From a virus (Duplodnaviria > Heunggongvirae > Uroviricota > Caudoviricetes): DNA of 64,000 nt. Shown here piece after piece: positions 1 to 64,000 of this stretch (its first letter is position 1; every line of letters starts with the position of its first letter). Both the position numbers and the translations under genes were made by a program. The DNA lies in IMG/VR virus record IMGVR_UViG_3300023210_000014, positions 50,797 through 114,796 of that record; one strand, 5' to 3'. The notes under the pieces were generated by a model. The model had not been told where the DNA came from, did no database searches, and worked only from the letters and a program-made list of their open reading frames with translations.

Positions 1-129
1 GGTATTGCTGATGAAGAAGGCTATTTGGCATTTGATGGTAAAACATGGAAAACCAAAAAAGGCGTTGAAGCTGCTTTTAAAAAAGTAGACGAAGGTGTTG
101 GATTTTACATCATTGAAGTACCTGCTTAA
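1..129 (+). CDS. 3' end of an upstream gene (partial, C-terminal 42 aa ...GVGFYIIEVPA*)
   Basis: Open frame 1 runs in from the window edge to TAA at 127-129. It is followed by a hairpin terminator. No similarity recognised. Confidence 0.4.
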   Translation, partial: GIADEEGYLAFDGKTWKTKKGVEAAFKKVDEGVGFYIIEVPA

Positions 130-140
130 TAACCCCAATT

Positions 141-170
141 GGGCAAGATCAAATGGTCTTGCCCTTTTTT
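141..170 (+). terminator. rho-independent terminator (GGGCAAGATC-aaat-GGTCTTGCCC + T6)
   Basis: 10-bp stem with one G-U pair, 4-nt loop, T6 run 165-170, directly after the stop codon at 129. Confidence 0.6.
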
Positions 171-565
171 GTCTCCAATAATAATCTAAGCTTTCTACTC
201 ACTACACTTCCCATATTGACAATATCATATTCCCATATACGTATCAATTCAAAGCCCCACGCCTTGGCAAGGTTGTCCTTGTAAGCATCGTTTTTGAGAT
301 TCTTCTTTTGCATCTTATTGATTGGGCCCTTTGGATATTTCCTTGGATTGCAATGATAATAATCACCATCAACCTCAATAAGAATACCATAGTCGGGGAG
401 ATAGAAATCGTAAATTTTGTCTTTGAGGATATGTTGAGCCTTGAATTTGATTCCAAGTTCAGTCAGCATTTTGGCAAACTTTGTTTCAAGGCCATTCATT
501 TTTGCTTTGGAGTGTTTGAAGATCGAGCTCTTCTTTTTTAAGCGCCTATAACTCTTCTTTTTCAT
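149..565 (-). CDS. Vsr/DUF559-like PD-(D/E)xK endonuclease (homing-endonuclease-like)
   Basis: 138-aa ORF. The ...DFYLPDYGILIEVDGDYYHC...DNLAKAWGFELIRIWEYDI pattern matches the very-short-patch-repair/DUF559 endonuclease fold (D...E-V-D-G...H, then R-I-W-E). It is isolated on the minus strand among plus-strand phage genes, as free-standing endonucleases typically are. Confidence 0.5.
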   Translation of the reverse strand: MKKKSYRRLKKKSSIFKHSKAKMNGLETKFAKMLTELGIKFKAQHILKDKIYDFYLPDYGILIEVDGDYYHCNPRKYPKGPINKMQKKNLKNDAYKDNLAKAWGFELIRIWEYDIVNMGSVVSRKLRLLLETKKGKTI

Positions 566-674
566 GGAACCTCATTCTGTGCTAAACTTTGTTGCCTGGG
601 TCTATATGTTACTATGAAAGAAAACAAGTGCGCTCTAAGAATTTAAAACGCACTTGTAAGTTGTTTGTTAACAA

Positions 675-1163
675 TTAATAAGAAAGGACTGCCCTGTCAT
701 ATCTTAAAGTCACAGACACATTCAGCAAACCATCGTTAGTCATATCAAGCTCACCGAAGTCAGCATTGGTAATAAACGCACCATAGATAATCCACTTTTC
801 AACTTCTTCTCCAGTTGGATCAAGAATCTTAAGTGTCAGATCTTTCTTGTAATTGGTTGCGTAACCCATTTTACCAGTTGAAGATTCAAAGTGCATTCGG
901 ATCCAATCCATCACCTTTTGGGAGGTGGAAGGACCAATCACATCAATGAAGGTAATATCCATTGGTTCAAAAGATACGTTACCAGCCATATAGGTATGAG
1001 TATTCATATATTGAATATCAATTTCATTGAAGGTCATTTTTGGTCGACCAGCAGTTTGAACCATCCATTCAGCAAAATCTAAATCAGCTGGGAACTCCAG
1101 CACAAACAGGTTGGAAGTCTTCGGTTGAAGATCTACAGGTATTGGTCTCAACATTTCAGCCAT
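675..1163 (-). CDS. hypothetical protein (162 aa)
   Basis: Clean ORF with ATG start. No recognisable motifs. Confidence 0.4.
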   Translation of the reverse strand: MAEMLRPIPVDLQPKTSNLFVLEFPADLDFAEWMVQTAGRPKMTFNEIDIQYMNTHTYMAGNVSFEPMDITFIDVIGPSTSQKVMDWIRMHFESSTGKMGYATNYKKDLTLKILDPTGEEVEKWIIYGAFITNADFGELDMTNDGLLNVSVTLRYDRAVLSY

Positions 1164-1213
1164 TATATTCTCTCTTTCTATAAGCTAATCAGCATTATGT
1201 TTCATTTATCAGT

Positions 1214-1221
1214 TATAAATA
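1214..1221 (+). promoter_or_regulatory. TATAAATA box, candidate T4-type late promoter -10 upstream of the tape-measure gene
   Basis: Exact TATAAATA about 54 nt upstream of the 1275 start. A gp55-like late sigma factor is encoded at 52134-52859. I found only this one exact copy, so it is weak. Confidence 0.2.
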
Positions 1222-1274
1222 CCTGTCAAACTATATGAATCAAATATTTATTATGACAACACAGAGGTTAATCT

Positions 1275-3836
1275 ATGGAAACTAATTTTAGTAATAATGA
1301 AGGCTTTTCGGGCTTCATACAATCGACAACTAAATTCAGCGCATCTATCGCGACATTCGTTACTGGGGTGGATGCATTTAATTCAGGTAATGTCAATTTT
1401 GTAAGTACACTTAAGACTTGGGGAAAAACATTTTCACTTACGAGCTTAATTGCTGCCACTGAAAAAATAGCCGGAAGATATTTGGACGCAAGAGTTGATC
1501 TTACTAAATCACTGAGTTTAGTTGGAACAAAAAAAGATAAAATGATGGATCTGATCCAATCCGAAAGGGAGTCGTTATTATTATATGGTGTAACAATAAA
1601 AGACACCAGCGAGATTATGAAGGGTCTAGTCCGGGAATTTGGGACCATTGATTTAGCTACTAAAGAAGATGGTTTGATTAAATCAACTGCTCTCATGGCA
1701 AAAGGATTTCACACAACAAATGAGGCAATGGCGGAAGTTGTTGGTAAGTTTAGTGTATTAAATGGGATGGACAAATTAGGCATTGAAGGTGCGATGGGCT
1801 CCCTTGCCGCAACAGCCGATGCAGCTAATGTTTCCTCCGCCGCAGTATTTGATAATCTTAAGTCTGCGTCCAATATGATGTATTTGTTTAATATGAAGGG
1901 GGATGACGCGGAAAAGAAGTGGGCAAAAATGGGAACAACCATGACAGCCATGGGCGTGAATATGGGATCGGCCATTGATGCATCTCAAGAATTTAGAAAC
2001 GTTGGATCTGCTGTTTCAAAGTCGGCTGAATTATCCGCGTTGGGAATTCAACTTGGTCCAACAGCATTGATGCAACAGGCTTATGATCCGACTAATATTG
2101 ATAAAAACATGTTTAATGTGTTTGGCCAAATGGAAGGTAAAACTGAGGCGGAAAAATTTGCAATATCCCAAAGTGCATCAGGTGCGTTTGGAATGAGTAG
2201 AGATGAATTTATGTCTGCATTTAGTAAAGCCCAAAACTTTGATCAATTTGATGCAGTAATAGCTGGAAATGCTGACGCTATAAAAGCCTGGGAAGAGCAA
2301 ACTGAAGAAGCCAAGCATTTCAGTGAGAGATTAGATTCTTTGATTGAAGTTGTAGTTAAAGATCTTATTGATCCATTTATGGCCCCATTGGTTGAAACCC
2401 TACAGTCCATCTTTGGAGCACTTACATCTGGGCCAGGTATCATAGCATTACAGGGAATTGCTGGAATTGTTGGAGGAATGTTTTTACTTCAAAAAGCAAA
2501 ACAGGGAGTTGATGCTATTGGTGGATTGATTGGCGGCGGTGGTCCCGCCGGTATGAGAAATATGTTAGCAAATGGTAGAGTTGGTTCATCCGTAATTAGA
2601 GGACTAGGAAGTAAAAATAAATTTGTTCGAGGAATATCTGGTTTTGGTTCTAAACTCTTAGGTGGCGGTAGCGGAATGGCTGGTGGAGGTGGCATGCCAG
2701 GTGGAGGAATGCCAGGCGGTGGAATGCCAGGCGCCGGAGGGCCTGGTGGTGCTGGAGGAATGTTCCAAAATATGTCAGGGTCAGGATTAATCAAAGGTGC
2801 AGCAGCAATGGTAATTATGGCGGGAGCTATGTTCTTGATGGCAAAAGCACTGAAACAATTTGAAGGACTCGATTGGAAAACCCTCGGAATGGCTGGAGCA
2901 ACATTAGTTGGAATGACCGCAGCATTTGTTGCAATTGGAATGGTAATGAGTTCCGGTGTTGGAACCGTTGCTATCCTTGCAGGAGCAGCGGCTATAGTGA
3001 TTCTAGGAGTTGCTATGATCCCAGCAGCTTACGCGATGAAGATATTTGGAGATGCTGCTATCAAAATGAGTGCAGCAGTTAAACCTCTATTAGAAATAAT
3101 TACGGGTGGGCTTTTATCTGCATTCACTGTTTTGAGTGATACCGTCGTAAGAGTTTTCCAAATCATATCAGACTCAATTCAACCATTTGGGAATATGGTT
3201 GGAAATATGGTTACTAAAGTTGGGATGGCTATTCAACCTCTATTGGAAATGTTCACTGGAGTATTTCTAACTGGCTTCCAAACTTTAAGTAATACGATTA
3301 TAACCGTAGTTCAAACTATGACTGGAGCAATTGAGCCATTTGGGAATATGGTTACCAAGATTTTTGGAGCTATAAGTGAGGGATTTAATTCTACAATTTT
3401 GACAATGACTGATTCAATAAAGGGATTAGCTTCTGGAGAATTTGATTATATGGGTGCAGCCAAGGGAATTGCTGCAATGGGTCTAGCGGTTGGTACTTTC
3501 GGAACTGTAACTGCTGGAGCTGGTTTAGCAAAAGGAGCTGCAGATAAAATTAGTGGATTATTTGGAATGGATGAAAACGCATTCAATCCAATCGAAGGAC
3601 TAGGTAAGGTCGCCAAACAATATGTAACTCCTCTTCAGCAAACAGGAGTTGCTATTCAGAATATTGCTGATGGGATGGAAAGAATTTCAAAAGTGAATGA
3701 ATTGGGCAACCTAGCTATTGACAGTAATGTAAACTCAAGCAGTGGACGAATGTTGGAAGCAAATATTAGAATTGATATGAATGGAACAAAATTAGCGGAA
3801 CAACTAGAACACATCTGGGCAGGAGATAAGAAATAA
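1275..3836 (+). CDS. tail tape measure protein
   Basis: 853 aa, alpha-helical/coiled-coil N-terminal half, Gly-rich (GGMP)n repeat at about nt 2660-2760, multiple hydrophobic segments, repeated GxxEPFGNMV motifs. Typical TMP composition and position. Confidence 0.85.
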   Translation: METNFSNNEGFSGFIQSTTKFSASIATFVTGVDAFNSGNVNFVSTLKTWGKTFSLTSLIAATEKIAGRYLDARVDLTKSLSLVGTKKDKMMDLIQSERESLLLYGVTIKDTSEIMKGLVREFGTIDLATKEDGLIKSTALMAKGFHTTNEAMAEVVGKFSVLNGMDKLGIEGAMGSLAATADAANVSSAAVFDNLKSASNMMYLFNMKGDDAEKKWAKMGTTMTAMGVNMGSAIDASQEFRNVGSAVSKSAELSALGIQLGPTALMQQAYDPTNIDKNMFNVFGQMEGKTEAEKFAISQSASGAFGMSRDEFMSAFSKAQNFDQFDAVIAGNADAIKAWEEQTEEAKHFSERLDSLIEVVVKDLIDPFMAPLVETLQSIFGALTSGPGIIALQGIAGIVGGMFLLQKAKQGVDAIGGLIGGGGPAGMRNMLANGRVGSSVIRGLGSKNKFVRGISGFGSKLLGGGSGMAGGGGMPGGGMPGGGMPGAGGPGGAGGMFQNMSGSGLIKGAAAMVIMAGAMFLMAKALKQFEGLDWKTLGMAGATLVGMTAAFVAIGMVMSSGVGTVAILAGAAAIVILGVAMIPAAYAMKIFGDAAIKMSAAVKPLLEIITGGLLSAFTVLSDTVVRVFQIISDSIQPFGNMVGNMVTKVGMAIQPLLEMFTGVFLTGFQTLSNTIITVVQTMTGAIEPFGNMVTKIFGAISEGFNSTILTMTDSIKGLASGEFDYMGAAKGIAAMGLAVGTFGTVTAGAGLAKGAADKISGLFGMDENAFNPIEGLGKVAKQYVTPLQQTGVAIQNIADGMERISKVNELGNLAIDSNVNSSSGRMLEANIRIDMNGTKLAEQLEHIWAGDKK

Positions 3837-4981
3837 TGGGATTTCCAAATGAAGCAGTAAAACGGGTTAGAAAAATACGCCATTCTTATGACATGGCTAT
3901 GGCATCTGAACGTGAATATGAGAGACAACGACAAAATAACCACACAAAAGTAATCCAAAATGCAATTGAATCTGTAGTTGGACGAGGTTTAGGAATGATT
4001 GGTAACGCGTCATTTTCCAGTATGAGATCTGACAATTTTGGATTGGATAATATTGGTGCACCAGATTTAATTCCTCCTAGACCAATTGGACCTCTGGAAG
4101 AAATGCCATTGTCCAGTGTGATTAGTGATTCAATTAGACTTCAAAACGTTTTGAAAAATACTCAGGTTGCTGCAGAGCACAGACTTCGCGTAAAAACCGA
4201 ACTTAATAAAAGAGCAAGAAGAATTGTTTCTGCGACGGGTGAAGAAGTACTATTTGGTAACACAATCAAGAACACAAAAACAGAAGCTAACATTATTGAC
4301 TCTGTAAAGAATTTAAATGCACTGGAAACCAATGCCCGTGAAGCTAGTATGAAGAAAGCAAAACGTATTGTAGCTGAAACTGGTGAAGAACGAATCTTTT
4401 CAAATCAATATAATTCAGCTCAACACTACACACTTGAAATGAATGAACCTAAATTTGAATTTATAATCGAAAATTTGGCCTTGCCTGGTGACGGAAAAAT
4501 GAGATTTCCTGCTAGAATATCCAGATACAATGAGTCAAATGGTGCTAGCTGGGATGGCATTTCTTATGTGAATGGAATAGAAGATAAATACATTTATCAG
4601 AGAGGCGACAAATCGTTTGATTTAGAATTTTCTCTTTTTGTTGCAAAAGACGAATCAACAGAAGAAGATATTTTTGCACAAGAGAATCTATGTCGTCAAG
4701 CCTTTGGTTTATATCTTGAATTTCTAAACAAGATTAATCGTCCCAGACTTTCGTCAAATAATCACATTGCTGCAGTACCCCATTGCAAACTCACATTGGG
4801 ACAATTAATTATTGCTCAGCTTTGTATAATTGAAAGCGTCAATATTGCATATGACCCTGATGTTTGGGAATACACTCCCGGAAAACAGGCGCCATTATTT
4901 GCAAATATTTCCTTGACCGGAAAATACATTTTCGGATCACCTAATGTTGAAACGAAATTTTATGGAGAAGCTTATGAATAG
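3836..4981 (+). CDS. tail protein following the tape measure (gpU/DNA-circulation position)
   Basis: 381 aa, start overlaps the TMP stop. Internal duplicated segment (RRIVSATGEEVLFGN / KRIVAETGEERIFSN). Assignment is by position only. Confidence 0.45.
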   Translation: MGFPNEAVKRVRKIRHSYDMAMASEREYERQRQNNHTKVIQNAIESVVGRGLGMIGNASFSSMRSDNFGLDNIGAPDLIPPRPIGPLEEMPLSSVISDSIRLQNVLKNTQVAAEHRLRVKTELNKRARRIVSATGEEVLFGNTIKNTKTEANIIDSVKNLNALETNAREASMKKAKRIVAETGEERIFSNQYNSAQHYTLEMNEPKFEFIIENLALPGDGKMRFPARISRYNESNGASWDGISYVNGIEDKYIYQRGDKSFDLEFSLFVAKDESTEEDIFAQENLCRQAFGLYLEFLNKINRPRLSSNNHIAAVPHCKLTLGQLIIAQLCIIESVNIAYDPDVWEYTPGKQAPLFANISLTGKYIFGSPNVETKFYGEAYE

Positions 4982-5210
4982 GCCAACAGTTTTAAAACCA
5001 ATTAAATTCAGAGACACAGATATTCACATTGAATTTAATAATGTGGACAGGCTGGATTTGATTTCATATCGAATTTATAAGGACCCATCATATTGGTGGA
5101 TAATTTTACATGCAAACGGATATTCGATTGAATTTGATATTGAAGAAGGCGAATTAATTCGTATTCCATATCCGCTAGACGATGCAATCAGTGACGTTAT
5201 GGCAATATAA
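4974..5210 (+). CDS. LysM-like tail protein X (gpX-like)
   Basis: 78 aa from the ATG at 4974, with GGAG 6 nt upstream. The stop of the previous gene overlaps as ATGAATAG. ...LDLISYRIYKDPSYWWIILHANG... resembles the LysM-like fold of P2 gpX-family tail proteins. Confidence 0.5.
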   Translation: MNRPTVLKPIKFRDTDIHIEFNNVDRLDLISYRIYKDPSYWWIILHANGYSIEFDIEEGELIRIPYPLDDAISDVMAI

Positions 5211-6820
5211 TGAGATACACCGAAGTTACATTTAATGCGTTTGATGGTGATTTTGTGCTGATTGGTAATCAGAGTCAAGTTTACAAGGATATGGAAGTTG
5301 GAATCAGCAACTTATCGATTAAAGTTGCGAGTCAATCTATCATAGCATCATTCAAATTAACAATACCAAATATCATTATCGGAAATAATTCTAAAATATA
5401 CGAAGCCAACGTTAAACGACTGTTTGATTTGCGTAATAATTGGGAAATTAATATTGATGGACATGTAAGATTTAAGAATATGCGAACTTTTGAATCAACT
5501 CTTGAATATTCTGTTTCATCAAAGGGAGTCGAAATTGATTTCACTCTGCATGGCGCATTATATTCTGCCTTAAATCATATTCGGATTGGAAATCTCACTT
5601 TTAAAACCCCAGAACCAGATGAAAAAATAACTTTGGAATGGGCTGTCACTGAATTAATGAGAGCATCAAAAGAACGAATCAGATTTTATGTAGAAAACAG
5701 TAATGCAGCTATAGATGCTAAAGCTGTAACCCCTCGTTTATTAAGTGATGAAGAAATTTATGAACAGATTAATTCACCAAACATCAGAACGAAGGATAGT
5801 CAAGAATATAAAGATATGATGGCTACTCCAAAAAGTCAGAGACGAGTTACTGAAGATTACAGACCAATTAGAGATGATGAAAATCCACTATTGAATTTTA
5901 AGGAGTCTGCAATTCCAGACTTAGCCGACATGGACGTTATTGTGATTGCAAAAAATGAAAGTTCTGCAAAAACAGAATATAGTGCCGTTTGGGAAACTGA
6001 ATTAGATCAAACAGGTGAGATTAGAAACATCACAAATGAAGGTGAGCGCGAGGCAAAAACCTCTGCTGCTGCATTACTTGAAGCAATTTTAAGAGATGAA
6101 GGCCTACAATTAATCCAATTACCTTATATTGAAATGGGTGGACCCTCGAATATTCTGATTATTCCTTTAACTGCAATAGCAGGTGGGGCATATAAGGAAT
6201 TCACGCGTCAAGGCGCCGGGCAAACGGCAACTTTTACCTTAAGATCGCAAAAAATTCCCAGAATTGATTTACTTTCCACCAATAATGGTGTACTATCAGT
6301 AGGAGCCTCCACAACAAAAGGCAGAGAAAGTCAGGCATCAGTCATGCAATCATATAATATTGCATTTCAAAATAATGATGAAACTGACGGTAAAGAAACT
6401 GAAAAGTCTATTTACAATATTCTGGAACAAACGGCAAAAACGATCACAATTGATTCAATTGGTTTGCCTAGGTTAAATTATTATGCATCCTATTCGATTG
6501 AATTTATTGGATCGATGTTCACGGGCACATATAAGGTTATTGACTTTGAACATAAAATCGACGGGAACAAATTCACGACTTCATTTGAAGCGGTACGAAT
6601 CGATCCTTCGGTGGGTAAAAGCTCAAGTGAAGCTAAAGCAGAATACAAAAAAGACAATTCCAAAAACAAAGACAATCAGGACGATGAGTCAGATTGGACA
6701 ATTCCTCCGACAGATACAATTTCATGTCTTAGTGGCCCACAGGGCAAAGAATGGGAACGTATTGAATATGAGGATCTAAGTGAAAAACCACTTTGGAAGC
6801 CGCCCACAAAAATAGAGTAG
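5210..6820 (+). CDS. tail/baseplate-associated protein (gpD-like position)
   Basis: 536 aa, TAATG overlap with the previous gene, acidic Lys-rich C-terminus. Assigned by synteny (TMP-U-X-D) only. Confidence 0.4.
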   Translation: MRYTEVTFNAFDGDFVLIGNQSQVYKDMEVGISNLSIKVASQSIIASFKLTIPNIIIGNNSKIYEANVKRLFDLRNNWEINIDGHVRFKNMRTFESTLEYSVSSKGVEIDFTLHGALYSALNHIRIGNLTFKTPEPDEKITLEWAVTELMRASKERIRFYVENSNAAIDAKAVTPRLLSDEEIYEQINSPNIRTKDSQEYKDMMATPKSQRRVTEDYRPIRDDENPLLNFKESAIPDLADMDVIVIAKNESSAKTEYSAVWETELDQTGEIRNITNEGEREAKTSAAALLEAILRDEGLQLIQLPYIEMGGPSNILIIPLTAIAGGAYKEFTRQGAGQTATFTLRSQKIPRIDLLSTNNGVLSVGASTTKGRESQASVMQSYNIAFQNNDETDGKETEKSIYNILEQTAKTITIDSIGLPRLNYYASYSIEFIGSMFTGTYKVIDFEHKIDGNKFTTSFEAVRIDPSVGKSSSEAKAEYKKDNSKNKDNQDDESDWTIPPTDTISCLSGPQGKEWERIEYEDLSEKPLWKPPTKIE

Positions 6821-6829
6821 AGGAAAATA

Positions 6830-7561
6830 ATGGTTATTTGCAACATAATAGTTGAAAGAAAAACTGAATTAACTGAGTCCCTTCCAAGTTTTGTCAATGT
6901 ATGTGATAAGCATTGGAAGGTTATGGATAAACTTCCCACACTGATTTATGGTTATAGATTGGCCAAAGAATTATATCCAAATGACTTAAAAGTTGGTCAA
7001 CTATACTTAAGACAATTGATACAGTGGAGCTACACTGAAGAAGAAATGCAATCGGAATGTTGGTTGAATGATTTTATTGATGAATCTGTGGCCAAGCATC
7101 TTCAGTGTAGTGAACACTCTATTGACGTTTTATTTGACCATAGGAATTTTGATATTGGATCCTTCATTTCAGGATTATCTGAATTTCCATTGGTTCATGC
7201 TGGCGCCCATGAAATATATGTAGCTGAAAAGCGAGAATCCCAAGTTATCGTTCACTCTTTCCAAATGGACAACTTAAGGTATGCAGAAATAGACCCCGAG
7301 GCATTTTTCATTCAACTTGTTTCCGAATTAGATTCCCAGTGCATTTTATTTTCCACTGATGAATTTATGGAAAGTATGTTCGCAAAACCTCCACTGTCAT
7401 TTCAGGACCTACTTTTAGCAAAAAATGGAACGGAAATAACATTCAAGGAAATAATAACTACCTTTTCACCTCACGTAAATGAATTCAAAAAGGAAATGCT
7501 GTTAGCATACGTTCTTCGACACCCTCTTTACTCTCCAACACTTTTCAAACACTTTATTTAG
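6830..7561 (+). CDS. hypothetical protein (243 aa)
   Basis: ORF with a ribosome-binding site (GAGGAAAATAATG). No motifs recognised. Confidence 0.45.
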   Translation: MVICNIIVERKTELTESLPSFVNVCDKHWKVMDKLPTLIYGYRLAKELYPNDLKVGQLYLRQLIQWSYTEEEMQSECWLNDFIDESVAKHLQCSEHSIDVLFDHRNFDIGSFISGLSEFPLVHAGAHEIYVAEKRESQVIVHSFQMDNLRYAEIDPEAFFIQLVSELDSQCILFSTDEFMESMFAKPPLSFQDLLLAKNGTEITFKEIITTFSPHVNEFKKEMLLAYVLRHPLYSPTLFKHFI

Positions 7562-7586
7562 GCGTGGTTTTTCCACGCTTTTTTAT
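7562..7586 (+). terminator. rho-independent terminator (GCGTGG-ttttt-CCACGC + T-run)
   Basis: Perfect 6-bp GC-rich stem immediately after the stop at 7561, followed by TTTTTTATT. Confidence 0.6.
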
Positions 7587-7746
7587 TCTCCCCGTCCATC
7601 CATCATATGTTAGCATTACTTTAGGCATTGGTTTAAACCCTCACCAAAAAACAATACATTAAGTGGGGGTCTGGGAGCAATACAATCCTCACCCGTATGT
7701 CACCTCACAATGAATAATCAACTATTTTGGTTTATTTGTCAGAAAA

Positions 7747-7777
7747 GGTTTACATTTCATAGAAAGTCGATATAATG
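7747..7777 (+). promoter_or_regulatory. conserved phage promoter copy 1 (GG-TTTACA-N16-GATATAATG)
   Basis: TTTACA at 7749-7754 and TATAAT at 7771-7776. One of 9 near-identical copies, all upstream of plus-strand genes. Confidence 0.55.
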
Positions 7778-7866
7778 GGGATAAGGGCGAAGGGCTTCAG
7801 GAGCACTAGGGCACACTGGACATCTGCACATATACACTATACACTAAACAAAACAAAGGAGAGAAA

Positions 7867-8775
7867 ATGAATGAAGAAAAAGAGAATTATAATAGGCTCA
7901 TTAAAGCTTCTCAAGCTGAAAAGATATTAGGATCATGCAAAATACATATTGATGTTTCGAAATTATCCATCTTCAATCAAGTAAATCCATCAGATGAAAA
8001 AATGGCTTACTATTTGGCTGCAAAGGACACTGGATTTATTTCAACGAAGTATGCTTCCAGAGGTAAAATAACTGCCAGAATGTTCACCACTCCAAATAAT
8101 CTGAATCTGATCACTCTTTCTGATAGTGAAATTTTAAAGTGCATCGATTCCAGATTTGATCCAGGTTATATAGTTGAAATCGATTATTCTTCATATGAGT
8201 TCGGGATTGCTTGTGGTCTCATGGGTTTTACTGATTTTGATGGTTTAGACGTTCACCAAATGGTTGCAGAGGAATTGAAAATAGAAAGGAATAAAGCTAA
8301 GAAATTGGTTTATGCAATGCTTTACGGTATGTCAGATTCAAATCTTGCAAATATTGTCACTCCATATCAAATTGACAATCTAACGAGTTTATTTATGGAA
8401 TTCCTAAACGCTAAAAATGAATACTTGATATCACTTGAGTCTCAATTTGATACTTCTCAATACGTTACCAATGTCTTTGGAAGAAAGATTTACCCTAAAC
8501 ACAAAGGGAACATATTTAATAATGTAATTCAAACAACTGGCTCAGATATTATGATTGATACGGTTATTAGAATTAAAAAACTTGAAAAATTTAACATATT
8601 ATTTCACCGTTTCGATTCATTATACTTTGATTTCACAAAAGACGATTTATACAAATCACTTAGCACTTTAATAGAAGCTATGAATCAAAGTGAATTGGAG
8701 GTGAATTTTAATTTACAGACAGCGGTTTACGTAGGTAAATCAGCTCACAATTTAAAAAAGCTAAAAATGAAATGA
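7867..8775 (+). CDS. family A DNA-polymerase-like palm/fingers protein (mini PolA-like)
   Basis: IVEIDYSSYEFGIA matches Pol I motif A (DYSQIELR). ERNKAKKLVYAMLYGMSDSNLA matches the motif B/O-helix (RxxAKxxNFGxxYGxSxxxLA). ILFHRFDSLYFD lies where motif C (VHDELVFE) would be. The protein is only 302 aa and has no exonuclease or thumb region. Confidence 0.5.
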   Translation: MNEEKENYNRLIKASQAEKILGSCKIHIDVSKLSIFNQVNPSDEKMAYYLAAKDTGFISTKYASRGKITARMFTTPNNLNLITLSDSEILKCIDSRFDPGYIVEIDYSSYEFGIACGLMGFTDFDGLDVHQMVAEELKIERNKAKKLVYAMLYGMSDSNLANIVTPYQIDNLTSLFMEFLNAKNEYLISLESQFDTSQYVTNVFGRKIYPKHKGNIFNNVIQTTGSDIMIDTVIRIKKLEKFNILFHRFDSLYFDFTKDDLYKSLSTLIEAMNQSELEVNFNLQTAVYVGKSAHNLKKLKMK

Positions 8776-9167
8776 AATTTACCCTACTTTTGTCCTTTGT
8801 CGAAACTGAAAAGCTTTATGACGCGATCGATCAAATTTCCAAAACCCTAAATATGGATCCAAATTATATTTTCGTATTTAAATCAGATCATCTAGACGGA
8901 TATATCCTGACATTCAATCTGAACCCAAATAAAAGTAATATCCAGTATTCTGCGATTTGGCCAAATACCATTTCTATTCACAGAAAAAAGCAAACCAACA
9001 CCCTGTATTCTTTGAATGCTATGAATCAAATGATAAAAAATGAGAACAATGGGGTATTTAAATCGGGGTATAAATTAAATTGGGAAACCTTAAATAACTC
9101 ACTTTTAATTGTGAAAAACAATAGGTTAGAGATATTTAGACTAGACAAAATCAAAATAAATAGATAA
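8772..9167 (+). CDS. hypothetical protein (131 aa)
   Basis: ORF overlapping the previous stop (ATGA). No motifs recognised. Confidence 0.4.
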   Translation: MKFTLLLSFVETEKLYDAIDQISKTLNMDPNYIFVFKSDHLDGYILTFNLNPNKSNIQYSAIWPNTISIHRKKQTNTLYSLNAMNQMIKNENNGVFKSGYKLNWETLNNSLLIVKNNRLEIFRLDKIKINR

Positions 9168-9181
9168 AAATATTTCTTTTT

Positions 9182-9213
9182 GGTTTACATTCAACGACAA
9201 ACATGATACAATA
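9182..9213 (+). promoter_or_regulatory. conserved phage promoter copy 2 (TGG-TTTACA-N17-TACAAT)
   Basis: TTTACA at 9184-9189 and TACAAT at 9207-9212, upstream of the gp32-like gene. Confidence 0.5.
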
Positions 9214-9288
9214 AGAATCATCAACGACACACTAGTGTCACTCAACGTAACAAACACATCGTTACAATTTAACAAAGGAGTATCCCAC

Positions 9289-10092
9289 ATGGATATGAAA
9301 GCACTGGCCGCAAGACTCGGAAAACTACAAGACAAAGGTTCTAAAGGAAGTTGGTTCAAACCCAACGAAGAAGATCAACAAGTTCGAATTCTCCCTTACC
9401 CACATGCAGACGGACAAATGAGTTTCATCGAAGTGTTTTTCCACTATGATGTTGCAGGACACCGTTCTATTTGTTGCCCAGAAAAAACACCTGGCATCGA
9501 AGGAAGCTGTCCAATCTGTAAACTTGCAGATGAGTTTAAGAATATGGGCGGAAAAGACAACTGGTATATTTTCAGAGCATTAGAAGCTAAACTTCGTACG
9601 TATTCTCCAGTTATTGTGAGAGGCAAAGAAGCCGAAGGCGTTAAGCTTTGGGGATATGGTAAAACCATTTATGAAAGCCTTATGGAAACGTGTATCGAAG
9701 AGGGTGACATCACTTCAATTGATGAAGGCCACGATTTGACTGTAAAGCAAATCCCTGCCGGAGCACCGGGAAACGATTCAACATATCCAAAACCTGTTTG
9801 CAATGTAAAGTTCAAACCTTCTTCTGCTTTCAAAACGAAAAAAGAAGCAAAGGACACTGTTGCAACAATTCCCAATTATCTTCAAGATGAAAACATTTTC
9901 AAGTTCTTGGATTACGCAGCACTTTGCGACGTAGTTGAAAAACTTAATAATGAAGGAACCACTACAGAAGAAACTGATTACTCAGCTCTTCCAAGTGATG
10001 AAAATCTTACCTTTGGGAAAGACGACACCCCTGCAGCTCCAGTAGCTAGCAACGATAACTTAGAAGCTGAACTCGACGATCTTTTAAGTTAG
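9289..10092 (+). CDS. single-stranded DNA-binding protein, T4 gp32-like
   Basis: Start at the ATG with AAGGAG 8 nt upstream. Basic N-terminal segment. His/Cys cluster HRSICC...CPIC resembles the gp32 Zn site. LWGYGKTIYESL resembles the gp32 core. Strongly acidic C-terminus (EAELDDLLS), as in gp32. Confidence 0.7.
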   Translation: MDMKALAARLGKLQDKGSKGSWFKPNEEDQQVRILPYPHADGQMSFIEVFFHYDVAGHRSICCPEKTPGIEGSCPICKLADEFKNMGGKDNWYIFRALEAKLRTYSPVIVRGKEAEGVKLWGYGKTIYESLMETCIEEGDITSIDEGHDLTVKQIPAGAPGNDSTYPKPVCNVKFKPSSAFKTKKEAKDTVATIPNYLQDENIFKFLDYAALCDVVEKLNNEGTTTEETDYSALPSDENLTFGKDDTPAAPVASNDNLEAELDDLLS

Positions 10093-10101
10093 GGGTAAAA
10101 A

Positions 10102-10452
10102 ATGACTATCAAGAATATTTCGACGATTCGGGGAACTGGATTTAAGAATCTCGATGGGTCATTGGTTACTATTATGGAACAAAGGGACGATGGCACAGTA
10201 GCTGTCGTCCCTTTCGGACATACTGATTTTAAACCAATCATCATTGATTCCCGTTGTATTCAACAGATTGACGACCGCGAAACTTACTCGTACACTTTCA
10301 AAATTTCTAAACACAAATATTCAAAAGATAATTCCTCCGTTGAGGTTGAATCGAATACTGTAGAAATTCCAAAGGCTTTACGTGATGTTCCAGTTGCAAC
10401 AATTATTGAATACCTTACCAACCACCTTCAACCGCTATTAAAGCTCGAATAG
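10102..10452 (+). CDS. hypothetical protein (116 aa)
   Basis: ORF with a ribosome-binding site (AGGGGTAAAAAATG). Confidence 0.4.
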   Translation: MTIKNISTIRGTGFKNLDGSLVTIMEQRDDGTVAVVPFGHTDFKPIIIDSRCIQQIDDRETYSYTFKISKHKYSKDNSSVEVESNTVEIPKALRDVPVATIIEYLTNHLQPLLKLE

Positions 10453-10459
10453 GTTTAAT

Positions 10460-11584
10460 ATGGCAAAAAAAATTAATTTTGAAGACGAAATGATAGATTC
10501 GTTAGTTTCATCATTCACTAAGAAGTCTTCAAATGCTACCGCCGGCTACGTCTGGCAATCATCAGCAAATATCAAACAATATATTTCTACTGGAAATCCA
10601 ATTCTCGATATGATTTTATCAAACAAGAGAAATGGCGGATGGCCTGTAGGTAGGCTTTCTGAAATTGCGGGCGGTGAAGGAGCGGGTAAATCTTTACTTG
10701 CTGCTTACGCACTCAAGAACACTCAGGAAATGGATGGCGTTGCTATTCTCATCGACACTGAACATGCTGCTTCAATGGAAGTTTTAGAAGAAGTTGGCGT
10801 TGATGTTAAAAAATTAGTATATCTCCAAATTGGAACAGTTGAAGATGTTTTTGCAGCAATGGAAACTATTGTTGGAAAAGTAAGTTCAGCTGGACGAAAG
10901 AAAGATACACCAATTACGATCGTTTGGGATTCAGTTGCTGCCACATCAACAAAAGCTGAAGTAGAAGGAAACTACGAACAGCAAACAATTGCAATGGCTG
11001 CTAGGATAATCTCAAAAGGACTTAGAAAATATATTCCAATTTGTTCAGTTCATAATGTATGCTTGATTTTCACGAATCAATTAAGAGCAAACATTGGAAC
11101 ATTTGGACACGGTGATAAAACGACTACACCAGGTGGAGCGGCAATACCATTCCATGCCAGTATTCGTTTACGTCTTTCTCATTACAAGAAAATTTCAGAC
11201 CCAAAAACAAAAGACATGATGGGCCGTGAAATTAAATGTGAAGTGAAGAAAAACAAGATCGCTCCTCCAATGAGAACAACATATCACACTATTCGTTGGG
11301 GTGAACGTCCCGGTGCATGGTTTGATATTCCGTCAACTCTTTGGGAAGCAGGAATTACATCTGGTGTTTTCAAAAAAGTAACTGCTATGAAGCAGAGTTT
11401 TGAAACTGCAGATGGAAAAACTGTTGAATTCACAAAGAAGTCTTTCGCCGACTTAATCGAAGATAAAAATTTCTACGAAGAGCTAATTGATGCTCTGGCT
11501 GGATTTTATATTATCACACCTAAAAATGCACCAACAATGGAAGACGCGATCAAAGAAGACGTGGATTCCATAGAAGGAGAGTGA
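10460..11584 (+). CDS. RecA/UvsX-family recombinase
   Basis: 374 aa. Walker A is GGEGAGKSLLA. A RecA-like core (IDTEHA..., VWDSVAAT) is present. The position next to the helicase and RNase H genes is as in T4-like replication modules. Confidence 0.75.
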   Translation: MAKKINFEDEMIDSLVSSFTKKSSNATAGYVWQSSANIKQYISTGNPILDMILSNKRNGGWPVGRLSEIAGGEGAGKSLLAAYALKNTQEMDGVAILIDTEHAASMEVLEEVGVDVKKLVYLQIGTVEDVFAAMETIVGKVSSAGRKKDTPITIVWDSVAATSTKAEVEGNYEQQTIAMAARIISKGLRKYIPICSVHNVCLIFTNQLRANIGTFGHGDKTTTPGGAAIPFHASIRLRLSHYKKISDPKTKDMMGREIKCEVKKNKIAPPMRTTYHTIRWGERPGAWFDIPSTLWEAGITSGVFKKVTAMKQSFETADGKTVEFTKKSFADLIEDKNFYEELIDALAGFYIITPKNAPTMEDAIKEDVDSIEGE

Positions 11585-11632
11585 TTCCTACTATTGGGTC
11601 GGGATATGTATTATTGAACGAAGGGAAATTCA

Positions 11633-12223
11633 ATGATAGTATACAAGACAACAAATTTAGTGAATGGTAAGATTTATGTTGGTCAAACCAAAAGAGATGA
11701 CAAAAATTATATGGGTTCAGGGGTAAGACTACAATATGCCATTAAAAAATATGGTAAAGAGAATTTTATTCGAGAAACTCTAGAAGTCTGCAAAGACATA
11801 ATCTCATTAAATGATTCTGAAATATATTGGATAAAACTTTTAGACGCAAGGAATCCCAATGTTGGATATAATTTTTTATCTGGAGGTCAAAATGGCAATA
11901 CAAGATCAACAGGTCCCCGAAAGCCAATGAGTGAAGAACAGAAACAACAGATTAGTAACACTTTGAAGGGAAGGAAACTGAGTGCTGAAACTCGTAAAAA
12001 TATGAGTGAGGCATTAAAACTTACATGGAAAGATGGAACTAGATCAAGAGAGCATATACAATCCTTAGGTGGCAGTAAATCTGGATGGAAACATACTGAG
12101 GAAGCTAAGAAAAAAATTGGTGATGCAAATCGAAATCGAAGCCATAAATCTGGATGGAAACATACTGATGAAGCTAAGAAAAAAATTGGTGATGCCAATC
12201 GAAAACCAAAAAATAAACCCTAA
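11633..12223 (+). CDS. GIY-YIG homing endonuclease with NUMOD3 repeats
   Basis: N-terminal IVYKTTN...GKIYVGQT (GIY-YIG), a conserved Arg/Glu region (ENFIRETLE), then repeated GxKxSEEtKxKxS NUMOD3-type motifs. Free-standing between recA-like and rnh genes. Confidence 0.8.
   Translation: MIVYKTTNLVNGKIYVGQTKRDDKNYMGSGVRLQYAIKKYGKENFIRETLEVCKDIISLNDSEIYWIKLLDARNPNVGYNFLSGGQNGNTRSTGPRKPMSEEQKQQISNTLKGRKLSAETRKNMSEALKLTWKDGTRSREHIQSLGGSKSGWKHTEEAKKKIGDANRNRSHKSGWKHTDEAKKKIGDANRKPKNKP
12077..12204 (+). repeat. tandem direct duplication (2 x about 59 bp, period 69 bp) inside the GIY-YIG gene
   Basis: 12077-12135 and 12146-12204 differ at 2 of 59 positions. They encode a duplicated SGWKHT(E/D)EAKKKIGDANR NUMOD3-like segment. 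Confidence 0.85.
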
Positions 12224-12238
12224 TGAAAGAATAATAAC

Positions 12239-12454
12239 ATGAACAAACCACACAACTTTTTAATCACCCTGAAAATGGATGGAAAAATTATCGCCACTCG
12301 CAACACGGAAGTTGTGGAGTACAATGATAACGTAATCTATTCTCTTCGCCTGAATCAGTTGATGACTGAAATGGGCGAATTAATTACTGAAGCAATGAAG
12401 GATAAGAGTATCAATGATGCTCAGAGACAATTGGCCCGCGGGTGGTATCGCTAA
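12239..12454 (+). CDS. hypothetical protein (71 aa)
   Basis: Small ORF whose stop overlaps the next start (TAATG). Confidence 0.4.
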   Translation: MNKPHNFLITLKMDGKIIATRNTEVVEYNDNVIYSLRLNQLMTEMGELITEAMKDKSINDAQRQLARGWYR

Positions 12455-13464
12455 TGAAACGTAGGATCTTACTGGTTGATTTCTACAATCTTTTCATAAG
12501 GAACTTTCAAGCAGTTAGTTTGACAAATGAAAATGGCGAGCATGCAGGCGCCGTGGTTGGATCTTTGAGAAGTTTAAAATCCATCATCACAAAAATCAAT
12601 CCAACTGACGTATATGTACTTTCTGATGGGCCTAATTCGGCCCTCAGAAGGAAAATGATGCTCAAGGAATACAAAGGCAATCGTAAGAAGGAATGGAAAA
12701 AAGGTGCATGTCGTGCATATGATTTTCTAAATGAACAGGAACAAAAAGATAACTGGTCAATGCAGAAACAAAGGGTGTTTGATTACTTGGATAATCTTCC
12801 AATTAAATTCATGGACATCCCTTATGTTGAAGCAGATGATATCATTGCAGAAATTGCGAATACAAAAGCAAATGAAAATACTCAAATGTTCATATATTCC
12901 AGTGATGCAGATTATCATCAATTGATCGATCCTAATATCGTCTGTTTTAATCCAATCACTAAAAAATTATGGACTGAAGATACCTTTTTTGATAAACATG
13001 GGATGATTCCCGATAACTATATTTACCTCAAAACAATACAGGGAGATGCAAGTGACAACGTTATAGGCATCAAAGGTATTGGAGCTAAAACGTTTATGAA
13101 AATGTTTCCTGAACTAGCGGAAACAAAGATCGAGAATCTTGATGAGTTATTTGATCTCTGTCAGCATGCAGTTGACAGCAAAGCCAAAAAACACACGCCC
13201 AGTACAATCAAAAAGTTTGAATCTATTTTGGAATCAAAAGAACAATTGCGGATAAATTATAATGTCATGCAATTGAGCGAAGTGGATATCAGTCAACAAT
13301 CTCGGGATCTCATATCAAATCTTTGGGATCGAGATATAAATAAATTTAACAAAATGCAACTCAAACGCATGTTCTATGAAGATGGGTTTCATTCACTTAA
13401 TCGACAGTTTTTAGACTGGTCGAAGGTCTTTATGAAGATCGCACTATATGGGAGTAAGAAATGA
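12454..13464 (+). CDS. 5'-3' exonuclease / flap endonuclease (T4 RNase H-like)
   Basis: ATG at 12454. PIN-like N-terminus with acidic clusters (LLVDFYNLF..., VYVLSDGP, PYVEADDIIAEIA). H3TH motif GIKGIGAKTFMK. Confidence 0.8.
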   Translation: MKRRILLVDFYNLFIRNFQAVSLTNENGEHAGAVVGSLRSLKSIITKINPTDVYVLSDGPNSALRRKMMLKEYKGNRKKEWKKGACRAYDFLNEQEQKDNWSMQKQRVFDYLDNLPIKFMDIPYVEADDIIAEIANTKANENTQMFIYSSDADYHQLIDPNIVCFNPITKKLWTEDTFFDKHGMIPDNYIYLKTIQGDASDNVIGIKGIGAKTFMKMFPELAETKIENLDELFDLCQHAVDSKAKKHTPSTIKKFESILESKEQLRINYNVMQLSEVDISQQSRDLISNLWDRDINKFNKMQLKRMFYEDGFHSLNRQFLDWSKVFMKIALYGSKK

Positions 13465-14315
13465 ACAGCAAACAATTTAAAATCGGAGTAGCAATAATTG
13501 CTATAATCACAGCAGGAATTATCATGGCGATAGTTCAACCTGTTTCACCAGTATTGGCCGGAACGCCAGTTCAAGGTGAATTTGGGGTTATGGGAAATTT
13601 TGACTTCAATGGAGATAATGAGGATATTTTTATCCAACATTTAGGATTGAGTATGGATGCCGACAACGCGTTTGTTTCAATTATAATGGATAGGACTGAA
13701 GAATTCGAATTGGATGAAGCCTATGTGAAAACAATGTGGCAAGATATAGAATGGCAACTTGGAAAAGTGTATGTACCTTTTGGATTCAAAGACTTAGATA
13801 ATCCAATGAAGTCGGTTTTTATTGTCCAACCTCGGACTGATTATCTCGATTATGGTTTACATTTGGCAACCAAATATGATATAATGAACCTTCAAGGAAC
13901 ATATATTGATTCCGATAATTATAGTTTACAAGGCTCACTCAAGTTATTCGATGGCGGAGAAATCATTTCGGTCAGTTATGCGGATAGCGAGCAATTGATG
14001 ACTTGGTCAATTAACAATGAATTCTATTATCAATCACTATTATTTAACTTCTCAAATGTAATTGAGTATACACCTGAAAATGGAAATATCTGGACACGAA
14101 GTGTAATTGCTCCTGGAATTCTAGATGTTGTCGGTTTGACGGTAGGTTACTATGATATTGATTCAACGGATTTAACCCTTTGGGATTACGATATGGACCA
14201 AGCATTTACTTATGGGTTCTATTTTGATATTGGCGAACAGGCAACTGTGTCAACGGAATGGAAAACTGGAAAATCAATTAATATGCCAACAATTAAAATC
14301 ACCTCTACCTTTTAG
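13461..14315 (+). CDS. membrane-anchored hypothetical protein (284 aa)
   Basis: N-terminal transmembrane helix (IGVAIIAIITAGIIMAIV). The rest is Asp/Tyr-rich. Confidence 0.45.
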   Translation: MNSKQFKIGVAIIAIITAGIIMAIVQPVSPVLAGTPVQGEFGVMGNFDFNGDNEDIFIQHLGLSMDADNAFVSIIMDRTEEFELDEAYVKTMWQDIEWQLGKVYVPFGFKDLDNPMKSVFIVQPRTDYLDYGLHLATKYDIMNLQGTYIDSDNYSLQGSLKLFDGGEIISVSYADSEQLMTWSINNEFYYQSLLFNFSNVIEYTPENGNIWTRSVIAPGILDVVGLTVGYYDIDSTDLTLWDYDMDQAFTYGFYFDIGEQATVSTEWKTGKSINMPTIKITSTF

Positions 14316-14324
14316 GAGGAACAG

Positions 14325-15746
14325 ATGACCTCATTTGAAAAGTTCGGTCAGAACTTTCAGTCAAAAATTTTACACCATTTGGTTACAGATTCGGAATTTG
14401 CTCTGCAGATTATTGAAATTTTAAAACCAGAATTTTTCAGTCATGAGACCCATCAAACGATTTATAGAATTGTCCTATCGTGGAATAGAAAATATGAATC
14501 TCTTCCCTCATTCGATAATATAAGAACGCTGGTGATGAAGTTGTATAAAGACGATGACATCACCAGCGAATTTATGGAAAATTTTGTAAATGAATTAGAG
14601 TTCAAAACTCAGACGATGGATAAAGCTCATGTGATTGATGAAGCAGTAGAGTTTTGCAAACAGCAGGCATTTAAAAATGCTATTCTAACTTCGGTTGACT
14701 TATTGAAGAATGAAAAATACGATGACATTTATGCAATCATTCAAGGTGCTACTTCAGCAGGAATAAAAAAAGATATTGGCCATGATTATTTCACTGACGT
14801 TAATAAGCGATTGATGGAACAACGTTTCCCCGTCCCAACCGGATGGCGGATGATGGATATGGAAATCGCAGGAGGATTAGCCGCAGGTGAATTGGGTTTG
14901 ATTCTTGCCGGAACAGGTGTTGGTAAATCAATGATTCTTGCTCACTTTGCTGCAGAAGCATTCAAAGCGGGTAAGAATGTTTTGTATTACACTTTAGAGT
15001 TATCAGAGAAAATGGTTGGGTTGAGGCTGGATGCAAAACTTGCAGGAATTCCTCTTACCAATTTATTGACTGATACTGGCGGTGCACTTCGAAATAGGGT
15101 AACAAACGAATTAAACAAAATCAAAAAGAAACACCCACATAATCCTCGATTGATAATCAAGGAATACCCAACGAAGACGGCATCAATTCAAACAATTAAG
15201 AATCACATTTTAACATTACAAAATGACGGCTTCAAACCGGATATAATTCTTGTTGATTATGCAGATCTGCTCAAGGCAACAGATCGTTACAGTGACAAAC
15301 GATTTGAACTTGAAAGCAATACTGAACAGTTGAGAGGGTTGGCGGGAATCTATCAGGTTCCAGTTTGGTCGGCTTCTCAAACAAATAGAGATGGACTCGA
15401 TTCGTCCATCAATGGTCTGAAAACTATTTCTGAATCTCTTGGAAAAGCAATGGTTGCGGATCTGATTATATCAATTGGACGTTCTCAGAGATTAATTGAC
15501 GAGGAACGTGCATGTTATTATTTAGTAAAATCACGACTGGGAAGAGACAAAGTTGTCTTCTCCGGTCCATTCAACACTTCCCTTTTGAATTTTGATATTG
15601 ATGAAGAGGGTTATGATGAAGATGAACGGGGTGCAGATCGTAGAGACAATATGAACCGAGCAGTTAACAATGTTCTTAGTAATCCCGCAAACAATAATCT
15701 GAACGAGGTAATACGAAATCTCGATCTAGGCATAGGAGAAGACTAA
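14325..15746 (+). CDS. DnaB-family replicative helicase (T4 gp41-like)
   Basis: 473 aa. Walker A is GLILAGTGVGKSMILAHFA, Walker B is ILVDYADLL. DnaB-type N-terminal domain. AGGAGGA ribosome-binding site. Confidence 0.8.
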   Translation: MTSFEKFGQNFQSKILHHLVTDSEFALQIIEILKPEFFSHETHQTIYRIVLSWNRKYESLPSFDNIRTLVMKLYKDDDITSEFMENFVNELEFKTQTMDKAHVIDEAVEFCKQQAFKNAILTSVDLLKNEKYDDIYAIIQGATSAGIKKDIGHDYFTDVNKRLMEQRFPVPTGWRMMDMEIAGGLAAGELGLILAGTGVGKSMILAHFAAEAFKAGKNVLYYTLELSEKMVGLRLDAKLAGIPLTNLLTDTGGALRNRVTNELNKIKKKHPHNPRLIIKEYPTKTASIQTIKNHILTLQNDGFKPDIILVDYADLLKATDRYSDKRFELESNTEQLRGLAGIYQVPVWSASQTNRDGLDSSINGLKTISESLGKAMVADLIISIGRSQRLIDEERACYYLVKSRLGRDKVVFSGPFNTSLLNFDIDEEGYDEDERGADRRDNMNRAVNNVLSNPANNNLNEVIRNLDLGIGED

Positions 15747-17609
15747 ATGGAGACTAATCTTTCGAGCGATATTTTATCAGACATAACAGTCCACATGAAA
15801 TACGCAAAATATGATGAAAAGAAAAAGAGGAGAGAAACATGGCAGGAACTTGTAACCCGCAACCGAAAAATGCACCTCAAAAAATTTCCAGAACTAAAAG
15901 ACGATATTAATTGGGCATATCAATTTGTCTTTGATAAAAAGGTTGTTCCATCAATGCGGTCAATGCAGTTTGCTGGAAAGCCAATTGAAATAAGCCCTAA
16001 TCGGATTTACAATTGTGCATATACCCCAATGGACGACTGGCGAGCATTTCACGAGATTATGTTTCTATTACTTGGTGGGAGCGGCGTTGGCATCAGTGTT
16101 CAGCAACATCACATTGAAAAATTGCCAGAGATCACACATCCGAATTATAAGCGCAATCGTCGATTTTTAATTGGTGATTCAATTGAGGGTTGGGGTGATG
16201 CAATTAAGGTATTGATGAAATCATACTTCTATGGTGGTAGCAACATCCAATTTGACTTCTCAGATATTAGACCAAAGGGAGCACGTTTAGTGACGTCCGG
16301 TGGTAAAGCCCCTGGTCCCCAACCGCTAAAGGAATGCCTGTTGAAGATCAAGGGTATTTTACAACACAAGGATAATGGCGAGCAACTTACGTCTTTGGAA
16401 GTTCACGATATTACATGCTATATTGCTGACGCAGTTTTAGCAGGTGGAATTCGTAGAGCAGCTTTAATCTCATTCTTCTCGGCAAAAGATGGCGACATGC
16501 TTTCTTGTAAAGCTGGCCAATGGTGGGAAGCAAATCCACAACGAGGCCGTGCAAACAATTCCGTCGTTCTTATGCGATCAAAAATTACCAAAGACGTGTT
16601 TATGGAATTAGGAGAACGTATTGAGGCTAGTCAAGCAGGCGAACCCGGTTTTATCTTTACAAATGACAAAGAAATTCTTGGCAATCCCTGTAATGAAATC
16701 GCCCTTCGAAATAATCAAATGTGTAATCTAACTGAAATGAATGTTTCCGATATTGTTGATCAGCAAGACCTTGAAGACCGAGCTCGAGCAGCATCAATAT
16801 TAGGAACGCTCCAAACAACATATACTGATTTTCATTATCTTCGTCCAGTGTGGCAACGCAATACTGAACGTGATGCTCTTCTTGGAGTTTCAATGACTGG
16901 AATTGGTTCGGGTAGAATTTTCCATTATGATGTTAAGGCTGCAGCAAAAATTGTGAAAGCAACTAATATTGAATTTGCAGAAAAAGTTGGAGTCAAACCA
17001 GCAGCAAGACTAACATGTGTTAAGCCATCAGGAACAAGTTCATTGGTTTTAAAAACATCATCTGGAATTCATGCTTGGTTTGCTAAATGGTATATCCGTA
17101 GAATGAGAGTTGCAAAGAATGAAGCAATCTACCAACACCTTATTAAACATCACCCTGAATTGGTTGAGGATGAATTCTTCAGTCCTCATGATACAGCCAT
17201 TATTACCGTTCCCCAAAAAGCTCCCGACGGAGCAATACTTCGATATGAATCGCCATACGACTTGCTCGCAAGAATCAAAAAAATAAATAACGATTGGATT
17301 AATCCGGGTCATAGAACTGGTGCAAACCATCACAATATTTCTGCAACTGTTTCTGTTCCTGAAGGGGAATGGAATGGTATTTTTGAATGGTTATGGGAAA
17401 ATAGAAATTGTTATAATGGAGTGTCGTTACTTCCTGAAGATGGCGGAACTTACGTTCAAGCTCCATTTGAAGAATGCACAGAAGAAAAATATAATGAATT
17501 GATGCAAGCTCTTACCAAGGTAGATCTTACGAAGGTTGTCGAAACAGAAGACAATACTGATCTCGGTGGTGAAATTGCTTGCTCAGCTGGAGCATGTGAA
17601 ATAGTATGA
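15747..17609 (+). CDS. ribonucleotide reductase, class II-like (B12-dependent type)
   Basis: 620 aa. Active-site loop GNPCNEIAL...CNLTE resembles the NPCGEI motif. C-terminal Cys pair (IACSAGACEIV) is as in class II enzymes. No separate small subunit is visible. Confidence 0.55.
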   Translation: METNLSSDILSDITVHMKYAKYDEKKKRRETWQELVTRNRKMHLKKFPELKDDINWAYQFVFDKKVVPSMRSMQFAGKPIEISPNRIYNCAYTPMDDWRAFHEIMFLLLGGSGVGISVQQHHIEKLPEITHPNYKRNRRFLIGDSIEGWGDAIKVLMKSYFYGGSNIQFDFSDIRPKGARLVTSGGKAPGPQPLKECLLKIKGILQHKDNGEQLTSLEVHDITCYIADAVLAGGIRRAALISFFSAKDGDMLSCKAGQWWEANPQRGRANNSVVLMRSKITKDVFMELGERIEASQAGEPGFIFTNDKEILGNPCNEIALRNNQMCNLTEMNVSDIVDQQDLEDRARAASILGTLQTTYTDFHYLRPVWQRNTERDALLGVSMTGIGSGRIFHYDVKAAAKIVKATNIEFAEKVGVKPAARLTCVKPSGTSSLVLKTSSGIHAWFAKWYIRRMRVAKNEAIYQHLIKHHPELVEDEFFSPHDTAIITVPQKAPDGAILRYESPYDLLARIKKINNDWINPGHRTGANHHNISATVSVPEGEWNGIFEWLWENRNCYNGVSLLPEDGGTYVQAPFEECTEEKYNELMQALTKVDLTKVVETEDNTDLGGEIACSAGACEIV

Positions 17610-17791
17610 AAGATGGCGAAATAATTAGCAGTCTATTGAGAAATCGACGTAGATTAATTCAAGAAGCAATAGAGAAGGAAATTGCAAAACACCCCGTAAT
17701 ACGTGTTTTTGATTCTGAATTGAAGCAAATTGATAGAATGTTACGGGATCTAAATAGTGACCACTTTGATGTAAATAATGGAGGCGAATGA
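17606..17791 (+). CDS. hypothetical protein (61 aa)
   Basis: ORF overlapping the neighbouring genes (ATGA). Confidence 0.35.
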   Translation: MKDGEIISSLLRNRRRLIQEAIEKEIAKHPVIRVFDSELKQIDRMLRDLNSDHFDVNNGGE

Positions 17792-18219
17792 TGCTTTGTA
17801 TAACAAAAGTTGAAGTGATGAATATTAAACATCCAACTTATGCTGAATTTATGCGTTGCAAAATGGAAGACCCATTGGCAATGAAGCCTGGTATCGAGGA
17901 ATATTTTGAATGGGAACGAGAAATGGTCAACGGTACAATCTTTATGAATGCAAAGGGTGAACGAATTTGTATTGGAGCTAGTAAAGAAGTTGAGGAAGCT
18001 CTGGGATTACCATTTGAGGTTTTCAAAGAGCAAGATAAGATAATCAATCAACAGAGAAAAACGATTGAAAGTTTACACAATTATCATCGAATGTGGTCAC
18101 ACATGTCACCATGGAATATGGTTAAGCATGCAACAAGACGATGGTGGGATTTAAAAAGGGGAATAGTGGAGCCGATTTGGCACAGGACATTTGGAAATTA
18201 TTATGTGATTGTGATATGA
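17788..18219 (+). CDS. hypothetical protein (143 aa)
   Basis: ORF, Trp/His-rich C-terminus. Confidence 0.4.
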   Translation: MMLCITKVEVMNIKHPTYAEFMRCKMEDPLAMKPGIEEYFEWEREMVNGTIFMNAKGERICIGASKEVEEALGLPFEVFKEQDKIINQQRKTIESLHNYHRMWSHMSPWNMVKHATRRWWDLKRGIVEPIWHRTFGNYYVIVI

Positions 18220-18340
18220 ATGGATTAACAGTTGATCATGCTTTAAAATTAGTAGATCTATTTGAGGATCATGATTGTGATGTTATGGAAGAATGTACCT
18301 TCGTTGAAAAGATGTTAATTTATGATGAAGACAAAAGAGA

Positions 18341-18559
18341 ATGGAGATCAAAATGAAGAAGCCAAATAAAAAAGCAGATAAAATCCGCCAACGTAAGTCG
18401 CTAAAAAGGGCTGCAGAGCGTAAACGTAAAGCAAAACAAATCCAAGAAGGGTTAAATGCCAAAAAGAATAATATTGAAATATTGAAACAACAGTCTTTTG
18501 ATCAATATTTATCTCTGATAAAGGAACAATATGAAGCGGAAAACAAAACGACCGGTTAG
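18341..18559 (+). CDS. small highly basic protein (72 aa)
   Basis: Lys/Arg-rich (KKPNKKADKIRQRKSLKRAAERKRKAKQ), which suggests nucleic-acid binding. Confidence 0.35.
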   Translation: MEIKMKKPNKKADKIRQRKSLKRAAERKRKAKQIQEGLNAKKNNIEILKQQSFDQYLSLIKEQYEAENKTTG

Positions 18560-19010
18560 ATATAAACATCCAGTTGCAAAAGGAATGTTAGTTCAGTCAA
18601 CCAATATGAATGATGCTCATGATACTGGAACAGTGTTAGAGTTCAATTATGGTAATAGACAGAAAAAAGGCCAAGTGGGTGGTTGGAAAAACGACCCTCG
18701 ACCCTCTCTTTTGATTTTTCATGATGACGGATCAAAATATCTTGAGGGTGTGAATCTCAATTATCTCTCGTATTATTACGTAAAGAAATTGCAAGCACTA
18801 TTGAAACGTTTTCCTGGTATCACCGGTGAAGAATTATATCTTGTGGTTAGCAAATCAGCTTCATATGCATTAAAAAAGGGATATAGAAAATATCTCAGAC
18901 CAAGTGTTAAGTCCCCTCATAAATTAGTTATGGGTGAAAGCATTGAACATCTTAGAGATGAGCTTGGACGATTCACTGGAGAATATAGAGTGATAGGAAT
19001 AAAGGAATAA
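18531..19010 (+). CDS. hypothetical protein (159 aa)
   Basis: ORF. No motifs recognised. Confidence 0.4.
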   Translation: MKRKTKRPVRYKHPVAKGMLVQSTNMNDAHDTGTVLEFNYGNRQKKGQVGGWKNDPRPSLLIFHDDGSKYLEGVNLNYLSYYYVKKLQALLKRFPGITGEELYLVVSKSASYALKKGYRKYLRPSVKSPHKLVMGESIEHLRDELGRFTGEYRVIGIKE

Positions 19011-19011
19011 T

Positions 19012-19800
19012 ATGTCAATTAGAAATGAAACCAAACGCATGCTTGTATTAGCGGGAATCCCCTTAAATGAAGCTACCGGCCCAGAAGAAAAAGAATCTAT
19101 GAAAATCGGTGGATTGGGTTGGTTGCGAAAATCAAAGGACAGTAATCATGGTGGGCTAGAAGGAACGTTAACTATTTCAGGTAAAAATTTATCTGTTAAA
19201 GGGAATATGGGCTTTGCCTATTTTAAAGGGGATAATCTGATCATTCAAGACAAATATAAATTTGTGAATGTGACTGGTAATTTTATGGTTACGAATTCAA
19301 AAGTCACCTCTCTTGAGGGTGCACCAAAAACTGTTGGGGATCGCTATTGGATCAAAAATAATACTAAGCTCACTTCATTAAAGGGCGGCGCTACAAAATG
19401 TGGAGATTTTTCGCTTGAATATTGCAACAAAATAACCGATTTGACTGGTGCACCTCAAACCGCGACCTCTTATCGGATTGCAAATTGTAAGAAATTAGGA
19501 AGTTTAAAGGGCTTACCCAAGAGCACATCTGGCGACTTAGTTATTTATGAAACTGGTTTGTCTAGTTTGGTTGGCGCTCCAACAACTATAAATGGAGACT
19601 TCGCCGTTATTGGTAATAAGATCACATCCCTTAAAGGTATGCCCAAGAAAATAACTGGAGATTTTACTTTGACCAGAAATGGTAAAACTAAATTTACAGA
19701 AGAAGAAATTCGTGAAATATGTAATATTGGCGGTAAAGTGGTTTGTTCAGAAATAGAACGCGTTGGAAAAGATAATCGATTTTACCAAGGGGAAGATTAA
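19012..19800 (+). CDS. leucine-rich-repeat-like protein (about 21-22-aa tandem repeats)
   Basis: At least 6 consecutive repeats of consensus h-T-S-L-K-G-x-P-K-x-x-x-G-D-F-x-h (LTSLKGGATKCGDF, LTGAPQTATSYRI, LKGLPKSTSGDL, LVGAPTTINGDF, LKGMPKKITGDF). Confidence 0.5.
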   Translation: MSIRNETKRMLVLAGIPLNEATGPEEKESMKIGGLGWLRKSKDSNHGGLEGTLTISGKNLSVKGNMGFAYFKGDNLIIQDKYKFVNVTGNFMVTNSKVTSLEGAPKTVGDRYWIKNNTKLTSLKGGATKCGDFSLEYCNKITDLTGAPQTATSYRIANCKKLGSLKGLPKSTSGDLVIYETGLSSLVGAPTTINGDFAVIGNKITSLKGMPKKITGDFTLTRNGKTKFTEEEIREICNIGGKVVCSEIERVGKDNRFYQGED

Positions 19801-20765
19801 TGTTTTGGTATCTATTTGAAGAATTGGCTGACTTTTACAAGGTCGACCACGAATATCATGAACCTGGAACTTTCTTTGCTGTTTGGGCAAAGGGAGAAAA
19901 AGAAGCAACAAAGACTGCTGAAAAGTGGGCAAGTGATGCCGATGCATTATCTGTTGCTGGAAGATATAAGACTATGAAGGCCACTGAAAAAGGTGCCAAG
20001 TCAAGAGGAAAGAAATATAAGTCTGCAATTATCTCATTTGGAGTTAAGGACGGGACTTTGATTTCAGCTAAGGAATTGATCAAGCTGAATGAATCCTTCA
20101 AGGTTAATTCACCAACACTTAATAAACTTGTCAACATGGAATATTCAGACCCTAGACAAAAAGACGGATGCAAAATTGTCGCTGAAAAAGGTGGGTCATT
20201 CCGCCACGGTGATGATGTTGTTGATGGATCTTATATCATGTATCAGGATAATGCCTTACCAGGTAAATTTGTAGCTGTGCATGTTTCAGATTCAGTCAAT
20301 GAAGAAACTGATGAACCAAATGTTGCTGTAGTTGCAATAGGGAATAATAAACAAAAAGTTATGCAGAATATGGCATATCGTATGAGGCGTAATAAAGCTA
20401 CAGTTTCAGATCCTGATGTTGTTGAAGAAGTGTCAAATAAGGTTTTTCCGCCAGCAAAAATAAAAGCATTGGCAAATAAATTGTATTCAGCTGTTAAAGC
20501 AGTTGATAAATTAACTGTTCCATACGATAAAGACAATATGACAAAGGCAGAGAAGATTCAGAGAAGATTAGAAAAGCAAGCTGAATCGGTCCTAAAGGGT
20601 AAAATTGTTTCAGGTGCTAAAAACTTAGCATTTGGAGATGATGATCCCGACAAAACTTGGAAAGTAAAATCGGTTGAATATAGTCAAGGTTCAGGAGAAT
20701 GGTGGGTATACCTAGACAATGGGAATGGCGACGATGATCAAGTAATGTTGATTGATTTATATTAG
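19800..20765 (+). CDS. hypothetical protein (321 aa)
   Basis: ORF with TAATG coupling. No motifs recognised. Confidence 0.45.
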   Translation: MFWYLFEELADFYKVDHEYHEPGTFFAVWAKGEKEATKTAEKWASDADALSVAGRYKTMKATEKGAKSRGKKYKSAIISFGVKDGTLISAKELIKLNESFKVNSPTLNKLVNMEYSDPRQKDGCKIVAEKGGSFRHGDDVVDGSYIMYQDNALPGKFVAVHVSDSVNEETDEPNVAVVAIGNNKQKVMQNMAYRMRRNKATVSDPDVVEEVSNKVFPPAKIKALANKLYSAVKAVDKLTVPYDKDNMTKAEKIQRRLEKQAESVLKGKIVSGAKNLAFGDDDPDKTWKVKSVEYSQGSGEWWVYLDNGNGDDDQVMLIDLY

Positions 20766-20796
20766 ATTAAAATTTAGAGATTAACCGTGTACAGAG

Positions 20797-21003
20797 ATGC
20801 ACAGATCGGATCACATGAAATACTTATGTTCAAATTGCAAACAGAAATACACATTACCTATAGGTGACATTATGATCGAAAAGAAAATTCGATGCAATTG
20901 TGGCCAACATTCAAAAACATTTAGCGTTGCAACTATGGTTATATTGGAGAGTCGGGAAGAAATTCTCGACTCTTTTTACAGATATGGTTTACATTATCAC
21001 TAG
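20797..21003 (+). CDS. small zinc-ribbon protein (68 aa)
   Basis: CSNC...CNCGQH cysteine pairs. Confidence 0.3.
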   Translation: MHRSDHMKYLCSNCKQKYTLPIGDIMIEKKIRCNCGQHSKTFSVATMVILESREEILDSFYRYGLHYH

Positions 21004-21050
21004 AATGATGTATACTTATATATGTTCAATGACGTCATTGGCCGGACTGG

Positions 21051-21980
21051 ATGTATATGATAAAAACAAAAAACCTTCAATTTCAAAAATATAAAACTAA
21101 ACATTACGATTTAAATCAAATTATTGAGATTGAATGCGATCAATGTGAAACGATCTTTTCTCAAAAACTGAGGCAACAACAAAAACAATTTCAAAAATAT
21201 GGTTTAGATCTCTGTAGAGGATGTAAACAAAAACATCAATATGCTGCAGGATTAAGAAATAAGCAAATTTGGATTTGTAAAAATAATGCCCGAAATCAAA
21301 AAGGTAAAACTGTTGAAGCTCTCTATGGTGCTGAACGAGGTACAGATATTAAAAATAAAATGTCAATTGCTACTTTAGGAAAAAACAATGGAATGTTTGG
21401 AAAACATCAAAATGAATTAACCAAGGAAAAAATAGGTAATAGAACTAGAGGTAAAACACTAGAAGAAATATATGGCTCTAAAAAAGCTATTGAAATCAAA
21501 CAGAAAATAAGTAATTCCACATCTGCTGAAAACAATTCCATGTATGGAAAACCCTCCCCAATGGGATCGGGGAATGGTTGGTCGGGTTGGTATAATGGTT
21601 ATTTCTTTCGAAGTTTATTGGAATTGGCTTATTTGAAATTTTTAATTGACAATAAAATTTATTTTGATAATGGCGAACAAAAGAAATACTCAATTCAATA
21701 TGAGTATGACGGAATAATTAGAAATTATTTTTGTGACTATTATTTAATTGATGAAAATTTGTTTGTTGAAATAAAACCTAAAAAATTAATTTCCACAAAA
21801 CAGAATCTTGCTAAATTTGATGCAGCAATACAAAAACACGGCCTAAATTTTAAGATTTTAACTGAATACGACTTTCCACAAATAACGTCTATTGAAATTA
21901 TTTCGATGTATGAGTGTGGTAATTTAATTTTCATTGAGAGGTACAATGAAAAATTTAAGGAGATATATCTTGACAAATAA
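21051..21980 (+). CDS. homing-endonuclease-like protein: Zn-finger + NUMOD3 repeats + PD-(D/E)xK nuclease domain
   Basis: CDQC...CRGC zinc finger. At least 4 NUMOD3-like repeats (GKTVEALYG, GKNNGMFGKHQNELTKEKIG, GKTLEEIYG, NNSMYGK). C-terminal ...DYYLIDENLFVEIKPKK has a D...E-x-K nuclease signature. Confidence 0.55.
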   Translation: MYMIKTKNLQFQKYKTKHYDLNQIIEIECDQCETIFSQKLRQQQKQFQKYGLDLCRGCKQKHQYAAGLRNKQIWICKNNARNQKGKTVEALYGAERGTDIKNKMSIATLGKNNGMFGKHQNELTKEKIGNRTRGKTLEEIYGSKKAIEIKQKISNSTSAENNSMYGKPSPMGSGNGWSGWYNGYFFRSLLELAYLKFLIDNKIYFDNGEQKKYSIQYEYDGIIRNYFCDYYLIDENLFVEIKPKKLISTKQNLAKFDAAIQKHGLNFKILTEYDFPQITSIEIISMYECGNLIFIERYNEKFKEIYLDK

Positions 21981-22548
21981 GAAAACAATTAAGAAAACAA
22001 TTAATGGAGGGGTCCTTTTTGTTGAAGGTCCCGACAGATGTGGAAAAACCCATATAGCCAAAGCCTTAGCAGAAAAATACAGTTTGGAATACTGGCGTAA
22101 TGATAATGTGGATGACATTTTACGTTATGCTGGTCCCGGAGAATTCAAAAAGGTTCTCCAATATTATTATTCACAAATGCCATTGTTTGCAAAAATGTTG
22201 CAGAATAGAGGCTCAGGACTCGTCATTGATCGTTGCTATATTACAGAATGGGTCTATTCAAACTTATTCAATAGAGCGACGGATTTGGATGTTATTCAGG
22301 GCCTAGAGCAGCAGTACATGGAACTTGGTGGCGTAATTATCTACTGTTACAAAACAGATTACATGGCATTTCATGATGAGTTTGTTAAGGAAGAACAAAT
22401 TAAACAAATCAAAGATTTATATCGAATTTATTTTGAAGAACATGCAAAAATGCCGATTCTTTGGCTAGATACAAGCCATGAAGATTTGACTGACCAGCTA
22501 ATGATTATAGATCGATTTTTAAAATCGATGAAAGAAAGAAGTATTTAA
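21946..22548 (+). CDS. P-loop (d)NMP kinase (thymidylate-kinase-like)
   Basis: Start chosen at the ATG with GAGAGG upstream. P-loop is VEGPDRCGKTH. Short kinase with DR/LID-like region. Confidence 0.5.
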   Translation: MKNLRRYILTNKKTIKKTINGGVLFVEGPDRCGKTHIAKALAEKYSLEYWRNDNVDDILRYAGPGEFKKVLQYYYSQMPLFAKMLQNRGSGLVIDRCYITEWVYSNLFNRATDLDVIQGLEQQYMELGGVIIYCYKTDYMAFHDEFVKEEQIKQIKDLYRIYFEEHAKMPILWLDTSHEDLTDQLMIIDRFLKSMKERSI

Positions 22549-23006
22549 TGAGTTTTATGAAAATTAAGAAATTGCATAATGATGCAATAATACCAGATCG
22601 AGCAAACCCTGGTGATGCTGGAATGGATGTTTACGCATTGGAAGATGCAGTTATAAAAGCAGGTGAGGATTATGTTTTCCCATTAGGTTGGTCTTGTGCG
22701 ATCCCCGATGGTTGGGCATTGATCATGAAGGAGAAATCAGGTAGGGCAGTTAAAGATAAACTTGACGTTGGCGCCTGTGTTATTGATTCAGGTTATCGTG
22801 GAGAAGTTCATTGTCACTTATTCAATAACAGTAGAAAAATTAATGTTCCAATCAAAAAAGGTGAAAAGATTGCACAGGTAATTCTAGTTCCAATTTGGAA
22901 TGGCACTCCTGAAATTGTAGATGAACTTGATGAAACCCAAAGAGGTTCAGGTGCATTTGGTAGCAGTGGATTGGTAAGCGGTATAAGTTTATCGGATAAC
23001 ATTTAA
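22548..23006 (+). CDS. dut: dUTPase (trimeric dUTP pyrophosphatase)
   Basis: Motif I is GDAGMDVYA, motif III is IDSGYRGEV, motif V is RGSGAFGSSG. Confidence 0.85.
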   Translation: MSFMKIKKLHNDAIIPDRANPGDAGMDVYALEDAVIKAGEDYVFPLGWSCAIPDGWALIMKEKSGRAVKDKLDVGACVIDSGYRGEVHCHLFNNSRKINVPIKKGEKIAQVILVPIWNGTPEIVDELDETQRGSGAFGSSGLVSGISLSDNI

Positions 23007-23017
23007 TTTCCAAAAAA

Positions 23018-23049
23018 GGTTTACATTTCACTTGAAATAGGATATAATG
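23018..23049 (+). promoter_or_regulatory. conserved phage promoter copy 3
   Basis: AAAGG-TTTACA (23020-23025) -N17- GATATAATG (TATAAT 23043-23048), upstream of the DNA polymerase gene. Confidence 0.55.
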
Positions 23050-23092
23050 AGGTCTATACGGTTATATCCTATTCTTGTCTTTAGGAGGCACA

Positions 23093-25534
23093 ATGTCCAA
23101 CACAGAATACACAGTAGCAAGAATCTTTTCCGAGTTCAATTATGGACGCTGGACGATTCACAAATATGGCTACACTCCCGACGGTCAACAAGTTAAAGTC
23201 AAAGCTGATTTTACTGACTACTTTTATTTCAAATCCGCAGAGGTTTCAAATCTCATTCCCTTCGACCGTCTAGATCAAAATGATCATGGAGACTATGTTT
23301 CCATTTATGGTGACTTTGCTCGAAAGATCGAATATCGATCAATCAAAGAAAAGAACCAAGTTGTAAAACAATATCCTGAATCAACTTATGAAGCTGATGT
23401 TTCACCTGAATTTCATTATATGATGGAAATGCCAGTGACTTGGACTCCTGCAAATAAGCGTCACATCTTATATTTTGATATTGAAACCGATGCCCGCGAA
23501 AAGAGTTCTTCACCTGAAAAACCGGATGCTGAAGTAACTTCAATTCAGCTTTACTCTACACGATTCAAGAAATATTTTGTCTTCTCATGGCATCCTGAAA
23601 AGACCCAAAACTTTATTTCCCCTAAAATCATTCAAACTGACGACAGAACTTATATCTTCTGTAAAGACGAATATGACGTGCTTGACGCGTTCATTGCTTT
23701 CATTGAAGAATATTCTCCTGACGTCCTTTGTGGATATTATTCTGCTGGATTTGATCTTCCTTATATCATCAACCGCTGTCAAAGACTGAATATCGATTAC
23801 AATCGCTTGTCTCCAATTGGTAAGGTCCGCCATTATCAAAAAATGGGTACATGGAAAACGTATATTTCTGGCTTGGATCACATTGACATGCTTGAAGCAA
23901 TTCAGGATATCGGCTATAATCTTCCAAACTATAAACTTGCAACTGTCGCAGATGAAATCCTCAAAGATTTTGATACCCAAAAACTGACCAAGTACACTTG
24001 GAAAGATTGGCTGACAAATTATAAGGGCTTTATTGAATATGGAATCGTTGATGTTCAGATCCTCAAAGAAGTTGACGAAGTACTTGGTATTTTCGATCTA
24101 TATTACACTATTCAAAAGATGACCAATATAACTTCATTGGGTGAAGTCATGTTCAAGTCTTCTGTGGTTGACAAATATATTATGACTGAATCAAGAGGCG
24201 TCCACGTCTTCCCTACTCGCAAGACTGCAAAGCGACAAAAGTATATGGGAGCACACGTTATGGATCCAGTTGCAGGTCTACACGAGGGCGTCGCGGTATT
24301 TGATTATGCCTCACTGTATCCAACTTCAATTATGAGTTTCAATCTTTCACCTGAAACATTCATCTGCTCCGAAAAAGAAGTAGAGAATAAGGGAATGACA
24401 ATCCAAAATGTGATTGACAATCTGAATGAACGCGGTATAAACTTTGTTGATACAGGTTACGATAAGGAATTATTTGGGGAACGCTACCTCTTTTATGCAC
24501 AGGATCATAAACTTGGAATTTTCCCAAAGATGCTCAAGAAGATGTATGATGAACGTAGGACAATTAAAGCACAAATGCGAGATGAAAAAGATGAAGTGAA
24601 ACATAATGCACTTGATAAACATCAAACTGCTATCAAACTTATTCTTAACTCAGCATATGGAGCACTTGGGTTCAACTACTTCAGACTTTATCGTCCAGAA
24701 GTTGCTGATGCAATTACCTATTTTGCTCGTCAGGCTTTATTCTTCGGGGAAGAGAGCCTCAAGGAATTGGGTCACGATACAATCTATGGAGATACTGATT
24801 CACTTTTCACCCTCCAAAACGGAAAGTCAAATGATGTATTCGATACTTGGGTAGAAGAATTTAATAATGAAGCTTTGCCTAACGTGTTTATTACCAAATA
24901 CAATTCGGGCCCACTGGACGAATATAAAACAATGGAAATTGAATATGAAAAAGACATGGAACGGATCTACTTTAGTAAATCAAAAAAGAGATACTATGGA
25001 ATCGTTCGTGACACTGGATACAAATATATTCGGGGATTGAATATCATTCGTAAGGATGCTCCGTCATTCCTGAAGGATAAACTTAATGTTATGTCAGAAA
25101 AAGCAGTCAATGGTGAATTGAAATTCTCGCATCTCCAATCGTTACGTAAATTGGTTGAATTGCAACCACTTAAGTCAATTGGAATTACAAAGAAGTTTTC
25201 TAGACCATTTCATAAGTATGAAAAGACTCAGCCTCAACATTTGAAAGCTGCTCTTTGGGCAAATGAAATATTGGAAACTAAGGTAACTCACAAGGATAAC
25301 CCATATCTCTTCTACGTTACTTCCACATGCCAAGATGAGATGAAACCAAAAGAACGAAATAATGCCATCTGTGTGCTTGAGGCTGATCTTCCTAAATTGT
25401 CAGCTAATCCAGATCTATTCGTAATTGATTATGACGAGTATTTCCACAAACAAGTCATTCAACAGCTGGAAGAATTCAAACTCATTCCAACTGTTAAAGA
25501 AGCATTGGATGAATATAAGGAGAGTATAAAATGA
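23093..25534 (+). CDS. DNA polymerase, family B (T4 gp43-like)
   Basis: ATG at 23093 after AGGAGG. Exo I is YFDIETD. Pol motif A is FDYASLYPTSIM, motif B is KLILNSAYGALG, motif C is YGDTDS. Confidence 0.9.
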   Translation: MSNTEYTVARIFSEFNYGRWTIHKYGYTPDGQQVKVKADFTDYFYFKSAEVSNLIPFDRLDQNDHGDYVSIYGDFARKIEYRSIKEKNQVVKQYPESTYEADVSPEFHYMMEMPVTWTPANKRHILYFDIETDAREKSSSPEKPDAEVTSIQLYSTRFKKYFVFSWHPEKTQNFISPKIIQTDDRTYIFCKDEYDVLDAFIAFIEEYSPDVLCGYYSAGFDLPYIINRCQRLNIDYNRLSPIGKVRHYQKMGTWKTYISGLDHIDMLEAIQDIGYNLPNYKLATVADEILKDFDTQKLTKYTWKDWLTNYKGFIEYGIVDVQILKEVDEVLGIFDLYYTIQKMTNITSLGEVMFKSSVVDKYIMTESRGVHVFPTRKTAKRQKYMGAHVMDPVAGLHEGVAVFDYASLYPTSIMSFNLSPETFICSEKEVENKGMTIQNVIDNLNERGINFVDTGYDKELFGERYLFYAQDHKLGIFPKMLKKMYDERRTIKAQMRDEKDEVKHNALDKHQTAIKLILNSAYGALGFNYFRLYRPEVADAITYFARQALFFGEESLKELGHDTIYGDTDSLFTLQNGKSNDVFDTWVEEFNNEALPNVFITKYNSGPLDEYKTMEIEYEKDMERIYFSKSKKRYYGIVRDTGYKYIRGLNIIRKDAPSFLKDKLNVMSEKAVNGELKFSHLQSLRKLVELQPLKSIGITKKFSRPFHKYEKTQPQHLKAALWANEILETKVTHKDNPYLFYVTSTCQDEMKPKERNNAICVLEADLPKLSANPDLFVIDYDEYFHKQVIQQLEEFKLIPTVKEALDEYKESIK

Positions 25535-25917
25535 TTATAGCAATAGATTTCGATGGCACAATAGTTGAACATGACTATCCCCGAATTGGTAAACCCGTAC
25601 CTCTTGCAATAGAAACTATGATTAGTTTACAGCAGAGTGGAAATCAATTGATATTGTATACCATGCGAAGTGGTAAAGAACTTCAAGATGCGGTTGATTA
25701 TTGTAAAGAACGAGGGGTTGAATTCTGGGCTGTAAATAAAAATCCAAGTCAATGGAAGTGGACTAAATCCCCTAAAGTATATGCCCAAGTCTATATTGAT
25801 GATGCAGCTTTAGGCTGTCCTCTTCTTGGTCAGAAATTTGAAGTACGACCTCATGTTGATTGGGCAGAAGTTAGAAAGTACTTCAGAATGGGAGATGAAT
25901 TTTGGAATCAAAAATGA
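25531..25917 (+). CDS. HAD-superfamily phosphatase-like protein (128 aa)
   Basis: N-terminal IAIDFDGTI (HAD motif I DxDGT). Small size. Confidence 0.45.
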   Translation: MIIAIDFDGTIVEHDYPRIGKPVPLAIETMISLQQSGNQLILYTMRSGKELQDAVDYCKERGVEFWAVNKNPSQWKWTKSPKVYAQVYIDDAALGCPLLGQKFEVRPHVDWAEVRKYFRMGDEFWNQK

Positions 25918-26351
25918 AATGGGACGAAATCTGGATGAACCTTGCAAAAGATATTGCCTCACGCTCGACATGTTTAGTTCCAAATCGTTCAGTTGGATGT
26001 GTGATTGTAACCGAAGATAATACCAGTGTTTTAGCACATGGGTATAATGGTTCAGCAAAGGGTGATGATAACTCTTGCGAATATAATCCACGTCATGGGA
26101 ATGGGATTGGAAATAGCCGTTGCACATGTGTTCATGCGGAAATGAATGCAGTGACTAAATTGGATTTCACAGATCCACGTAAAAAGAAAATGTACCTGAC
26201 TCTTTCACCATGTGACCTCTGCTATAAATTAATTGTGAATGCCGGAATTGATGAGGTAATTTACAATGAGGAATATACCAGGGGAACAGCCATAGGCAAT
26301 ATGATTTTATTGGGTATAAATGTTCGACATATCAAAGGACATTGGAAATGA
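25914..26351 (+). CDS. dCMP deaminase
   Basis: Zn motifs HAEMNA and SPCDLC (cytidine/dCMP deaminase family). ATGA overlap with the upstream gene. Confidence 0.8.
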   Translation: MKWDEIWMNLAKDIASRSTCLVPNRSVGCVIVTEDNTSVLAHGYNGSAKGDDNSCEYNPRHGNGIGNSRCTCVHAEMNAVTKLDFTDPRKKKMYLTLSPCDLCYKLIVNAGIDEVIYNEEYTRGTAIGNMILLGINVRHIKGHWK

Positions 26352-26548
26352 AATTAATAGAGAACCGAGGAATCAAATATCAGATTCTTCAAAGTCCTCC
26401 CGAAACTTCATATGATTATTACGTCGGGGTGGCCAAAAGCTGCCCCGATTTAGTTTTGTTGAAGAACAATGAGGGCTTCTTATTGTGTAGAATAGTGTAT
26501 GATGCAGAACTAATTAGTGACGATGGATATTTATATTGGTCATGCTAA
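26348..26548 (+). CDS. hypothetical protein (about 66 aa)
   Basis: ORF overlapping the dCMP deaminase stop. Confidence 0.35.
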   Translation: MKLIENRGIKYQILQSPPETSYDYYVGVAKSCPDLVLLKNNEGFLLCRIVYDAELISDDGYLYWSC

Positions 26549-26560
26549 AACCAAGGAGTT

Positions 26561-26773
26561 ATGATGGAAAAAAACTTAGACAGAGAGTTCATCGAGGAAT
26601 TGGTGAAACAAGTAATGGATGAGATGATTGACGACGAAGACATTTTAACCTCGGAAACAAATGTAACGGGAGATATAGCTGGCTATGACGCACCTTTAAC
26701 TAAAAAAATGCAACAACGGAAATTCGCCGATGATGACGAAGATCTAGAGACAGAGAAGGTTATTGATGAATAA
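26561..26773 (+). CDS. small acidic protein (70 aa)
   Basis: Very Asp/Glu-rich. Confidence 0.35.
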   Translation: MMEKNLDREFIEELVKQVMDEMIDDEDILTSETNVTGDIAGYDAPLTKKMQQRKFADDDEDLETEKVIDE

Positions 26774-27122
26774 CGTAGAAAGACAACCCATAATCATGAA
26801 AGACAATACAAAATTATTCGGATTTATTGACTCAGGAAATATAGTCCCCTTGATTTTAATCATAGTTGGAGCGATAAGCACGGTATCATACGTGAACTTT
26901 TCTATCGATCAACTAAACATAGATTTAAAACAGGAAACCATTGATAGAAAAGTTGCTGATGAAAAATTGGCAGAACAATTTAGGTTCCAATTCCAGCAAT
27001 ATGAAGCAGTTCAAATACAAAATCAAAAAGAAATCAGAGAAGAATTCCGATCACTACGTGAAAGTAGCTCGGCTATACAAAGAGATTTGACAAAATATAT
27101 TATTGAATCTCAAGATGACTAA
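26763..27122 (+). CDS. membrane protein with one TM helix and a coiled-coil tail (holin-like?)
   Basis: One TM helix (LILIIVGAISTVSYVNF) followed by a charged coiled-coil. Sits immediately upstream of the endolysin. Confidence 0.35.
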   Translation: MMNNVERQPIIMKDNTKLFGFIDSGNIVPLILIIVGAISTVSYVNFSIDQLNIDLKQETIDRKVADEKLAEQFRFQFQQYEAVQIQNQKEIREEFRSLRESSSAIQRDLTKYIIESQDD

Positions 27123-27124
27123 TA

Positions 27125-27706
27125 ATGACGTTACTTGCATTCATAGAATTGTTCCGTCGTATTTCAAAACGCATGAAAGTTAAACGTAAAATGATAGAGA
27201 TCAAAAATGTTAGATTCGAAATGAATCCTCGTAATTTAAAATGGGGCTTTCGTCCAAAATCTTACATTGATAAAATTATCGTACACCAGGAATTGGGATG
27301 GGGATCTGCAGAGCAGGTTCACGAATATCACATTAGTGAAAAATCCCATTTGAAACCTGGTGTGGGTGCTCCTGCAATTGCATATCATTTTGTCGTCGAA
27401 GCTGACGGGCAAATTTTACAGGTTAACGATGATACTGCAATTACATGGCATTGTAAAGGCGAAAATATGCACAGTCTCGGTATAATGGTTGTTGGAGATT
27501 TTGCTGGCATTGATCATTCTGGAGATGAGCCATGGCCGATTCAAATAGAATCAATTGAAAAATTATTAGATCATTTGATAGCCAATTACAATTTAACTAA
27601 AAATGATGTTTATGGACATGAGGCGTTCGGCAAACCGGCGTGCCCTGGCTTTACAATTAGCAATCTCATTAGAAAATACAATAAAGAAGGAAACATACGA
27701 ATATGA
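27125..27706 (+). CDS. N-acetylmuramoyl-L-alanine amidase (amidase_2/PGRP-type endolysin)
   Basis: IIVHQELGWG...HEYH...FGKPACPGF gives a His/His/Cys zinc-ligand pattern like T7-lysozyme/PGRP amidases. Confidence 0.6.
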   Translation: MTLLAFIELFRRISKRMKVKRKMIEIKNVRFEMNPRNLKWGFRPKSYIDKIIVHQELGWGSAEQVHEYHISEKSHLKPGVGAPAIAYHFVVEADGQILQVNDDTAITWHCKGENMHSLGIMVVGDFAGIDHSGDEPWPIQIESIEKLLDHLIANYNLTKNDVYGHEAFGKPACPGFTISNLIRKYNKEGNIRI

Positions 27707-30165
27707 ATGATGTAAAATATCACAAATTTACCGGCAGCATGCCGATTATTTTTGTAGAGAACTTCAGCGATTTCCCAGCCACTATCGGTGCTCAAGTTGA
27801 AGACTTAGATGAAGGTATGGAATTCGATAACGGTAATTATTGTCGAACAATTGGATTTAAAAAATCCCCCCTGAAATTTATTGTATTTGAAGATGCAATG
27901 ATGAGAACCCTTTTTGGACACAGACGTAATGATGTTGTTGATGCAACCCTTGCAATGTATGTAGCTGAACAGAAATATCCAATGAATGAAAAGCTTGCAT
28001 TAAACCACGCTATAAAATTAGCTGTTGAAAATAATGCTGCCGGTGCATATCAAATGCTTAGTTCAATTTACAATCGTAAGTTCAAATCCGAAAACCCATA
28101 CCACCAGATTGCAATGCAAGAAGGCTTAATGAGTGAAGCCTCTGGTGATGCAGGTGAAGAAGCCAAAAGGAAGAATCTTGTTCATACTGGATATGGATAT
28201 TATGGTCCAAAAGAAAAAGGTGATCCAACCCATAAATCAGTAGATGATGGTAATAAATTGGAACCAATCAGTGCAGAAGATCTACAAGCATACAAAGATC
28301 GTAAAGCTGGTAAAACCCCTTCGAAGGTTCCAGATCAACCTACTCAATCAGCTGCAGCTCCTCCGGCAGAAAAAGAAACTAAGATTTTAGTTAAGAAGGA
28401 TACAGGAGAAAAAGTAACTGATCCCGAAAAGATTAAAGCAATTGTTGGAGGAAACCAACCAGCTGGGGAAGAATCTGAACCTGTTGAAGGTTTCGAACCT
28501 TATGGTGATGCTGAAACTGCATATGTTCCCGGGAAATTAAATGATGGCGATGATGAATTGTCCGATGGTGAGATCAAACAGATTGCATTGGATGGATATT
28601 ATCAGGACGATTTTAAACCGGCTCCTGGTAGTGCCACTTCTATGGTTAATGAAATTTTAAGTGGTGAAGTTCAACACATATTAGAAAATGATCCATCATT
28701 GATAAATGATCCAGATAAAATGGCACAAATATTATTTGAAATAATAGAACATAAAGGTATTTATAACGATATTGCTGGCAGTAAAACTATTTCTAAAAAA
28801 TCTAGAACATGGGGAGAACAATGGCACGGCAAATCTGAATCAGTGGTAAAATTGATGATGTTAACTGCACGCGCTGGAATCGAAAAACAACGTGATGTCC
28901 AACGTGGACTGGCCACTCTTGCTGAACAGAACAAGATGTCCGGGCCGACGAAATTGAGAACGTATTATGGCCATGAAGTTTCAATACAAAAGCAAGTTGA
29001 ATTAATTCAAAGTCTCCCCGGCCCATTCTATACCAATAAGGGTCACGAAATAAATAAAGAGGATCTGATCCATTTTATTAAGGTTTCAGGGGGAGGAGAA
29101 AATCCGAGCGATACTTCCACTATCGTTACTACGGAAGATGGCAAAGCTATGATTACATTCCATTCGGATAAAACCGCAACGAAGGATCCACAAGCAAATA
29201 CTAGAGTTTCTGCTGAATGGGATAGATCCAAACAACACATTGATAATTTAGAAGGGGTTCCAGATAGAGTAAAAACGGCAGGAAAGAAAATATTAACACT
29301 TGGCCAAGCTGCAATTGCTAAGGAAGAAGAAAAATTAAAAAATATTTCCCAGACGATGATTGAAGATTTAAAAGTTGAACAAGATCCAGTTGAGATATCT
29401 AATTTTATGAAAAATTCTAGTGGCGGAAAGGATCCAGCTAAATATTGGAAAAAAGCTGTCGGCAAACCCGGTGGAAAAGTTCATTCAAAAATCCGAAAAT
29501 ACCTACCTGGGGACAGTATTAATGTTAATGATTATACAGACGATGAATTGGCCGCGGCATTTATGGATTTTATTGGTGATCCGGATAAGGAAGGCCCTCC
29601 TACGGGAGATCAACAATCTTTAATTGATAGAACTTTACCCCATTTTGGATATGATATTTCCGCGGCACAAGGAAAGATCCGAGAACGTTCGATTAAAATT
29701 CAACAAGATCTTAGAGTTCACTTAAATAAATTGGGACATAATCTAGGTGATTATATTGAATTAAAAAATATGACTGATGCCTTACATATTGGATTAATTG
29801 ATGGAGAAAATTCAGATCATGGTGTTTCAAAATATCCTGGACTTATGAACTTAAATATGGGCGGAGTTGTTGCGGGAATAGATGAAATCCAGCATTGTTT
29901 AGGTGTAGATTCATTGGCCGATTTCGAATCTAATGTTCAAGTAGATGCTGCCGGCGATTACACTAAAAACAAACAAGGACAAACCACAGGCCAAAATGTT
30001 TTTGTTTATATTATGGTTAAAGGGAAGAAACAAAAAGTAGCAAGAAAAAGTCAAAGGTCTAAAACCGGGCCAGGGGGGAAATTGGACACCATATATTATT
30101 GGAGCGACGATGTTCAAAAGTGTTTTAAAGGCCAACAGGATATAAAAAACAAAGGAAATAAATAA
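27703..30165 (+). CDS. large hypothetical protein (820 aa) with a low-complexity Pro/Glu/Lys-rich linker
   Basis: Globular N-terminal domain, then about 120 aa of KAGKTPSKVPDQPTQSAAAPPAEKE... linker, then a long C-terminal region. No catalytic motifs recognised. Confidence 0.45.
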   Translation: MNDVKYHKFTGSMPIIFVENFSDFPATIGAQVEDLDEGMEFDNGNYCRTIGFKKSPLKFIVFEDAMMRTLFGHRRNDVVDATLAMYVAEQKYPMNEKLALNHAIKLAVENNAAGAYQMLSSIYNRKFKSENPYHQIAMQEGLMSEASGDAGEEAKRKNLVHTGYGYYGPKEKGDPTHKSVDDGNKLEPISAEDLQAYKDRKAGKTPSKVPDQPTQSAAAPPAEKETKILVKKDTGEKVTDPEKIKAIVGGNQPAGEESEPVEGFEPYGDAETAYVPGKLNDGDDELSDGEIKQIALDGYYQDDFKPAPGSATSMVNEILSGEVQHILENDPSLINDPDKMAQILFEIIEHKGIYNDIAGSKTISKKSRTWGEQWHGKSESVVKLMMLTARAGIEKQRDVQRGLATLAEQNKMSGPTKLRTYYGHEVSIQKQVELIQSLPGPFYTNKGHEINKEDLIHFIKVSGGGENPSDTSTIVTTEDGKAMITFHSDKTATKDPQANTRVSAEWDRSKQHIDNLEGVPDRVKTAGKKILTLGQAAIAKEEEKLKNISQTMIEDLKVEQDPVEISNFMKNSSGGKDPAKYWKKAVGKPGGKVHSKIRKYLPGDSINVNDYTDDELAAAFMDFIGDPDKEGPPTGDQQSLIDRTLPHFGYDISAAQGKIRERSIKIQQDLRVHLNKLGHNLGDYIELKNMTDALHIGLIDGENSDHGVSKYPGLMNLNMGGVVAGIDEIQHCLGVDSLADFESNVQVDAAGDYTKNKQGQTTGQNVFVYIMVKGKKQKVARKSQRSKTGPGGKLDTIYYWSDDVQKCFKGQQDIKNKGNK

Positions 30166-31976
30166 TGTCAGCACCAACAAAGCCAAATGTGATTGTATCA
30201 TATGGAGGTCGGTTCCAACCAGTACACATGGGACATAAGGGCGTTTATGACGCCCTAGTTAAAAAGTTTGGCAAAGCAAACGTTTATGTAACCACGTCAA
30301 ATAAGACTGACCCAAAACGTAGTCCTCTTTCATTCCAATGGAAAAGGAAATTGTTAGCGGGAATTGGAATTCCCTCTAAATTCATATTGATGGTCAAAAA
30401 TAATTACCGTATGGATGATCTTCTCAAGGCAACGGGATTCAAACCTGAAAACACCATTTGGATCACAGCTGTTGGAGAAAAAGATGGTCAACGATTGGGT
30501 GGCAAATTTTTCAAACCCTATAAAGAGGGTAAGCCATTAGAGACCTCCGATAAGTTTGGATACGTCTACACCATCCCAAACATCAAAATGGGTGGCAAAG
30601 TAATGAGTGCTACTTCAGTGAGAGATATTCTTAGAAAAGATGGAGACCTGGACAAAGAAGATTACGTGAGCCTTAAGGGCTCAACTGGAATGAATCGTGC
30701 TACTGTAGATCAAATTAGACCTATGTTCGAACATTATGAATCCCTGGGTGAAATGCTAATTGAAGGTGGCCAAGGGGGTCACATGAATCACCTTTATGAT
30801 GACCGCGATCTGAAATTCTCAGAGCTCGAACAGATTTTTGATGCTGTTTTGAAGGGTGAATTAAATCGTGAAGATGTATCTGAAAAGATAGACGGCCAAA
30901 ACCTCTTCGCTTCAATTATTAATGGACACATTCGTTTTGCTAGAAATAAGGGCAACATCAAAAATAAGGGTGCTGCCTCGATGACCATCGACGACATGGT
31001 TAAGAAGTGGAAAGATAAACCTTCAGTTCAAGAAGCATTTGTTGAAAATGGTAAAGCATTAGAGAAAGCATTGCTTCAATTGTCCAAAGAGGACCTTGAA
31101 GAAATTTTTGAGAATGGAAGAAATTGGATCAACATTGAAGTTGTTTGGGCAAAAAATGTCAACGTGATCGATTATGATGGTTCATCCATTGTAATTCACA
31201 ACCTCAACATTGTAAACGATGAGGGTATAAATTCAGGAGTTCCAGATAAACTTCAAAAGAAATTATTTGCCAAGGTGAACAAAATTAAGCAGGGAAGTAT
31301 CCCCGTGAAAACTCCCATCATGCTTACGATCAAAGCCGATAATGATTTTGCTAAAAAGTCAGCTGGATTTAAAAAGAAATTAACTGCATTCCGTCAGAAG
31401 CAAAAGCTTGGAGCAGGTAAAACTATTGGTGACTGGATGGATAAATTCTGGACACGTGAAGTTAAATTGATTGAGAAGAAATATAATCATCCAATTAAAC
31501 CTGCCATTAGAAAGAAATTAGTGAAGCGTTTGAGTGAATTTGATAAGTCTTATAAGCTTTCACAAATCAAAAAAGACGTTGAGTTTTTACCTTTCTATAA
31601 TGACTATAGAACTATGGATAAAGATGTAAATAATATCTATAAGAAAGCAATTGATCCCTTGAAGATTATTACTTTCGAAGTTGGTATTGAGGTTTTGAAG
31701 AATATCGAAACTTTCCTTACAGCTAATCCAGAAAAAACGGTTCAGAAATTGAGAGCAGATATTGCTAAAGAGATCAATGATGTTAAGGCATCAAAGAACC
31801 CAGAGAAGCTAGCAAAAATGGCACCACTCCTTAAACGAATTCAACAACTTGGTGGATTCAAAAATATTGTTCCAACTGAAGGAATCGTTTTCAAATGGAA
31901 TGGTAAGCTATATAAATTTGTTGGCCTATTCGCAGACATTAACCAGATTTTAGGACTGATTAGATATGACAAATAA
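30165..31976 (+). CDS. HxGH nucleotidyltransferase (NMNAT/cytidylyltransferase-like) N-terminal domain fused to a large C-terminal region with ligase-like KxDG motif
   Basis: N-terminal YGGRFQPVHMGH is the class-I-aaRS-like HxGH nucleotidyltransferase signature. Downstream EKIDGQNLF resembles adenylation motif I of ATP-dependent ligases. C-terminal EGIVFKWNGKLYKFVG resembles ligase motifs IV/V, but the spacing is non-canonical. Confidence 0.4.
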   Translation: MSAPTKPNVIVSYGGRFQPVHMGHKGVYDALVKKFGKANVYVTTSNKTDPKRSPLSFQWKRKLLAGIGIPSKFILMVKNNYRMDDLLKATGFKPENTIWITAVGEKDGQRLGGKFFKPYKEGKPLETSDKFGYVYTIPNIKMGGKVMSATSVRDILRKDGDLDKEDYVSLKGSTGMNRATVDQIRPMFEHYESLGEMLIEGGQGGHMNHLYDDRDLKFSELEQIFDAVLKGELNREDVSEKIDGQNLFASIINGHIRFARNKGNIKNKGAASMTIDDMVKKWKDKPSVQEAFVENGKALEKALLQLSKEDLEEIFENGRNWINIEVVWAKNVNVIDYDGSSIVIHNLNIVNDEGINSGVPDKLQKKLFAKVNKIKQGSIPVKTPIMLTIKADNDFAKKSAGFKKKLTAFRQKQKLGAGKTIGDWMDKFWTREVKLIEKKYNHPIKPAIRKKLVKRLSEFDKSYKLSQIKKDVEFLPFYNDYRTMDKDVNNIYKKAIDPLKIITFEVGIEVLKNIETFLTANPEKTVQKLRADIAKEINDVKASKNPEKLAKMAPLLKRIQQLGGFKNIVPTEGIVFKWNGKLYKFVGLFADINQILGLIRYDK

Positions 31977-32436
31977 TGAAATGAAAAAAATTGTTGCTGA
32001 AACCCTTTTGGCACAACTGAATGATCCAGACAGTCAAATTGGAAAACTTATGTTAAGTCGAGAACGAAGAGTTGATAAGTCTGTTACTGAAGACCTCACT
32101 TATTATCTCGAGGAAACTATCGACGTATTAATGGAGCATCTTCATCTTGAAAAGAAAGAAGCTGTTTCAATCATTAGCGAAGAAGACAATAGAATGAGAC
32201 GGATGATCGGTTTGAATGAACGGGTTGAGATTGACCACAATGATTATATTGCTGCCCATGGTAAAAAAGCATCAGGTAAAGGAACTTGGGCATTTGGAAT
32301 AAAACCAAATGTTGACATTAGACGTGACACTGAAGGTAAAGATTATGTTTGGGTTAGCGGATATTTGACAGTATCCAAAGCAGCTGCTATAGCTGCAAAG
32401 GAACTTAAGGTTCAAAGATTGTGGGTGATGTCATAA
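31966..32436 (+). CDS. hypothetical protein (156 aa)
   Basis: ORF. No motifs recognised. Confidence 0.4.
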   Translation: MTNNEMKKIVAETLLAQLNDPDSQIGKLMLSRERRVDKSVTEDLTYYLEETIDVLMEHLHLEKKEAVSIISEEDNRMRRMIGLNERVEIDHNDYIAAHGKKASGKGTWAFGIKPNVDIRRDTEGKDYVWVSGYLTVSKAAAIAAKELKVQRLWVMS

Positions 32437-32816
32437 TGAAAAAATCAGAACTTATTGAATTAATCAGAGAAACAATTTATGGTGAGTTGCCCGAGATTAT
32501 TTCAGAGATCAAAAAGGATATAAGAGAAGAAATGTTGAGTGAGGGAATGGATTTAGGTCCAAACCCTGCAACCGCAAAAGATGGCGAAGCTATTAGAGAA
32601 CACATTCGACAAACTCATGGAATTGCAAATCGTCCAGCTCCGGTTGGAGCTCAACAAATTGTAGATTACAAGGGAGATAAAATCTCTAGTGGAGTTGGCG
32701 TCATGGATTGGTTTAAGGGTCAAGTAACTGAAGGGGCAACAAATCCTAAGAAAGCTTATACTGATGATCAAATGACAAACTTTATGAGTAAGAAATTTGG
32801 AAAGCAGATCAAATAA
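32421..32816 (+). CDS. hypothetical protein (131 aa)
   Basis: ORF. No motifs recognised. Confidence 0.4.
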   Translation: MGDVIMKKSELIELIRETIYGELPEIISEIKKDIREEMLSEGMDLGPNPATAKDGEAIREHIRQTHGIANRPAPVGAQQIVDYKGDKISSGVGVMDWFKGQVTEGATNPKKAYTDDQMTNFMSKKFGKQIK

Positions 32817-33079
32817 TGAAATGGATCCTAGAAGAAACAACTGGGAACTTAATTGAAGCCCCTCACTTCGAGGTCAACGATAAAGTAATCGACTTGGAAT
32901 TTGAGAAGAGTCGAATTAATGGACTCAAACGAATCATCAAAGCGATGCTGAAGCAAAAGGTGACCGACAAATACGGTAACAATTTCCAATTGAAAAATGA
33001 TGCTGAAGTAGCAGAGTTTATGAAAAAGGTAATTAAAAATCCACAAGTGCAAAGGGTTCTCAAGGAATCAAAGAGGTGA
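32816..33079 (+). CDS. hypothetical protein (87 aa)
   Basis: ORF with TAATG coupling. Confidence 0.4.
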   Translation: MKWILEETTGNLIEAPHFEVNDKVIDLEFEKSRINGLKRIIKAMLKQKVTDKYGNNFQLKNDAEVAEFMKKVIKNPQVQRVLKESKR

Positions 33080-33144
33080 ATCTATTGAATGGAATAATTT
33101 TGGTAGTTTTTGTTTTGGCAATTATTGATATGTGGAGATTTATT

Positions 33145-33172
33145 CGGGAACATTAATTTGTTCCCGTTTTTT
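33145..33172 (+). terminator. rho-independent terminator (CGGGAAC-loop-GTTCCCG + T6)
   Basis: 7-bp stem at 33145-33151/33160-33166, then TTTTTT. Confidence 0.6.
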
Positions 33173-33203
33173 GTTTACATTCCCATGTGAATAGTGTATA
33201 ATG
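33171..33203 (+). promoter_or_regulatory. conserved phage promoter copy 4
   Basis: TTTACA at 33174-33179, N17, GTATAATG (TATAAT at 33197-33202). Directly downstream of a terminator. Confidence 0.55.
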
Positions 33204-33223
33204 ATTATATGAAAGGAAGTTAT

Positions 33224-34366
33224 ATGAAAAAAATTAAAATTCTAGTGATCCCCTCGGATCAATTTGGAGTAGGCTATTACCGGTTATTGTGGCCATTCAA
33301 AATGATTCAGAAAAACCATTCTGATGAATTCGATATCACAATAAAATACCATCAAGAAATTACAATTGAAGACACCTTAAGTTATGATATTGTTCACTTT
33401 AATCGATCGTTTCCAAATAAAAATCACGTTGAAATGATAAACGCATTCAAAGCTAATGGATGCAAAGTTGTTATGGATATCGATGATCTTTGGAACCTTC
33501 CTAAGGACCATCCACTTTATGCTTTGGTTAAGAGTCAAAATGCAGATAAGATCACATTCGAATGTCTAAAAGCATCAGAATATATCACAGCTACAACAGA
33601 TCATTTTGCTGATTACCTTCGAACTTTTAAAGATAATGTAATTGTGTTACCTAATTCGATTGATTTTGATCAAACCATGTGGCAAAATAAACGTGAACCC
33701 AGTGACAAACTTAGAATTGGTTGGATTGGGGGTTCATCACATGAAGCAGATTTGAAAAAACTCGCTGGAGTGTTTAATCGTCTTTACAATGATCCGGAAC
33801 TAAAGGATAAATTTGAAATTGTAATGTGTGGATTTGATACACGTGGCACCATAACAACAACCCATCCAACAACTCGTAAAGAAACAACTCGGAAGATTAG
33901 ACCCGAAGAATCAATTTGGGTAAAATTTGAAGAGATCTTTGATGATTATGGCCGTGCACCTGAAGGCGCATACATTCGTAGAAAGACTCTTCCTATTAAT
34001 CGCTATGGTGAACACTACAATTTCATCGATGTGGCATTAGGTCCACTGGTTGAGTCTGAATTCAACGCTTGTAAATCAGAATTGAAAGCTATTGAAGCTG
34101 GAGCAATGGGTTGCGCATTTATTGGATCTGACGTTCCATCATATAATAAATTGATTGAACATGGTGAATCTGGAATTCTCATCCCGGCGAAAAAAGATCA
34201 TAAATTGTGGCACAAGCATATTAAGAAAATGATTTTAGACCGAGAATACACTCAAACATTAGCCGACAATTTACATGAAAAAGTATTCAACTATTTCAAC
34301 CTCAAAACAATCACCGAACAACGAGTTCAATTTTACAAGGAGATTACAGAATGCAAAAACAAATGA
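33224..34366 (+). CDS. glycosyltransferase (GT1/GT4-like fold)
   Basis: Start at the ATG with AAAGGAAG upstream. C-terminal E-x7-E-type region ELKAIEAGAMGCAFIGSDVPSYNKLIEHGESGILI is typical of retaining GT-B glycosyltransferases. Confidence 0.55.
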   Translation: MKKIKILVIPSDQFGVGYYRLLWPFKMIQKNHSDEFDITIKYHQEITIEDTLSYDIVHFNRSFPNKNHVEMINAFKANGCKVVMDIDDLWNLPKDHPLYALVKSQNADKITFECLKASEYITATTDHFADYLRTFKDNVIVLPNSIDFDQTMWQNKREPSDKLRIGWIGGSSHEADLKKLAGVFNRLYNDPELKDKFEIVMCGFDTRGTITTTHPTTRKETTRKIRPEESIWVKFEEIFDDYGRAPEGAYIRRKTLPINRYGEHYNFIDVALGPLVESEFNACKSELKAIEAGAMGCAFIGSDVPSYNKLIEHGESGILIPAKKDHKLWHKHIKKMILDREYTQTLADNLHEKVFNYFNLKTITEQRVQFYKEITECKNK

Positions 34367-34971
34367 GATATGACGACAAGAAGCTTTTAGCCCTATTCGA
34401 AAAGTTTATGGAGATCACTCGACAGATTGATGACCCTCACAATCGAAAAGCAATTGAACGTTTAATGGATGATGTGGGAGAACGCTTCTTTGAGGCACCA
34501 GCATCTGGAAAATTGGAATGGCATAATTGCTTCGCTGGAGGCCTTTGCGCTCATTCAATGAACGTATACCACATTCTCAAGGACCTGTGTGCTAAATTTC
34601 ACAAGGACGTAAATCCAGACGATATCATTATTGCTGCTTTATTCCATGATCTTGGTAAAGCAGGTTATAACGGAACCCCATATTACGTTCCTAAGAATTC
34701 AAAGTGGCATCTGGAGAAGATGGGATTGGTCTATGATATCAATCAAGAACTTAATTGGATGCCACATGCACAAAGATCCGTTCTGGTTTTAAATGAATAT
34801 GAAGTTAATTTGAGCGAAATGGTTACAGTCGGCATACTTATACATGACGGACAATACGTAGAAGCCAACAAATCTTATGCGATGAAAGAAGGGATGTTTC
34901 CTTTATTGGTTTCTATGGCAGATCGCCTTGCAACAGAAATTGAGAAAAACAAATGGGAATCAATACAGTAA
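34351..34971 (+). CDS. HD-domain phosphohydrolase
   Basis: H...HD motif (HSMNVYHIL ... ALFHDLGK) plus a downstream His/Asp (ILIHDGQY). Confidence 0.65.
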   Translation: MQKQMRYDDKKLLALFEKFMEITRQIDDPHNRKAIERLMDDVGERFFEAPASGKLEWHNCFAGGLCAHSMNVYHILKDLCAKFHKDVNPDDIIIAALFHDLGKAGYNGTPYYVPKNSKWHLEKMGLVYDINQELNWMPHAQRSVLVLNEYEVNLSEMVTVGILIHDGQYVEANKSYAMKEGMFPLLVSMADRLATEIEKNKWESIQ

Positions 34972-35582
34972 CTGGTTTAATTTATCTTGTAACTAACAAT
35001 ATTAATGGTAAACAATATATTGGTCAAACAGTTGATTTGAAAGCAAGAAAAGCAAATCATATTTCTCGTTCAAAGAAAGCTAAAATTGGATTTTGTAGAG
35101 CAATTTCTAAATATGGGTCAAACAACTTTAATTGGACAATATTGGAATCTAATATTCTTCGTGAAAAATTAAATGAACGTGAGATCTTTTGGATAAAACA
35201 ATATAAAACATTTAATAATGGTTATAATTTAACATTAGGAGGGAATAGCAATACTACTCCGGATTGTAAATCTTGTTCATTTGGTGATTTAAATTTTGAC
35301 TCTCAAACTTTAGCCGCCAAATATTTCAAGGTAAGTAAATCCCAAATATCATATTGGATAAAAATGGGATATAATCATCCTCCCACTAAAGACGAAATAA
35401 GCTCGAGAATTTCCAAAAATCATGCTGATTTTTCTGGATCTAAAAATGGGAGAGCTAAACCGGTAAGTGTAAATGGAATTGAATATGGCTATATTTCAGA
35501 AGCAGCTAAAGCTTTAAATGTTCAACGAAGTACTATTAGGGCTTGGATTAAAATAAACAAAAACGATGCACAGTGGATATAG
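34953..35582 (+). CDS. GIY-YIG homing endonuclease
   Basis: GLIYLVTNNINGKQYIGQT... N-terminal GIY-YIG module with a conserved Arg and a NUMOD-like C-terminus. Inserted between metabolic genes. Confidence 0.75.
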   Translation: MGINTVTGLIYLVTNNINGKQYIGQTVDLKARKANHISRSKKAKIGFCRAISKYGSNNFNWTILESNILREKLNEREIFWIKQYKTFNNGYNLTLGGNSNTTPDCKSCSFGDLNFDSQTLAAKYFKVSKSQISYWIKMGYNHPPTKDEISSRISKNHADFSGSKNGRAKPVSVNGIEYGYISEAAKALNVQRSTIRAWIKINKNDAQWI

Positions 35583-35638
35583 GGACGGAGCTCCTATAAA
35601 CCCCCTGAAAAAGTGTAGGTTTAGCGGTCAGATTCAAT

Positions 35639-36286
35639 TTGGCCGCTTCCTACGTACTAACATATGACTGGACTAAAATGAACATTAGAGAAGCTAAAAT
35701 AACCCTTGAACATCCTCGCGGATTCACCATGGATCGTCTTGAGAAAAAGTATACAGCAATTGACACACTTCGTCATGGTTGTAAATTAATAGAGGATTTA
35801 GGATACAAATATTGGGTATCCGCTGGAACCTTATTGGGAATTCACAGAGATAATCAATTCATCCCTCATGACACTGACATTGATATTGAAATCTACGTAG
35901 GCCCCAACACAAAAATCAATGTGAGAGAAATTTTGCAGAATATGAAGGCGATAGGTTTTGACCTTATTCGAATTCAAATGCTCGATTCAGCTTATCCAAC
36001 ACAATTAGCATTTATGAATGTGAGCAACAATGTGATTTTTGATGTGTATTGGTATTATGATGATCCATTTTATGATCATCGGATAATCAATCGAACTGTT
36101 GATGGGATTCTTTGGTATCCAAAAGAGAAAATACTCGAGTTGGAAACCTTAACCTTCAAGGATCATGATTTCATCGTACCTGACCCAGATTGGTACTGCG
36201 AGTTCCGATATGGAGTGGATTGGAAAACTCCAGCAAAGGAAAAAGGCGAATGGCAAATGCAAGCAACAAACCTCGAAAGGACATAA
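35639..36286 (+). CDS. LicD-family phosphotransferase (LicD/fukutin-like)
   Basis: YWVSAGTLLGIHRDNQFIPHDTDIDIEI matches the LicD signature (WLDGGTLLGAVR...IPWDDDIDI). The start is uncertain (TTG at 35639 or ATG at 35678). Confidence 0.7.
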   Translation: MAASYVLTYDWTKMNIREAKITLEHPRGFTMDRLEKKYTAIDTLRHGCKLIEDLGYKYWVSAGTLLGIHRDNQFIPHDTDIDIEIYVGPNTKINVREILQNMKAIGFDLIRIQMLDSAYPTQLAFMNVSNNVIFDVYWYYDDPFYDHRIINRTVDGILWYPKEKILELETLTFKDHDFIVPDPDWYCEFRYGVDWKTPAKEKGEWQMQATNLERT

Positions 36287-36287
36287 C

Positions 36288-36830
36288 GTGATTTATATTG
36301 TATCTGGTTATAAACGTAGTGGAACTTCATTAATGATGAAAATATTAGATCACTTGGGTTTAGAATTGGATTATGATGTTAAATTCAGTTGCGACGTAAT
36401 TAAAAATGGAAATTTCAAACAAAAATACGTCTTTGAAATTAAAGAAATCGTTTATGGTCAACCTTTTGAATTAGAAAAATTTGAGGGTAAAGTTATTAAG
36501 GTTTTAGCTAGCGGAGTATTAAGCTCACAGAATAATTCAAAAAACATTAAAATGATTTATATGAGTCGGGATAAGAATGAAATATTAAACTCAATGAGAA
36601 AATACAAGAACGAATCAGATATGAAAAGAGAAAAAAATATTATTTCTAGAATTCCGAAGAATAAAATATTCAAGGTCTTCAATCCTTTGGAGGTTAATTT
36701 TATTGATTTAATCAATGCTCCCAAAGAAATAATAATGGACGTGATTGATTATTTGGATTTAAAACCAACCACTTTACAAATCGAATGTGCCATAAGTGAG
36801 GTTAACCCAGAAATGAATCATTTCTCATGA
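36288..36830 (+). CDS. sulfotransferase-like P-loop protein
   Basis: GTG start after GAAAGGA. SGYKRSGTSLMMKIL resembles the 5'-PSB motif. YMSRDKNEILNSM resembles the 3'-PB motif (RDxxDvxvS). The ORF track's longer version overlaps LicD by 120 nt. Confidence 0.4.
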   Translation: MIYIVSGYKRSGTSLMMKILDHLGLELDYDVKFSCDVIKNGNFKQKYVFEIKEIVYGQPFELEKFEGKVIKVLASGVLSSQNNSKNIKMIYMSRDKNEILNSMRKYKNESDMKREKNIISRIPKNKIFKVFNPLEVNFIDLINAPKEIIMDVIDYLDLKPTTLQIECAISEVNPEMNHFS

Positions 36831-37219
36831 GAAAAGTCTTAACATATGGCACATTTGATTTATTTCATTATGGGCATTTGAATATGTTGCAAACAGCTGC
36901 AGCCTTTGGTGATGAATTGATTGTTGGTATTTCTACCGATGAATTTAATGAAGAGAAAAACAAAAAAGCTATTATACCTTATCGCCAACGTATGCAAATA
37001 GTGTCAAATATTCAGTGTGTTGACAGAGTCTTCCCTGAATGGTCTTGGGAGCAAAAGATTGCTGATCTTGAGAGATTCAAAATTGACACCTTTATAATTG
37101 GGGAGGATTGGAAAGGCAAATTTGATTTTCTTCATCCATATTGCGAGGTAATTTACCTGGCTCGGACTGATGGAATCTCAACTACTGAAATTCGGAATAG
37201 AATTTTGTCAGGTGAATAA
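36827..37219 (+). CDS. cytidylyltransferase (glycerol-3-phosphate cytidylyltransferase TagD-like)
   Basis: LTYGTFDLFHYGHLNMLQ (HxGH) and RTDGISTTEIR (ISTT motif), 130 aa. Classic TagD/CCT family. Confidence 0.8.
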   Translation: MRKVLTYGTFDLFHYGHLNMLQTAAAFGDELIVGISTDEFNEEKNKKAIIPYRQRMQIVSNIQCVDRVFPEWSWEQKIADLERFKIDTFIIGEDWKGKFDFLHPYCEVIYLARTDGISTTEIRNRILSGE

Positions 37220-37251
37220 GGTTTACATTTCTCATTGTTTATGGTATAATG
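37220..37251 (+). promoter_or_regulatory. conserved phage promoter copy 5
   Basis: AAGG-TTTACA (37222-37227) -N17- GGTATAATG (TATAAT 37245-37250). Confidence 0.55.
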
Positions 37252-37267
37252 AGACAAAAGGAGAAAT

Positions 37268-37786
37268 ATGCAAAAGATACTAACGACTGGTTATGCTTTG
37301 ACCCGTCAACTAGAGAAAGAGTATTCAGTTTTACAGGATCGACCAACCAAACTGAATCTTCATTATCCCGAACACCAAATGATAATCAAAAGATTCATTG
37401 GTCAACTTAATGAAGAATTGGTAGAATGGTATACGGCTGAAACAGACGAAGAACGAATTGATGAAGCAGCTGACATATTGAATTTTGCTATGAGTATTAT
37501 GCTTATGTTGGACTGTGAAATATATGAATTGGACGAGGATGATTATCCCTTCAGCGGCATGTTAAAATTATTCATTTTGTGGAATGATGTTTCCCATAAA
37601 CTTAAGAATCGACCATGGAAAAAGACCCAAGTGTTAACTTGTTTAGAAACGATTGAGCCTATTCTATTTGAAGCGTTCAATAAAACTATTGGGTTTCTTC
37701 TTCAACATCACACAGAAGATGAAATTGTTAATGCGATCGAATCAAAGCACAAGAAGAACCTCTTCCGCTTAAAATCTAACTATTAG
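37268..37786 (+). CDS. MazG-like / all-alpha NTP pyrophosphohydrolase (putative)
   Basis: EELVEWYTAETDEERIDEAADILNFAMSI fits the MazG/HisE ExxE...ExxD metal-binding helix pattern. Assignment is tentative. Confidence 0.4.
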   Translation: MQKILTTGYALTRQLEKEYSVLQDRPTKLNLHYPEHQMIIKRFIGQLNEELVEWYTAETDEERIDEAADILNFAMSIMLMLDCEIYELDEDDYPFSGMLKLFILWNDVSHKLKNRPWKKTQVLTCLETIEPILFEAFNKTIGFLLQHHTEDEIVNAIESKHKKNLFRLKSNY

Positions 37787-37793
37787 GAGAACC

Positions 37794-38477
37794 ATGAGAA
37801 TCTTTATGAACCTGGGCGAAGCTTACCCGGAGATCAAACGCGATCTAAATAAGTTTGGAGTAATTGTTCACCCGAACACAATGCAAGATAAATGGGTTGC
37901 AGACGATGACGATTACATGACAAAAGAAACCCAACTCTACACCTTCTGTATTCTTGATACGACAGATCATTTGGATTATGCGAAAGATCCTGAATGGTGT
38001 GCAGCTGAATTTGCTGAACGAATTGATACTTCACAAGAAGTTCTCAACCCTGGTTACGCATATAAAATTCGTGAGGTGTGGGAAGAATTTGTTCACGATG
38101 GAAAATTCGGATATACATACCACGATCGTATGGCATTCCAAGTCCAAAAGATCATTGATGAATTGAAACGTAATCTTGACAGTCGTCAATTGATCGTTCA
38201 AATCTTTGATTATAATCAGGACAATCAAAACATCGGCGGAGCTAAGATTAGGATTCCATGCTCGATGTATTACCAATTGATGTACCGAGAAGGCAAACTG
38301 GATATCATTTACAATATGAGAAGCTGTGACTTTAGTGAACACTTCACCAATGACGTTTCCCTTGCAATGATGCTACAACATCACGTTGCAAAAGAAGTTG
38401 GAATCGAACCCGGTAAGATGTTCTACAGTGCAGGCAGTTTCCACATCTATAAGAAAGACTGGGAAATCCTAGCGTAA
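37794..38477 (+). CDS. thymidylate-synthase-fold pyrimidine hydroxymethylase/methylase homolog (ThyA / dCMP-HMase / dUMP-HMase family)
   Basis: IPCSMYYQLMYREGKLDIIYNMRSCDFSEHFTNDVSLAMMLQHHVAKEVGIEPGKMFYSAGSFHIYKKDW aligns by eye to ThyA PCH..QFYV...GKLSCQLYQRSxD...PFNIASYALLTxMIAQ...G.F.HxxGDAHIY. The nucleophile Cys is present in P-C-S. It is 227 aa, shorter than ThyA. Confidence 0.55.
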   Translation: MRIFMNLGEAYPEIKRDLNKFGVIVHPNTMQDKWVADDDDYMTKETQLYTFCILDTTDHLDYAKDPEWCAAEFAERIDTSQEVLNPGYAYKIREVWEEFVHDGKFGYTYHDRMAFQVQKIIDELKRNLDSRQLIVQIFDYNQDNQNIGGAKIRIPCSMYYQLMYREGKLDIIYNMRSCDFSEHFTNDVSLAMMLQHHVAKEVGIEPGKMFYSAGSFHIYKKDWEILA

Positions 38478-38485
38478 GGAGATTT

Positions 38486-39841
38486 ATGTGCGGCATCGCT
38501 GTTAGAAACTTAAAGCGCCAAACTTATTATACAGATGAAATGGGCCATCGTGGCCTGCTAACACACCGGAAGGAATTTGGATGTTTAGAACTCATACATG
38601 AACATCTACCAATTCAAGTTTACGACTCAGCATATCCAATCATTCAATCTGAACGATATGATGTTTTGTTCAATGGAGAAATCTTCGAACATGATGAGAC
38701 AGACGATATTGTTTTTCTTACTAAGATGTTCAGGGATGAGTCTTTCCGTCACGTGTTTGATATTGTTGAGGAACTTAAAAACTTAGATGGATTTTATTCT
38801 TTTATCGTAATCGATAAACAAGAGAATAAAGTCTATGCTTTTACAGACCCACTTGGAAAGAAGCAATTATATTATAATCCTGGATTTGGCATTGCTTCAG
38901 AGATCAGAGGGGTTTCAGATAAGAATTCAAAACTCGATCGTACCTATTTTGGTACGATTCTTAAACATGGTTACACTGCTGATAATCGTACACCTTTACA
39001 AAATGTGAAACGATTGCTTCCGAATACAGTTTACACTTTCGATGTTGAATTGACCCTACATGCCATGATGGAAAATTATTATGATTTCTTTGCTCCAATT
39101 GTTGGGGTACCATTTCAGAGTATGACCTCAAATCAATTCATATATGACACAATGGAAAAATCAGTTAAGAATAGATTGATTGGCCATCATAGAGTTGCAT
39201 TACTTCTCTCCGGTGGACTTGATAGCGCTATTATTCATCATCATTTAAAATGTGCAAAGAATGTTTCAGTTTACACTGTGAACAATGGCGAAGATTATCA
39301 ATACGCAAAAGCATTGGCACCAGAAGCTCAGTTGGTTAATTTCACTCAATTTGGTGATGACCTCAAGATGGCAATTCATGCTCAAGAAATGCCAATGGAT
39401 CTTGGGAGTATGATTCCTCAATTCAAACTTTGCTCAGCAATAAATGAACGCGTGATAATGACTGGAGATGGTGCAGATGAAATCTTCGGAGGATATCGTA
39501 GGATGGCAGAATATGATGCACAAGTCTCAGACATATTTGATGAGTTGAGATATTATCATCTTGTTCGTTTGGATCGCATGTCAATGTGGTTTACTAAGGA
39601 ATTGAGAAGTCCATTCTTAAACTTGGACTTGATTAAATTTGCGTTGACCCTCCCTCACGAGGATAGAATTGATAAGAAGTTCCTTCGTAATGTATATCGA
39701 GGGATTCTCCCAATGAATATTGTCAACCGACCAAAAGAACCTCTCAAAATTGACAGGGTTAAAAAAGACCCTTATGAATATAGAAAAGAATTAATCACTG
39801 AATACCTTAATCAAAGGAAGTTAAATGGCCAAGGAAAGTAA
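38486..39841 (+). CDS. asparagine synthetase-like glutamine amidotransferase (class II GATase + PP-loop ATP pyrophosphatase)
   Basis: N-terminal MCGIA (Cys2 nucleophile), NGEIFEH resembling NGEIYN, and the PP-loop LLSGGLDS. Confidence 0.75.
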   Translation: MCGIAVRNLKRQTYYTDEMGHRGLLTHRKEFGCLELIHEHLPIQVYDSAYPIIQSERYDVLFNGEIFEHDETDDIVFLTKMFRDESFRHVFDIVEELKNLDGFYSFIVIDKQENKVYAFTDPLGKKQLYYNPGFGIASEIRGVSDKNSKLDRTYFGTILKHGYTADNRTPLQNVKRLLPNTVYTFDVELTLHAMMENYYDFFAPIVGVPFQSMTSNQFIYDTMEKSVKNRLIGHHRVALLLSGGLDSAIIHHHLKCAKNVSVYTVNNGEDYQYAKALAPEAQLVNFTQFGDDLKMAIHAQEMPMDLGSMIPQFKLCSAINERVIMTGDGADEIFGGYRRMAEYDAQVSDIFDELRYYHLVRLDRMSMWFTKELRSPFLNLDLIKFALTLPHEDRIDKKFLRNVYRGILPMNIVNRPKEPLKIDRVKKDPYEYRKELITEYLNQRKLNGQGK

Positions 39842-40736
39842 ACACATAAACAAAATTGGAGCACAAGATGTTCTTCAATTTAGAACTGAAAAGCCAGAAG
39901 ATTATCACTGCACGTGTGATTATTGCACGGTCAATTTCAAGGGCGAAGTCTTCGGTGTGGACGAGGGTAAATATTATTCTCAACGATGCCGCAATCACTA
40001 TTACCCAAAGGACATCAATCATGAATTTCCACATCTCGACGTCGGACACTGGCCCGGGTATCGGTTTGCTGTTCAAAACTACACTGAAGTCGGTGATATT
40101 GTATTTGATCCTACTGTTGGAAGCGGAACTGCAATTGCAGAAGCAGAAAATAACCATCGAATTGGAATCGGTGTTGAACTCGAATTCCCCGAAGCATGCA
40201 GATTCTTCTGTAACAGCAGAGGAACAGTAATTGAGGGCGATACAATGCAGGTTGATCCTGATGAATTCTTAGAGAAGGAATCAATTCAACTATTGGTGAA
40301 TGGAACTCCATATCCGACCATTGGGTCAAAAACATCAGATGCACCAGAACGTAAGAATTTGAGTGATCGAGATGCTAAGATGAATAACACTCTGGACGAC
40401 TATGAACATCCAGATAACCTTGGTAAACTAACACTCAAAAATTACTATCCTGTGATCACGAAGATGTATATGAAATACCTTCCTTACGTTAAACCTGGTG
40501 GCTACATTGTCCTTATTATCAAAGACATGGTAATGAAGAAAGAACCATATCTCCTCCACAAGTATTTGTGTGATCACATTCTGAATGCAACTGATGAACT
40601 CCAATATGATAGTTGCTTCATTCACCGTCACACTCCATCGACAATGTTTATGAACACATATCCTAAGCGATTCCCTGAAGTTAATATTCCTCTTTATCAA
40701 ACAGCAATTGTTTTGAGGAAGAAGGTTTCATCTTGA
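39825..40736 (+). CDS. SAM-dependent methyltransferase-like protein (amino-methyltransferase-like motif I)
   Basis: DIVFDPTVGSGTAIAEAE resembles motif I (DPFxGSGTT) of N6/N4 DNA methyltransferases. There is no clean (D/N)PPY motif (closest is NGTPYP). Confidence 0.3.
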   Translation: MAKESKHINKIGAQDVLQFRTEKPEDYHCTCDYCTVNFKGEVFGVDEGKYYSQRCRNHYYPKDINHEFPHLDVGHWPGYRFAVQNYTEVGDIVFDPTVGSGTAIAEAENNHRIGIGVELEFPEACRFFCNSRGTVIEGDTMQVDPDEFLEKESIQLLVNGTPYPTIGSKTSDAPERKNLSDRDAKMNNTLDDYEHPDNLGKLTLKNYYPVITKMYMKYLPYVKPGGYIVLIIKDMVMKKEPYLLHKYLCDHILNATDELQYDSCFIHRHTPSTMFMNTYPKRFPEVNIPLYQTAIVLRKKVSS

Positions 40737-41290
40737 TCTCAAAAGCAATTATAGCTCATGAGATTGGCCATGCAATATCAGCGTTTGCACAGGACTCTGG
40801 ATATATTCCTACATTGATTGAATTGAGTGAAAGTAAAAACTGTTTAGCTGCATGTTATATGGATGACTTCAAAATGGCTAAACCTGGTCCATATGGCAAA
40901 ACAAAAGGAATCTGTGATCTTGGTGGCATATTTGGTGAATTAATTTATCAAGGTTGGTGGAATCCTTGGGGAGCAAGATTAGACTTAGATAACTTTATAA
41001 GTTCAAATCCTAAGTTGGTTGAATTGGACAATTGGTTATGGGTTGACACTGAAGAAGGCTCATTTCATTATTTGAATTCATATCCAACCACAAAAGAGCG
41101 TAGAGACGTTAAGGTTGACTCACATTCAACATTTAGAAATACTCCATATATTTGGGAAGCATACTGTGACTTTTGTGATCGAATAGACAAAGAGGAATTC
41201 CTCCAAGCTGTTAATGAAGTTTACAAGAATAAAACAGAATCAATTGAGGGCAAAGATATGGCAGCTCTTGGAAAGAGAATAATATTATGA
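40733..41290 (+). CDS. HExxH motif protein (putative metallohydrolase)
   Basis: IIAHEIGHAIS near the N-terminus. Otherwise unknown. Confidence 0.3.
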   Translation: MISKAIIAHEIGHAISAFAQDSGYIPTLIELSESKNCLAACYMDDFKMAKPGPYGKTKGICDLGGIFGELIYQGWWNPWGARLDLDNFISSNPKLVELDNWLWVDTEEGSFHYLNSYPTTKERRDVKVDSHSTFRNTPYIWEAYCDFCDRIDKEEFLQAVNEVYKNKTESIEGKDMAALGKRIIL

Positions 41291-41940
41291 AAATAGCTAG
41301 AACGAGTTGGAGTTATGAAAGTGAATTTGTTGGAATGGATTTATTGCGGCACATTGAAAGAGCGGGTCGTACATGTTATAAATCTGAAGACAAAATAACA
41401 TATGACAGTGCAATGAAGTTTGCAAAGATGATAACTCACACAGTAAAACATGAGTCAGTATTGGAACACGCTTCAATCTCTGTTAGGATTATCTGTGATC
41501 GTGGAATCTCTCATGAAATTGTAAGACATCGTCTTGGTGCATACTCGCAGGAATCTACACGGTATTGCAATTACAATAAAGAGAAGTTTGGCAATGAACT
41601 CACTGTGATTTATCCAGATCATCTGGACGATAAAGATGAGCAAAGTCAAATGGTTTGGAAGATGGCTATGATGTCACTCGAACAATCATATTTCCTTCTT
41701 TTGGAAAAGGGTTGGACACCTCAAGAAGCAAGAGGAATCTTGCCAACCGAACTAAAAACTGAAATGGTTGTTACATATAACCTCAGGCAATGGAGACACT
41801 TCTTCAAGATGCGGTGCAGCAAATATGCTCACCCACAATTAAGAGCGGTCACAATTCCAATGCTTGAATCTTTCAAGGATGACATTCCAGTTATTTTTGA
41901 TGACTTTGAAATAGACAAGGAGAAGATGTGTTTGAAATAA
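41287..41940 (+). CDS. thyX: flavin-dependent thymidylate synthase ThyX
   Basis: ThyX signature RHRLGAYSQESTRY (RHRxxSxxxxSxR), plus upstream conserved His/Arg (LRHIERAGRTCY, EHASISV). Confidence 0.85.
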   Translation: MKIARTSWSYESEFVGMDLLRHIERAGRTCYKSEDKITYDSAMKFAKMITHTVKHESVLEHASISVRIICDRGISHEIVRHRLGAYSQESTRYCNYNKEKFGNELTVIYPDHLDDKDEQSQMVWKMAMMSLEQSYFLLLEKGWTPQEARGILPTELKTEMVVTYNLRQWRHFFKMRCSKYAHPQLRAVTIPMLESFKDDIPVIFDDFEIDKEKMCLK

Positions 41941-42227
41941 TTATAATCACTGCTTTAGTGATCTCAATAATCCTGAATATTGCTGCAGGGATTCTAATCA
42001 GAGGGATGACCTTTCATAGACAAGATGAATTGGGAAAAATCGAACCTCGAGCTATGACTGGATATGAAATTGAGGGAATTCGTAGGCAATTAATCCATAC
42101 GGGAAGACAAGATCTTACGTTGGGTGCTGCACTTTCACTGATTAAAACATTACAGGACATACAGTTAGGTACCTACGAGGACACTAACCCATTTGTCCCT
42201 GCTGATATTTATGAGGAATTTAGGTAA
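41928..42227 (+). CDS. small membrane protein (99 aa)
   Basis: N-terminal TM helix (IIITALVISIILNIAAGILI). Confidence 0.4.
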   Translation: MFEIIIITALVISIILNIAAGILIRGMTFHRQDELGKIEPRAMTGYEIEGIRRQLIHTGRQDLTLGAALSLIKTLQDIQLGTYEDTNPFVPADIYEEFR

Positions 42228-42231
42228 AAAT

Positions 42232-42263
42232 GGTTTACATTTCGATTAGATTATGGTATAATT
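42232..42263 (+). promoter_or_regulatory. conserved phage promoter copy 6
   Basis: ATGG-TTTACA (42234-42239) -N17- GGTATAATTG (TATAAT 42257-42262). Confidence 0.55.
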
Positions 42264-42304
42264 GTACAGACGAAGAAATACAAACCTTGAATTAGGAGAC
42301 GAAA

Positions 42305-42511
42305 ATGAAACTATATCTATCGATTGTTGGATGGTTGACTATGCAAACTGCACTTTGGGGATTCGCCCTTCCTGCATTAATTAGTGCATCTTCAACTGTA
42401 TCTGTTTTGGTTGGTCTTGCTGTGATCGTAGCTATGATCCCGGCAGCTTTTATCTGGGGCAAAAATATCGTTTCTGATATTGTCTCAAAATTTGAAAAGA
42501 AGGAGAATTAG
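42305..42511 (+). CDS. small two-TM membrane protein (68 aa)
   Basis: Two hydrophobic helices (IVGWLTMQTALWGFALPALI; VLVGLAVIVAMIPAAFIW). Translationally coupled to the SPFH gene. Confidence 0.45.
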   Translation: MKLYLSIVGWLTMQTALWGFALPALISASSTVSVLVGLAVIVAMIPAAFIWGKNIVSDIVSKFEKKEN

Positions 42512-42514
42512 AAA

Positions 42515-43375
42515 ATGAAGATTATGAAAATTGTGGTTTTGTTGATTGCATTGCTTGCGATGGGCCTAGGAACCACTGGTTGTTCCAAAGTAACGAATGG
42601 TTATGTTGGAGTGAAGGTTAAGATGCTTGCATCAGAAAAGGGTGTACAGCCGGAAGTTGTTGGAGCTGGACGATATTGGATCGGTCCTAACACTGAGTTA
42701 TTTAAGTTCCCAATCTTTACTCAGAATTATGTTTGGACAAAAGATCCAACTGAAGGTTCCAAGAATAACGAAGAGATTCGATTCCAGGACATTGAGGGTC
42801 TACCGATTACAGCGGATGTGGGTATTTCATATGCCATTGACCAAGAAAAGGTATCGTTGATTTTTCAGAAGTATCGAAGAGGCATTGATGAAATCACAGA
42901 TGTATATTTGAGGAATATGGTTCGAGATGCTTTTGTAATGGTAGCTTCTACTCGAAATATTGAATCAATCTATGGAGCTGGTAAAGCTGATATGGTTGAC
43001 ACAGTTGAACGAATGGTTATTGAACAATGTGCCCCACTTGGTATCAACATTGAGAAGATCTATTTGATTGGTAACCTCCGTTTGCCAGATCAGGTTCTAG
43101 ATGCTATTGATGCTAAGATTGCTGCAACTCAACGAGCTCAGCAGGTTGAAAATGAGGTTCGAGAATCTCAAGCTAAGGCACAGAAGAAGATTGCAGATTC
43201 CGAGGGTGAAGCCCAGTCGATTCTGAATATTGCAAATGCTCAGGCACAAGCAAACATCATTCTTGCCAAATCGTTGACCAAGGAATTGGTTGAATATAAA
43301 GCGATTGAGCAATGGGACGGACAACTACCTACCTATACAGGTGGTGGAGCAGTTCCATTCTTAAATCTTAAATAA
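42515..43375 (+). CDS. SPFH/band-7 (prohibitin/stomatin-like) lipoprotein
   Basis: Signal peptide + lipobox (LLAMGLGTTGCS). SPFH-like core. Ala/Gln-rich coiled-coil C-terminus (ATQRAQQVENEVRESQAKAQKKIADSEGEAQ) typical of band-7 proteins. Confidence 0.65.
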   Translation: MKIMKIVVLLIALLAMGLGTTGCSKVTNGYVGVKVKMLASEKGVQPEVVGAGRYWIGPNTELFKFPIFTQNYVWTKDPTEGSKNNEEIRFQDIEGLPITADVGISYAIDQEKVSLIFQKYRRGIDEITDVYLRNMVRDAFVMVASTRNIESIYGAGKADMVDTVERMVIEQCAPLGINIEKIYLIGNLRLPDQVLDAIDAKIAATQRAQQVENEVRESQAKAQKKIADSEGEAQSILNIANAQAQANIILAKSLTKELVEYKAIEQWDGQLPTYTGGGAVPFLNLK

Positions 43376-43404
43376 CCTTAGCTAATCAGCAAATAGGTGA
43401 ATAG

Positions 43405-43433
43405 AGAGTGTACCTTCAGGTACACTCTTTTTT
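43405..43433 (+). terminator. rho-independent terminator (AGAGTGTACC-ttca-GGTACACTCT + T6)
   Basis: Perfect 10-bp palindromic stem, 4-nt loop, TTTTTT. Confidence 0.7.
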
Positions 43434-43451
43434 GATTAAAATTATGGAAAA

Positions 43452-43483
43452 GGTTTACATTTGGGCCCAGCTATGATATAATG
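43452..43483 (+). promoter_or_regulatory. conserved phage promoter copy 7
   Basis: AAAGG-TTTACA (43454-43459) -N17- GATATAATG (TATAAT 43477-43482). Confidence 0.55.
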
Positions 43484-43521
43484 TACATGAGTTAAAAACT
43501 AACTTTTCCAAGGAGATTGAG

Positions 43522-43704
43522 ATGAGCTACTTGATGAGTGTTTTGGAAGCGGAACTGCGAAAAGCAATTGTTGATGAATGGCAAGAGAATCATTCAGGTA
43601 AGATTCCTCGCTCTCACATTGAACGAGAAATGGAATTAAAAATGGATGAATGGGCTAGGGTTATGGTTAAAAAGATGATGACACAGGAGACATATTCATG
43701 GTAA
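43522..43704 (+). CDS. hypothetical protein (60 aa)
   Basis: ORF with a ribosome-binding site (CAAGGAGATTGAGATG). Confidence 0.4.
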   Translation: MSYLMSVLEAELRKAIVDEWQENHSGKIPRSHIEREMELKMDEWARVMVKKMMTQETYSW

Positions 43705-44519
43705 ATTTCACTGAAGAATTTGATTCAGTATTGGAAAAGCAAAGCCGTTGGGTATTTGCATCTGTTGTTGGCTCTCATAATTATGGAACCGCAAGTGAAT
43801 ATTCTGATGTTGATATGAAGGTCATGTATCTTCCCACATTCGAAGAGTTCTTCAATAACAAGTTTGACCGCACATCTGATGCGGGTCCAGGCTTTGATGT
43901 TGATTATACTTGCCATCCTTTTCATGAGTTTGTAAATCACTGTTTCAAAGGGAATAGTAATTTCTGGGAAGTGTTTTACTCCGATCATCTGCGATTCAAT
44001 GATCGGTTTATCACTCGTGAAAATGCTGTAAAATTTATTGATTCAATGAAGGAAGCAGTGCGATTGAATTACATGGCTAACTTCTGGGCAACCCGAGGAA
44101 TGGCATTCGCAAAGTTTAAGAGATTTGAGAATAAGATTCACTTGCCAAATCCAGATCCGAATGGTGTTAATCCTACACCGGAAGCAACACCTCTGATGAT
44201 TGATCGACACAACAAGGAAATCCAGCATGCAATGAGACTGATGCTGATGATGGTTCACTACGTTGAGCGTGACGAATTAAGGTTATGTATGCCTGAACAT
44301 TTTGCAAGGGATTACATTTCTTTGAGAGATAGAACGACTGCAATTGATTACACAGAGGGAAGCGAATTATTCAAGAAATATGATGCTTACCTTGATACAA
44401 AGGAACCAATCCTTCAAGCAAGAGACGAAGCTGTAAAGTTTATCTCTCGTGAACCACTGATTGGTGCGATCAATGAGAACTTTGTATTCGACTTAACAAG
44501 GAACTGGGTACATGTTTAG
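43698..44519 (+). CDS. Pol-beta-superfamily nucleotidyltransferase-fold protein
   Basis: VVGSHNYGTASEYSDVDMKVMY fits the minimal NTase motif hG[GS]x9-13Dh[DE]h. Confidence 0.4.
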   Translation: MVNFTEEFDSVLEKQSRWVFASVVGSHNYGTASEYSDVDMKVMYLPTFEEFFNNKFDRTSDAGPGFDVDYTCHPFHEFVNHCFKGNSNFWEVFYSDHLRFNDRFITRENAVKFIDSMKEAVRLNYMANFWATRGMAFAKFKRFENKIHLPNPDPNGVNPTPEATPLMIDRHNKEIQHAMRLMLMMVHYVERDELRLCMPEHFARDYISLRDRTTAIDYTEGSELFKKYDAYLDTKEPILQARDEAVKFISREPLIGAINENFVFDLTRNWVHV

Positions 44520-44639
44520 TGAATTATCAGTTACCATTATTCCAGGTTCAATTATCATTGGGGCAATTATTGCCCTGGTGATAGTTGAGGGAATCAAATG
44601 GATCCGGAAGAAGACAGACCCGAATGATCTTTACAGTTA
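44511..44639 (+). CDS. possible 42-aa single-TM peptide (MFSELSVTIIPGSIIIGAIIALVIVEGIKWIRKK...)
   Basis: Unlisted small ORF overlapping the previous stop. A hydrophobic helix followed by basic residues. Confidence 0.25.
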
Positions 44640-44648
44640 GGAGATAGG

Positions 44649-44885
44649 ATGCACAACTCATTAGTTGATGGCTTAGCCTTAGGTGGATATTGGAATGACT
44701 TCTGTTTCTGCTGCCAAAAACAAACTTATCAACCAGAGGGTTTCTGCTCAGTATGTGGGTGGGACGACAGCGTACAGGAATTTATGACGGAGGAAAGATA
44801 CAATGAAACAATTGGCGATGTGGCTGACCGTGTTTATGCTCGCTACACTAGCTTGGGGTTATCTGCTACCAAGAGCAAATCATAA
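44649..44885 (+). CDS. Cys-rich small protein (78 aa)
   Basis: CFCCQK...CSVCGWDD zinc-ribbon-like. Its 3' part overlaps the better-supported 44803 ORF, so its extent is doubtful. Confidence 0.3.
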   Translation: MHNSLVDGLALGGYWNDFCFCCQKQTYQPEGFCSVCGWDDSVQEFMTEERYNETIGDVADRVYARYTSLGLSATKSKS

Positions 44886-45384
44886 CTTTGAACCAGAGGA
44901 ATTAGAAGAAGTTGAATCGGTTAATCCGTATGAGCATCATGCTGCATTGGATAGTTTATTCCATTTCGTGACAACAATGTCAGATACAATAACCTTTCCT
45001 GCATTCGAACAACCACCAGAAATGACAGCTCCAGTACGGAGCGAAGTCATATATGAAATGCAAGCTGTTTATGGAACAATCTATAATGCAGTTGAAGGTC
45101 AAACGGATTCAACCCCTGAAGAACTTGCAAGCGGAGTTATAATTGATCTCGATAAAGCTGGGTCATATCGTTACTGTGCGTTAAGTCGCAATCTATTAAA
45201 ACGATGGGGTGGCAAATGGGATTATGGTGATACAATTTATGTTGCTGGAGCAGATACCCTTTCAGGCATTTGGATCGTTCATGATTCAATGAATGCTAGA
45301 CATATAAACTGTATTGACCTCTTGGTTGATCTTGGTACACATCATCACACATTTGAAAATGCAACAATCCGGAAGGAATCATAA
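44803..45384 (+). CDS. secreted 3D-domain protein (MltA-like lytic transglycosylase fold)
   Basis: Signal peptide (MKQLAMWLTVFMLATLAWG) with GGAGGAAAG upstream. C-terminal ...DYGDTIYVAGADTLSGIWIVHDSMNARHINCIDLLVD fits the 3D-domain consensus with three conserved Asp. Confidence 0.5.
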   Translation: MKQLAMWLTVFMLATLAWGYLLPRANHNFEPEELEEVESVNPYEHHAALDSLFHFVTTMSDTITFPAFEQPPEMTAPVRSEVIYEMQAVYGTIYNAVEGQTDSTPEELASGVIIDLDKAGSYRYCALSRNLLKRWGGKWDYGDTIYVAGADTLSGIWIVHDSMNARHINCIDLLVDLGTHHHTFENATIRKES

Positions 45385-45620
45385 TGAGGGAAAATGTACA
45401 ACATAAGACAACAATTACAAGTCAAGGTTTTACCGTTACTATGGAGCATGAGAATTGTCAAATCACTAAAGTTTATTCAGATGGAATTGTAAACCTTGTG
45501 TTTGATAAGAAAATGATTGGTCCTCTTTGCGCTATGATAAAGGAAGCACGGAATCAATGGGATGAAGCAGATGAAACACTGAATTTACATATCCCACGAG
45601 AGGTTGGCAACTCAGAATGA
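45384..45620 (+). CDS. hypothetical protein (78 aa)
   Basis: ORF with ATGA coupling. Confidence 0.35.
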   Translation: MRENVQHKTTITSQGFTVTMEHENCQITKVYSDGIVNLVFDKKMIGPLCAMIKEARNQWDEADETLNLHIPREVGNSE

Positions 45621-45865
45621 ACTTTTGTAGCGACTGTAAGCACCGCATAATATCTCAAGGATATGGATATGACAGATGTAGACAAGCAAATCACATATCT
45701 GAAGATCCAGTCAATGGACTCAATGTTACTTATTCGGCGTGCTGTAAAATAAGATGGGATGCCGACCTCAATAAATTAGAATGCGATAAATACAAACCCT
45801 CTAATTGGAAGGTATTAAAAACATGGCTAAGAATAATTGGAAAACTCTTGACGGGGAAATCATAG
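45617..45865 (+). CDS. Cys-rich hypothetical protein (82 aa)
   Basis: CSDC...C...CC...C pattern. Confidence 0.35.
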   Translation: MNFCSDCKHRIISQGYGYDRCRQANHISEDPVNGLNVTYSACCKIRWDADLNKLECDKYKPSNWKVLKTWLRIIGKLLTGKS

Positions 45866-46383
45866 ACGATGTATACGAAGCAATCAGAGAAACATATCTT
45901 GATGCTGTGGAACGGAACCAAGGGGCAGTGTTCGCCTACATTGGAACAGATAGCCAGAACATTGGTCAAAAGTTCACTTCTTTCGTACAGTGTATTGCTC
46001 TCCACACATTCGATGACACTGGAATTGGTAAAGGTGGACGAGTCTTTTATATTAGGCACCAAGAGCAAAGGCACACAAATCGTAACAAACGACTTCTTAG
46101 AGAAATAGAAATCTCAGTCAAACTTGCTCAAAAGATAGAGCCTATATTCAGTGAGTTGGATATTCCATTTGAAATTCATGCTGATATCAATAGCGATCCA
46201 GGTAAGGATAACCAGAACAAGTCCAATGAGGTACATGATGCTGCAGTTGGATGGATAGCTGGAATGGGTTGGGAAGTCAGAACTAAGCCTCAAGCATTTG
46301 TTGCAAGTATTATTGCCGATCGTCATGTTAGAGGTGTACGGAAAAGTAAGCCAATGAGGAAGAAGAAAAAAGGAAGACGATAA
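45805..46383 (+). CDS. RNase-H-like fold protein (DUF458-like), putative nuclease
   Basis: AYIGTDSQ ... ALHTF ... HADINSD ... ASIIADRHVR are conserved acidic positions arranged like RNase H-like fold families. Basic C-terminal tail. Confidence 0.35.
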   Translation: MEGIKNMAKNNWKTLDGEIIDDVYEAIRETYLDAVERNQGAVFAYIGTDSQNIGQKFTSFVQCIALHTFDDTGIGKGGRVFYIRHQEQRHTNRNKRLLREIEISVKLAQKIEPIFSELDIPFEIHADINSDPGKDNQNKSNEVHDAAVGWIAGMGWEVRTKPQAFVASIIADRHVRGVRKSKPMRKKKKGRR

Positions 46384-46440
46384 CTAGAATTGATTAAGTA
46401 ACTCGTCAAGATGATATAATTTAACAAAGGGAAATTAAGT

Positions 46441-47646
46441 ATGAAAAGTAGATTAGTGATGATAGTAACAGGAATATCCATATTTGGCTTTTCACTGTTT
46501 GGGGTAAGTGAAATTGCAAAGCAGATAACTGAATCAAAGAATGATCATCAGCTATCAGCTCACATGAAGTTGGGGAGCTCACCTAGACCTGTTGAGGGTT
46601 GGGTAGAGTATATGGCTGAATATGATTTTATAGGCTTCTCACCTGGTGCATGGGATAAACCTCAAATGGAGGGAATGCAAGAAGAGATTCAGAGACTCAA
46701 TCTGGATATGCAATTTGGATCATATATTAGTGCTTTTGCCTGTAATAGGTGGACTAAGATTGCCTATGAACAGGGACAAGACACTTACATTGCACATTGG
46801 TGGGAAGAACTTTCACCATTCTTAGCTGCAACAACCGAGGGTGATACAGCTGCGATATGGAAAGATGCTTACGTATATGACCTTTTCAATCCGGTTGCTA
46901 GAACTAAAGCAATCACTCTGATGGATGGATATATTCGAAGGAATAACCTTGATTGGATTATGCTTGACTTCGTTTCCGTACCATTACCAAACCTGAAAGC
47001 ATCACAAGATCCAATCTATGAAGAGATGGAGCATGGCGACCTGGACTTTGATAGAGATGGTATTGGCCACTGGGATGATCCAGATGAACGAGCAGCACTA
47101 AGGGTTATTTGGGATCTATATATTGAAGAGATGGTAGCTACCTTCCCGAAGAATCTTAAGATCATTCCAAATGGTTCATTGGCTATCAAGGATGCAGACT
47201 TTGCAAAGAGAGTTCATGGCTGTTATGTTGAAGGATTCCCTCAGTGGTTCTTTGGGACTAGTGCTTCAAACTTTCCTAATGCTTATGATGAAGACTTTCA
47301 AAATTCATTATGGATTCTATCTGAAAATGATAGATGGAGAAATGGTGAGGGCTTTGTGATGATTGAAGATCGCTACTATCGGAATACTTATGGATATGTC
47401 AGTAAGATCTTTGATGGTGTTGTTGAAATGAGAAGACAATTAGGTGACGGACCTTACACTGGAGATTATGTTACTCTTCCTTTGGAATTGGATACGGGTG
47501 CACCACTTGGCCCACCTGAAACAATTGGATCTGAAATCATTAGGGCCTTCGAAAAGGGTTCCATTAGGATTGGGAGGGCCAATACTAGCAATCCCATTTA
47601 CTATTTTGATGAATTAGAGGCCCCTGCACCTAAGCAAACACCTTAG
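46441..47646 (+). CDS. membrane-anchored protein (401 aa), possible glycoside-hydrolase-like TIM-barrel
   Basis: N-terminal TM helix, Trp/Asp-rich. No firm motif. Confidence 0.4.
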   Translation: MKSRLVMIVTGISIFGFSLFGVSEIAKQITESKNDHQLSAHMKLGSSPRPVEGWVEYMAEYDFIGFSPGAWDKPQMEGMQEEIQRLNLDMQFGSYISAFACNRWTKIAYEQGQDTYIAHWWEELSPFLAATTEGDTAAIWKDAYVYDLFNPVARTKAITLMDGYIRRNNLDWIMLDFVSVPLPNLKASQDPIYEEMEHGDLDFDRDGIGHWDDPDERAALRVIWDLYIEEMVATFPKNLKIIPNGSLAIKDADFAKRVHGCYVEGFPQWFFGTSASNFPNAYDEDFQNSLWILSENDRWRNGEGFVMIEDRYYRNTYGYVSKIFDGVVEMRRQLGDGPYTGDYVTLPLELDTGAPLGPPETIGSEIIRAFEKGSIRIGRANTSNPIYYFDELEAPAPKQTP

Positions 47647-47798
47647 AATGATATAAGGCCCCTAACACACGCTATAGCACGTCCACTACAAGCTTTAAAG
47701 CGTGGGCCCCATATGTTACCATTGCTAAACTTAGCGTTGCTTAGACACACGTACAGGCAGTCTTTAAGTCATTGGTACATATACACTTAGCATAATAA

Positions 47799-47860
47799 CC
47801 CGGAAATAGCTGAAGTGCACCTACAGGTACACATTTAATTCAACTATTTTCGGGTTTTTT
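47799..47860 (+). terminator. terminator-like compound hairpin + T-run
   Basis: CCCGGAAATAG (47799-47809) pairs with CTATTTTCGGG (47844-47854) with one mismatch. It encloses an inner imperfect hairpin GTGCACCT-acag-GTACAC and is followed by TTTTTT (47855-47860). Confidence 0.35.
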
Positions 47861-47891
47861 GTTTACAATTACCTGGAATAATGATATAATG
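47859..47891 (+). promoter_or_regulatory. conserved phage promoter copy 8
   Basis: TTG-TTTACA (47862-47867) -N17- GATATAATG (TATAAT 47885-47890). Confidence 0.55.
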
Positions 47892-47933
47892 TACTTAGGT
47901 TAAAAAATCAACTAGTCCAAGGAGACTCAGACC

Positions 47934-48125
47934 ATGACTTATGAAGACATTACGGAAATCGTTTACACCATCATAGCCCAAATGCAAATGTGCGGATCTA
48001 ACGATCATCAGATCATGCAAGAGATTTCTTGGGAATGCGCTTTTGGGGATCTCAAGGACGAGAAGTGCATGAGCTATGCATGTGAAATTGCCGACCTCAA
48101 ACTTAAAAACCTGGAGATCAAATAA
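47934..48125 (+). CDS. hypothetical protein (63 aa)
   Basis: ORF with a strong ribosome-binding site (CAAGGAGACTCAGACCATG). Confidence 0.45.
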   Translation: MTYEDITEIVYTIIAQMQMCGSNDHQIMQEISWECAFGDLKDEKCMSYACEIADLKLKNLEIK

Positions 48126-48364
48126 TGGTAATTTCACTGGTCAATGTGGATATTATTTCTAAACGGGCTTCGGCCTCTGGTGGACTTTGCAGACGATTCT
48201 GCACTGAAGCTTCCCAGCTTAGATTCCCAGTTGGCTATACAGCTGATGAGTTGGTTCTCGAGGGTGAAAAAGACATTCTTCGGTTTCGCCACTTCGATGC
48301 AAATCACACTGCAATCTACACTGATACTTTCGACACAATCGAATTGATGATTTTCAATGACTAA
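48125..48364 (+). CDS. hypothetical protein (79 aa)
   Basis: Coupled ORF. Confidence 0.35.
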   Translation: MVISLVNVDIISKRASASGGLCRRFCTEASQLRFPVGYTADELVLEGEKDILRFRHFDANHTAIYTDTFDTIELMIFND

Positions 48365-48680
48365 GGGGTCAAAAATGAACTTTGTAACAGCACGCGATTC
48401 TATCTCAGATGTACTCGAATCTACTCGCCCATACGAACGTAAGAAATTCGTGATTGAGCAGGTCCTTTGGAGTGTTGCAACTCACGAGGATATGGATTCG
48501 GCCAACGGTCTGATTCAACTCTTTGACCTCAACATGTTTGCAAATGGTGCTCACACCTGGTTTGATACCCCAACCGCTCCGGACACTCGTCCGCTGGTAA
48601 CTCGAGAAGCCTTGATGGCTGAAACTGATGCAGAGCGTATGCCTGCTCGTAAAATTCGATCGAAAGCAGGGTTAAAATAA
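48357..48680 (+). CDS. hypothetical protein (107 aa)
   Basis: ORF. Confidence 0.4.
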   Translation: MTKGSKMNFVTARDSISDVLESTRPYERKKFVIEQVLWSVATHEDMDSANGLIQLFDLNMFANGAHTWFDTPTAPDTRPLVTREALMAETDAERMPARKIRSKAGLK

Positions 48681-49015
48681 TGTGTAAATGGAATCAACCA
48701 GTTGATGCTGGCAGTAATCCCTTCGGTCCATCTGATATAGCTTTGGTCCTTCCTGCAAAGGAAGACATTCCAAAGGAATTCTGGCATGGCCGAGGGAAAT
48801 GGAATAAACTTTTCAATGATTGGTTCTTTGTTGGAATCGCGGATTTGAATTTCGATCTCAAGGATGGAATTGATGGTGAATTGATGATGAGTCATATTAG
48901 CCATGTTATGGGTTCTTGGTCACCAAAACATGAACACAAGGAAGCGGCTTGCGCATATCTTTGGAGTCTTTGGTGCAACGATGTTGATTATAAAACTAAC
49001 GAGAGGAAGAACTAA
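48680..49015 (+). CDS. hypothetical protein (111 aa)
   Basis: ORF with TAATG coupling. Confidence 0.4.
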   Translation: MCKWNQPVDAGSNPFGPSDIALVLPAKEDIPKEFWHGRGKWNKLFNDWFFVGIADLNFDLKDGIDGELMMSHISHVMGSWSPKHEHKEAACAYLWSLWCNDVDYKTNERKN

Positions 49016-49230
49016 TGTGTAAATACCCAGAAGTTAAAGTTGAATTGGTTGGACAAGATGGAAATGCTTTTGCAATCTTAGGGCGTTGTCAGCGACAGGC
49101 TCGGAGACATCTGGACAAGAGCCAGCTGGAAGAGTTTATGAATGAAGCAACAGCAGGAGATTATGATCACTTGCTCAGAACTTGTATGGATTATTTCGAT
49201 TGTGATGGCGAAGAAAGTGAGGAATGGTAA
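49015..49230 (+). CDS. hypothetical protein (71 aa)
   Basis: ORF with TAATG coupling. Confidence 0.4.
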   Translation: MCKYPEVKVELVGQDGNAFAILGRCQRQARRHLDKSQLEEFMNEATAGDYDHLLRTCMDYFDCDGEESEEW

Positions 49231-49533
49231 ATGGCAGTAAAAAGTATCACCCCAGATGATATCCCAACTGATATTGTAACCGATGGTTACCCAAAGTTGA
49301 TGATTTCAGATTCAAAAGATCTTATTGTATTGGTAACTGGTGAACGAAAGATGGATGAAACTGAAATGAAAGCCACATGTGGGTTCTTTATGAGTGAAGA
49401 AAACAATGTGCTATTAATTGGAACGGTAATAGTTTCACGAGAAGTCAGACGTCCAATTGGGTTTCATGGGAATGATTGGTTCGCACATAAGTTTACAGAA
49501 TATAAAAAAGAAGTTATTTTGAAAAATTGTTAG
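49231..49533 (+). CDS. hypothetical protein (100 aa)
   Basis: ORF. Confidence 0.4.
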   Translation: MAVKSITPDDIPTDIVTDGYPKLMISDSKDLIVLVTGERKMDETEMKATCGFFMSEENNVLLIGTVIVSREVRRPIGFHGNDWFAHKFTEYKKEVILKNC

Positions 49534-49539
49534 CTTTTT

Positions 49540-49571
49540 GGTTTACTTTTGTACCAAAATGTGTTACTATA
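49540..49571 (+). promoter_or_regulatory. conserved phage promoter, degenerate copy 9 (TTTACT-N17-TACTAT)
   Basis: TTGG-TTTACT (49542-49547) -N17- TACTAT (49565-49570). Confidence 0.4.
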
Positions 49572-49572
49572 G

Positions 49573-49600
49573 ATGAGTGGGCAAATGCTCACTCATTTTT
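49573..49600 (+). terminator. hairpin + T5 (ATGAGTGGGC-aaat-GCTCACTCAT-TTTTT)
   Basis: 10-bp stem with one G-U pair. It overlaps the predicted transcription start of promoter copy 9. Confidence 0.4.
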
Positions 49601-49616
49601 CTTGAAAGGATAACGA

Positions 49617-50234
49617 ATGATAATCGCAATTGATATCGATGGAACCCTAAGAGATCTAGAAACCCAGATACGACAGTATTTGGAAATGGATCATCCGGAT
49701 ACCGTTGAGAGGTTTGATGAAATAGTGGGTAAACAATATCGCTCACTTGAGGGTTTGATGAGTAAAGATGAGGTCATGACGTGGTTATACGATGAAAGAC
49801 CCTTCGAGTTATTTGCAATTGCAGATAGACTTCACCCAAAGGTTATTGAAGATTTGAACAAATTTCACAAGGCTGCCGAGGCCGAAGGGCACACTGTAGT
49901 AATTGCGTCTGTTCAAAAAGGCAAATCAATTATGGCCACATTGTCATGGTTATCAAAGTTTGGGTGTAAATTGAAGCACTATGACTTCTTTGATACCATG
50001 CAAGATAAAATTGATGCTGGATACGACGTTTATATTGACGACTGTCCAGAGGTTTTAGAAGCGTGTACAGGTGCATTATTTGGTTCTCGGGATTTAACAG
50101 CACGAAATGGACCAATTGGACTTAAAGTACCATATGAATTTAATAAACACATTGAGGACGTCTATGATTTGGACATTGCAAATGGCAAATTCAATGACGT
50201 ATACGAGATTCTAAACATTGAAAGAGGAATTTAG
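49617..50234 (+). CDS. HAD-family 5'(3')-deoxyribonucleotidase-like hydrolase
   Basis: N-terminal MIIAIDIDGTLRD (DxDGT), 205 aa. Confidence 0.5.
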   Translation: MIIAIDIDGTLRDLETQIRQYLEMDHPDTVERFDEIVGKQYRSLEGLMSKDEVMTWLYDERPFELFAIADRLHPKVIEDLNKFHKAAEAEGHTVVIASVQKGKSIMATLSWLSKFGCKLKHYDFFDTMQDKIDAGYDVYIDDCPEVLEACTGALFGSRDLTARNGPIGLKVPYEFNKHIEDVYDLDIANGKFNDVYEILNIERGI

Positions 50235-50235
50235 A

Positions 50236-51318
50236 ATGGCAATAACAAAAGAACAACTAAAAGAAGTGATAGGAAAGATCGAGTCCAAAGAAGCTCGCAT
50301 ATTCCTATATGCTACCGATGCAGAACAATATGATGATTCAGTAAGATTTACCTATAAATTTGCTAGTAAGCTCAACGAACTTGGGTATGCAGCATCAATT
50401 GTGCATCAAAAGACAGATTTCAAATGTGAATGGGCTGAAGAGTACGTTGATATTGAAAAACTTAAATTCAAATACTTCGAAGCTGGTGAATTCGATATTA
50501 GAATGGAAGATTTCTTCTTCCTACCTGAAGAAGCATCGCATTTGATGCCAAATATTATGAAAGCTCCATGTAAAAATGTGATCGTAGTTCATAATTGGTT
50601 CAAAGTTCTTCAGGCTTTGGAGCCAGGAACATACTGGGACACATATCGATTGACGACTGCAATCACACTCTCTGAACCGACCACTGATTATATCAAAATG
50701 GTTATGCCATTCGCTAGTGTGGCTACTATTACTGGGTCAGTTGATGCAGATTCATTCCCAAAACCAGAAAGCACGACAGATAAACGTATGCAGGTGGCTT
50801 ATGTTGCCTCCAGGGATGGTGGTAACAAGTCAAATAACGCCATCAAATCGTTCTACGCACTTTATCCATATCTACGGTTTATCAGCTTCCTTGAAGTGTC
50901 GAAAATGGACAAAAAGACGCGGTCTACCATTTTGCAAGAGTCAGCATTCTTCGTCTCTTTTGATGAATACAATACATGGCCAACATACGCTTTGGAAGCA
51001 ATCAATAGTGGATGTTTGATTTGTGGATGGGATGGATTGGGAGCAACTAATGTTCTGAATACTGAAACTGCAATCATCGTTCCAAATGGGGATGTGGTTA
51101 GAATCTCTCTAGCTATGGGTTCATTGGTTGAAGAATATCTTCTCCACAACGTACCAGAGGAAAGAATCAAAGCAGCAGAAGAAGCTGCTGGAAAATATAG
51201 CGATGAAGCTGAATTGAAAAGCTTTGACGGTGTAATAAGCGAATTATTCGCTAGCAGAATAGGTGATATTGAGAAATACATTAGCAATATCAAAGAGGAG
51301 GTCAAAGATGCCGAGTAA
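50236..51318 (+). CDS. glycosyltransferase-like protein (GT-B C-terminal domain)
   Basis: ATG at 50236 after AAAGAGGAA. WPTYALEAINSGCLICGWDGLGATNVLNTETAIIVPNGD resembles the GT1/GT4 C-terminal sugar-donor region. Confidence 0.4.
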   Translation: MAITKEQLKEVIGKIESKEARIFLYATDAEQYDDSVRFTYKFASKLNELGYAASIVHQKTDFKCEWAEEYVDIEKLKFKYFEAGEFDIRMEDFFFLPEEASHLMPNIMKAPCKNVIVVHNWFKVLQALEPGTYWDTYRLTTAITLSEPTTDYIKMVMPFASVATITGSVDADSFPKPESTTDKRMQVAYVASRDGGNKSNNAIKSFYALYPYLRFISFLEVSKMDKKTRSTILQESAFFVSFDEYNTWPTYALEAINSGCLICGWDGLGATNVLNTETAIIVPNGDVVRISLAMGSLVEEYLLHNVPEERIKAAEEAAGKYSDEAELKSFDGVISELFASRIGDIEKYISNIKEEVKDAE

Positions 51319-52081
51319 AACATTCAAGTATGGGTACATTATTCCCATTCACAAGAAGGATAAATTGATTGAAAGGGCTATCAAATCATTAGATGGATTT
51401 GAAAACACCTTAATTTATATTTGCTGCACAGAAGCAGTACAAAAATGGATAGAAAAAGAGGTAGAAATACCAGAGGGAATCAATTATGTGTACCTTGAAG
51501 CTGCAGATAATGAAACCTCTTACCAACAATTGGTTAATTTGGGTCTAGATAATGTTGGGGACAACATGGAATACATTTCCATCTTGGAATTCGATGATAA
51601 AGTGAGTCCAAATGCTCATGAAGCCATTGAACCTTACTTCGAAAATGATTCAGAGACTGATATTTTCATGCCACTCGCTGCAATGGTGACGGGTGAAGAT
51701 AATAAACTCCAAATGATTGCAATGTTGAATGAAGCTCCATTCGCTAGTAACGTATTTGAAGATTACGGTAAGTTTGATATTGCAACTATGCTTAAATCCA
51801 ACTTCGCATTTGTAAATGGTGCATATTTCCGCAAGTCAGCACTGGAAAATTATGGTCGCTTCAAGAATAATATTGAAATGTTTGAGGATTATGAATATAT
51901 TTTGAGGGCACTGAATGAAGGTTGTCAAATTACTTCAATTCCAAAGATTGCTAGGTTCCATTTTTATAATGAGACTGGTGAATTTCAGCGTAGAAAAGAT
52001 CTTCCACAAGAAGAACGAGATAAATGGCTACTCACAGTTCGACAAGAATACTTCTTTGATGAAGATCGTGAAATAAGTTAA
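51308..52081 (+). CDS. glycosyltransferase family 2-like protein
   Basis: ATG at 51308 after AAAGAGGAG. YGYIIPIHKKDKLIERAIKSLDG resembles the GT2 N-terminus (hhIPTYNEE...L.S). Acidic EAADNE/EFDD motifs. Confidence 0.4.
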   Translation: MPSKTFKYGYIIPIHKKDKLIERAIKSLDGFENTLIYICCTEAVQKWIEKEVEIPEGINYVYLEAADNETSYQQLVNLGLDNVGDNMEYISILEFDDKVSPNAHEAIEPYFENDSETDIFMPLAAMVTGEDNKLQMIAMLNEAPFASNVFEDYGKFDIATMLKSNFAFVNGAYFRKSALENYGRFKNNIEMFEDYEYILRALNEGCQITSIPKIARFHFYNETGEFQRRKDLPQEERDKWLLTVRQEYFFDEDREIS

Positions 52082-52087
52082 ACAAAT

Positions 52088-52105
52088 GGGGAGCTTCGGC
52101 TCCCC
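52088..52105 (+). terminator. GC hairpin GGGGAGC-ttcg-GCTCCCC after the GT2 gene
   Basis: Perfect 7-bp stem with UUCG loop. Followed by A/T-rich sequence but no clean T-run. Confidence 0.3.
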
Positions 52106-52133
52106 TATATTAATATACACTGAAAGTTACACC

Positions 52134-52859
52134 ATGAAAACCGAAAAAGACACCAAACCAAAACTCAAAAAGAGAAAGAAAAAGGATTATTGGGGACCGA
52201 TTGAAGAAGCAGCTGTTGTAGAATATCTTAGTTACCCTGCAGGACACCCAAAAGCTGAACAAGTATTTGCCAACTCCATATATGAACCTCTGAAGAAGCT
52301 CGTTGAAAGCATCATGTTCACCTACCATTTAGCAATCAAAGAATTACCAATAGACGAACAAGTATATGACTGCATGAGTTTTGTTACGCAGAAGATGCCA
52401 AAGTTCGACCACACTAAAGGGCATAAATCCTATTCCTATTTTGGTACGATTGCAAAGAATGATCTGATTGTAAAGAAGAATAAGCATTACAAAAAGAAAA
52501 TCATCACAGTTGAATTAGAATCTACTGAAGGATTTGAACTAGCTCAGGGATTACACATTGATCATGAGTTCGAAAACGATTTAAACTCGCATGAATTTCT
52601 CTTCACATTGGTAGCACGGGATATTAAAAAGGTATTGGCATCGGATATTAACCTCCATCCTAATATTTATAAAGTAGGTGAGGCAGTAATCACACTGTTA
52701 GACAACTACCAATACATCAACCTCCAGAATAAAAGACAGTTCTATTTTATTGTCAAAGAATTCACGGGGTTACAAGCCAAGGAAATAACCGCAGCGATGG
52801 TTAAGATCAAAAAGATATTCTTGGAGACCTATAAAGAGGAACATTATGAGCGAAGATAA
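52134..52859 (+). CDS. late transcription sigma factor, T4 gp55-like
   Basis: Low-identity by-eye alignment to gp55: ...FDHTKGHKSYSYFGTIAKNDLIVKKNKHYKKK versus gp55 [31 protein letters not shown], plus a gp55-like N-terminal helix. Upstream of the baseplate genes. Confidence 0.45.
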   Translation: MKTEKDTKPKLKKRKKKDYWGPIEEAAVVEYLSYPAGHPKAEQVFANSIYEPLKKLVESIMFTYHLAIKELPIDEQVYDCMSFVTQKMPKFDHTKGHKSYSYFGTIAKNDLIVKKNKHYKKKIITVELESTEGFELAQGLHIDHEFENDLNSHEFLFTLVARDIKKVLASDINLHPNIYKVGEAVITLLDNYQYINLQNKRQFYFIVKEFTGLQAKEITAAMVKIKKIFLETYKEEHYERR

Positions 52860-53274
52860 AAGAATAAAACTAGACGAAGCCAGTCTAGAATTCATACTGA
52901 ATTTCACATTGGAGAACTTGAAGGAAGATAGGAGATTAGCTCTAGAGCATCACACTATTCTTTCTTCGTTGCTATCTGGACAAAATGCAGATGGTGAAGA
53001 CCTAAGTGGAATAGAAATACAAATGATTGTTCAGGAATTAAGTGGTGCATTGACCAACTTCCTGAAATCAGCTGCAACATCAACGGAACAGGGACTGAAG
53101 ATGGCTAAAATCCTTTCAGATCTATTGACCAAGATTGATACAGATACGATTTTAACTGATGAGGATAGGGCGAGCATTGAAGAAATGGTTGGAGGGTTTG
53201 AAGATGAAAAACAAACTCTCGAGGTACTCGAAAACGTAATCGCTCTCGATACAATAGTGAAAGATGAATCATAA
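52846..53274 (+). CDS. hypothetical acidic protein (142 aa)
   Basis: ORF, coiled-coil-like. Confidence 0.4.
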   Translation: MSEDKRIKLDEASLEFILNFTLENLKEDRRLALEHHTILSSLLSGQNADGEDLSGIEIQMIVQELSGALTNFLKSAATSTEQGLKMAKILSDLLTKIDTDTILTDEDRASIEEMVGGFEDEKQTLEVLENVIALDTIVKDES

Positions 53275-53516
53275 TGCTGAACGCAAAGAAAATATCCAAT
53301 AAGATAAATGGCCAACTTAAGGGTTTAGGAATCAACCCCGAAGTAAATGGAGAGCCATCCCACACAGCAAATATGATCGAGGTTATTGTTAAGGAACTCA
53401 TAACAGCAATCAAGAGAGATGCAGAGGTCAGAACTTCCGTCAATACGATGGGAGTTTCTGGCTCTCCTGGTTCACCCGAATCACACAAAGGTGTCGGAAT
53501 GGGGAAAATAAGTTAA
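53274..53516 (+). CDS. hypothetical protein (80 aa)
   Basis: ORF with TAATG coupling. Confidence 0.4.
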   Translation: MLNAKKISNKINGQLKGLGINPEVNGEPSHTANMIEVIVKELITAIKRDAEVRTSVNTMGVSGSPGSPESHKGVGMGKIS

Positions 53517-53648
53517 TGAACGATAAGCAGAAGAAAGAACGTATTAGATATTTATCTGATAAGCTGGAGAGCATATACTCTGAAATTGAACCCAAGCTAA
53601 AAGAGTTTGAGCTCACAAATGAAGAATTGAATGAATTGTTAGGCGAAG

Positions 53649-54005
53649 ATGAGACCGAATCGACCAGGCCAACAGAATAATGCGAGGATAGAAAATTCAT
53701 TTTACCATGGTATCGTGGTAGAGAATATAGACCCAGACGGTTTAAATCGTATTCAAGTTAGGATCATATCCAAAGACAGTAAGATAACTGACAATAAAAA
53801 ACTAAAGTGGTGTATTGGTTTAAACCCCGCTGGATTTTTCATGCTTCCCATGATTGGGGAGCATGTTGTCGTGTTCCTAAGGAATCCAATGACTCACCAA
53901 CAGGGAAGATTCTATATGGGACCAATCCATAGTGATTATACTAGTAGTTTCGAATCGTTTAAGACTACAATAGAAAAACTGGAGATAGAGAACAATGGAC
54001 TTTAA
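53649..54005 (+). CDS. baseplate hub/spike OB-fold protein (gpV/Vgr N-domain-like)
   Basis: GIVVENIDPDGLNRIQVRI... resembles the gpV/gp5 N-terminal OB-fold signature (G.V..n.DP.g.gRvkVR.P). Confidence 0.45.
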   Translation: MRPNRPGQQNNARIENSFYHGIVVENIDPDGLNRIQVRIISKDSKITDNKKLKWCIGLNPAGFFMLPMIGEHVVVFLRNPMTHQQGRFYMGPIHSDYTSSFESFKTTIEKLEIENNGL

Positions 54006-54387
54006 CCCAACTGATGTAGGACTGCGAGGTCGAAACACCGCCGCTGTCCAACTCACAGCAGAAGACACATTAGTAGTAACAAGCAATATATTAAAACACA
54101 ACACTGGTGATCCAAACTTGAGTATAGAGATAAGTGAAGAAGAGAGAAGAATAAAACTACTCAGTGATACCATGGAGCTATTCTCTAACCTCAATTCAGA
54201 TGGTGATGCAGAGAGTATAGTGTATGGTGAAACCCTCGTAGAAATATTACGTTGGTTCATCCAGATTATGATGACTCATACACATCCACCAAACGCTCCA
54301 GCCATCAACACATTTCATGATAAGGCTAGAGAGTATCATAGAGATATGGAAGACCTAATTCTCAATAAAAATATAAGGACTAAATAA
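53995..54387 (+). CDS. baseplate-module hypothetical protein (130 aa)
   Basis: ORF between the gpV-like and gpW-like genes. Confidence 0.35.
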   Translation: MDFNPTDVGLRGRNTAAVQLTAEDTLVVTSNILKHNTGDPNLSIEISEEERRIKLLSDTMELFSNLNSDGDAESIVYGETLVEILRWFIQIMMTHTHPPNAPAINTFHDKAREYHRDMEDLILNKNIRTK

Positions 54388-54390
54388 GGT

Positions 54391-54810
54391 ATGGCTAAGA
54401 AGAGAAAATTTATCCAGGAAACGAACAGAACCTTTGGTTTGCTTAATCCTATACAAGAATCAATAAAGGGTGACGTATTCAAGATGAGCGTGGATAGCAT
54501 AGGGAAATATAAATCCCAACTGTACACACTCATATTCACAAACAAGGGTGAGAGGGTTATGATGCCAGAGTTTGGCACAAATATCCCGGGCCTATTATTC
54601 GACCCTATCGCAGAGAATCTTTACGAAAATATCCGTGCAGATATAATCATAGCATGTAAACGGTGGATCCCAGCAATACGAATCGATCGCGTTGCCTTCA
54701 TCAACGAAGAAGAAAACACAGAGAATAATATTATCAACATGAGTATAGAGTATAGTCTAAAAGTAGACTCAAACATAACAGACCAAATACAAATAGAAAT
54801 GAGTATGTAG
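54391..54810 (+). CDS. baseplate wedge protein, gp25/gpW-like (GPW_gp25 lysozyme-like fold)
   Basis: TNKGERVMMPEFGTNIPGLLFDPIAENL matches the gp25/GPW core motif (GER.m.P.FG..l..l.FEP). Confidence 0.7.
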   Translation: MAKKRKFIQETNRTFGLLNPIQESIKGDVFKMSVDSIGKYKSQLYTLIFTNKGERVMMPEFGTNIPGLLFDPIAENLYENIRADIIIACKRWIPAIRIDRVAFINEEENTENNIINMSIEYSLKVDSNITDQIQIEMSM

Positions 54811-54816
54811 ATAACC

Positions 54817-56682
54817 ATGTCACAAAAAACAAGATTTAATTACCTGAACAGGGATTACACATCAATCAAAAAAGATCTGCAAACACATCTCAAGGTGTAC
54901 TACCCAGATCAGTATAATGACTTCAATGAAGCTAGCGTGGGAATGATGCTGCTAGAGCTCGTGGCACAGACTGGAGACATACTAAGCTATCACGTAGATG
55001 ATAAATTTAATGAGCTCTTTTTAGACAGTGCAACGGATAGAAACTCGGTCATTCGCTTAGCTAAGAATTTGGGATATCGTCCAAGGGGGAAAACCGGAGC
55101 GAGTACCTTACTGAATGTCGCTATTGACGTTCCGACACTTGGCGATCATTACGACGAGGATTATCTGGTGACTTTAGGCATTGGATTCCAGGCGCAAGGA
55201 GGAAATGGAATCACGTATATCTGCGATGAACCCATTGATTTTTCCTCTCATTATTCTCTCAGTGGAACTCCGAACAGAACTATTGAGCCAAATTATAATT
55301 CCTCAGACGAGATTGTCTCATACAGAATCACAAAGACTGTGTTAGCACACGCTGGCGAGACTAAAATTGCCACTGTGGAGATTACGAACGACCGTGGAGT
55401 GCCATATTTTAATTGGACACTCGACGAGGATGACAATTCCATAATCGATATCCGTAACATTGTTTCAACATCAACTCGATTTGCTCCGACCAGTGAATCG
55501 GAATGGGTTGCTGCTGGCTCAAATTTAGTTTGGTATGAGATGCCATCTTTGGCACAGGAGCGTACATTCATTGATACGTCCAGTGTGGGAGACTATAGCG
55601 AAGGTCATTGGCATTATACCGCACAGAGATTTATCAGCGAATATGATCAATATGGTTTATTGAGTGTCACGTTTGGAGCGGGTGTAAAGGACGTAGACAA
55701 CTTCGACGATTTTATCACCAATGGAATGGCGGGATTAAACCCGGGCGATTTACTCAATAATGATTCACTCGGGACAATTCCAGAACCCGGAACTTATTTA
55801 CATTGCAGGTATTTGACTGGTGGAGGATTCAACACCAATACTGGCATGAATAATATTACGAACGTCAAGCTACAGGAAATCACAAATGTACCCGGAGGAG
55901 CTGCGCTTCCAACCGACAAATATACGACTGCGATAAATTCAATAACCGTCACTAATCCTATCCCAGCGGTTGGTGGGCGCGACTTTGAGACTGTCGCTGA
56001 AATCAAAGAGTATGCCAAGAAGAATTTTTCCTCACAAGATCGTTGCGTAACTGTAGATGATTATTCTTCCCGAGTTCAGTTGATGCCTTCCAAATATGGT
56101 AACGTCTTCCGATCACATGCCAGTGCGGATCCCGAAACCATGTCGACTGCACTTTATATTTTAACACGGGACTACGAAGGTAAACTGAAAAACACAGAGA
56201 ATGACACTGTAAAGTTTAATTTAGCAAACTATCTGTCCCAATACAAGCTCTTAAATGACTTTGTTAATATTTATGATGGTAGAATCATCAATTTGGGCAT
56301 AGAATTCACACTGCAAATCCAAGCTTCATATAATAAGAAGGAAGTGTTAGTGAACGCTATGAACATGTTAGCTAAGCATTTCGAGATCTCACAGTGGAAT
56401 ATGAACGAAACTATTTTCATAAGTCAGATCAACGAAATGTTATTGGAACAGCCTGGAGTTGTTAACGTCGTGAAATTATCCTTCCTCAATAAAATTGGTG
56501 GAGATTACTCTTCAGACGTTTTAGCGATCAACTCTGGACGTCTAGACCTAAGAGATGCAGCACAAATAGCTCAAAATGGATTTATCTATATAACACCAGT
56601 GAATAATTCTATCAAAGCGCCAATGACTGGCATGTTCGAGATAAAATATCCTCAAAAGGATATCAGAGGATCAGCGATTTAG
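54817..56682 (+). CDS. baseplate J-like protein (gp6/gpJ-like)
   Basis: 621 aa, immediately downstream of the gp25/W-like gene. Assigned by synteny and size. Confidence 0.45.
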   Translation: MSQKTRFNYLNRDYTSIKKDLQTHLKVYYPDQYNDFNEASVGMMLLELVAQTGDILSYHVDDKFNELFLDSATDRNSVIRLAKNLGYRPRGKTGASTLLNVAIDVPTLGDHYDEDYLVTLGIGFQAQGGNGITYICDEPIDFSSHYSLSGTPNRTIEPNYNSSDEIVSYRITKTVLAHAGETKIATVEITNDRGVPYFNWTLDEDDNSIIDIRNIVSTSTRFAPTSESEWVAAGSNLVWYEMPSLAQERTFIDTSSVGDYSEGHWHYTAQRFISEYDQYGLLSVTFGAGVKDVDNFDDFITNGMAGLNPGDLLNNDSLGTIPEPGTYLHCRYLTGGGFNTNTGMNNITNVKLQEITNVPGGAALPTDKYTTAINSITVTNPIPAVGGRDFETVAEIKEYAKKNFSSQDRCVTVDDYSSRVQLMPSKYGNVFRSHASADPETMSTALYILTRDYEGKLKNTENDTVKFNLANYLSQYKLLNDFVNIYDGRIINLGIEFTLQIQASYNKKEVLVNAMNMLAKHFEISQWNMNETIFISQINEMLLEQPGVVNVVKLSFLNKIGGDYSSDVLAINSGRLDLRDAAQIAQNGFIYITPVNNSIKAPMTGMFEIKYPQKDIRGSAI

Positions 56683-56789
56683 ATCTTTAATACTAAATTC
56701 TAGAGACTAAAGATCGTAAATTAATTTTGCAAACTACCCCATGGGTCCATGCGATGGTCTTAAAAGATCAAAAATACAAAGGAAAACAA

Positions 56790-57173
56790 ATGAAAGATAA
56801 GAAACTATTAGAGATGAAACAACTATTGGAGATGAGTTCTGCTCAACCAGTAATAGAGGAAGCTAAAAAGCCCATCACAAAATTTAGCAAGAGTGAAATC
56901 ATGTCAACGCTGAAAGTTGTAAAGGCATTTGGCAAGGCAATGGCTATTGTCGATAAACAGGGCTTCGTCGAGGAAGATTTTGAAATCCTGGATAAAGTTG
57001 TCCAGTCCGATTGGCCATTCACAAGTAAACAACTCCAAGCGATTATCATGAAGGTCGAAAATCTGGCCAACGCATGTGATGACGCAGAAGAAGTATTGAA
57101 ACATTATTCCAAAACGGGTACTGACGTTGGAAATCATGGACCGCAAATGCCGGGGTATTACGATGAAGATTAA
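56790..57173 (+). CDS. small protein, member 1 of R-x-x-E-L-A-G N-terminal-motif paralog array
   Basis: ATG at 56790 after AAAGGAAAACAA. N-terminus MKDKKLLEMKQLLEMSS carries LLEM twice. Confidence 0.45.
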   Translation: MKDKKLLEMKQLLEMSSAQPVIEEAKKPITKFSKSEIMSTLKVVKAFGKAMAIVDKQGFVEEDFEILDKVVQSDWPFTSKQLQAIIMKVENLANACDDAEEVLKHYSKTGTDVGNHGPQMPGYYDED

Positions 57174-57750
57174 TATGAATGAAGGCGCAGGAATTATCGC
57201 CAGTATCAAAGCCATGAAAGCTAGCACCAAACTTGGTGCAACATTGGTTAAGGATGGCGAAGCTATGAAGAAGCTATTGGCTAAGAGTACATCGCCTGAA
57301 GATGCTTTGAAGATACTCAAAAACCATATCGCTGCATGTAAGAAGAAGATTCAATCAACCAAAGATATGGACGAAGAGCTTAAGGCCTCATTTGAAGAAA
57401 GTTTCCTCAATGCGATTTATGGCGGTATGGCATCTGACCTTGGTGTTAGTGTTGGCAAAATAAAAGCCTTACTTGAGGTTGCCAATGGATATGATATTCA
57501 TCTAGAGACAAACCGCATGCAAGAGTTAGCCGGAGTTATGTTAACTGAAGGCGGCAATTTTAAATCATTGTCAAAGAAAGCTGAAAAGTCATTAGACAAG
57601 CTTGAGAATGTGTTCAATAAATTATCTGACGACATGGAATCATATGCCACTCACGATGAATATTTAGGCTATGATGGTGACGTAGTTGAAGAGTTAAATA
57701 AAATAGAGAGCTCTATTGGAGCCCTAAGAGCGGATTGTTTTAATGAGTAA
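57163..57750 (+). CDS. small protein, array member 2 (motif at N-terminus and again internally: NRMQELAGVM)
   Basis: Alternative ATGs at 57163 and 57175. MKINMNEGAGIIAS at the N-terminus and NRMQELAGVMLTEGG at about residue 130. Confidence 0.4.
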   Translation: MKINMNEGAGIIASIKAMKASTKLGATLVKDGEAMKKLLAKSTSPEDALKILKNHIAACKKKIQSTKDMDEELKASFEESFLNAIYGGMASDLGVSVGKIKALLEVANGYDIHLETNRMQELAGVMLTEGGNFKSLSKKAEKSLDKLENVFNKLSDDMESYATHDEYLGYDGDVVEELNKIESSIGALRADCFNE

Positions 57751-57976
57751 TATTAAACGTATGAAAGAACTTGCAGGAATTATTAGTGAAGCTGCAGGCA
57801 ACAATTATTATAAATCGACCAAGGCTGATTTTCTGAGAGACATTGACAGCGCCGAGAAGGAGCTTGGTGACATTTTAATTAGCCAGGATGATGGTTCGGG
57901 AAATCTTAAGAAGCAAATTGAAAGTCTTGATCGTGCCTTTAGTGATATTGGCAAAGCTATTAAGAAATTACCTTAA
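57743..57976 (+). CDS. small protein, array member 3 (MSNIKRMKELAGIISEAAG...)
   Basis: 77 aa with the canonical motif. Confidence 0.5.
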   Translation: MSNIKRMKELAGIISEAAGNNYYKSTKADFLRDIDSAEKELGDILISQDDGSGNLKKQIESLDRAFSDIGKAIKKLP

Positions 57977-57986
57977 GGATAATCAG

Positions 57987-58196
57987 ATGGGCAAAACACA
58001 AAAAACAGAAACGGTACGAATTCTTGAGCTGGCAGGGCTTGGGTCTGTTGGTTTCTCTCCTCCAGAAAAATTAGAAAATCCGGTAATTCCCACCGATATT
58101 GAAGAAGCTGTCTTAGAAGAAGGTGCTGCTGCCAAAAACTCTTGGACGAAAAAAGATGTTACTGATATAAAAGCTGTGCTAGAGGATATGAAATGA
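57987..58196 (+). CDS. small protein, array member 4 (MGKTQKTETVRILELAGLGS...)
   Basis: ATG at 57987 after TAAGGATAATCAG. 69 aa. Confidence 0.5.
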   Translation: MGKTQKTETVRILELAGLGSVGFSPPEKLENPVIPTDIEEAVLEEGAAAKNSWTKKDVTDIKAVLEDMK

Positions 58197-58444
58197 CGAC
58201 CAATAGAATGCTCCACATCAATTCGTTGATCAATGAAGCTAAGAATCAAAAATTAACCAAACAAGATATCAGTCGTGCAGTTGACATGTTGTACAAGAGT
58301 GTCGACCTAAATGTTCCAGACGACTTCGCTATCGAGATGATAATGATATCTATGGAAGAGTTAGAACACATGGCTATCGACAAAAAGCAAGCGAAGGAAA
58401 TATTGAAAGCCTTCGATAAGAAACATACGAGAGTTGAAGACTAG
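58193..58444 (+). CDS. small protein, array member 5 (degenerate motif NRMLHINSLINEA)
   Basis: 83 aa, coupled ATGA. Confidence 0.4.
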   Translation: MTTNRMLHINSLINEAKNQKLTKQDISRAVDMLYKSVDLNVPDDFAIEMIMISMEELEHMAIDKKQAKEILKAFDKKHTRVED

Positions 58445-58467
58445 TGAGTAACAGAGAATCAGATAGA

Positions 58468-58563
58468 ATGAAACACCTTGCTGGGATTATTTCCGAAGGT
58501 AAGACTCCCAGAGTGTATATTGACACAAAAGAAGTAGCTTCATATGCTAAGAGGCAAAAATGA
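58468..58563 (+). CDS. very small ORF, array member 6 (MKHLAGIISEGKTPRVYIDTKEVASYAKRQK)
   Basis: 31 aa from the ATG (or 39 aa from GTG at 58444). Carries the motif. May be a truncated copy. Confidence 0.3.
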   Translation: MKHLAGIISEGKTPRVYIDTKEVASYAKRQK

Positions 58564-58814
58564 AAGATATTAGAGAAATGATGGAATTGTCAAATAAGAA
58601 ACTCATAATTGAGTCAATTGATATAGCAGAATTTGAAGATTGGCTACAAGGCACCGGTGAACCAAATTTTACAGGTAAAGAAGCCAAGCAATTAAATTCA
58701 ATTTTGAATAAGTTTGGAATCTCGGACGAATATAGTATTGATTTAGACGATTTATCCAGCTCAGAAATCAAAAAATTATCAAAAGCAATGAAACCGTTTG
58801 GATGGGAAGAGTAG
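58560..58814 (+). CDS. small protein, array member 7 (MKDIREMMELSNKKLII...)
   Basis: 84 aa. Motif variant with Ser for Ala-Gly. Confidence 0.4.
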   Translation: MKDIREMMELSNKKLIIESIDIAEFEDWLQGTGEPNFTGKEAKQLNSILNKFGISDEYSIDLDDLSSSEIKKLSKAMKPFGWEE

Positions 58815-58817
58815 AAT

Positions 58818-58985
58818 ATGAAATCACAAAATTCAAAAACGGTACGGATAATGGAGTTGGCTGGGATCGAGATTGACTCTCAAACATCCCCAGAAATTTT
58901 CAAAACAGCTGACCAAGCTAAACTTGCCAGTGATTGGGAAAAGTTTCTCGACAAACATAACGCCGGAACAAATAAGGGGAATTAA
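58818..58985 (+). CDS. small protein, array member 8 (MKSQNSKTVRIMELAGIEID...)
   Basis: 55-aa ORF, not in the supplied track because it is under 60 aa. ATG follows the previous TAG. Confidence 0.4.
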   Translation: MKSQNSKTVRIMELAGIEIDSQTSPEIFKTADQAKLASDWEKFLDKHNAGTNKGN

Positions 58986-58988
58986 GAA

Positions 58989-59177
58989 ATGAACATAGAA
59001 CAAAGACGTATGCTTCGAATGGCAGGAATGCTAAAAGAAGCATCAACATTGAATGAAGGAAAAGAGATCGATGTTTTATATGAAGCACTTCTCTCAGTTC
59101 CCTCATTTAAAAATCTCGGCATGGACCGTCAAGGTGAATTGACCATGAAGATTATGAAAATGATTCAAAAAGGATGA
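58989..59177 (+). CDS. small protein, array member 9 (MNIEQRRMLRMAGMLKEAS...)
   Basis: 62 aa. Confidence 0.45.
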   Translation: MNIEQRRMLRMAGMLKEASTLNEGKEIDVLYEALLSVPSFKNLGMDRQGELTMKIMKMIQKG

Positions 59178-59542
59178 ACGAGTCAAAAAGGATTTTAGAA
59201 ATTGCTGGTTTGATCAATGAGGGAATGGGAAGAATCACTCAACATGGTGATTACGACCGTGCACTTTTTTCTGTTGACTGCAAAGCAACCGACTTTGCTA
59301 CAATAAAAAAGAAAATCAAAGCTGGTGAAGAATTAGGTCTTGATGTTGACATTCGAGATTACCATACTGGAGGATCTGATACTTGGGAAGATGCAAAAGG
59401 GAATATAATTTTTGTATCAAGTCTCTTGCTCGTTCTCAAAGGTAAAAAATATTGGTCGGGATTTGACAATCCTGATAAACCTGAAGTTGTTGTTCCCGTT
59501 GGGAGCACAAGAATTGGATTATATTTTTACCAAAAAAGGTAG
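59174..59542 (+). CDS. small protein, array member 10 (MNESKRILEIAGLINEGMG...)
   Basis: 122 aa, ATGA coupling. Confidence 0.45.
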   Translation: MNESKRILEIAGLINEGMGRITQHGDYDRALFSVDCKATDFATIKKKIKAGEELGLDVDIRDYHTGGSDTWEDAKGNIIFVSSLLLVLKGKKYWSGFDNPDKPEVVVPVGSTRIGLYFYQKR

Positions 59543-59713
59543 AATAAATTTAAACTTGAATAGCTGCATCATTGGTGTGGCTATTTTTGTGTATAGACCC
59601 CCATCTAACTTGTGTTTTTTCATTGCTAACTAATCGATGATGCTCCTTCTCATATGTTAGTATGCCAATGAATTTAGACAGTCGGATAGCACGTTAAAGG
59701 TCAAGTTGTTCTT

Positions 59714-59743
59714 TTGATTGACTTTTGATATTTACATGCATAA
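59714..59743 (+). promoter_or_regulatory. sigma70-like promoter of a different type (TTGATT-N18-TGcATAAT) upstream of the large lipoprotein gene
   Basis: TTGATT at 59714-59719 and extended -10 TGCATAAT at 59736-59743. Followed by a 5'-UTR with a small hairpin (GCCG-tttctt-CGGC) and a GGAGGA ribosome-binding site. Confidence 0.3.
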
Positions 59744-59814
59744 TGGAGAAAACAACCGCGCCGTTTCTTCGGCCGGTCGGTGATAGAATTTAATCTTGGA
59801 GGATTTAAATCAGA

Positions 59815-62800
59815 ATGAAGAAAATATTTGTTGCAATGTTAACCACTCTTGTTGTTTTGGGAGGGTGTTTAACTGAAGACTATAACTTACGAGTTATAAG
59901 GGATAGTGAACGGACTTACATTGGGAAGGATGAGCCTGATACTGGAAATCGACTACGATGGACTGATGCTGATTGGTCTACGTCTCATGCGAAGGTGTGG
60001 GGAAGTGCAGGAGTTATTATCACAAATGAATATAATTTATTTGATGATGATGCTGACACTGTAAAAACTGCATGGCTAAGAGATGTTATTGATACTGGAT
60101 TTGAAGGATTGATTCTTTTAGATTATAATCCAGATATTGTTCCAACATCATGGGCAACAGCCATCGAGGGTAGTTATGGACGAGAAGTTTATAATAGTGT
60201 TTTTAATGCTGGAAAATCTTTGTCTACGCGTACCCTGAAAGTTGATGGAACAAGTGACGAAGTTGTTGCTGTTGATGAAATGTATGGCAATGTTAATTTT
60301 ATCAATCCAGTTGCTTTTAGTGATGAGGCAGGTTTTTCTGGGGAATTGATTGGTATTCTAGAAAATCATATTAATGCTTTATCTACTAAATTTGATTTTG
60401 CAAATAAAAATATTGAAATAGGAATTCAGTTGGCTCATTTTGATTATCAAAGTTATTGGCCTATGGATAAATATTCAATTGGAGATCAAATAGACCCCTA
60501 TGATTTAGGACGTCCTGCCGATAATTATTCGCTAACAGACATGAACAATTTTGACGATTATTATGATGACATTGTTAATGCTTTAAATGTTTACCCCTGG
60601 TTTATTTCTGCTGCGGGAACCAGATTGATTGATGGTCCGACCGGGACTCTTATCTCGTTTAATGTTTTAAATGGGTACTTTTTTCCGGAAGTAAATCCAA
60701 TCAACGTTGATGCTAATATTATATTAGCAAATACAATGCGTGATGCTGGTTCAACTCCTCTGGTTCCAAATGAAAGCTTTATGATTATTGCTGGGGTTCA
60801 AGAGGATGAATATCATGTTGCAAGTGGAAATCAACTTGACTATATAACAATGATCAATAAATTAATACAGGCGGGAATTTATTTTACCCCTGGATCAGAT
60901 GACACACCAGACACTTGGTTTGATTTTCCAAATTACTTACCTGGCGATTGGTGGTACAGAATAAATGAAGATGTTGCCTGGAACTCAAATCCAAATAATC
61001 CAGATTATTTAACCTTACGAAGACATCCAACTAGTTTTAGAGCTTCAACTGGACTCCCGCCATGGGAAACCAGTTATTTAGAATTATCTAGCTCTGAATG
61101 GGATGTTTCTGATGCAGGTAGTTTTACAGTTACAAATTCTAGTGGTACCGATGACTTAATTTATACCCTTAATTCAATACAAACAGCAGCTGGACTTGTT
61201 TGGCAACCTGTTATGGATATTGCTATTACAAATTTTGATGTTGAAATAACGTTAACACCCGGACAAGAACAAATTCACAATGTAACATACACCCCACACT
61301 GGTATTATGATGCTCAGGATTTAACGGTTTTAACTAATATATCGGCTACTCCCGTTGTTAATATTGTTACAAATGGGCCGGTGCTTAATCCCGAATGGAA
61401 AATACTAAATGATAGTTTTACCGATAATTGGGACCCTCCGTCTGCAACCTATAATGCAACAATGACTGTTGATCCAGATCACAAACGAGTGGTGCCAAAT
61501 GATTTTTGGTACAATCATACTCATGGGGTTTTAGGATATTATGATGAATTAGGAGGGGCAGATCTTACTACAGATATAACTGCGGATCCAACTCATGAGC
61601 GTTTTTGGCACATGAATGATGATTACCTAAATCTCGAACGGGCCTGGGCAATTTCAACCGGAGATAGCAATATTTCAATTGGAATTGTTGACAAAGATTT
61701 TGAATCTAGGAGTTTGGATATTGACACTGGTAATGGTGGAGGTTCTAGAAAGTTCTGGAACTTTGGTGAATTAACAGATGATGGTACTCTAACTGGAGCG
61801 AATATTGTTGGTAATGGTCTTGACGATGATGGCAATGGATACATCGACGATTATTATGGATGGAACATGTTGAATTCTTCAAATACTCCTCATTTTACTC
61901 AAGAGTTGATTGACAATGCAACAGATCCATATGAAATGAGTGTAGATATTGAGTCTTCCCAACATGGAACTCAAATGGCATCTTATTTTTGCGGTGCAAC
62001 GAATAATGAAGGATGGTGGATTGGTGATGGTTTAGATTTAAATGCTGCACCAGGAAGTGCTGCTGATAATTTATCCGTTCCAAATCAAAGTACAAATCGC
62101 ATTGCCGGTATTGCTTCTATCGTTTGGAAGCCTAAGGTTTGTGGAGTCACCGGAGTAAATTCAGAATACATTTATCCCGCATCTGGATATGAATTCACTT
62201 CAGGAGGGGCAGCCCATATTGCTGCTGGGGTTCATTATTTTATTGATATGGCTAGAAGAACTGGTCAACCTTACGCTGATTTTAAAGTTGTAAGTCTAAG
62301 TATTACCGCATATAATGCTATGGTTGAGCATGCATTTTATAGAGCTTACGAAGAAAATATTTTGATTTCAGTTGGTGCCGGAAATGGTGGATCAACTCCA
62401 GTTATGACAATTGGACAACACCCAACTGTATTAACAAATGGAGCTCTTCAATATGATTATGATAGATGGTATCAGGGTACGTGGCCTCAGCCTGAAGGTT
62501 TTGATGGGGATATATCTTCTTCTAATTATGGGCCTTTAGTTGATATGTCTGGATTAGCTGCTGAATCTTCGAATGGATGGCATTACGCAGATCCACAATC
62601 AGATGGTGAATTCTGGCCCTTTTCTCATGTTGATGGTCATAATCAAATGTTTACATTGGGACACATGGGATATTATAAAGAAGGAGTTGTTGGCGGGACG
62701 GGTAGGGTTCGTGATGAACATTATTTTACTGGTAACCATTTAGAGGTTGACCCAGCCAGATATTTTTATGGGGTAACTGGAATACAGTATACTGCTGCTC

Positions 62801-64000
62801 ATACTTCGGGCACAACTGCTCAAGGTTCGGGAATGGCTGCTCTGGTTTTCTCAGCTGCAAATGAAAATAATTGGGGTGACTTAACACCTCTGCAGGTTGA
62901 GTTAATGTTAAAACGTGGAGCAAGAAATGTAGATTCTTATCATGAAGGAGAACCATATCACCAACTATTAGGTTCGGGTATGTATGATGCTTATAAAACA
63001 CTAACACTTTGGGGAACAGTACCAAGAGATACAGTATTAGTTGGTAACGTATTTATTTCAGGGGACTTAAAGATCCCAGCTGGAGTAACTGTTTCCGTAG
63101 ATCGGACTTTAGACACAAATATATTTATTGCTCCCGATAATATAATGGAAGAAAAATATTATGGAACACATGCAACTAAAATTGATATAGTTGTTGAGGG
63201 TGGCGGAATTTTAAATTTTACTTCTGCCTCCGGGAATGTTACTGTTGGGCCGTGGTTAAAAGATGGAGTTACTGCATCAACTGGAAATTGGGGACTAGTT
63301 GAGGTTGCTGCAGCAGTAGAAGATCCATTTGGGCCTGGGACACCGGCCGGGACTTTTAGTCAAGATGGAGTCGAATTAGTTGGTTCAATGAGTTGGGGTG
63401 GTTCAGCATGTGTTGCACCATCAATAATAAACGATTCATTTTATTCTTCAGAAGCGAATATAACTTTTTATGTTGAAGCAGATGACTGTTCAAATGCAAT
63501 TTTCAGTTGGAATGTTAATGGCGGAACGTGGCACGATATGGTTGAAACCGAAAATGGTTTTCTTCACCGGTTAGATGATTATGATATGACGGCGAATGAA
63601 ACTATAAATGATGGAGATACAGTTTATGGGCGCGTCACTCTTGATTATTGTGATTATGATCCATGTGCATCTGATTGGTTAGATCTGGGATCAACTGCCA
63701 TAACAATTACTCCAGGGCAATCAAGAATCATTTCTATTGCTGCAGCTGAAGTTCCATCCGATATCAACAATTATATATTATTGTTATCCATGACGGAAAC
63801 TTGGTTACTTGATTCAAATAGTGGAGGAATAATTCGCCCGGACGGGTTTGATATTAGATTTGTTGCCGATGCAACTGCATCATACCCTTTTGTTCCACAA
63901 TGGGACGTTGAAAAATATGATGGAACAACAGGAGAACTTGTTGCATGGGTTAAAATTCCAACTTTATCTTCGTCAGCCATTACTTCTTTTGAAATTGGAT
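59815..64000 (+). CDS. large secreted lipoprotein (>1390 aa, 3'-truncated by window end) with subtilase (S8)-like region
   Basis: Signal peptide + lipobox (MKKIFVAMLTTLVVLGGC). The open frame runs to the window edge and is absent from the ORF track because it has no stop. Subtilase-like Asp (ISIGIVDKDF), DDDGNGYIDDYYGWN, His (SQHGTQMAS) and oxyanion (SVGAGNGGS) motifs. The nucleophile position reads GTT rather than GTS in my by-eye alignment. Confidence 0.5.
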   Translation, partial: MKKIFVAMLTTLVVLGGCLTEDYNLRVIRDSERTYIGKDEPDTGNRLRWTDADWSTSHAKVWGSAGVIITNEYNLFDDDADTVKTAWLRDVIDTGFEGLILLDYNPDIVPTSWATAIEGSYGREVYNSVFNAGKSLSTRTLKVDGTSDEVVAVDEMYGNVNFINPVAFSDEAGFSGELIGILENHINALSTKFDFANKNIEIGIQLAHFDYQSYWPMDKYSIGDQIDPYDLGRPADNYSLTDMNNFDDYYDDIVNALNVYPWFISAAGTRLIDGPTGTLISFNVLNGYFFPEVNPINVDANIILANTMRDAGSTPLVPNESFMIIAGVQEDEYHVASGNQLDYITMINKLIQAGIYFTPGSDDTPDTWFDFPNYLPGDWWYRINEDVAWNSNPNNPDYLTLRRHPTSFRASTGLPPWETSYLELSSSEWDVSDAGSFTVTNSSGTDDLIYTLNSIQTAAGLVWQPVMDIAITNFDVEITLTPGQEQIHNVTYTPHWYYDAQDLTVLTNISATPVVNIVTNGPVLNPEWKILNDSFTDNWDPPSATYNATMTVDPDHKRVVPNDFWYNHTHGVLGYYDELGGADLTTDITADPTHERFWHMNDDYLNLERAWAISTGDSNISIGIVDKDFESRSLDIDTGNGGGSRKFWNFGELTDDGTLTGANIVGNGLDDDGNGYIDDYYGWNMLNSSNTPHFTQELIDNATDPYEMSVDIESSQHGTQMASYFCGATNNEGWWIGDGLDLNAAPGSAADNLSVPNQSTNRIAGIASIVWKPKVCGVTGVNSEYIYPASGYEFTSGGAAHIAAGVHYFIDMARRTGQPYADFKVVSLSITAYNAMVEHAFYRAYEENILISVGAGNGGSTPVMTIGQHPTVLTNGALQYDYDRWYQGTWPQPEGFDGDISSSNYGPLVDMSGLAAESSNGWHYADPQSDGEFWPFSHVDGHNQMFTLGHMGYYKEGVVGGTGRVRDEHYFTGNHLEVDPARYFYGVTGIQYTAAHTSGTTAQGSGMAALVFSAANENNWGDLTPLQVELMLKRGARNVDSYHEGEPYHQLLGSGMYDAYKTLTLWGTVPRDTVLVGNVFISGDLKIPAGVTVSVDRTLDTNIFIAPDNIMEEKYYGTHATKIDIVVEGGGILNFTSASGNVTVGPWLKDGVTASTGNWGLVEVAAAVEDPFGPGTPAGTFSQDGVELVGSMSWGGSACVAPSIINDSFYSSEANITFYVEADDCSNAIFSWNVNGGTWHDMVETENGFLHRLDDYDMTANETINDGDTVYGRVTLDYCDYDPCASDWLDLGSTAITITPGQSRIISIAAAEVPSDINNYILLLSMTETWLLDSNSGGIIRPDGFDIRFVADATASYPFVPQWDVEKYDGTTGELVAWVKIPTLSSSAITSFEIG

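Follow-up and report, generated by a model that had tools for sequence, protein, structure and literature searches.

Six plus-strand genes (33224–37219) in the 64-kb window, the whole stretch of phage DNA analysed here, encode a glycosyltransferase (GT), an HD-domain phosphohydrolase, a GIY-YIG endonuclease, a LicD-family phosphotransferase, a sulfotransferase-like protein and a TagD-like cytidylyltransferase. Pfam and PHROG matches confirmed the initial annotation's grouping of these families in one unit. Its longest-ORF gene starts were replaced by the source's own gene calls, which place the real starts of the GT, LicD and sulfotransferase genes at 33224, 35678 and 36288. An intrinsic-terminator-like site (33145–33176, plus strand; CGGGAACATTAATTTGTTCCCG then TTTTTTGTTT), comprising a hairpin (33145–33166; 8 pairs, 5 GC) and a T-run, would close the upstream unit. 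Directly downstream is a sigma-70-like promoter copy (33174–33202, plus strand; TTTACA-17-TATAAT), and the promoter previously proposed to drive the GT-to-TagD unit holds as a sequence feature, with 11/12 matches. This motif (≤1 mismatch) occurs in 10 copies in the window against 1.03 expected, including one at 23020, upstream of the DNA polymerase gene, and one at 37222–37250 (plus strand), upstream of the next operon. The latter has no preceding terminator; terminator-like sites were absent between 33202 and 37268, and none lies between TagD and the following MazG-like gene. Gene spacing supports a single GT-to-TagD transcription unit, with overlaps of 16 nt (GT/HD), 19 nt (HD/GIY-YIG) and 4 nt (sulfotransferase/TagD), and a 1-nt gap between LicD and sulfotransferase. 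The unit is demonstrably composite, combining a GT-HD backbone pair, the mobile GIY-YIG gene and a LicD-sulfotransferase-TagD accessory block.

The GT (33224–34366, plus strand) is a conserved GT-B/GT4-like backbone enzyme (PF00534, 35.2 bits, cut-off 26.4; phrog_7162, E=8e-50), for which PDB matches (6kih, PglA, BshA) cover the C-terminal sugar-nucleotide-binding half only. More than 425 relatives of it were found in IMG/VR, and the GT-HD backbone is present in >400 uncultured phage contigs. Its conserved partner, the HD phosphohydrolase (34351–34971, plus strand; PF01966, 31.1 bits; phrog_5889), lies 3′ of the GT in all five close relatives (36–65% identity) and in 18 of 80 distant ones. GT and HD are the ancestral pair; LicD, sulfotransferase and TagD are missing from all 80 distant GT relatives, which speaks against the single coherent pathway originally envisaged, as does the YhaM-like nature of the HD protein. 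The best PDB match of the latter is the HD domain of YhaM/Cbf1 (YhaM-type nucleases; E=0.004), and homologues occur on their own in replication modules of other phages, among them Flavobacterium phage immuto and Dp-1. Its substrates are probably nucleotides or nucleic acid rather than sugars, probably placing it outside phospho-alcohol chemistry, and it is possibly a dCTP-clearing enzyme in relatives without MazG. The free-standing GIY-YIG homing endonuclease gene (34953–35582, plus strand; PF01541 plus an I-TevI-type DNA-binding domain; phrog_314, E=2e-30) is a selfish mobile insert, with no homologue at the equivalent site in the five relatives examined (L232, L234–L237).

The LicD-family protein (35678–36286, plus strand; PF04991, 31.1 bits) has a nucleotidyltransferase fold and a DTDID motif. 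It aligns with FKRP (6kaj) across the DxD region (E=1e-4), and residues G50, T51, L53, G54, R57, D65, D67, D69 and D122 are invariant among 16 homologues. The top 13 Foldseek matches to its AF2 model (pLDDT 91.9) were all FKRP, a CDP-ribitol phosphotransferase (E=2e-8). The enzyme is predicted to take a phospho-alcohol off a CDP-alcohol and attach it to a hydroxyl. The adjoining compact (180 aa) PAPS-type sulfotransferase-like protein (36288–36830, plus strand; PF00685, 29.6 bits) is shorter than canonical enzymes; the earlier assignment as a sulfotransferase-like P-loop protein is good at fold level, and the protein probably adds sulfate. Catalytic motifs are intact in both proteins. TagD (36827–37219, plus strand; PF01467, E=2e-24) matches PDB entries 1coz and 2b7l over its full length (E=1.2e-44), and scores 158.4 bits with TIGR01518 (cut-off 165.4) versus 58 bits with the heptose adenylyltransferase model. 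Its identity as a CTP:glycerol-3-phosphate cytidylyltransferase, with CDP-glycerol as the predicted product, is well supported at the sequence level. Together with the FKRP-like LicD model, this upholds the TagD-plus-LicD logic first suggested for the locus.

A base-modification operon had been proposed downstream; it does follow directly, but with its own promoter copy at 37222–37250. Its leading gene encodes a MazG/dUTPase_2-like NTP pyrophosphatase and candidate dCTPase (37268–37786, plus strand; Pfam matches sub-threshold only, PF08761 at 17.3 bits and PF01503 at 17.1 bits; phrog_173, E=2e-5), which adjoins a thymidylate-synthase (TS) homologue in nine other loci. The TS homologue of the window (37794–38477, plus strand; PF00303, 65.5 bits) has the catalytic Cys (IPCS), the cytosine-type Asp at the position of E. 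coli ThyA N177, and D169 (diagnostic residues from PMC13326640, section 28). These residues predict it to be the source of a 5-hydroxymethyl acceptor. PDB searches placed it closer to canonical TS than to known hydroxymethylases, and the group that it adds could be a hydroxymethyl, a methyl or a different one. The rest of the operon (38486–41940, plus strand) provides context for the cassette and encodes an AsnB-like amidotransferase, an N6_N4-MTase-like protein, a 185-aa protein and ThyX; these genes are kept with the TS homologue in L040/L126 (39–70% identity) and partly in L143 and L149. Further along, two backbone glycosyltransferase candidates, a GT-B followed by a GT2-like protein (50236–52081, plus strand; PDB 8xsg (AmGGT), E=3e-6), may be part of the same glycosylation system as the cassette. 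The GT2-like protein is 27% identical to the GT2 of L013.

Five syntenic relatives (L232/L040, L234, L235, L236 and L237), with GTs 46–54% identical to that of the window, share the gene order PolB, dCMP deaminase, lysin, then GT, HD, a variable slot, and a TS homologue and/or ThyX. The slot lies directly 3′ of GT-HD in all five. In L234 it is empty, with only 287 nt (one 59-aa ORF) between GT-HD and a 291-aa TS homologue. CMP and dCMP hydroxymethylases (E=1e-23 and 1e-13) head the PDB hits of this TS homologue and outrank canonical TS. The other four carry unrelated sugar pathways (GT2, PfkB, RmlC, epimerases, radical SAM, aminotransferases, HAD-NTP-transferase). The L232/L040 slot comprises 14 or more sugar genes, with the MazG-TS-AsnB-MT-ThyX operon of the window behind it, and L235, L236 and L237 contribute three more, mutually different sugar and GT cassettes. 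Behind the slot, a TS homologue is found in the window, L232/L040, L234 and L235, and ThyX only in L236; this covers the loci that extend far enough, L237 ending within its cassette. Relative to L234, the LicD-sulfotransferase-TagD and MazG-TS-AsnB-MT blocks have been gained together in the window. LicD-sulfotransferase-TagD is one filling of a hypervariable glycan slot. GT-to-TS adjacency represents few independent events, because the five relatives share ancestry.

Since the cassette sits between a conserved GT and cytosine-modifying genes, in a sugar-pathway slot, decoration of phage DNA is the most likely explanation. We put slightly better than even confidence in a T4-like hydroxymethylcytosine (hmC) pathway in which the sugar on the DNA would additionally receive glycerol-phosphate and sulfate, the acceptor being argued wholly from gene context. 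To judge from its residues, the Asp177-type TS homologue, together with the MazG-like pyrophosphatase, would yield 5-hydroxymethyl-dCMP for incorporation into phage DNA, with dTMP coming from ThyX. The context of the GT suggests that it would transfer a sugar from a host NDP-sugar to the hydroxymethyl group in DNA. TagD would convert CTP and sn-glycerol-3-phosphate to CDP-glycerol, the putative donor from which LicD would pass glycerol-phosphate to a sugar hydroxyl, or to hmC directly. The compact sulfotransferase, assigned by fold, would add sulfate from host PAPS. The outcome would be an anionic, teichoic-acid-like base decoration, one among many glycan variants of the slot, whose diversity plausibly reflects diversifying selection by modification-dependent host nucleases.

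DNA decoration had been one of two readings offered initially. Comparison now lends it support, through the slot behind GT-HD and the TS homologue and/or ThyX that follow, while the acceptor still comes from context. The GT-to-TagD unit also shares its promoter class with the nucleotide operon and the gene for DNA polymerase, and every cassette protein is soluble. Several observations count against it. The LicD protein is acidic (pI 5.25) and the GT neutral (pI 6.9), the 64-kb window yielded no dNMP kinase, and sequence comparison gave no significant match between the GT and RB69 gp3, the proposed DNA arabinosyltransferase of that phage. A TS homologue was nearby in 0 of 23 LicD loci and, within 10 kb, in 0 of 80 distant GT loci, which also lack slot content. 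The base may be put to a different use by the AsnB-like and MTase-like neighbours, which are conserved, and packaging DNA with added negative charge carries a cost. Precedents exist for parts of the scheme. Genes for DNA hypermodification in phages usually lie in clusters, GT-B genes often adjoin TS homologues, and a cytidylyltransferase plus GT-B cluster leads to heptosyl-5hmC (bioRxiv 10.1101/2023.12.21.572611). RB69 and DLP3 DNA is glycosylated by GT4-like enzymes (PMC13326640), and SP-15 DNA carries a non-backbone phosphodiester, with a TagF-like gene in the candidate cluster (PMC5977210). The heptosyl-5hmC and SP-15 cases make the claim that this is not a described pathway only partly true. 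Charged glycerol-phosphate and sulfate groups on DNA would be new if confirmed.

Glycosylation of virion proteins was missing from the initial annotation. Here the conserved GTs would act in the cytoplasm on a protein of the capsid, tail or baseplate, and LicD/TagD and the sulfotransferase would put glycerol-phosphate and sulfate on the protein glycan, giving a variable particle coat. We regard this as unlikely, though the strongest of the rivals. In six loci of SU10-like podophages, genes for LicD, (SDR), a TagD-like enzyme and a window-family GT stand directly 3′ of the major capsid gene and before tail genes. No TS homologue lies within 10 kb of them, nor in the 29 kb that were read of a 42-kb contig, and this arrangement supports a virion target. 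So do the solubility of all cassette enzymes and the backbone GTs at 50236–52081, which lie just upstream of baseplate genes and are conserved in 52–63 of 80 distant GT-family loci. A surface-exposed structure would fit a hypervariable glycan slot equally well, and a precedent cited in PMC12619734 is that of mycobacteriophages whose capsid and tail tube are glycosylated by GTs with genes next to the structural ones. However, the window and all five close relatives place GT-HD and the slot in a replication and nucleotide-metabolism module rather than by capsid or tail genes. The slot's neighbour is a cytosine-type TS homologue and/or ThyX, TS co-occurs with slot content, the promoter class is that of the DNA polymerase gene, and no candidate acceptor protein was found.

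Remodelling of the host envelope is less probable still. Sugar, glycerol-phosphate and sulfate would be added to lipid-linked precursors (LPS O-unit, capsule or teichoic-like polymer), blocking superinfection or preventing progeny adsorption to debris. TagD, LicD-family and GT4 enzymes have their canonical cellular roles here, and superinfection exclusion is compatible with early or middle expression. The sulfotransferase family is widespread in genomes of Bacteroidota, Verrucomicrobiota and Planctomycetota, and one homologue (34% identity) adjoins a Wzx-type flippase gene on a short 2.4-kb metagenomic contig; yet LicD or TagD neighbours were absent at 80 bacterial sulfotransferase loci. The teichoic-acid version proposed earlier gained no specific support. 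No cassette protein has a membrane segment, and the genes scanned included no TagB/TagF-type primase/polymerase match (Pfam, PHROG, NCBIfam) and no recognised flippase, ligase or export gene. There is no indication of a Gram-positive host, the HD protein matching best to one from a Flavobacterium phage, and over the 64 kb read the phage seems to be strictly lytic. Envelope remodelling also leaves the conserved position beside base-modification genes unexplained. We give least credence to accretion in a recombination hotspot, with no common pathway and with sulfotransferase and LicD inactive or acting on unrelated small molecules. The composite unit, the occurrence of HD homologues in many unrelated contexts, and a sulfotransferase truncated relative to canonical enzymes, with no catalytic base recognised, would fit such a history. 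Against it stand the intact catalytic motifs, the translational coupling of LicD, sulfotransferase and TagD, and the only known product of TagD, which is the donor type used by LicD-family enzymes. LicD is moreover found alongside a TagD-like enzyme in 10 independent phage loci, and the GT joins them in six of these.

Six tightly packed genes on the + strand occupy 33.1–37.3 kb of the window, with starts taken from the source's own gene calls. They encode a GT4-like glycosyltransferase (GT; 33224–34366; PF00534; phrog_7162, E=8e-50), an HD-domain protein (34351–34971; PF01966), a GIY-YIG endonuclease (34953–35582), a LicD-family protein (35678–36286; PF04991), a sulfotransferase-like protein (36288–36830; PF00685) and a TagD-like cytidylyltransferase (36827–37219; PF01467, E=2e-24). 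A terminator-like hairpin (33145–33166) and, directly 3' of it, the promoter motif TTTACA-17-TATAAT (33174–33202) precede the GT gene. Allowing one mismatch, this motif occurs ten times in the window against 1.03 expected, and copies also precede the DNA polymerase gene (23020) and the next operon (37222). Neither the unit nor the interval from TagD to the MazG-like gene contains a terminator-like site. LicD and sulfotransferase genes are 1 nt apart and sulfotransferase and TagD genes overlap by 4 nt, indicating translational coupling. Family matches, promoter and terminator layout, and gene coupling thus confirm the six-gene unit and its promoter as initially annotated, with corrected start codons. 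The proposed mid-unit insertion of the GIY-YIG gene was likewise borne out. Its product combines PF01541 (39.2 bits) with an I-TevI-type DNA-binding domain (29.4 bits), as in free-standing homing endonucleases, and no such gene lies at the corresponding site in five syntenic relatives. A second GIY-YIG gene (11633–12223), with a NUMOD3 motif, lies in the replication module and is 37% identical to the first across the catalytic domain. The repeated promoter-like motif, written out as GTTTACATT-N14-TGrTATAAT, lies on the + strand at 9184, 20988, 23020, 33174, 37222, 42234, 43454 and 47862; these copies are intergenic, ahead of replication, glycan and nucleotide genes.

The closer GT homologues (46–54% identity) sit in uncultured phages that are fully syntenic with the window. 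Their common order is PolB, dCMP deaminase, lysin, an 820-aa and a 603-aa protein, GT, HD, a variable slot, a TS homologue, a 185-aa protein and ThyX. Slot content was different in every genome compared. A TS homologue and/or ThyX followed the slot wherever the locus reached that far: a TS homologue lies downstream of GT-HD in the window, in L232/L040 (records of one phage), in L234 and in L235, and ThyX only in L236. Given syntenic relatives whose slots differ, with the GT on the left and a TS homologue and/or ThyX afterwards, the LicD-sulfotransferase-TagD block is best read, on gene order, as one allele of a hypervariable glycan-tailoring slot.

The slot is empty in L234, the closest relative (proteins 54–93% identical), where only 287 nt with one 59-aa ORF separate GT-HD from the TS gene and the locus holds no MazG, AsnB, MTase, GIY-YIG or tailoring genes. 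The slot of L232 encodes a 281-aa protein, a GT2, a 221-aa protein, a PfkB kinase, an RmlC-like epimerase, a methyltransferase, an epimerase/dehydratase and a B12 radical-SAM protein, followed by a 326-aa protein, DJ-1, a cupin, E1 alpha/beta, a DegT aminotransferase and an FkbM methyltransferase. The MazG-TS-AsnB-MTase-ThyX operon comes next, as in the window (TS 83% identical). From its PfkB, RmlC, epimerase/dehydratase, B12 radical-SAM, TPP-dependent E1 alpha/beta and DegT proteins and two methyltransferases, the product of the L232/L040 slot looks like a branched, methylated amino-deoxy sugar. This long sugar pathway (L232 11994–21140) is also represented by L040 1–9169 plus L044 460–3682. 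The L235 slot encodes a CAP59-type transferase, an epimerase, DegT and a GT4, that of L236 two GT2 proteins and a HAD plus NTP-transferase fusion, and that of L237 a GT2, two FkbM proteins, PfkB, RmlC, an epimerase, a radical-SAM protein and a transketolase, the L237 locus ending inside the cassette. An IMPDH-like gene and then the TS homologue follow the L235 slot, whereas an IMPDH-like gene, the 185-aa protein and ThyX, with no TS homologue recognised, follow that of L236. The IMPDH-like gene directly precedes the TS homologue in L235 (19508–20659), and in L236 (18197–19315) two small genes separate it from ThyX downstream. L237 additionally carries, between GT and HD, a 68-aa gene (11109–11315) of the Acb2/Tad1-hairpin family, a family of anti-defence nucleotide sponges.

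The GT and HD genes have a wider distribution. GT-family relatives were collected with a four-sequence GT alignment, yielding >425 in IMG/VR. Among the best 80 (33–39% identity), a trimeric dUTPase gene lies 0.5–1.5 kb downstream in 72, with an HD homologue between GT and dUTPase in 18. Between 52 and 63 of these loci run on with NT5C, GT-B, GT2-like and 257-aa genes, the same genes that are found at 49.6–52.9 kb in the window. Slot content, including LicD, TagD and sulfotransferase, and a nearby TS homologue were all missing from these 80. Since the distant GT loci lack them, GT-HD is an old backbone pair. In the window, the block at 50236–52859 comprises the GT-B gene (PDB 8xsg AmGGT, E=3e-6), the GT2-like gene (sub-threshold in Pfam, with 27% identity to the L013 GT2) and the 257-aa gene, just upstream of baseplate genes. 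Conservation of this GT-B/GT2-like block across distant GT loci brings the number of glycosyltransferase candidates in the backbone to at least three.

The GT itself scored 35.2 bits on PF00534 (Glycos_transf_1; cut-off 26.4), and its PDB matches (6kih, PglA and BshA) cover only the C-terminal NDP-sugar-binding half, residues 287–375. BLASTP gave no significant similarity to the DNA glycosyltransferase candidate RB69 gp3, the one enzyme compared directly. No cultured-phage relative exceeds 32% identity. Phapecoctavirus GT pairs match at 25–28%, and no published account of what they do was found. Among solved structures, the HD protein comes closest to the HD domain of YhaM/Cbf1, an exonuclease (E=0.004). 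Its homologues also occur by themselves in the replication modules of several phages, Flavobacterium phage immuto and Dp-1 among them. A role as the sugar-phosphate phosphatase of the pathway is therefore not supported.

Downstream of the unit lie genes for a MazG/dUTPase_2-like protein (sub-threshold), the TS homologue, an AsnB-like amidotransferase, an N6_N4-MTase-like protein, the 185-aa protein and ThyX. The TS homologue has the catalytic Cys, retains D169 and carries Asp at the position of E. coli ThyA N177; in the alignment, its IPCS pairs with PCH of ThyA and its RSCDFSEHFTND with RSCDVFLGLPFN, and alignment to PDB TS chains agrees. By the residue rules for substrate and product of TS homologues compiled in PMC13326640, Asp at N177 with D169 kept favours a cytosine nucleotide as substrate and speaks against a 5-hydroxycytosine synthase, an identity ruled out by the retained D169. 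With cytosine-type residues and ThyX available for dTMP, dCMP hydroxymethylase is the most economical reading of this putative enzyme. In a PDB search, canonical TS (E=1e-9) ranked ahead of MilA (E=4e-6), and T4 gp42 was not among the 60 matches listed. The TS homologue of L234 (291 aa), which is not orthologous to that of the window, also has Asp at the N177 position; in the PDB it matches MilA (E=1e-23) and the T4 dCMP hydroxymethylase gp42 (E=1e-13) best. That of L235, as far as its N-terminal part can be read, shares 33% identity with the L234 protein and resembles T4 gp42. Two barely related TS homologues (20% identity) occupy the same place beside GT-HD. The linkage of a GT to a putative hydroxyl-creating enzyme, as expected of a DNA glycosyltransferase, is shared by the window, L232/L040, L234 and L235 and absent from the best 80 distant relatives. 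Because the five syntenic genomes are related, this linkage represents few independent events.

The AsnB-like and N6_N4-MTase-like genes (window 38486–40736) also accompany an Asp177 TS homologue in two distant phage loci, L143 (10833–12242) and L149 (617–2798), where no glycosyltransferase is nearby. This suggests an extra step on the modified cytosine, and the two gene products may use the modified base differently. Searching viral contigs revealed no relatives of the AsnB-like protein. The 185-aa protein (40733–41290), directly upstream of ThyX, has no family match and an HExxH-like motif, AHEIGHA, visible by eye. It comes after the TS homologue wherever one is present and is 67%, 39% and 34% identical to its counterparts in L234, L040 and L236, respectively.

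Within the slot allele of the window, the cytidylyltransferase matched glycerol-3-phosphate cytidylyltransferase (PDB 1coz/2b7l) end to end (residues 1–126, E=1.2e-44), with HxGH (FHYGH) and RTxGISTT (RTDGISTT) kept and the KKA lysines aligned. Its TIGR01518 score of 158.4 bits falls narrowly under the 165.4 equivalog cut-off, and the next best specific model, rfaE domain II (heptose-1-phosphate adenylyltransferase), reached 58 bits. We consider the protein a predicted TagD orthologue in all but the curated threshold. The full-length match, intact motifs and model scores make CDP-glycerol its likely product. The gap between 158 and 58 bits rules out a heptose-1-phosphate adenylyltransferase, the identity suggested by the PHROG name and by contig 53 of Pyle et al.

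The LicD protein scored 31.1 bits on PF04991 (gathering score 22.6), the match being confined to residues 57–85 of the longer ORF, and resembles FKRP in the PDB around the DxD motif. Its GTLLG..R / DTDID / D122 set (G50, T51, L53, G54, R57, D65, D67, D69 and D122) is invariant in 16 homologues. An AF2 model (pLDDT 91.9) returned FKRP as its 13 best Foldseek matches (E=2e-8, TM 0.57–0.59). LicD and TagD-like genes are adjacent in ten phage loci. The initial annotation had invoked the bacterial logic of TagD plus LicD. TagD identity and the LicD fold and motifs uphold that proposal as far as the enzymes go. From its coupling to TagD, LicD would use a CDP-alcohol donor and a glycan hydroxyl acceptor. 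The sulfotransferase-like protein (180 aa, few close relatives) has a sulfotransferase fold with the 5'-phosphosulfate loop (KRSGTSLMM) and 3'-phosphate motif (MSRD..S), and would presumably be PAPS-dependent. It is far shorter than canonical enzymes and no catalytic base was identified in it. No cassette protein has a membrane segment. Among cultured phages, tblastn matched neither LicD nor the sulfotransferase. Members of the sulfotransferase family occur widely among bacteria, including Bacteroidota, Verrucomicrobiota and Planctomycetota, yet none of 80 bacterial loci placed it beside LicD or TagD, leaving no bacterial donor locus for the whole block among them. One 34%-identical homologue adjoins a Wzx-type flippase gene.

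LicD relatives were found in six SU10-like podophage loci (L005–L007 and L017–L019), in the order terminase, portal, major capsid, two small genes, LicD, (SDR), TagD-like, a GT of the window's family and tail genes. The LicD plus TagD-like pair is kept in four further phage loci. In all 23 LicD loci, the surrounding 10 kb is free of TS homologues, MazG and ThyX, and none of these was seen in one podophage contig extended to 29 of 42 kb. The SU10-like cassette is a candidate virion-glycosylation system. It lies directly 3' of the major capsid gene (L005 10001–12866, L007 8645–14229 and L017–L019), and in L007 also holds a methyltransferase, an epimerase and a GT2.

Several features recall known systems. 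In T4, gp56 dCTPase, gp42 dCMP hydroxymethylase and alpha/beta-glucosyltransferases produce glucosylated hydroxymethylcytosine. The window similarly combines a cytosine-type TS homologue, candidate dCTPase, dCMP deaminase, ThyX and a GT-B in an early/replication region, and the hydroxymethylase-class TS of L234 lies directly beside GT-HD. In contrast to T4, the window GT is GT4-like, there are additional AsnB-like and MTase-like genes, a dNMP kinase was not seen in the window, and the TagD, LicD and sulfotransferase tailoring cassette has no T4 counterpart. CDP-alcohol phosphotransfer operates in teichoic acid synthesis with TagD, in phosphocholine transfer by LicD and in ribitol-phosphate transfer by fukutin/FKRP. 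The window shares with these a cytidylyltransferase that would form the CDP-alcohol and a LicD-family protein, matching FKRP in DxD motif and fold, that would transfer it to a glycan hydroxyl. It differs in lacking a recognised lipid carrier, polymerase and export machinery, in its location in a phage replication module, and in a LicD reduced to a minimal 202-aa catalytic domain, whose pairing with CDP-glycerol is our proposal. To our knowledge, Bacillus phage SP-15 is the only phage in whose DNA a modified base bears a non-backbone phosphodiester. Its DNA carries glucosyl- and phosphoglucuronate-dihydroxypentyluracil, and its candidate cluster includes teichoic-acid-type enzymes, among them a CDP-glycerol glycerophosphotransferase homologue, and a GT, with hypothesised gene roles (PMC5977210). 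The proposed phosphodiester and the enzyme set are thus similar, whereas SP-15 has a uracil base, a TagF-type transferase, no sulfotransferase and a Gram-positive host, against cytosine and a LicD-type transferase in the window.

Hypermodification pathways are usually clustered, with GT-B genes often beside TS homologues and accompanied by sugar-activation genes including cytidylyltransferases; heptosyl-5hmC is made by a small cytidylyltransferase-fold enzyme plus a GT-B from one cluster (Pyle et al., bioRxiv 10.1101/2023.12.21.572611). RB69/DLP3 have arabinosyl-5-hydroxycytosine clusters, and GT4-like folds are proposed, and partly shown, to act on DNA (PMC13326640). As in these systems, the window clusters a putative base-hydroxylating enzyme, at least one GT and sugar-activation genes, and glycans vary among related phages. 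It departs from them in that the cytidylyltransferase is of the TagD (CDP-glycerol) rather than heptose-1-phosphate type, and the D169N change that marks 5-hydroxycytosine synthases is absent from the TS homologue. Pyle et al. mention neither LicD nor sulfotransferase, and none of the DNA-hypermodification papers compared describes a DNA-glycan cluster with either. The view that this is not a described pathway therefore needs narrowing: glycan clusters beside TS homologues are known, while those papers describe none with a LicD-family phosphotransferase or sulfotransferase.

Because the layout matches the described hypermodification clusters (Pyle et al.; RB69/DLP3; SP-15), we rank first, with slightly better than even confidence, a role of the unit in adding glycerol-phosphate and sulfate to the glycosyl-hydroxymethylcytosine of phage DNA. 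A more specific version is tentative and falls somewhat short of even, since both tailoring enzymes must also act as proposed. Here, glycosylated 5-hydroxymethylcytosine would be esterified with glycerol-phosphate (from CDP-glycerol, by LicD) and sulfate to give a teichoic-acid-like polyanionic decoration, the slot serving an uncultured aquatic myovirus clade as an O-antigen-like DNA-glycan diversification locus. Glycosylation of virion proteins gains genuine support from the podophage GT-LicD-TagD triad after the capsid gene, where no TS homologue was seen, and from the other backbone GTs that abut the baseplate module. Mycobacteriophages, according to the part of PMC12619734 considered, also use phage-encoded cytoplasmic GTs to decorate the phage's own components, and the podophage relatives of the cassette likewise lie directly 3' of the major capsid gene. 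The same part mentions no phospho-alcohol or sulfate tailoring of mycobacteriophage virion glycans. The window cassette, however, lies in the nucleotide-metabolism region outside the structural module, and we regard virion glycosylation as rather unlikely.

Remodelling of the host envelope, the canonical role of these enzyme families, appears less probable still. It leaves the conserved gene position unexplained, and no membrane, polymerase or export components accompany the cassette. In particular, the wall teichoic acid pathway suggested in the initial annotation gained no specific support: among the genes scanned against Pfam, PHROG and NCBIfam, no family match was obtained for a TagB/TagF-type glycerophosphotransferase, a lipid-linked primer or a TagGH exporter, and the cassette proteins lack membrane segments. 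That the unit genes share no common pathway is the least probable of these explanations, given their translational coupling and the repeated pairing of LicD with TagD-like genes.

The gene families themselves are commonplace, and glycan clusters of such architecture beside TS homologues are already known. The swap-slot architecture beside a fixed GT and putative hydroxymethylase is a clear and testable find. If DNA is the acceptor, a phosphodiester-linked polyol and a sulfate ester would be two new groups among natural DNA modifications, and phosphotransferases of teichoic-acid/dystroglycan type (LicD/FKRP fold) would prove recruitable to nucleic acid. Related phages would then swap whole sugar pathways beside a fixed glycosyltransferase and cytosine hydroxymethylase, making the slot the DNA equivalent of O-antigen diversification, with modification-dependent restriction as the presumed driving force; the system would also supply new enzymes for hmC labelling. 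If the virion is decorated instead, aquatic myoviruses and podoviruses would join mycobacteriophages as phages with glycosylated particles, and their glycans would bear charged tailoring groups. Under either reading, the comparative layout narrows the question to a few expression experiments.

The phage derives from metagenomes (Logan SRR7615657, JGI 3300023112). Megablast found no cultured-phage nucleotide match to the window, and sensitive blastn matched only TagD-like fragments. The window carries a T4-like replication set (gp32-like, RecA-like, DnaB-like, FEN, RNR, PolB and dUTPase), with baseplate genes further on, and its PolB shares only ~26% identity with cyanomyovirus polymerases. As a clue to DNA binding, net enzyme charge was uninformative. 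The 603-aa basic protein (30165–31976; pI 9.6) carries a cytidylyltransferase-like HxGH domain at its N terminus (PF01467, E=6e-5), and a KxDG nucleotidyl-transferase/ligase motif can be made out in it by eye. The protein had no match in L236 or L237 and is 41–73% identical in L232, L234 and L235, always a few genes upstream of GT-HD. The full family B polymerase (23075–25534) coexists with a 302-aa protein (7867–8775) in which a family A polymerase domain is represented by its C-terminal portion alone.

What the first reader, a model, noticed from the sequence alone, without database searches (positions are those of the whole stretch)
37220..41940. Candidate pyrimidine hypermodification operon: MazG-like NTPase, ThyA-fold hydroxymethylase homolog, AsnB-like amidotransferase, MTase-like and HExxH proteins, co-transcribed with ThyX
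One promoter (copy 5) drives six translationally coupled genes.
- The phage already carries ThyX for dTMP synthesis. Yet it also encodes a second, divergent thymidylate-synthase-fold enzyme (37794-38477) with the nucleophile Cys intact.
- In known phages, a TS-fold paralog next to a real TS is the hallmark of 5-hydroxymethyl-pyrimidine DNA (T4 dCMP hydroxymethylase, SPO1 dUMP hydroxymethylase).
- Its partners match that logic. A MazG-like NTP pyrophosphatase could clear the canonical dNTP. A dCMP deaminase, dUTPase and dNMP kinase are encoded elsewhere in the window.
- An Asn-synthetase-type amidotransferase (adenylation plus ammonia transfer) and a SAM-MTase-like protein could further decorate the hydroxymethyl or a carboxyl group.
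- The hydroxymethylase reading is established family knowledge. That this combination makes a new base is inference.
Basis: partly seen in the sequence, partly recalled or inferred. Interest (0 to 1): 0.8.

Follow-up and report, generated by a model that had tools for sequence, protein, structure and literature searches.

The report
Phage cytosine-modification cassette with new amidotransferase
An uncultured phage carries a tightly packed gene set (nucleotide pyrophosphatase, cytosine-specific thymidylate-synthase relative, virus-only asparagine-synthetase-like amidotransferase, DNA methylase-like protein) that recurs in several unrelated phage lineages and most likely makes an undescribed modified cytosine for the phage DNA.

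Summary
Seven tightly packed + strand genes (37268-42227) follow one near-consensus promoter (37222-37250).

The domain calls are right but need refining:
- B (37794-38477) is not an ordinary ThyA. It keeps Cys146 and Asp169, has Asp at position 177 (cytosine-type), Arg at 143, and lacks the ThyA C-terminus.
- C (38486-39841) keeps the glutaminase and PP-loop residues. It has lost AsnB's proposed aspartate-binding residues.
- C's clade is virus-only. In 20 of the 80 best IMG/VR loci it sits beside a B-type gene, and 15 of those also carry a MazG-like gene. In 60 loci it follows a kinase-like gene.
- D is a permuted DNA amino-methyltransferase, present in 6 of those 20 loci.
- E is an FtsH-type protease domain that always travels with ThyX. 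E and ThyX are backbone genes, not part of the cassette.
- A sister phage has a gp42-like dCMP hydroxymethylase in the same slot, so this is a cassette swap.

Best reading: a dNTP-pool pathway for a modified cytosine with an extra ATP- and glutamine-dependent step. No searched paper pairs these two enzyme types. The product is not determined. I favour 5-aminomethyl-dC made via 5-hydroxymethyl-dCMP. Whether B methylates or hydroxymethylates is unresolved.

The parts
37222..37250 (+). Sigma-70-like promoter with extended -10 (TTTACA-N14-TGG-TATAAT) driving the operon
   Evidence: Matches 11 of 12 consensus positions plus TG. The motif occurs 6 times in the window against 0.07 expected, all on the + strand.
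37268..37786 (+). A: all-alpha (MazG / dimeric-dUTPase-type) dNTP pyrophosphatase, 172 aa. Proposed dCTP (and dUTP) to dNMP step.
   Evidence: Pfam dUTPase_2 6e-3, PRA-PH 8e-3, PHROG_173 2e-5. Invariant E49/E50/E53 and E66/D69. Profile hit to MazG-like 1vmg at 1e-4. Found directly upstream of the TS-like gene in 15 of 20 TS-linked loci. Substrate is inferred.
37794..38477 (+). B: thymidylate-synthase-fold, cytosine-type (Asp177) dCMP C5-modifying enzyme, 227 aa
   Evidence: PF00303 5.5e-18. In an alignment with E. coli ThyA and T4 gp42, C146, R166, S167, D169 and Y94 are kept, while 177=Asp, 143=Arg and 147=Ser. The C-terminal ~55 residues of ThyA are absent. AF2 pLDDT 94.6. Best PDB matches are MilA CMP hydroxymethylase and AfhB dCMP hydroxylase. 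It is far below all NCBIfam ThyA cut-offs.
38486..39841 (+). C: virus-only AsnB-family glutamine amidotransferase with a PP-loop ATP pyrophosphatase domain, 451 aa. Not an asparagine synthetase.
   Evidence: GATase_7 plus Asn_synthase. C1, N74, G75, E76, D98 and SGGLDS are conserved, while E348->D, K376->I/V and D384->H. Score of 166.7 against TIGR01536 is below the 267.1 cut-off. Best cellular relatives are 24-31% identical. It is adjacent to a TS-like gene in 20 of 80 IMG/VR loci.
39825..40736 (+). D: circularly permuted beta-class-like DNA amino-methyltransferase with a Cys-rich N-terminal region, 303 aa. Accessory member of the module.
   Evidence: Motif I is FDPTVGSGT. The candidate motif IV is NGTPY (NNPPY in relatives). 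The family profile matches TTHA0409 at 3e-20, DpnA and N4-cytosine methyltransferases. Present in 6 of 20 TS-AsnB loci. Relatives are fused to a divergent C5-methyltransferase-like domain.
40733..41290 (+). E: stand-alone FtsH-type (M41-like) zinc metalloprotease domain, 185 aa. Co-transcribed backbone gene paired with ThyX, not part of the modification cassette.
41287..41940 (+). F: ThyX, flavin-dependent thymidylate synthase (dUMP to dTMP), 217 aa. Backbone gene.
   Evidence: PF02511 6.8e-45. TIGR02170 score 126.7 exceeds the 87.9 cut-off. 78% identical to the sister-phage ThyX.
41928..42227 (+). G: 99-aa protein with a hydrophobic N-terminus, last gene of the transcription unit. Backbone gene.
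   Evidence: ORF. Homologues follow ThyX in L096 and L013. The next promoter is at 42234.
33174..37219 (+). Upstream operon, possibly an associated decorating set. Genes: GT4 glycosyltransferase (33194-34366), HD phosphohydrolase (34351-34971), GIY-YIG homing endonuclease (34953-35582), LicD-like (35639-36286), sulfotransferase-like (36165-36830, called from 36288 in the public record), glycerol-3-phosphate cytidylyltransferase-like (36827-37219).
   Evidence: Promoter at 33174 and terminator at 33145. Domain hits (TIGR01518 score 158.4 against a 165.4 cut-off). GT and HD are conserved in the sister phage, whereas LicD, sulfotransferase and cytidylyltransferase are absent there. Any link to DNA modification is inference only.
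22548..23006 (+). Trimeric dUTPase (supporting nucleotide metabolism elsewhere in the window)
   Evidence: PF00692 3.5e-28.
25902..26351 (+). dCMP deaminase-family protein (supporting nucleotide metabolism)
   Evidence: PF00383 3.3e-22.
21934..22548 (+). P-loop thymidylate-kinase-like protein (candidate dNMP kinase)
   Evidence: PHROG_761 1.5e-12. Pfam gives only AAA_28 at 6e-4.

Best explanation
Genes A-D (37268-40736) are a mobile, virus-specific cassette. It replaces or decorates cytosine through the deoxynucleotide pool.

**Proposed steps**
1. A hydrolyses dCTP (and possibly dUTP) to the monophosphate.
2. B attacks C6 of dCMP with Cys156 (E. coli Cys146) and puts a one-carbon unit from methylene-tetrahydrofolate on C5.
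3. C uses ATP (PP-loop adenylation) and glutamine-derived ammonia to aminate the resulting nucleotide.
4. A nucleotide kinase and the phage family-B polymerase then put the new base into DNA.
5. D, a DNA amino-methyltransferase homologue, acts afterwards on DNA.

**Preferred chemistry.** B makes 5-hydroxymethyl-dCMP. C activates the hydroxymethyl oxygen and displaces it with ammonia, giving 5-aminomethyl-dCMP.

**Not part of the cassette.** E (FtsH-like protease domain), ThyX and the 99-aa gene are conserved backbone genes that are merely co-transcribed.

**Shown:** gene order, domain identities, active-site residues, conserved synteny and the cassette swap.
**Inferred:** all substrates, and the identity of the final base.
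For: **B**
- B is cytosine-type. Asp sits at position 177 in an alignment with genuine E. coli ThyA and T4 gp42. PMC8670742 and PMC13326640 use this residue as the dUMP/dCMP discriminator.
- Asp169 is kept, so B is not the flavin-dependent 5-hydroxy-dCMP class, which carries D169N.
- The nearest solved structures are the cytosine-nucleotide enzymes MilA and AfhB.

**Synteny**
- Homologues of C at 38-60% identity lie next to a B-type gene in 20 of the 80 best IMG/VR loci. These loci span about five gene contexts and often show stop/start overlap. Fifteen also carry a MazG-like gene.
- L013 keeps the whole order A-B-C-D-E-ThyX.
- L058 strings together kinase-like, MazG-like, AsnB-like, TS-like, C5-methyltransferase-like and deaminase genes.
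- Neighbours are replication and nucleotide-metabolism genes.
- The other 60 loci place a P-loop kinase-like gene immediately upstream of the C homologue. This would fit a product that needs its own kinase, although the kinase-like assignment is weak.

**C**
- C keeps the glutaminase and PP-loop/AMP residues.
- It has lost K376 and D384, the residues I recall (own knowledge, not verified here) as AsnB's proposed aspartate-binding positions.
- It scores below the AsnB equivalog cut-offs.
- It has no close cellular or cultured-phage relative.

**Cassette swap.** Sister phage L096 is syntenic at 41-94% amino-acid identity. In the same slot it has only a gp42-like TS homologue (143=Asp, 177=Asp).

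**Precedent**
- AsnS-family ligases act on C5 side chains of cytosine in phage DNA: CmoY, in PMC12783734.
- Glutamine amidotransferases and P-loop kinases are listed as thymidine-hypermodification machinery in PMC13229309.
Against: - No biochemical or mass-spectrometry data exist. The phage is uncultured.
- AsnB-family enzymes are only known to adenylate carboxylates. A hydroxymethyl or methyl group offers none.
- Position 143 of B is Arg, not the Asp/Glu of proven hydroxymethylases.
- B-family members sit beside dCMP-deaminase genes (L006-L008, L009, L010). A preprint found such TS homologues mostly make 5-methyl-dCMP, which C could not act on at C5.
- Arg49, which I recall (own knowledge) as contacting glutamine in AsnB, is His in C and varies (H/R/W) across the family.
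- D occurs in only 6 of 20 TS-linked loci. It could simply be an anti-restriction methylase.
- The 60 kinase-linked homologues have no TS-like gene within 10 kb.
Confidence: 0.5

Rival explanations
1. C is a pyrimidine C4 aminase. Like GMP synthetase or ThiI, its PP-loop domain adenylates a ring carbonyl, here O4 of dUMP, dTMP or 5-hydroxymethyl-dUMP. Ammonia then converts the uracil-type nucleotide into the cytosine-type one (dCMP, 5-methyl-dCMP or 5-hydroxymethyl-dCMP). This feeds or supplements the Asp177 TS-like enzyme, and could bypass host dCTP depletion.
For: - From established enzymology, the PP-loop superfamily often adenylates lactam oxygens of bases (GMP synthetase, ThiI, TilS).
- A's best Pfam hit is the dimeric dUTPase family.
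- C sits among dUTPase, deaminase and kinase genes.
- This reading works whether B is a methylase or a hydroxymethylase.
- C has lost the positions I recall (own knowledge) as AsnB's amino-acid-binding residues.
Against: - No AsnB-branch enzyme is known to do this.
- Lineage II encodes a cytidylate deaminase immediately after C, which would create a futile cycle.
- The phage is AT-rich (about 37% GC) and should not be short of dCMP.
- It does not explain why C is tied specifically to Asp177 TS-like genes.
Confidence: 0.18
2. C is a carboxamide-forming ligase in the CmoY sense. A carboxyl-bearing group is placed on cytosine, for example carboxymethyl from carboxy-SAM or an amino-acid adduct on the C5 methylene. 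It is installed at the nucleotide or DNA level by B, by D, or by the divergent C5-methyltransferase-like proteins. C then amidates that group, and D might N-methylate the amide, much as HemK methylates glutamine.
For: - This is the only chemistry proven for the AsnB family.
- CmoY ligates glycine to 5-carboxymethylcytosine in DNA. A glutamine-dependent ligase cluster is predicted to amidate the same base (PMC12783734).
- Streptomyces phage TurkishDelight has SPPC-CmoX-like, Gln-AsnB-like and CmoA-like genes in a row. Its gp124 also lacks K376 and D384.
- D-family domains are fused to C5-methyltransferase-like domains, and such genes neighbour TS-AsnB in lineage II and in L058.
- Invariant Arg143 and His173 near C5 in the B family could bind an anionic partner.
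Against: - No CmoX (SPPC) or CmoA homologue is in the window. The nearby C5-methyltransferase-like proteins have HDDC/HTEC motifs instead of SPPC.
- C is only 24% identical to gp124, about as distant as it is from E. coli AsnB.
- Ten or more TS-AsnB loci have neither D nor a C5-methyltransferase-like gene.
- Folate-dependent TS-fold enzymes are not known to install carboxyl groups.
Confidence: 0.17
3. There is no joint pathway. B is a stand-alone dCMP methylase or hydroxymethylase. C is an auxiliary metabolic amidotransferase (asparagine or another amide). D is an ordinary anti-restriction DNA methylase. The genes are neighbours only because phage early genes are packed together.
For: - B-family genes frequently occur without C (L001, L002, L005-L008).
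- C homologues occur without a TS gene in 60 of 80 loci.
- D-like methylases are common phage anti-restriction genes.
Against: - Adjacency of B and C recurs in about five different gene contexts, with translational coupling.
- C lacks AsnB's proposed aspartate-binding positions and falls below the equivalog cut-offs.
- The C clade is absent from 185,579 cellular species genomes, which is odd for a generic metabolic enzyme.
- 79 of 80 homologues have either a TS-like or a kinase-like gene as immediate neighbour.
Confidence: 0.1

Closest known systems
T4-type cytosine replacement (gp56 dCTPase, gp42 dCMP hydroxymethylase, gp1 dNMP kinase, then DNA glucosyltransferases)
   Same: An NTP pyrophosphatase sits next to an Asp177 TS-fold enzyme, with nucleotide-pool logic. 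A glycosyltransferase gene lies a few kb upstream. The sister phage carries a gp42-like enzyme (143=Asp) in the same slot.
   Different: B has Arg143 and Ser147 and lacks the C-terminal segment. A shows no detectable BLAST similarity to gp56. An AsnB-like amidotransferase is inserted in the pathway, which T4 lacks.
CmoA/CmoX/CmoY 5-carboxymethylcytosine hypermodification (Synechococcus phage S-B43; PMC12783734) and its untested glutamine-dependent ligase cluster (e.g. Streptomyces phage TurkishDelight gp123-125)
   Same: An asparagine-synthetase-family enzyme is dedicated to a C5-modified cytosine in phage DNA. Both have lost K376 and D384, the positions recalled as AsnB's aspartate-binding residues. 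The untested cluster also keeps the glutaminase domain.
   Different: The partner here is a folate-type TS-fold enzyme, not an SPPC C5-methyltransferase homologue. There is no CmoA and no ParB. Identity is only 24%, and the genomic neighbourhood points to free nucleotides rather than DNA.
Phage 5-methyl-dCMP synthase / 5mC-selective deaminase neighbourhoods (Xp12-type; bioRxiv 10.1101/2024.12.05.627091)
   Same: Asp177 TS homologue, MazG/PRA-PH-like pyrophosphatase, CDA-fold deaminase and DNA polymerase are clustered. Lineage II loci (L009, L010) and L006-L008 look like this.
   Different: Those neighbourhoods are not reported to contain an AsnB-like gene. Xp12 and PaMx74 did not appear among relatives of the B family. 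The window phage keeps ThyX for dTMP.
Thymidine hypermodification via 5-hmdU DNA kinase and amino-acid:DNA transferases (PMC8989533, PMC13229309)
   Same: The concept is to activate a 5-hydroxymethyl group and replace it with an amine. Glutamine amidotransferases and P-loop kinases are listed as associated machinery. Sixty C homologues follow a P-loop kinase-like gene.
   Different: That system acts on uracil/thymine in DNA after replication. There are no aGPT-Pplase/AADT homologues here. The kinase-like partner has no detectable similarity to any cultured-phage protein.

Membership tests
Thymidylate synthase ThyA (dTMP synthase) | TS fold with catalytic Cys146, Arg166 and Ser167 | tested here: met
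   PF00303 5.5e-18. These columns are invariant in the alignment with E. coli ThyA. The AF2 model matches TS structures with TM 0.70-0.77.
Thymidylate synthase ThyA (dTMP synthase) | Asn177 (dUMP specificity), hydrophobic Leu143, His147, and the C-terminal segment that closes over folate | tested here: not met
   Position 177 is Asp, 143 is Arg and 147 is Ser. The protein ends about 10 residues after His207. Scores of 25-61 bits fall far below the NCBIfam ThyA cut-offs of 108-427.
dCMP hydroxymethylase (T4 gp42 / MilA type) | Asp at 177 and Asp169 retained | tested here: met
   The best structural match is MilA.
dCMP hydroxymethylase (T4 gp42 / MilA type) | Acidic residue (Asp/Glu) at position 143, as stated in PMC13326640 | tested here: not met
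   Arg143 is invariant across the B family. By contrast the sister-phage enzyme L096 has Asp.
dCMP hydroxymethylase (T4 gp42 / MilA type) | Produces 5-hydroxymethyl-dCMP from dCMP and methylene-THF | not testable with these tools
   Needs an enzyme assay or LC-MS.
5-hydroxy-dCMP synthase (RB69 gp48 / AfhB) | Asp169 replaced by Asn (flavin-dependent class) | tested here: not met
   B has MRSCD with Asp169. The 9iqu chain has MRSQN.
Asparagine synthetase B | N-terminal nucleophile Cys, Asn74-Gly75-Glu76, Asp98, and the PP-loop SGGxDS | tested here: met
   All are conserved in C and its family.
Asparagine synthetase B | Aspartate-site residues Glu348, Lys376 and Asp384 (residue roles recalled from my own knowledge of AsnB, not verified here), and the equivalog score | tested here: not met
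   E348->Asp, K376->Ile/Val and D384->His, invariant in the family. TIGR01536 score 166.7 is below 267.1, and NF006949 score 108 is below 499.
CmoY-type 5-carboxymethylcytosine amide ligase system | Neighbouring CmoX (C5-methyltransferase homologue with SPPC motif and Arg350) and usually CmoA | tested here: not met
   No PF00145-like ORF is in the window. Related loci carry HDDC/HTEC variants, not SPPC.
CmoY-type 5-carboxymethylcytosine amide ligase system | Sequence membership in the described ligase clusters | tested here: inconclusive
   C is 24% identical (1e-16) to TurkishDelight gp124, a likely member of the glutamine-dependent cluster. S-B43 CmoY itself was not compared.
MazG / all-alpha NTP pyrophosphohydrolase | EExxE ... 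ExxD metal-binding helices | tested here: met
   E49, E50, E53, E66 and D69 are invariant in 11 homologues. Profile hit to MazG-like 1vmg at 1e-4. Pfam scores are below gathering thresholds.
DNA N6-adenine / N4-cytosine amino-methyltransferase | SAM motif I (FxGxG) and overall homology | tested here: met
   FDPTVGSGT is present. The profile matches TTHA0409 at 3e-20, DpnA at 1e-17 and N4-cytosine methyltransferases at 7e-13.
DNA N6-adenine / N4-cytosine amino-methyltransferase | Catalytic motif IV (D/N/S)PP(Y/F) | tested here: inconclusive
   Window D has N-G-T-P-Y. Relatives have NNPPY or NGPPY.
FtsH (M41) metalloprotease | HExxH plus a downstream acidic ligand in the M41 protease fold | tested here: met
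FtsH (M41) metalloprotease | AAA+ ATPase module and membrane anchor | tested here: not met
   E is 185 aa and consists of the protease domain only.
ThyX | Thy1 domain above curated thresholds | tested here: met
   PF02511 score 153.6 exceeds 24.8. TIGR02170 score 126.7 exceeds 87.9.

The most novel reading that the evidence does not exclude
The virus-only AsnB-like enzyme catalyses a reaction new to nucleotide metabolism. It would be an ATP- and glutamine-dependent amination of a C5-modified (or uracil-type) deoxypyrimidine monophosphate. Phages of at least five lineages would then build DNA containing a cytosine derivative not yet described in nature, such as 5-aminomethylcytosine, in some cases further N-methylated by the D methyltransferase. 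In the window phage and its closest relative the base might be decorated further by the upstream sugar / polyol-phosphate genes.
Probability: 0.3. Interest if true: 0.85.

Novelty: new variant of a known kind. Interest (0 to 1): 0.72.

Why it matters
- Modified bases are a main way phages escape restriction and CRISPR systems, and they supply enzymes for epigenetic sequencing.
- Known cytosine routes are methyl, hydroxymethyl (then sugar or carbamoyl), hydroxy (then arabinose) and carboxymethyl (then glycine).
- A conserved TS-homologue plus amidotransferase pair would add a new branch. It might introduce nitrogen at the nucleotide stage.
- It would also assign a function to a protein clade with at least 465 members in IMG/VR that currently has none.
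- The cassette is small enough (A-B-C, about 2.6 kb) to test directly by expression in E. coli followed by nucleoside LC-MS.

Tried and rejected
- **Near-identity DNA search** of 35600-42300 against cultured phages found nothing.
- **Single-protein IMG/VR scan** with C found nothing. The alignment-based scan was needed.
- **PDB code 9IQU** does not occur in the paper library. The entry's identity came from the Foldseek description.
- **BLASTP of A against T4 gp56** was not significant. phmmer of A against the PDB was empty.
- **tblastn of the kinase-like partner** against cultured phages was empty. Its profile against the PDB gave only marginal thymidylate-kinase hits. I could not decide whether it is a dNMP kinase or a hydroxymethyl kinase.
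- **Literature searches** for aminomethyl-, carbamoylmethyl- or carboxamido-cytosine, and for amidotransferase plus hydroxymethylcytosine, found no description of a TS plus AsnB-like pathway. Nothing was found on DNA modification in the Clostridium perfringens phages that carry B-family genes.
- **Xp12/PaMx74-type 5mdCMP synthases** were sought among B-family relatives and not found. Methylase versus hydroxymethylase therefore stays open.
- **Rosetta-stone check on D.** I considered that the fused D-family proteins might be AsnB-D fusions. They are C5-methyltransferase-like plus D fusions.
- **Withdrawn claim.** I first read a ~33-residue deletion in C over the AsnB T322/R325 region. A second alignment placed the gap elsewhere, so I do not rely on it.
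- **E as a nucleotide-modifying hydrolase** was rejected after the fold search and the finding that it pairs with ThyX.
- **The GT4 glycosyltransferase as an established DNA glycosyltransferase** was rejected. Its relatives are uncharacterised glycosyltransferases of rV5-like phages.

Full report
**1. What is in the sequence**

| Gene | Coordinates | Length |
|---|---|---|
| A | 37268-37786 | 172 aa |
| B | 37794-38477 | 227 aa |
| C | 38486-39841 | 451 aa |
| D | 39825-40736 | 303 aa |
| E | 40733-41290 | 185 aa |
| F | 41287-41940 | 217 aa |
| G | 41928-42227 | 99 aa |

- G overlaps F and belongs to the same unit.
- Gaps are 7 and 8 nt (A-B, B-C). Overlaps are 17, 4, 4 and 13 nt.
- A promoter-like site, TTTACA-N14-TGG-TATAAT, lies at 37222-37250.
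- That extended -10 motif occurs six times in the window with at most one mismatch, always on the + strand. Shuffles predict 0.07.
- The next copy is at 42234.
- The identical locus was read in two independent assemblies (Logan, ENA). The identical B protein is also on record from JGI, with a longest contig of 114.8 kb.
- No cultured phage is close at the DNA level.

**2. The thymidylate-synthase-fold protein B**

- Pfam calls it Thymidylat_synt (5.5e-18). It scores far below every NCBIfam ThyA equivalog cut-off.
- I aligned it with genuine E. coli ThyA and T4 gp42 fetched from annotated records.
- Kept: Cys146, Arg166, Ser167, Asp169, Tyr94 and His207.
- Changed: position 177 is Asp, as in gp42. 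This is the residue that switches dUMP to dCMP specificity (PMC8670742 and PMC13326640).
- Position 147 is Ser.
- Position 143 is Arg in the whole family. It is Leu in ThyA (methyl product) and Asp/Glu in known hydroxymethylases.
- Asp169 excludes the flavin-dependent 5-hydroxy-dCMP synthase class, which carries D169N.
- The protein stops about 10 residues after His207, so the C-terminal ~55 residues of ThyA are missing.
- A confident AF2 model (pLDDT 94.6) matches MilA CMP hydroxymethylase best (E 7e-16, TM 0.82). Next comes the phage HY126 dCMP hydroxylase AfhB, then E. coli TS.
- B is therefore a cytosine-nucleotide C5-modifying enzyme and not an ordinary ThyA.
- Whether it hydroxymethylates or methylates cannot be read from the sequence.
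- Family members beside CDA-fold deaminases (L006-L008, L009, L010) resemble neighbourhoods in which five of seven tested TS homologues made 5-methyl-dCMP.

**3. The AsnB-like protein C**

- It has the GATase_7 and Asn_synthase domains.
- Against E. coli AsnB it keeps Cys1, Asn74-Gly75-Glu76, Asp98, the SGGLDS PP-loop, Lys429 and Lys449.
- Glu348 is an invariant Asp, Lys376 is Ile/Val, and Asp384 is an invariant His. Arg49 varies.
- The roles I attach to these AsnB positions (aspartate site, glutamine contact) come from my own knowledge and were not checked against a source here.
- It is below the AsnB equivalog cut-offs.
- It is thus probably an active ATP- and glutamine-dependent amidotransferase with a non-aspartate acceptor.
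- The clade is virus-only.
  - The large protein database holds many 38-60% identical, unnamed metagenomic members.
  - Cultured phages offer nothing above 27% identity.
  - The best matches in 185,579 cellular species genomes are 24-31% identical.

**4. Conserved synteny**

An alignment-based scan of IMG/VR found 465 relatives of C. I analysed the best 80 loci with phmmer and clustering.

| Context in the 80 loci | Count |
|---|---|
| B-type TS gene within 3 kb, usually immediately upstream and often with stop/start overlap | 20 |
| ...of those 20, also a MazG-like gene | 15 |
| ...of those 20, also a D homologue | 6 |
| P-loop kinase-like gene directly upstream | 60 |
| Both TS-like and kinase-like (L058, also counted in both rows above) | 1 |
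| Neither (gene at a contig end) | 1 |

- The TS-linked loci fall into about five different gene contexts. Their TS genes come from several subfamilies.
- L013 (60% identity in C) has A-B-C-D-E-ThyX-...-G in the same order.
- Lineage II (L009, L010) has TS, AsnB-like, deaminase and MazG-like genes in a row.
- Neighbours are replication and nucleotide-metabolism genes: DNA polymerase A, helicases, dUTPase, deaminase, ThyX and DNA methylases.
- This pattern argues that C works with the TS-like enzyme on free nucleotides.

**5. The methyltransferase-like protein D**

- An exhaustive search found 68 clusters below 1e-10.
- The family profile matches beta-class DNA amino-methyltransferases: TTHA0409 at 3e-20, DpnA, N4-cytosine methyltransferases, MboIIA and CcrM. 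Motif I precedes motif IV, so the fold is circularly permuted.
- Relatives have NNPPY. Window D has NGTPY.
- Many relatives are fused behind a divergent C5-cytosine-methyltransferase-like domain with HTEC/HDDC in place of PPC.
- Stand-alone copies of that domain neighbour TS-AsnB in lineage II and in L058.
- D is therefore a DNA-level enzyme and an accessory member of the module, or an independent anti-restriction methylase.

**6. E and ThyX are backbone genes**

- E has only ten clusters in 5.8 billion proteins.
- E lies directly upstream of ThyX in L096, L098/L099 and L013. L096 and L098/L099 lack A-D.

**7. Cassette swap**

- L096 is a sister phage, syntenic at 41-94% amino-acid identity.
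- Between the conserved HD gene and E it has only a 59-aa ORF and a 291-aa TS homologue. That homologue carries the gp42 signature (DFVC, so 143=Asp; 177=Asp; Asp169 kept).
- The window phage has a different set in the same position: a GIY-YIG homing endonuclease, LicD-like, sulfotransferase-like and glycerol-3-phosphate-cytidylyltransferase-like genes, followed by A-B-C-D.
- The site is thus a hot spot where cytosine-modification cassettes are exchanged.
- The GT4 glycosyltransferase and HD genes upstream are shared by both phages.
- In L013 the corresponding upstream genes are sugar-nucleotide enzymes: DegT aminotransferase, epimerase/dehydratase and FkbM methyltransferase.
- Whether any of these decorate DNA is unknown.

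**8. Mechanism**

- The best-supported general statement is a nucleotide-pool pathway: A (dCTP to dCMP), B (C5 one-carbon transfer to dCMP), C (ATP- and glutamine-dependent amination), a kinase, the polymerase, then D on DNA.
- I favour C converting 5-hydroxymethyl-dCMP to 5-aminomethyl-dCMP by activating and displacing the hydroxyl.
  - Substitution at a 5-CH2-X group of a 4-aminopyrimidine is established chemistry in thiamine metabolism and in thymidine hypermodification (own knowledge).
  - The sister phage makes the hydroxymethyl precursor at this locus.
- This step is inferred, and AsnB-family enzymes are only known to adenylate carboxylates.
- Rival readings:
  - a C4 aminase (uracil-type to cytosine-type nucleotide);
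  - a CmoY-like amidation of an unidentified carboxyl side chain;
  - no joint pathway at all.

**9. Comparison with the literature**

- The closest described systems are:
  - the T4 gp56/gp42/gp1 pathway;
  - the CmoA/CmoX/CmoY 5-carboxymethylcytosine system and its untested glutamine-dependent ligase cluster (PMC12783734);
  - the Xp12-type 5-methyl-dCMP/deaminase neighbourhoods.
- Streptomyces phage TurkishDelight shows what looks like the CmoX-linked arrangement: SPPC methyltransferase, Gln-AsnB-like and CmoA-like genes plus ParB.
- The window's C is only 24% identical to its ligase, and it has no CmoX or CmoA partner.
- Full-text searches found no paper that pairs a TS homologue with an AsnB-like enzyme in phage DNA modification.

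**10. Verdict**

A-D form the cassette, and E and F lie outside it.
- The finding is a new variant of a known kind of system. It contains a functionally unassigned, virus-specific enzyme family, and a short expression experiment could test it.

Noticed in passing
window 35639-37219 (and L002 9902-10774): LicD-like, sulfotransferase-like and near-threshold glycerol-3-phosphate cytidylyltransferase genes (TIGR01518 score 158 against a 165 cut-off) sit directly upstream of the cassette and are absent from the sister phage. An unrelated gut phage contig (MT121964) has a strong LicD gene (8e-39) right after its B-family TS gene. This might mean phospho-polyol decoration of a hydroxymethyl base or its sugar.
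   Followed up: partly
window 40733-41940; L096 8001-9205; L098 2110-3371; L013 12182-13482: A stand-alone FtsH-type protease domain (only 10 clusters in 5.8 billion proteins) always lies immediately upstream of, and overlaps, a ThyX gene. This holds in four contexts, including phages without the modification cassette. The reason for a protease-ThyX pairing is unexplained.
   Followed up: partly
L011, L017-L092 (60 IMG/VR loci), e.g. L011 7440-9416: In large T4-like or jumbo phage contigs (up to 430 kb), the C-family amidotransferase (466-471 aa) is always preceded by an uncharacterised 186-aa P-loop kinase-like gene. It is usually followed by a conserved ~208-aa protein. No TS-like gene lies within 10 kb.
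   Followed up: partly
P0251, P0274, P0279, P0286 etc.; L009 5321-6466; L010 5429-6568; L058 12093-13283: A divergent C5-cytosine-methyltransferase-like family has HTEC/HDDC in place of the PPC catalytic motif and DNL in place of ENV. It is often fused to a D-type amino-methyltransferase domain, and it neighbours TS-AsnB pairs. It is not CmoX-like (no SPPC). Its reaction is unknown.
   Followed up: partly
window 34953-35582 and 11633-12223: Two GIY-YIG homing-endonuclease genes. The one at 34953 sits exactly at the boundary where the window phage differs from its sister phage, which suggests endonuclease-assisted cassette exchange.
   Followed up: no
window 9184, 23020, 33174, 37222, 42234, 43454, 47862: A repeated promoter, TTTACATT...TGnTATAAT, lies in front of gene blocks, all on the + strand. 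It probably defines one temporal class of transcription units.
   Followed up: partly
window 30165-31976: A 603-aa protein with an N-terminal nucleotidyltransferase (GRFQPxHxGH, NMNAT-like) domain, 73% identical in the sister phage. It is possibly an NAD-salvage or nucleotide-sugar enzyme.
   Followed up: no
L033 4543-5454 (family 29 in L033, L036, L073): A 303-aa protein with a thymidylate-kinase-like P-loop N-terminus. By eye, its C-terminal part looks uracil-DNA-glycosylase-like (GEMPS motif). It lies near the TS-AsnB pair in lineage IV.
   Followed up: no
window 15747-17609, 23075-25534, 42515-43375, 43698-44519: Class II (B12-type) ribonucleotide reductase, family-B DNA polymerase, a Band_7/SPFH lipoprotein and an RlaP-like nucleotidyltransferase. 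This is general context for a large virulent myovirus-like phage of about 37% GC.
   Followed up: no
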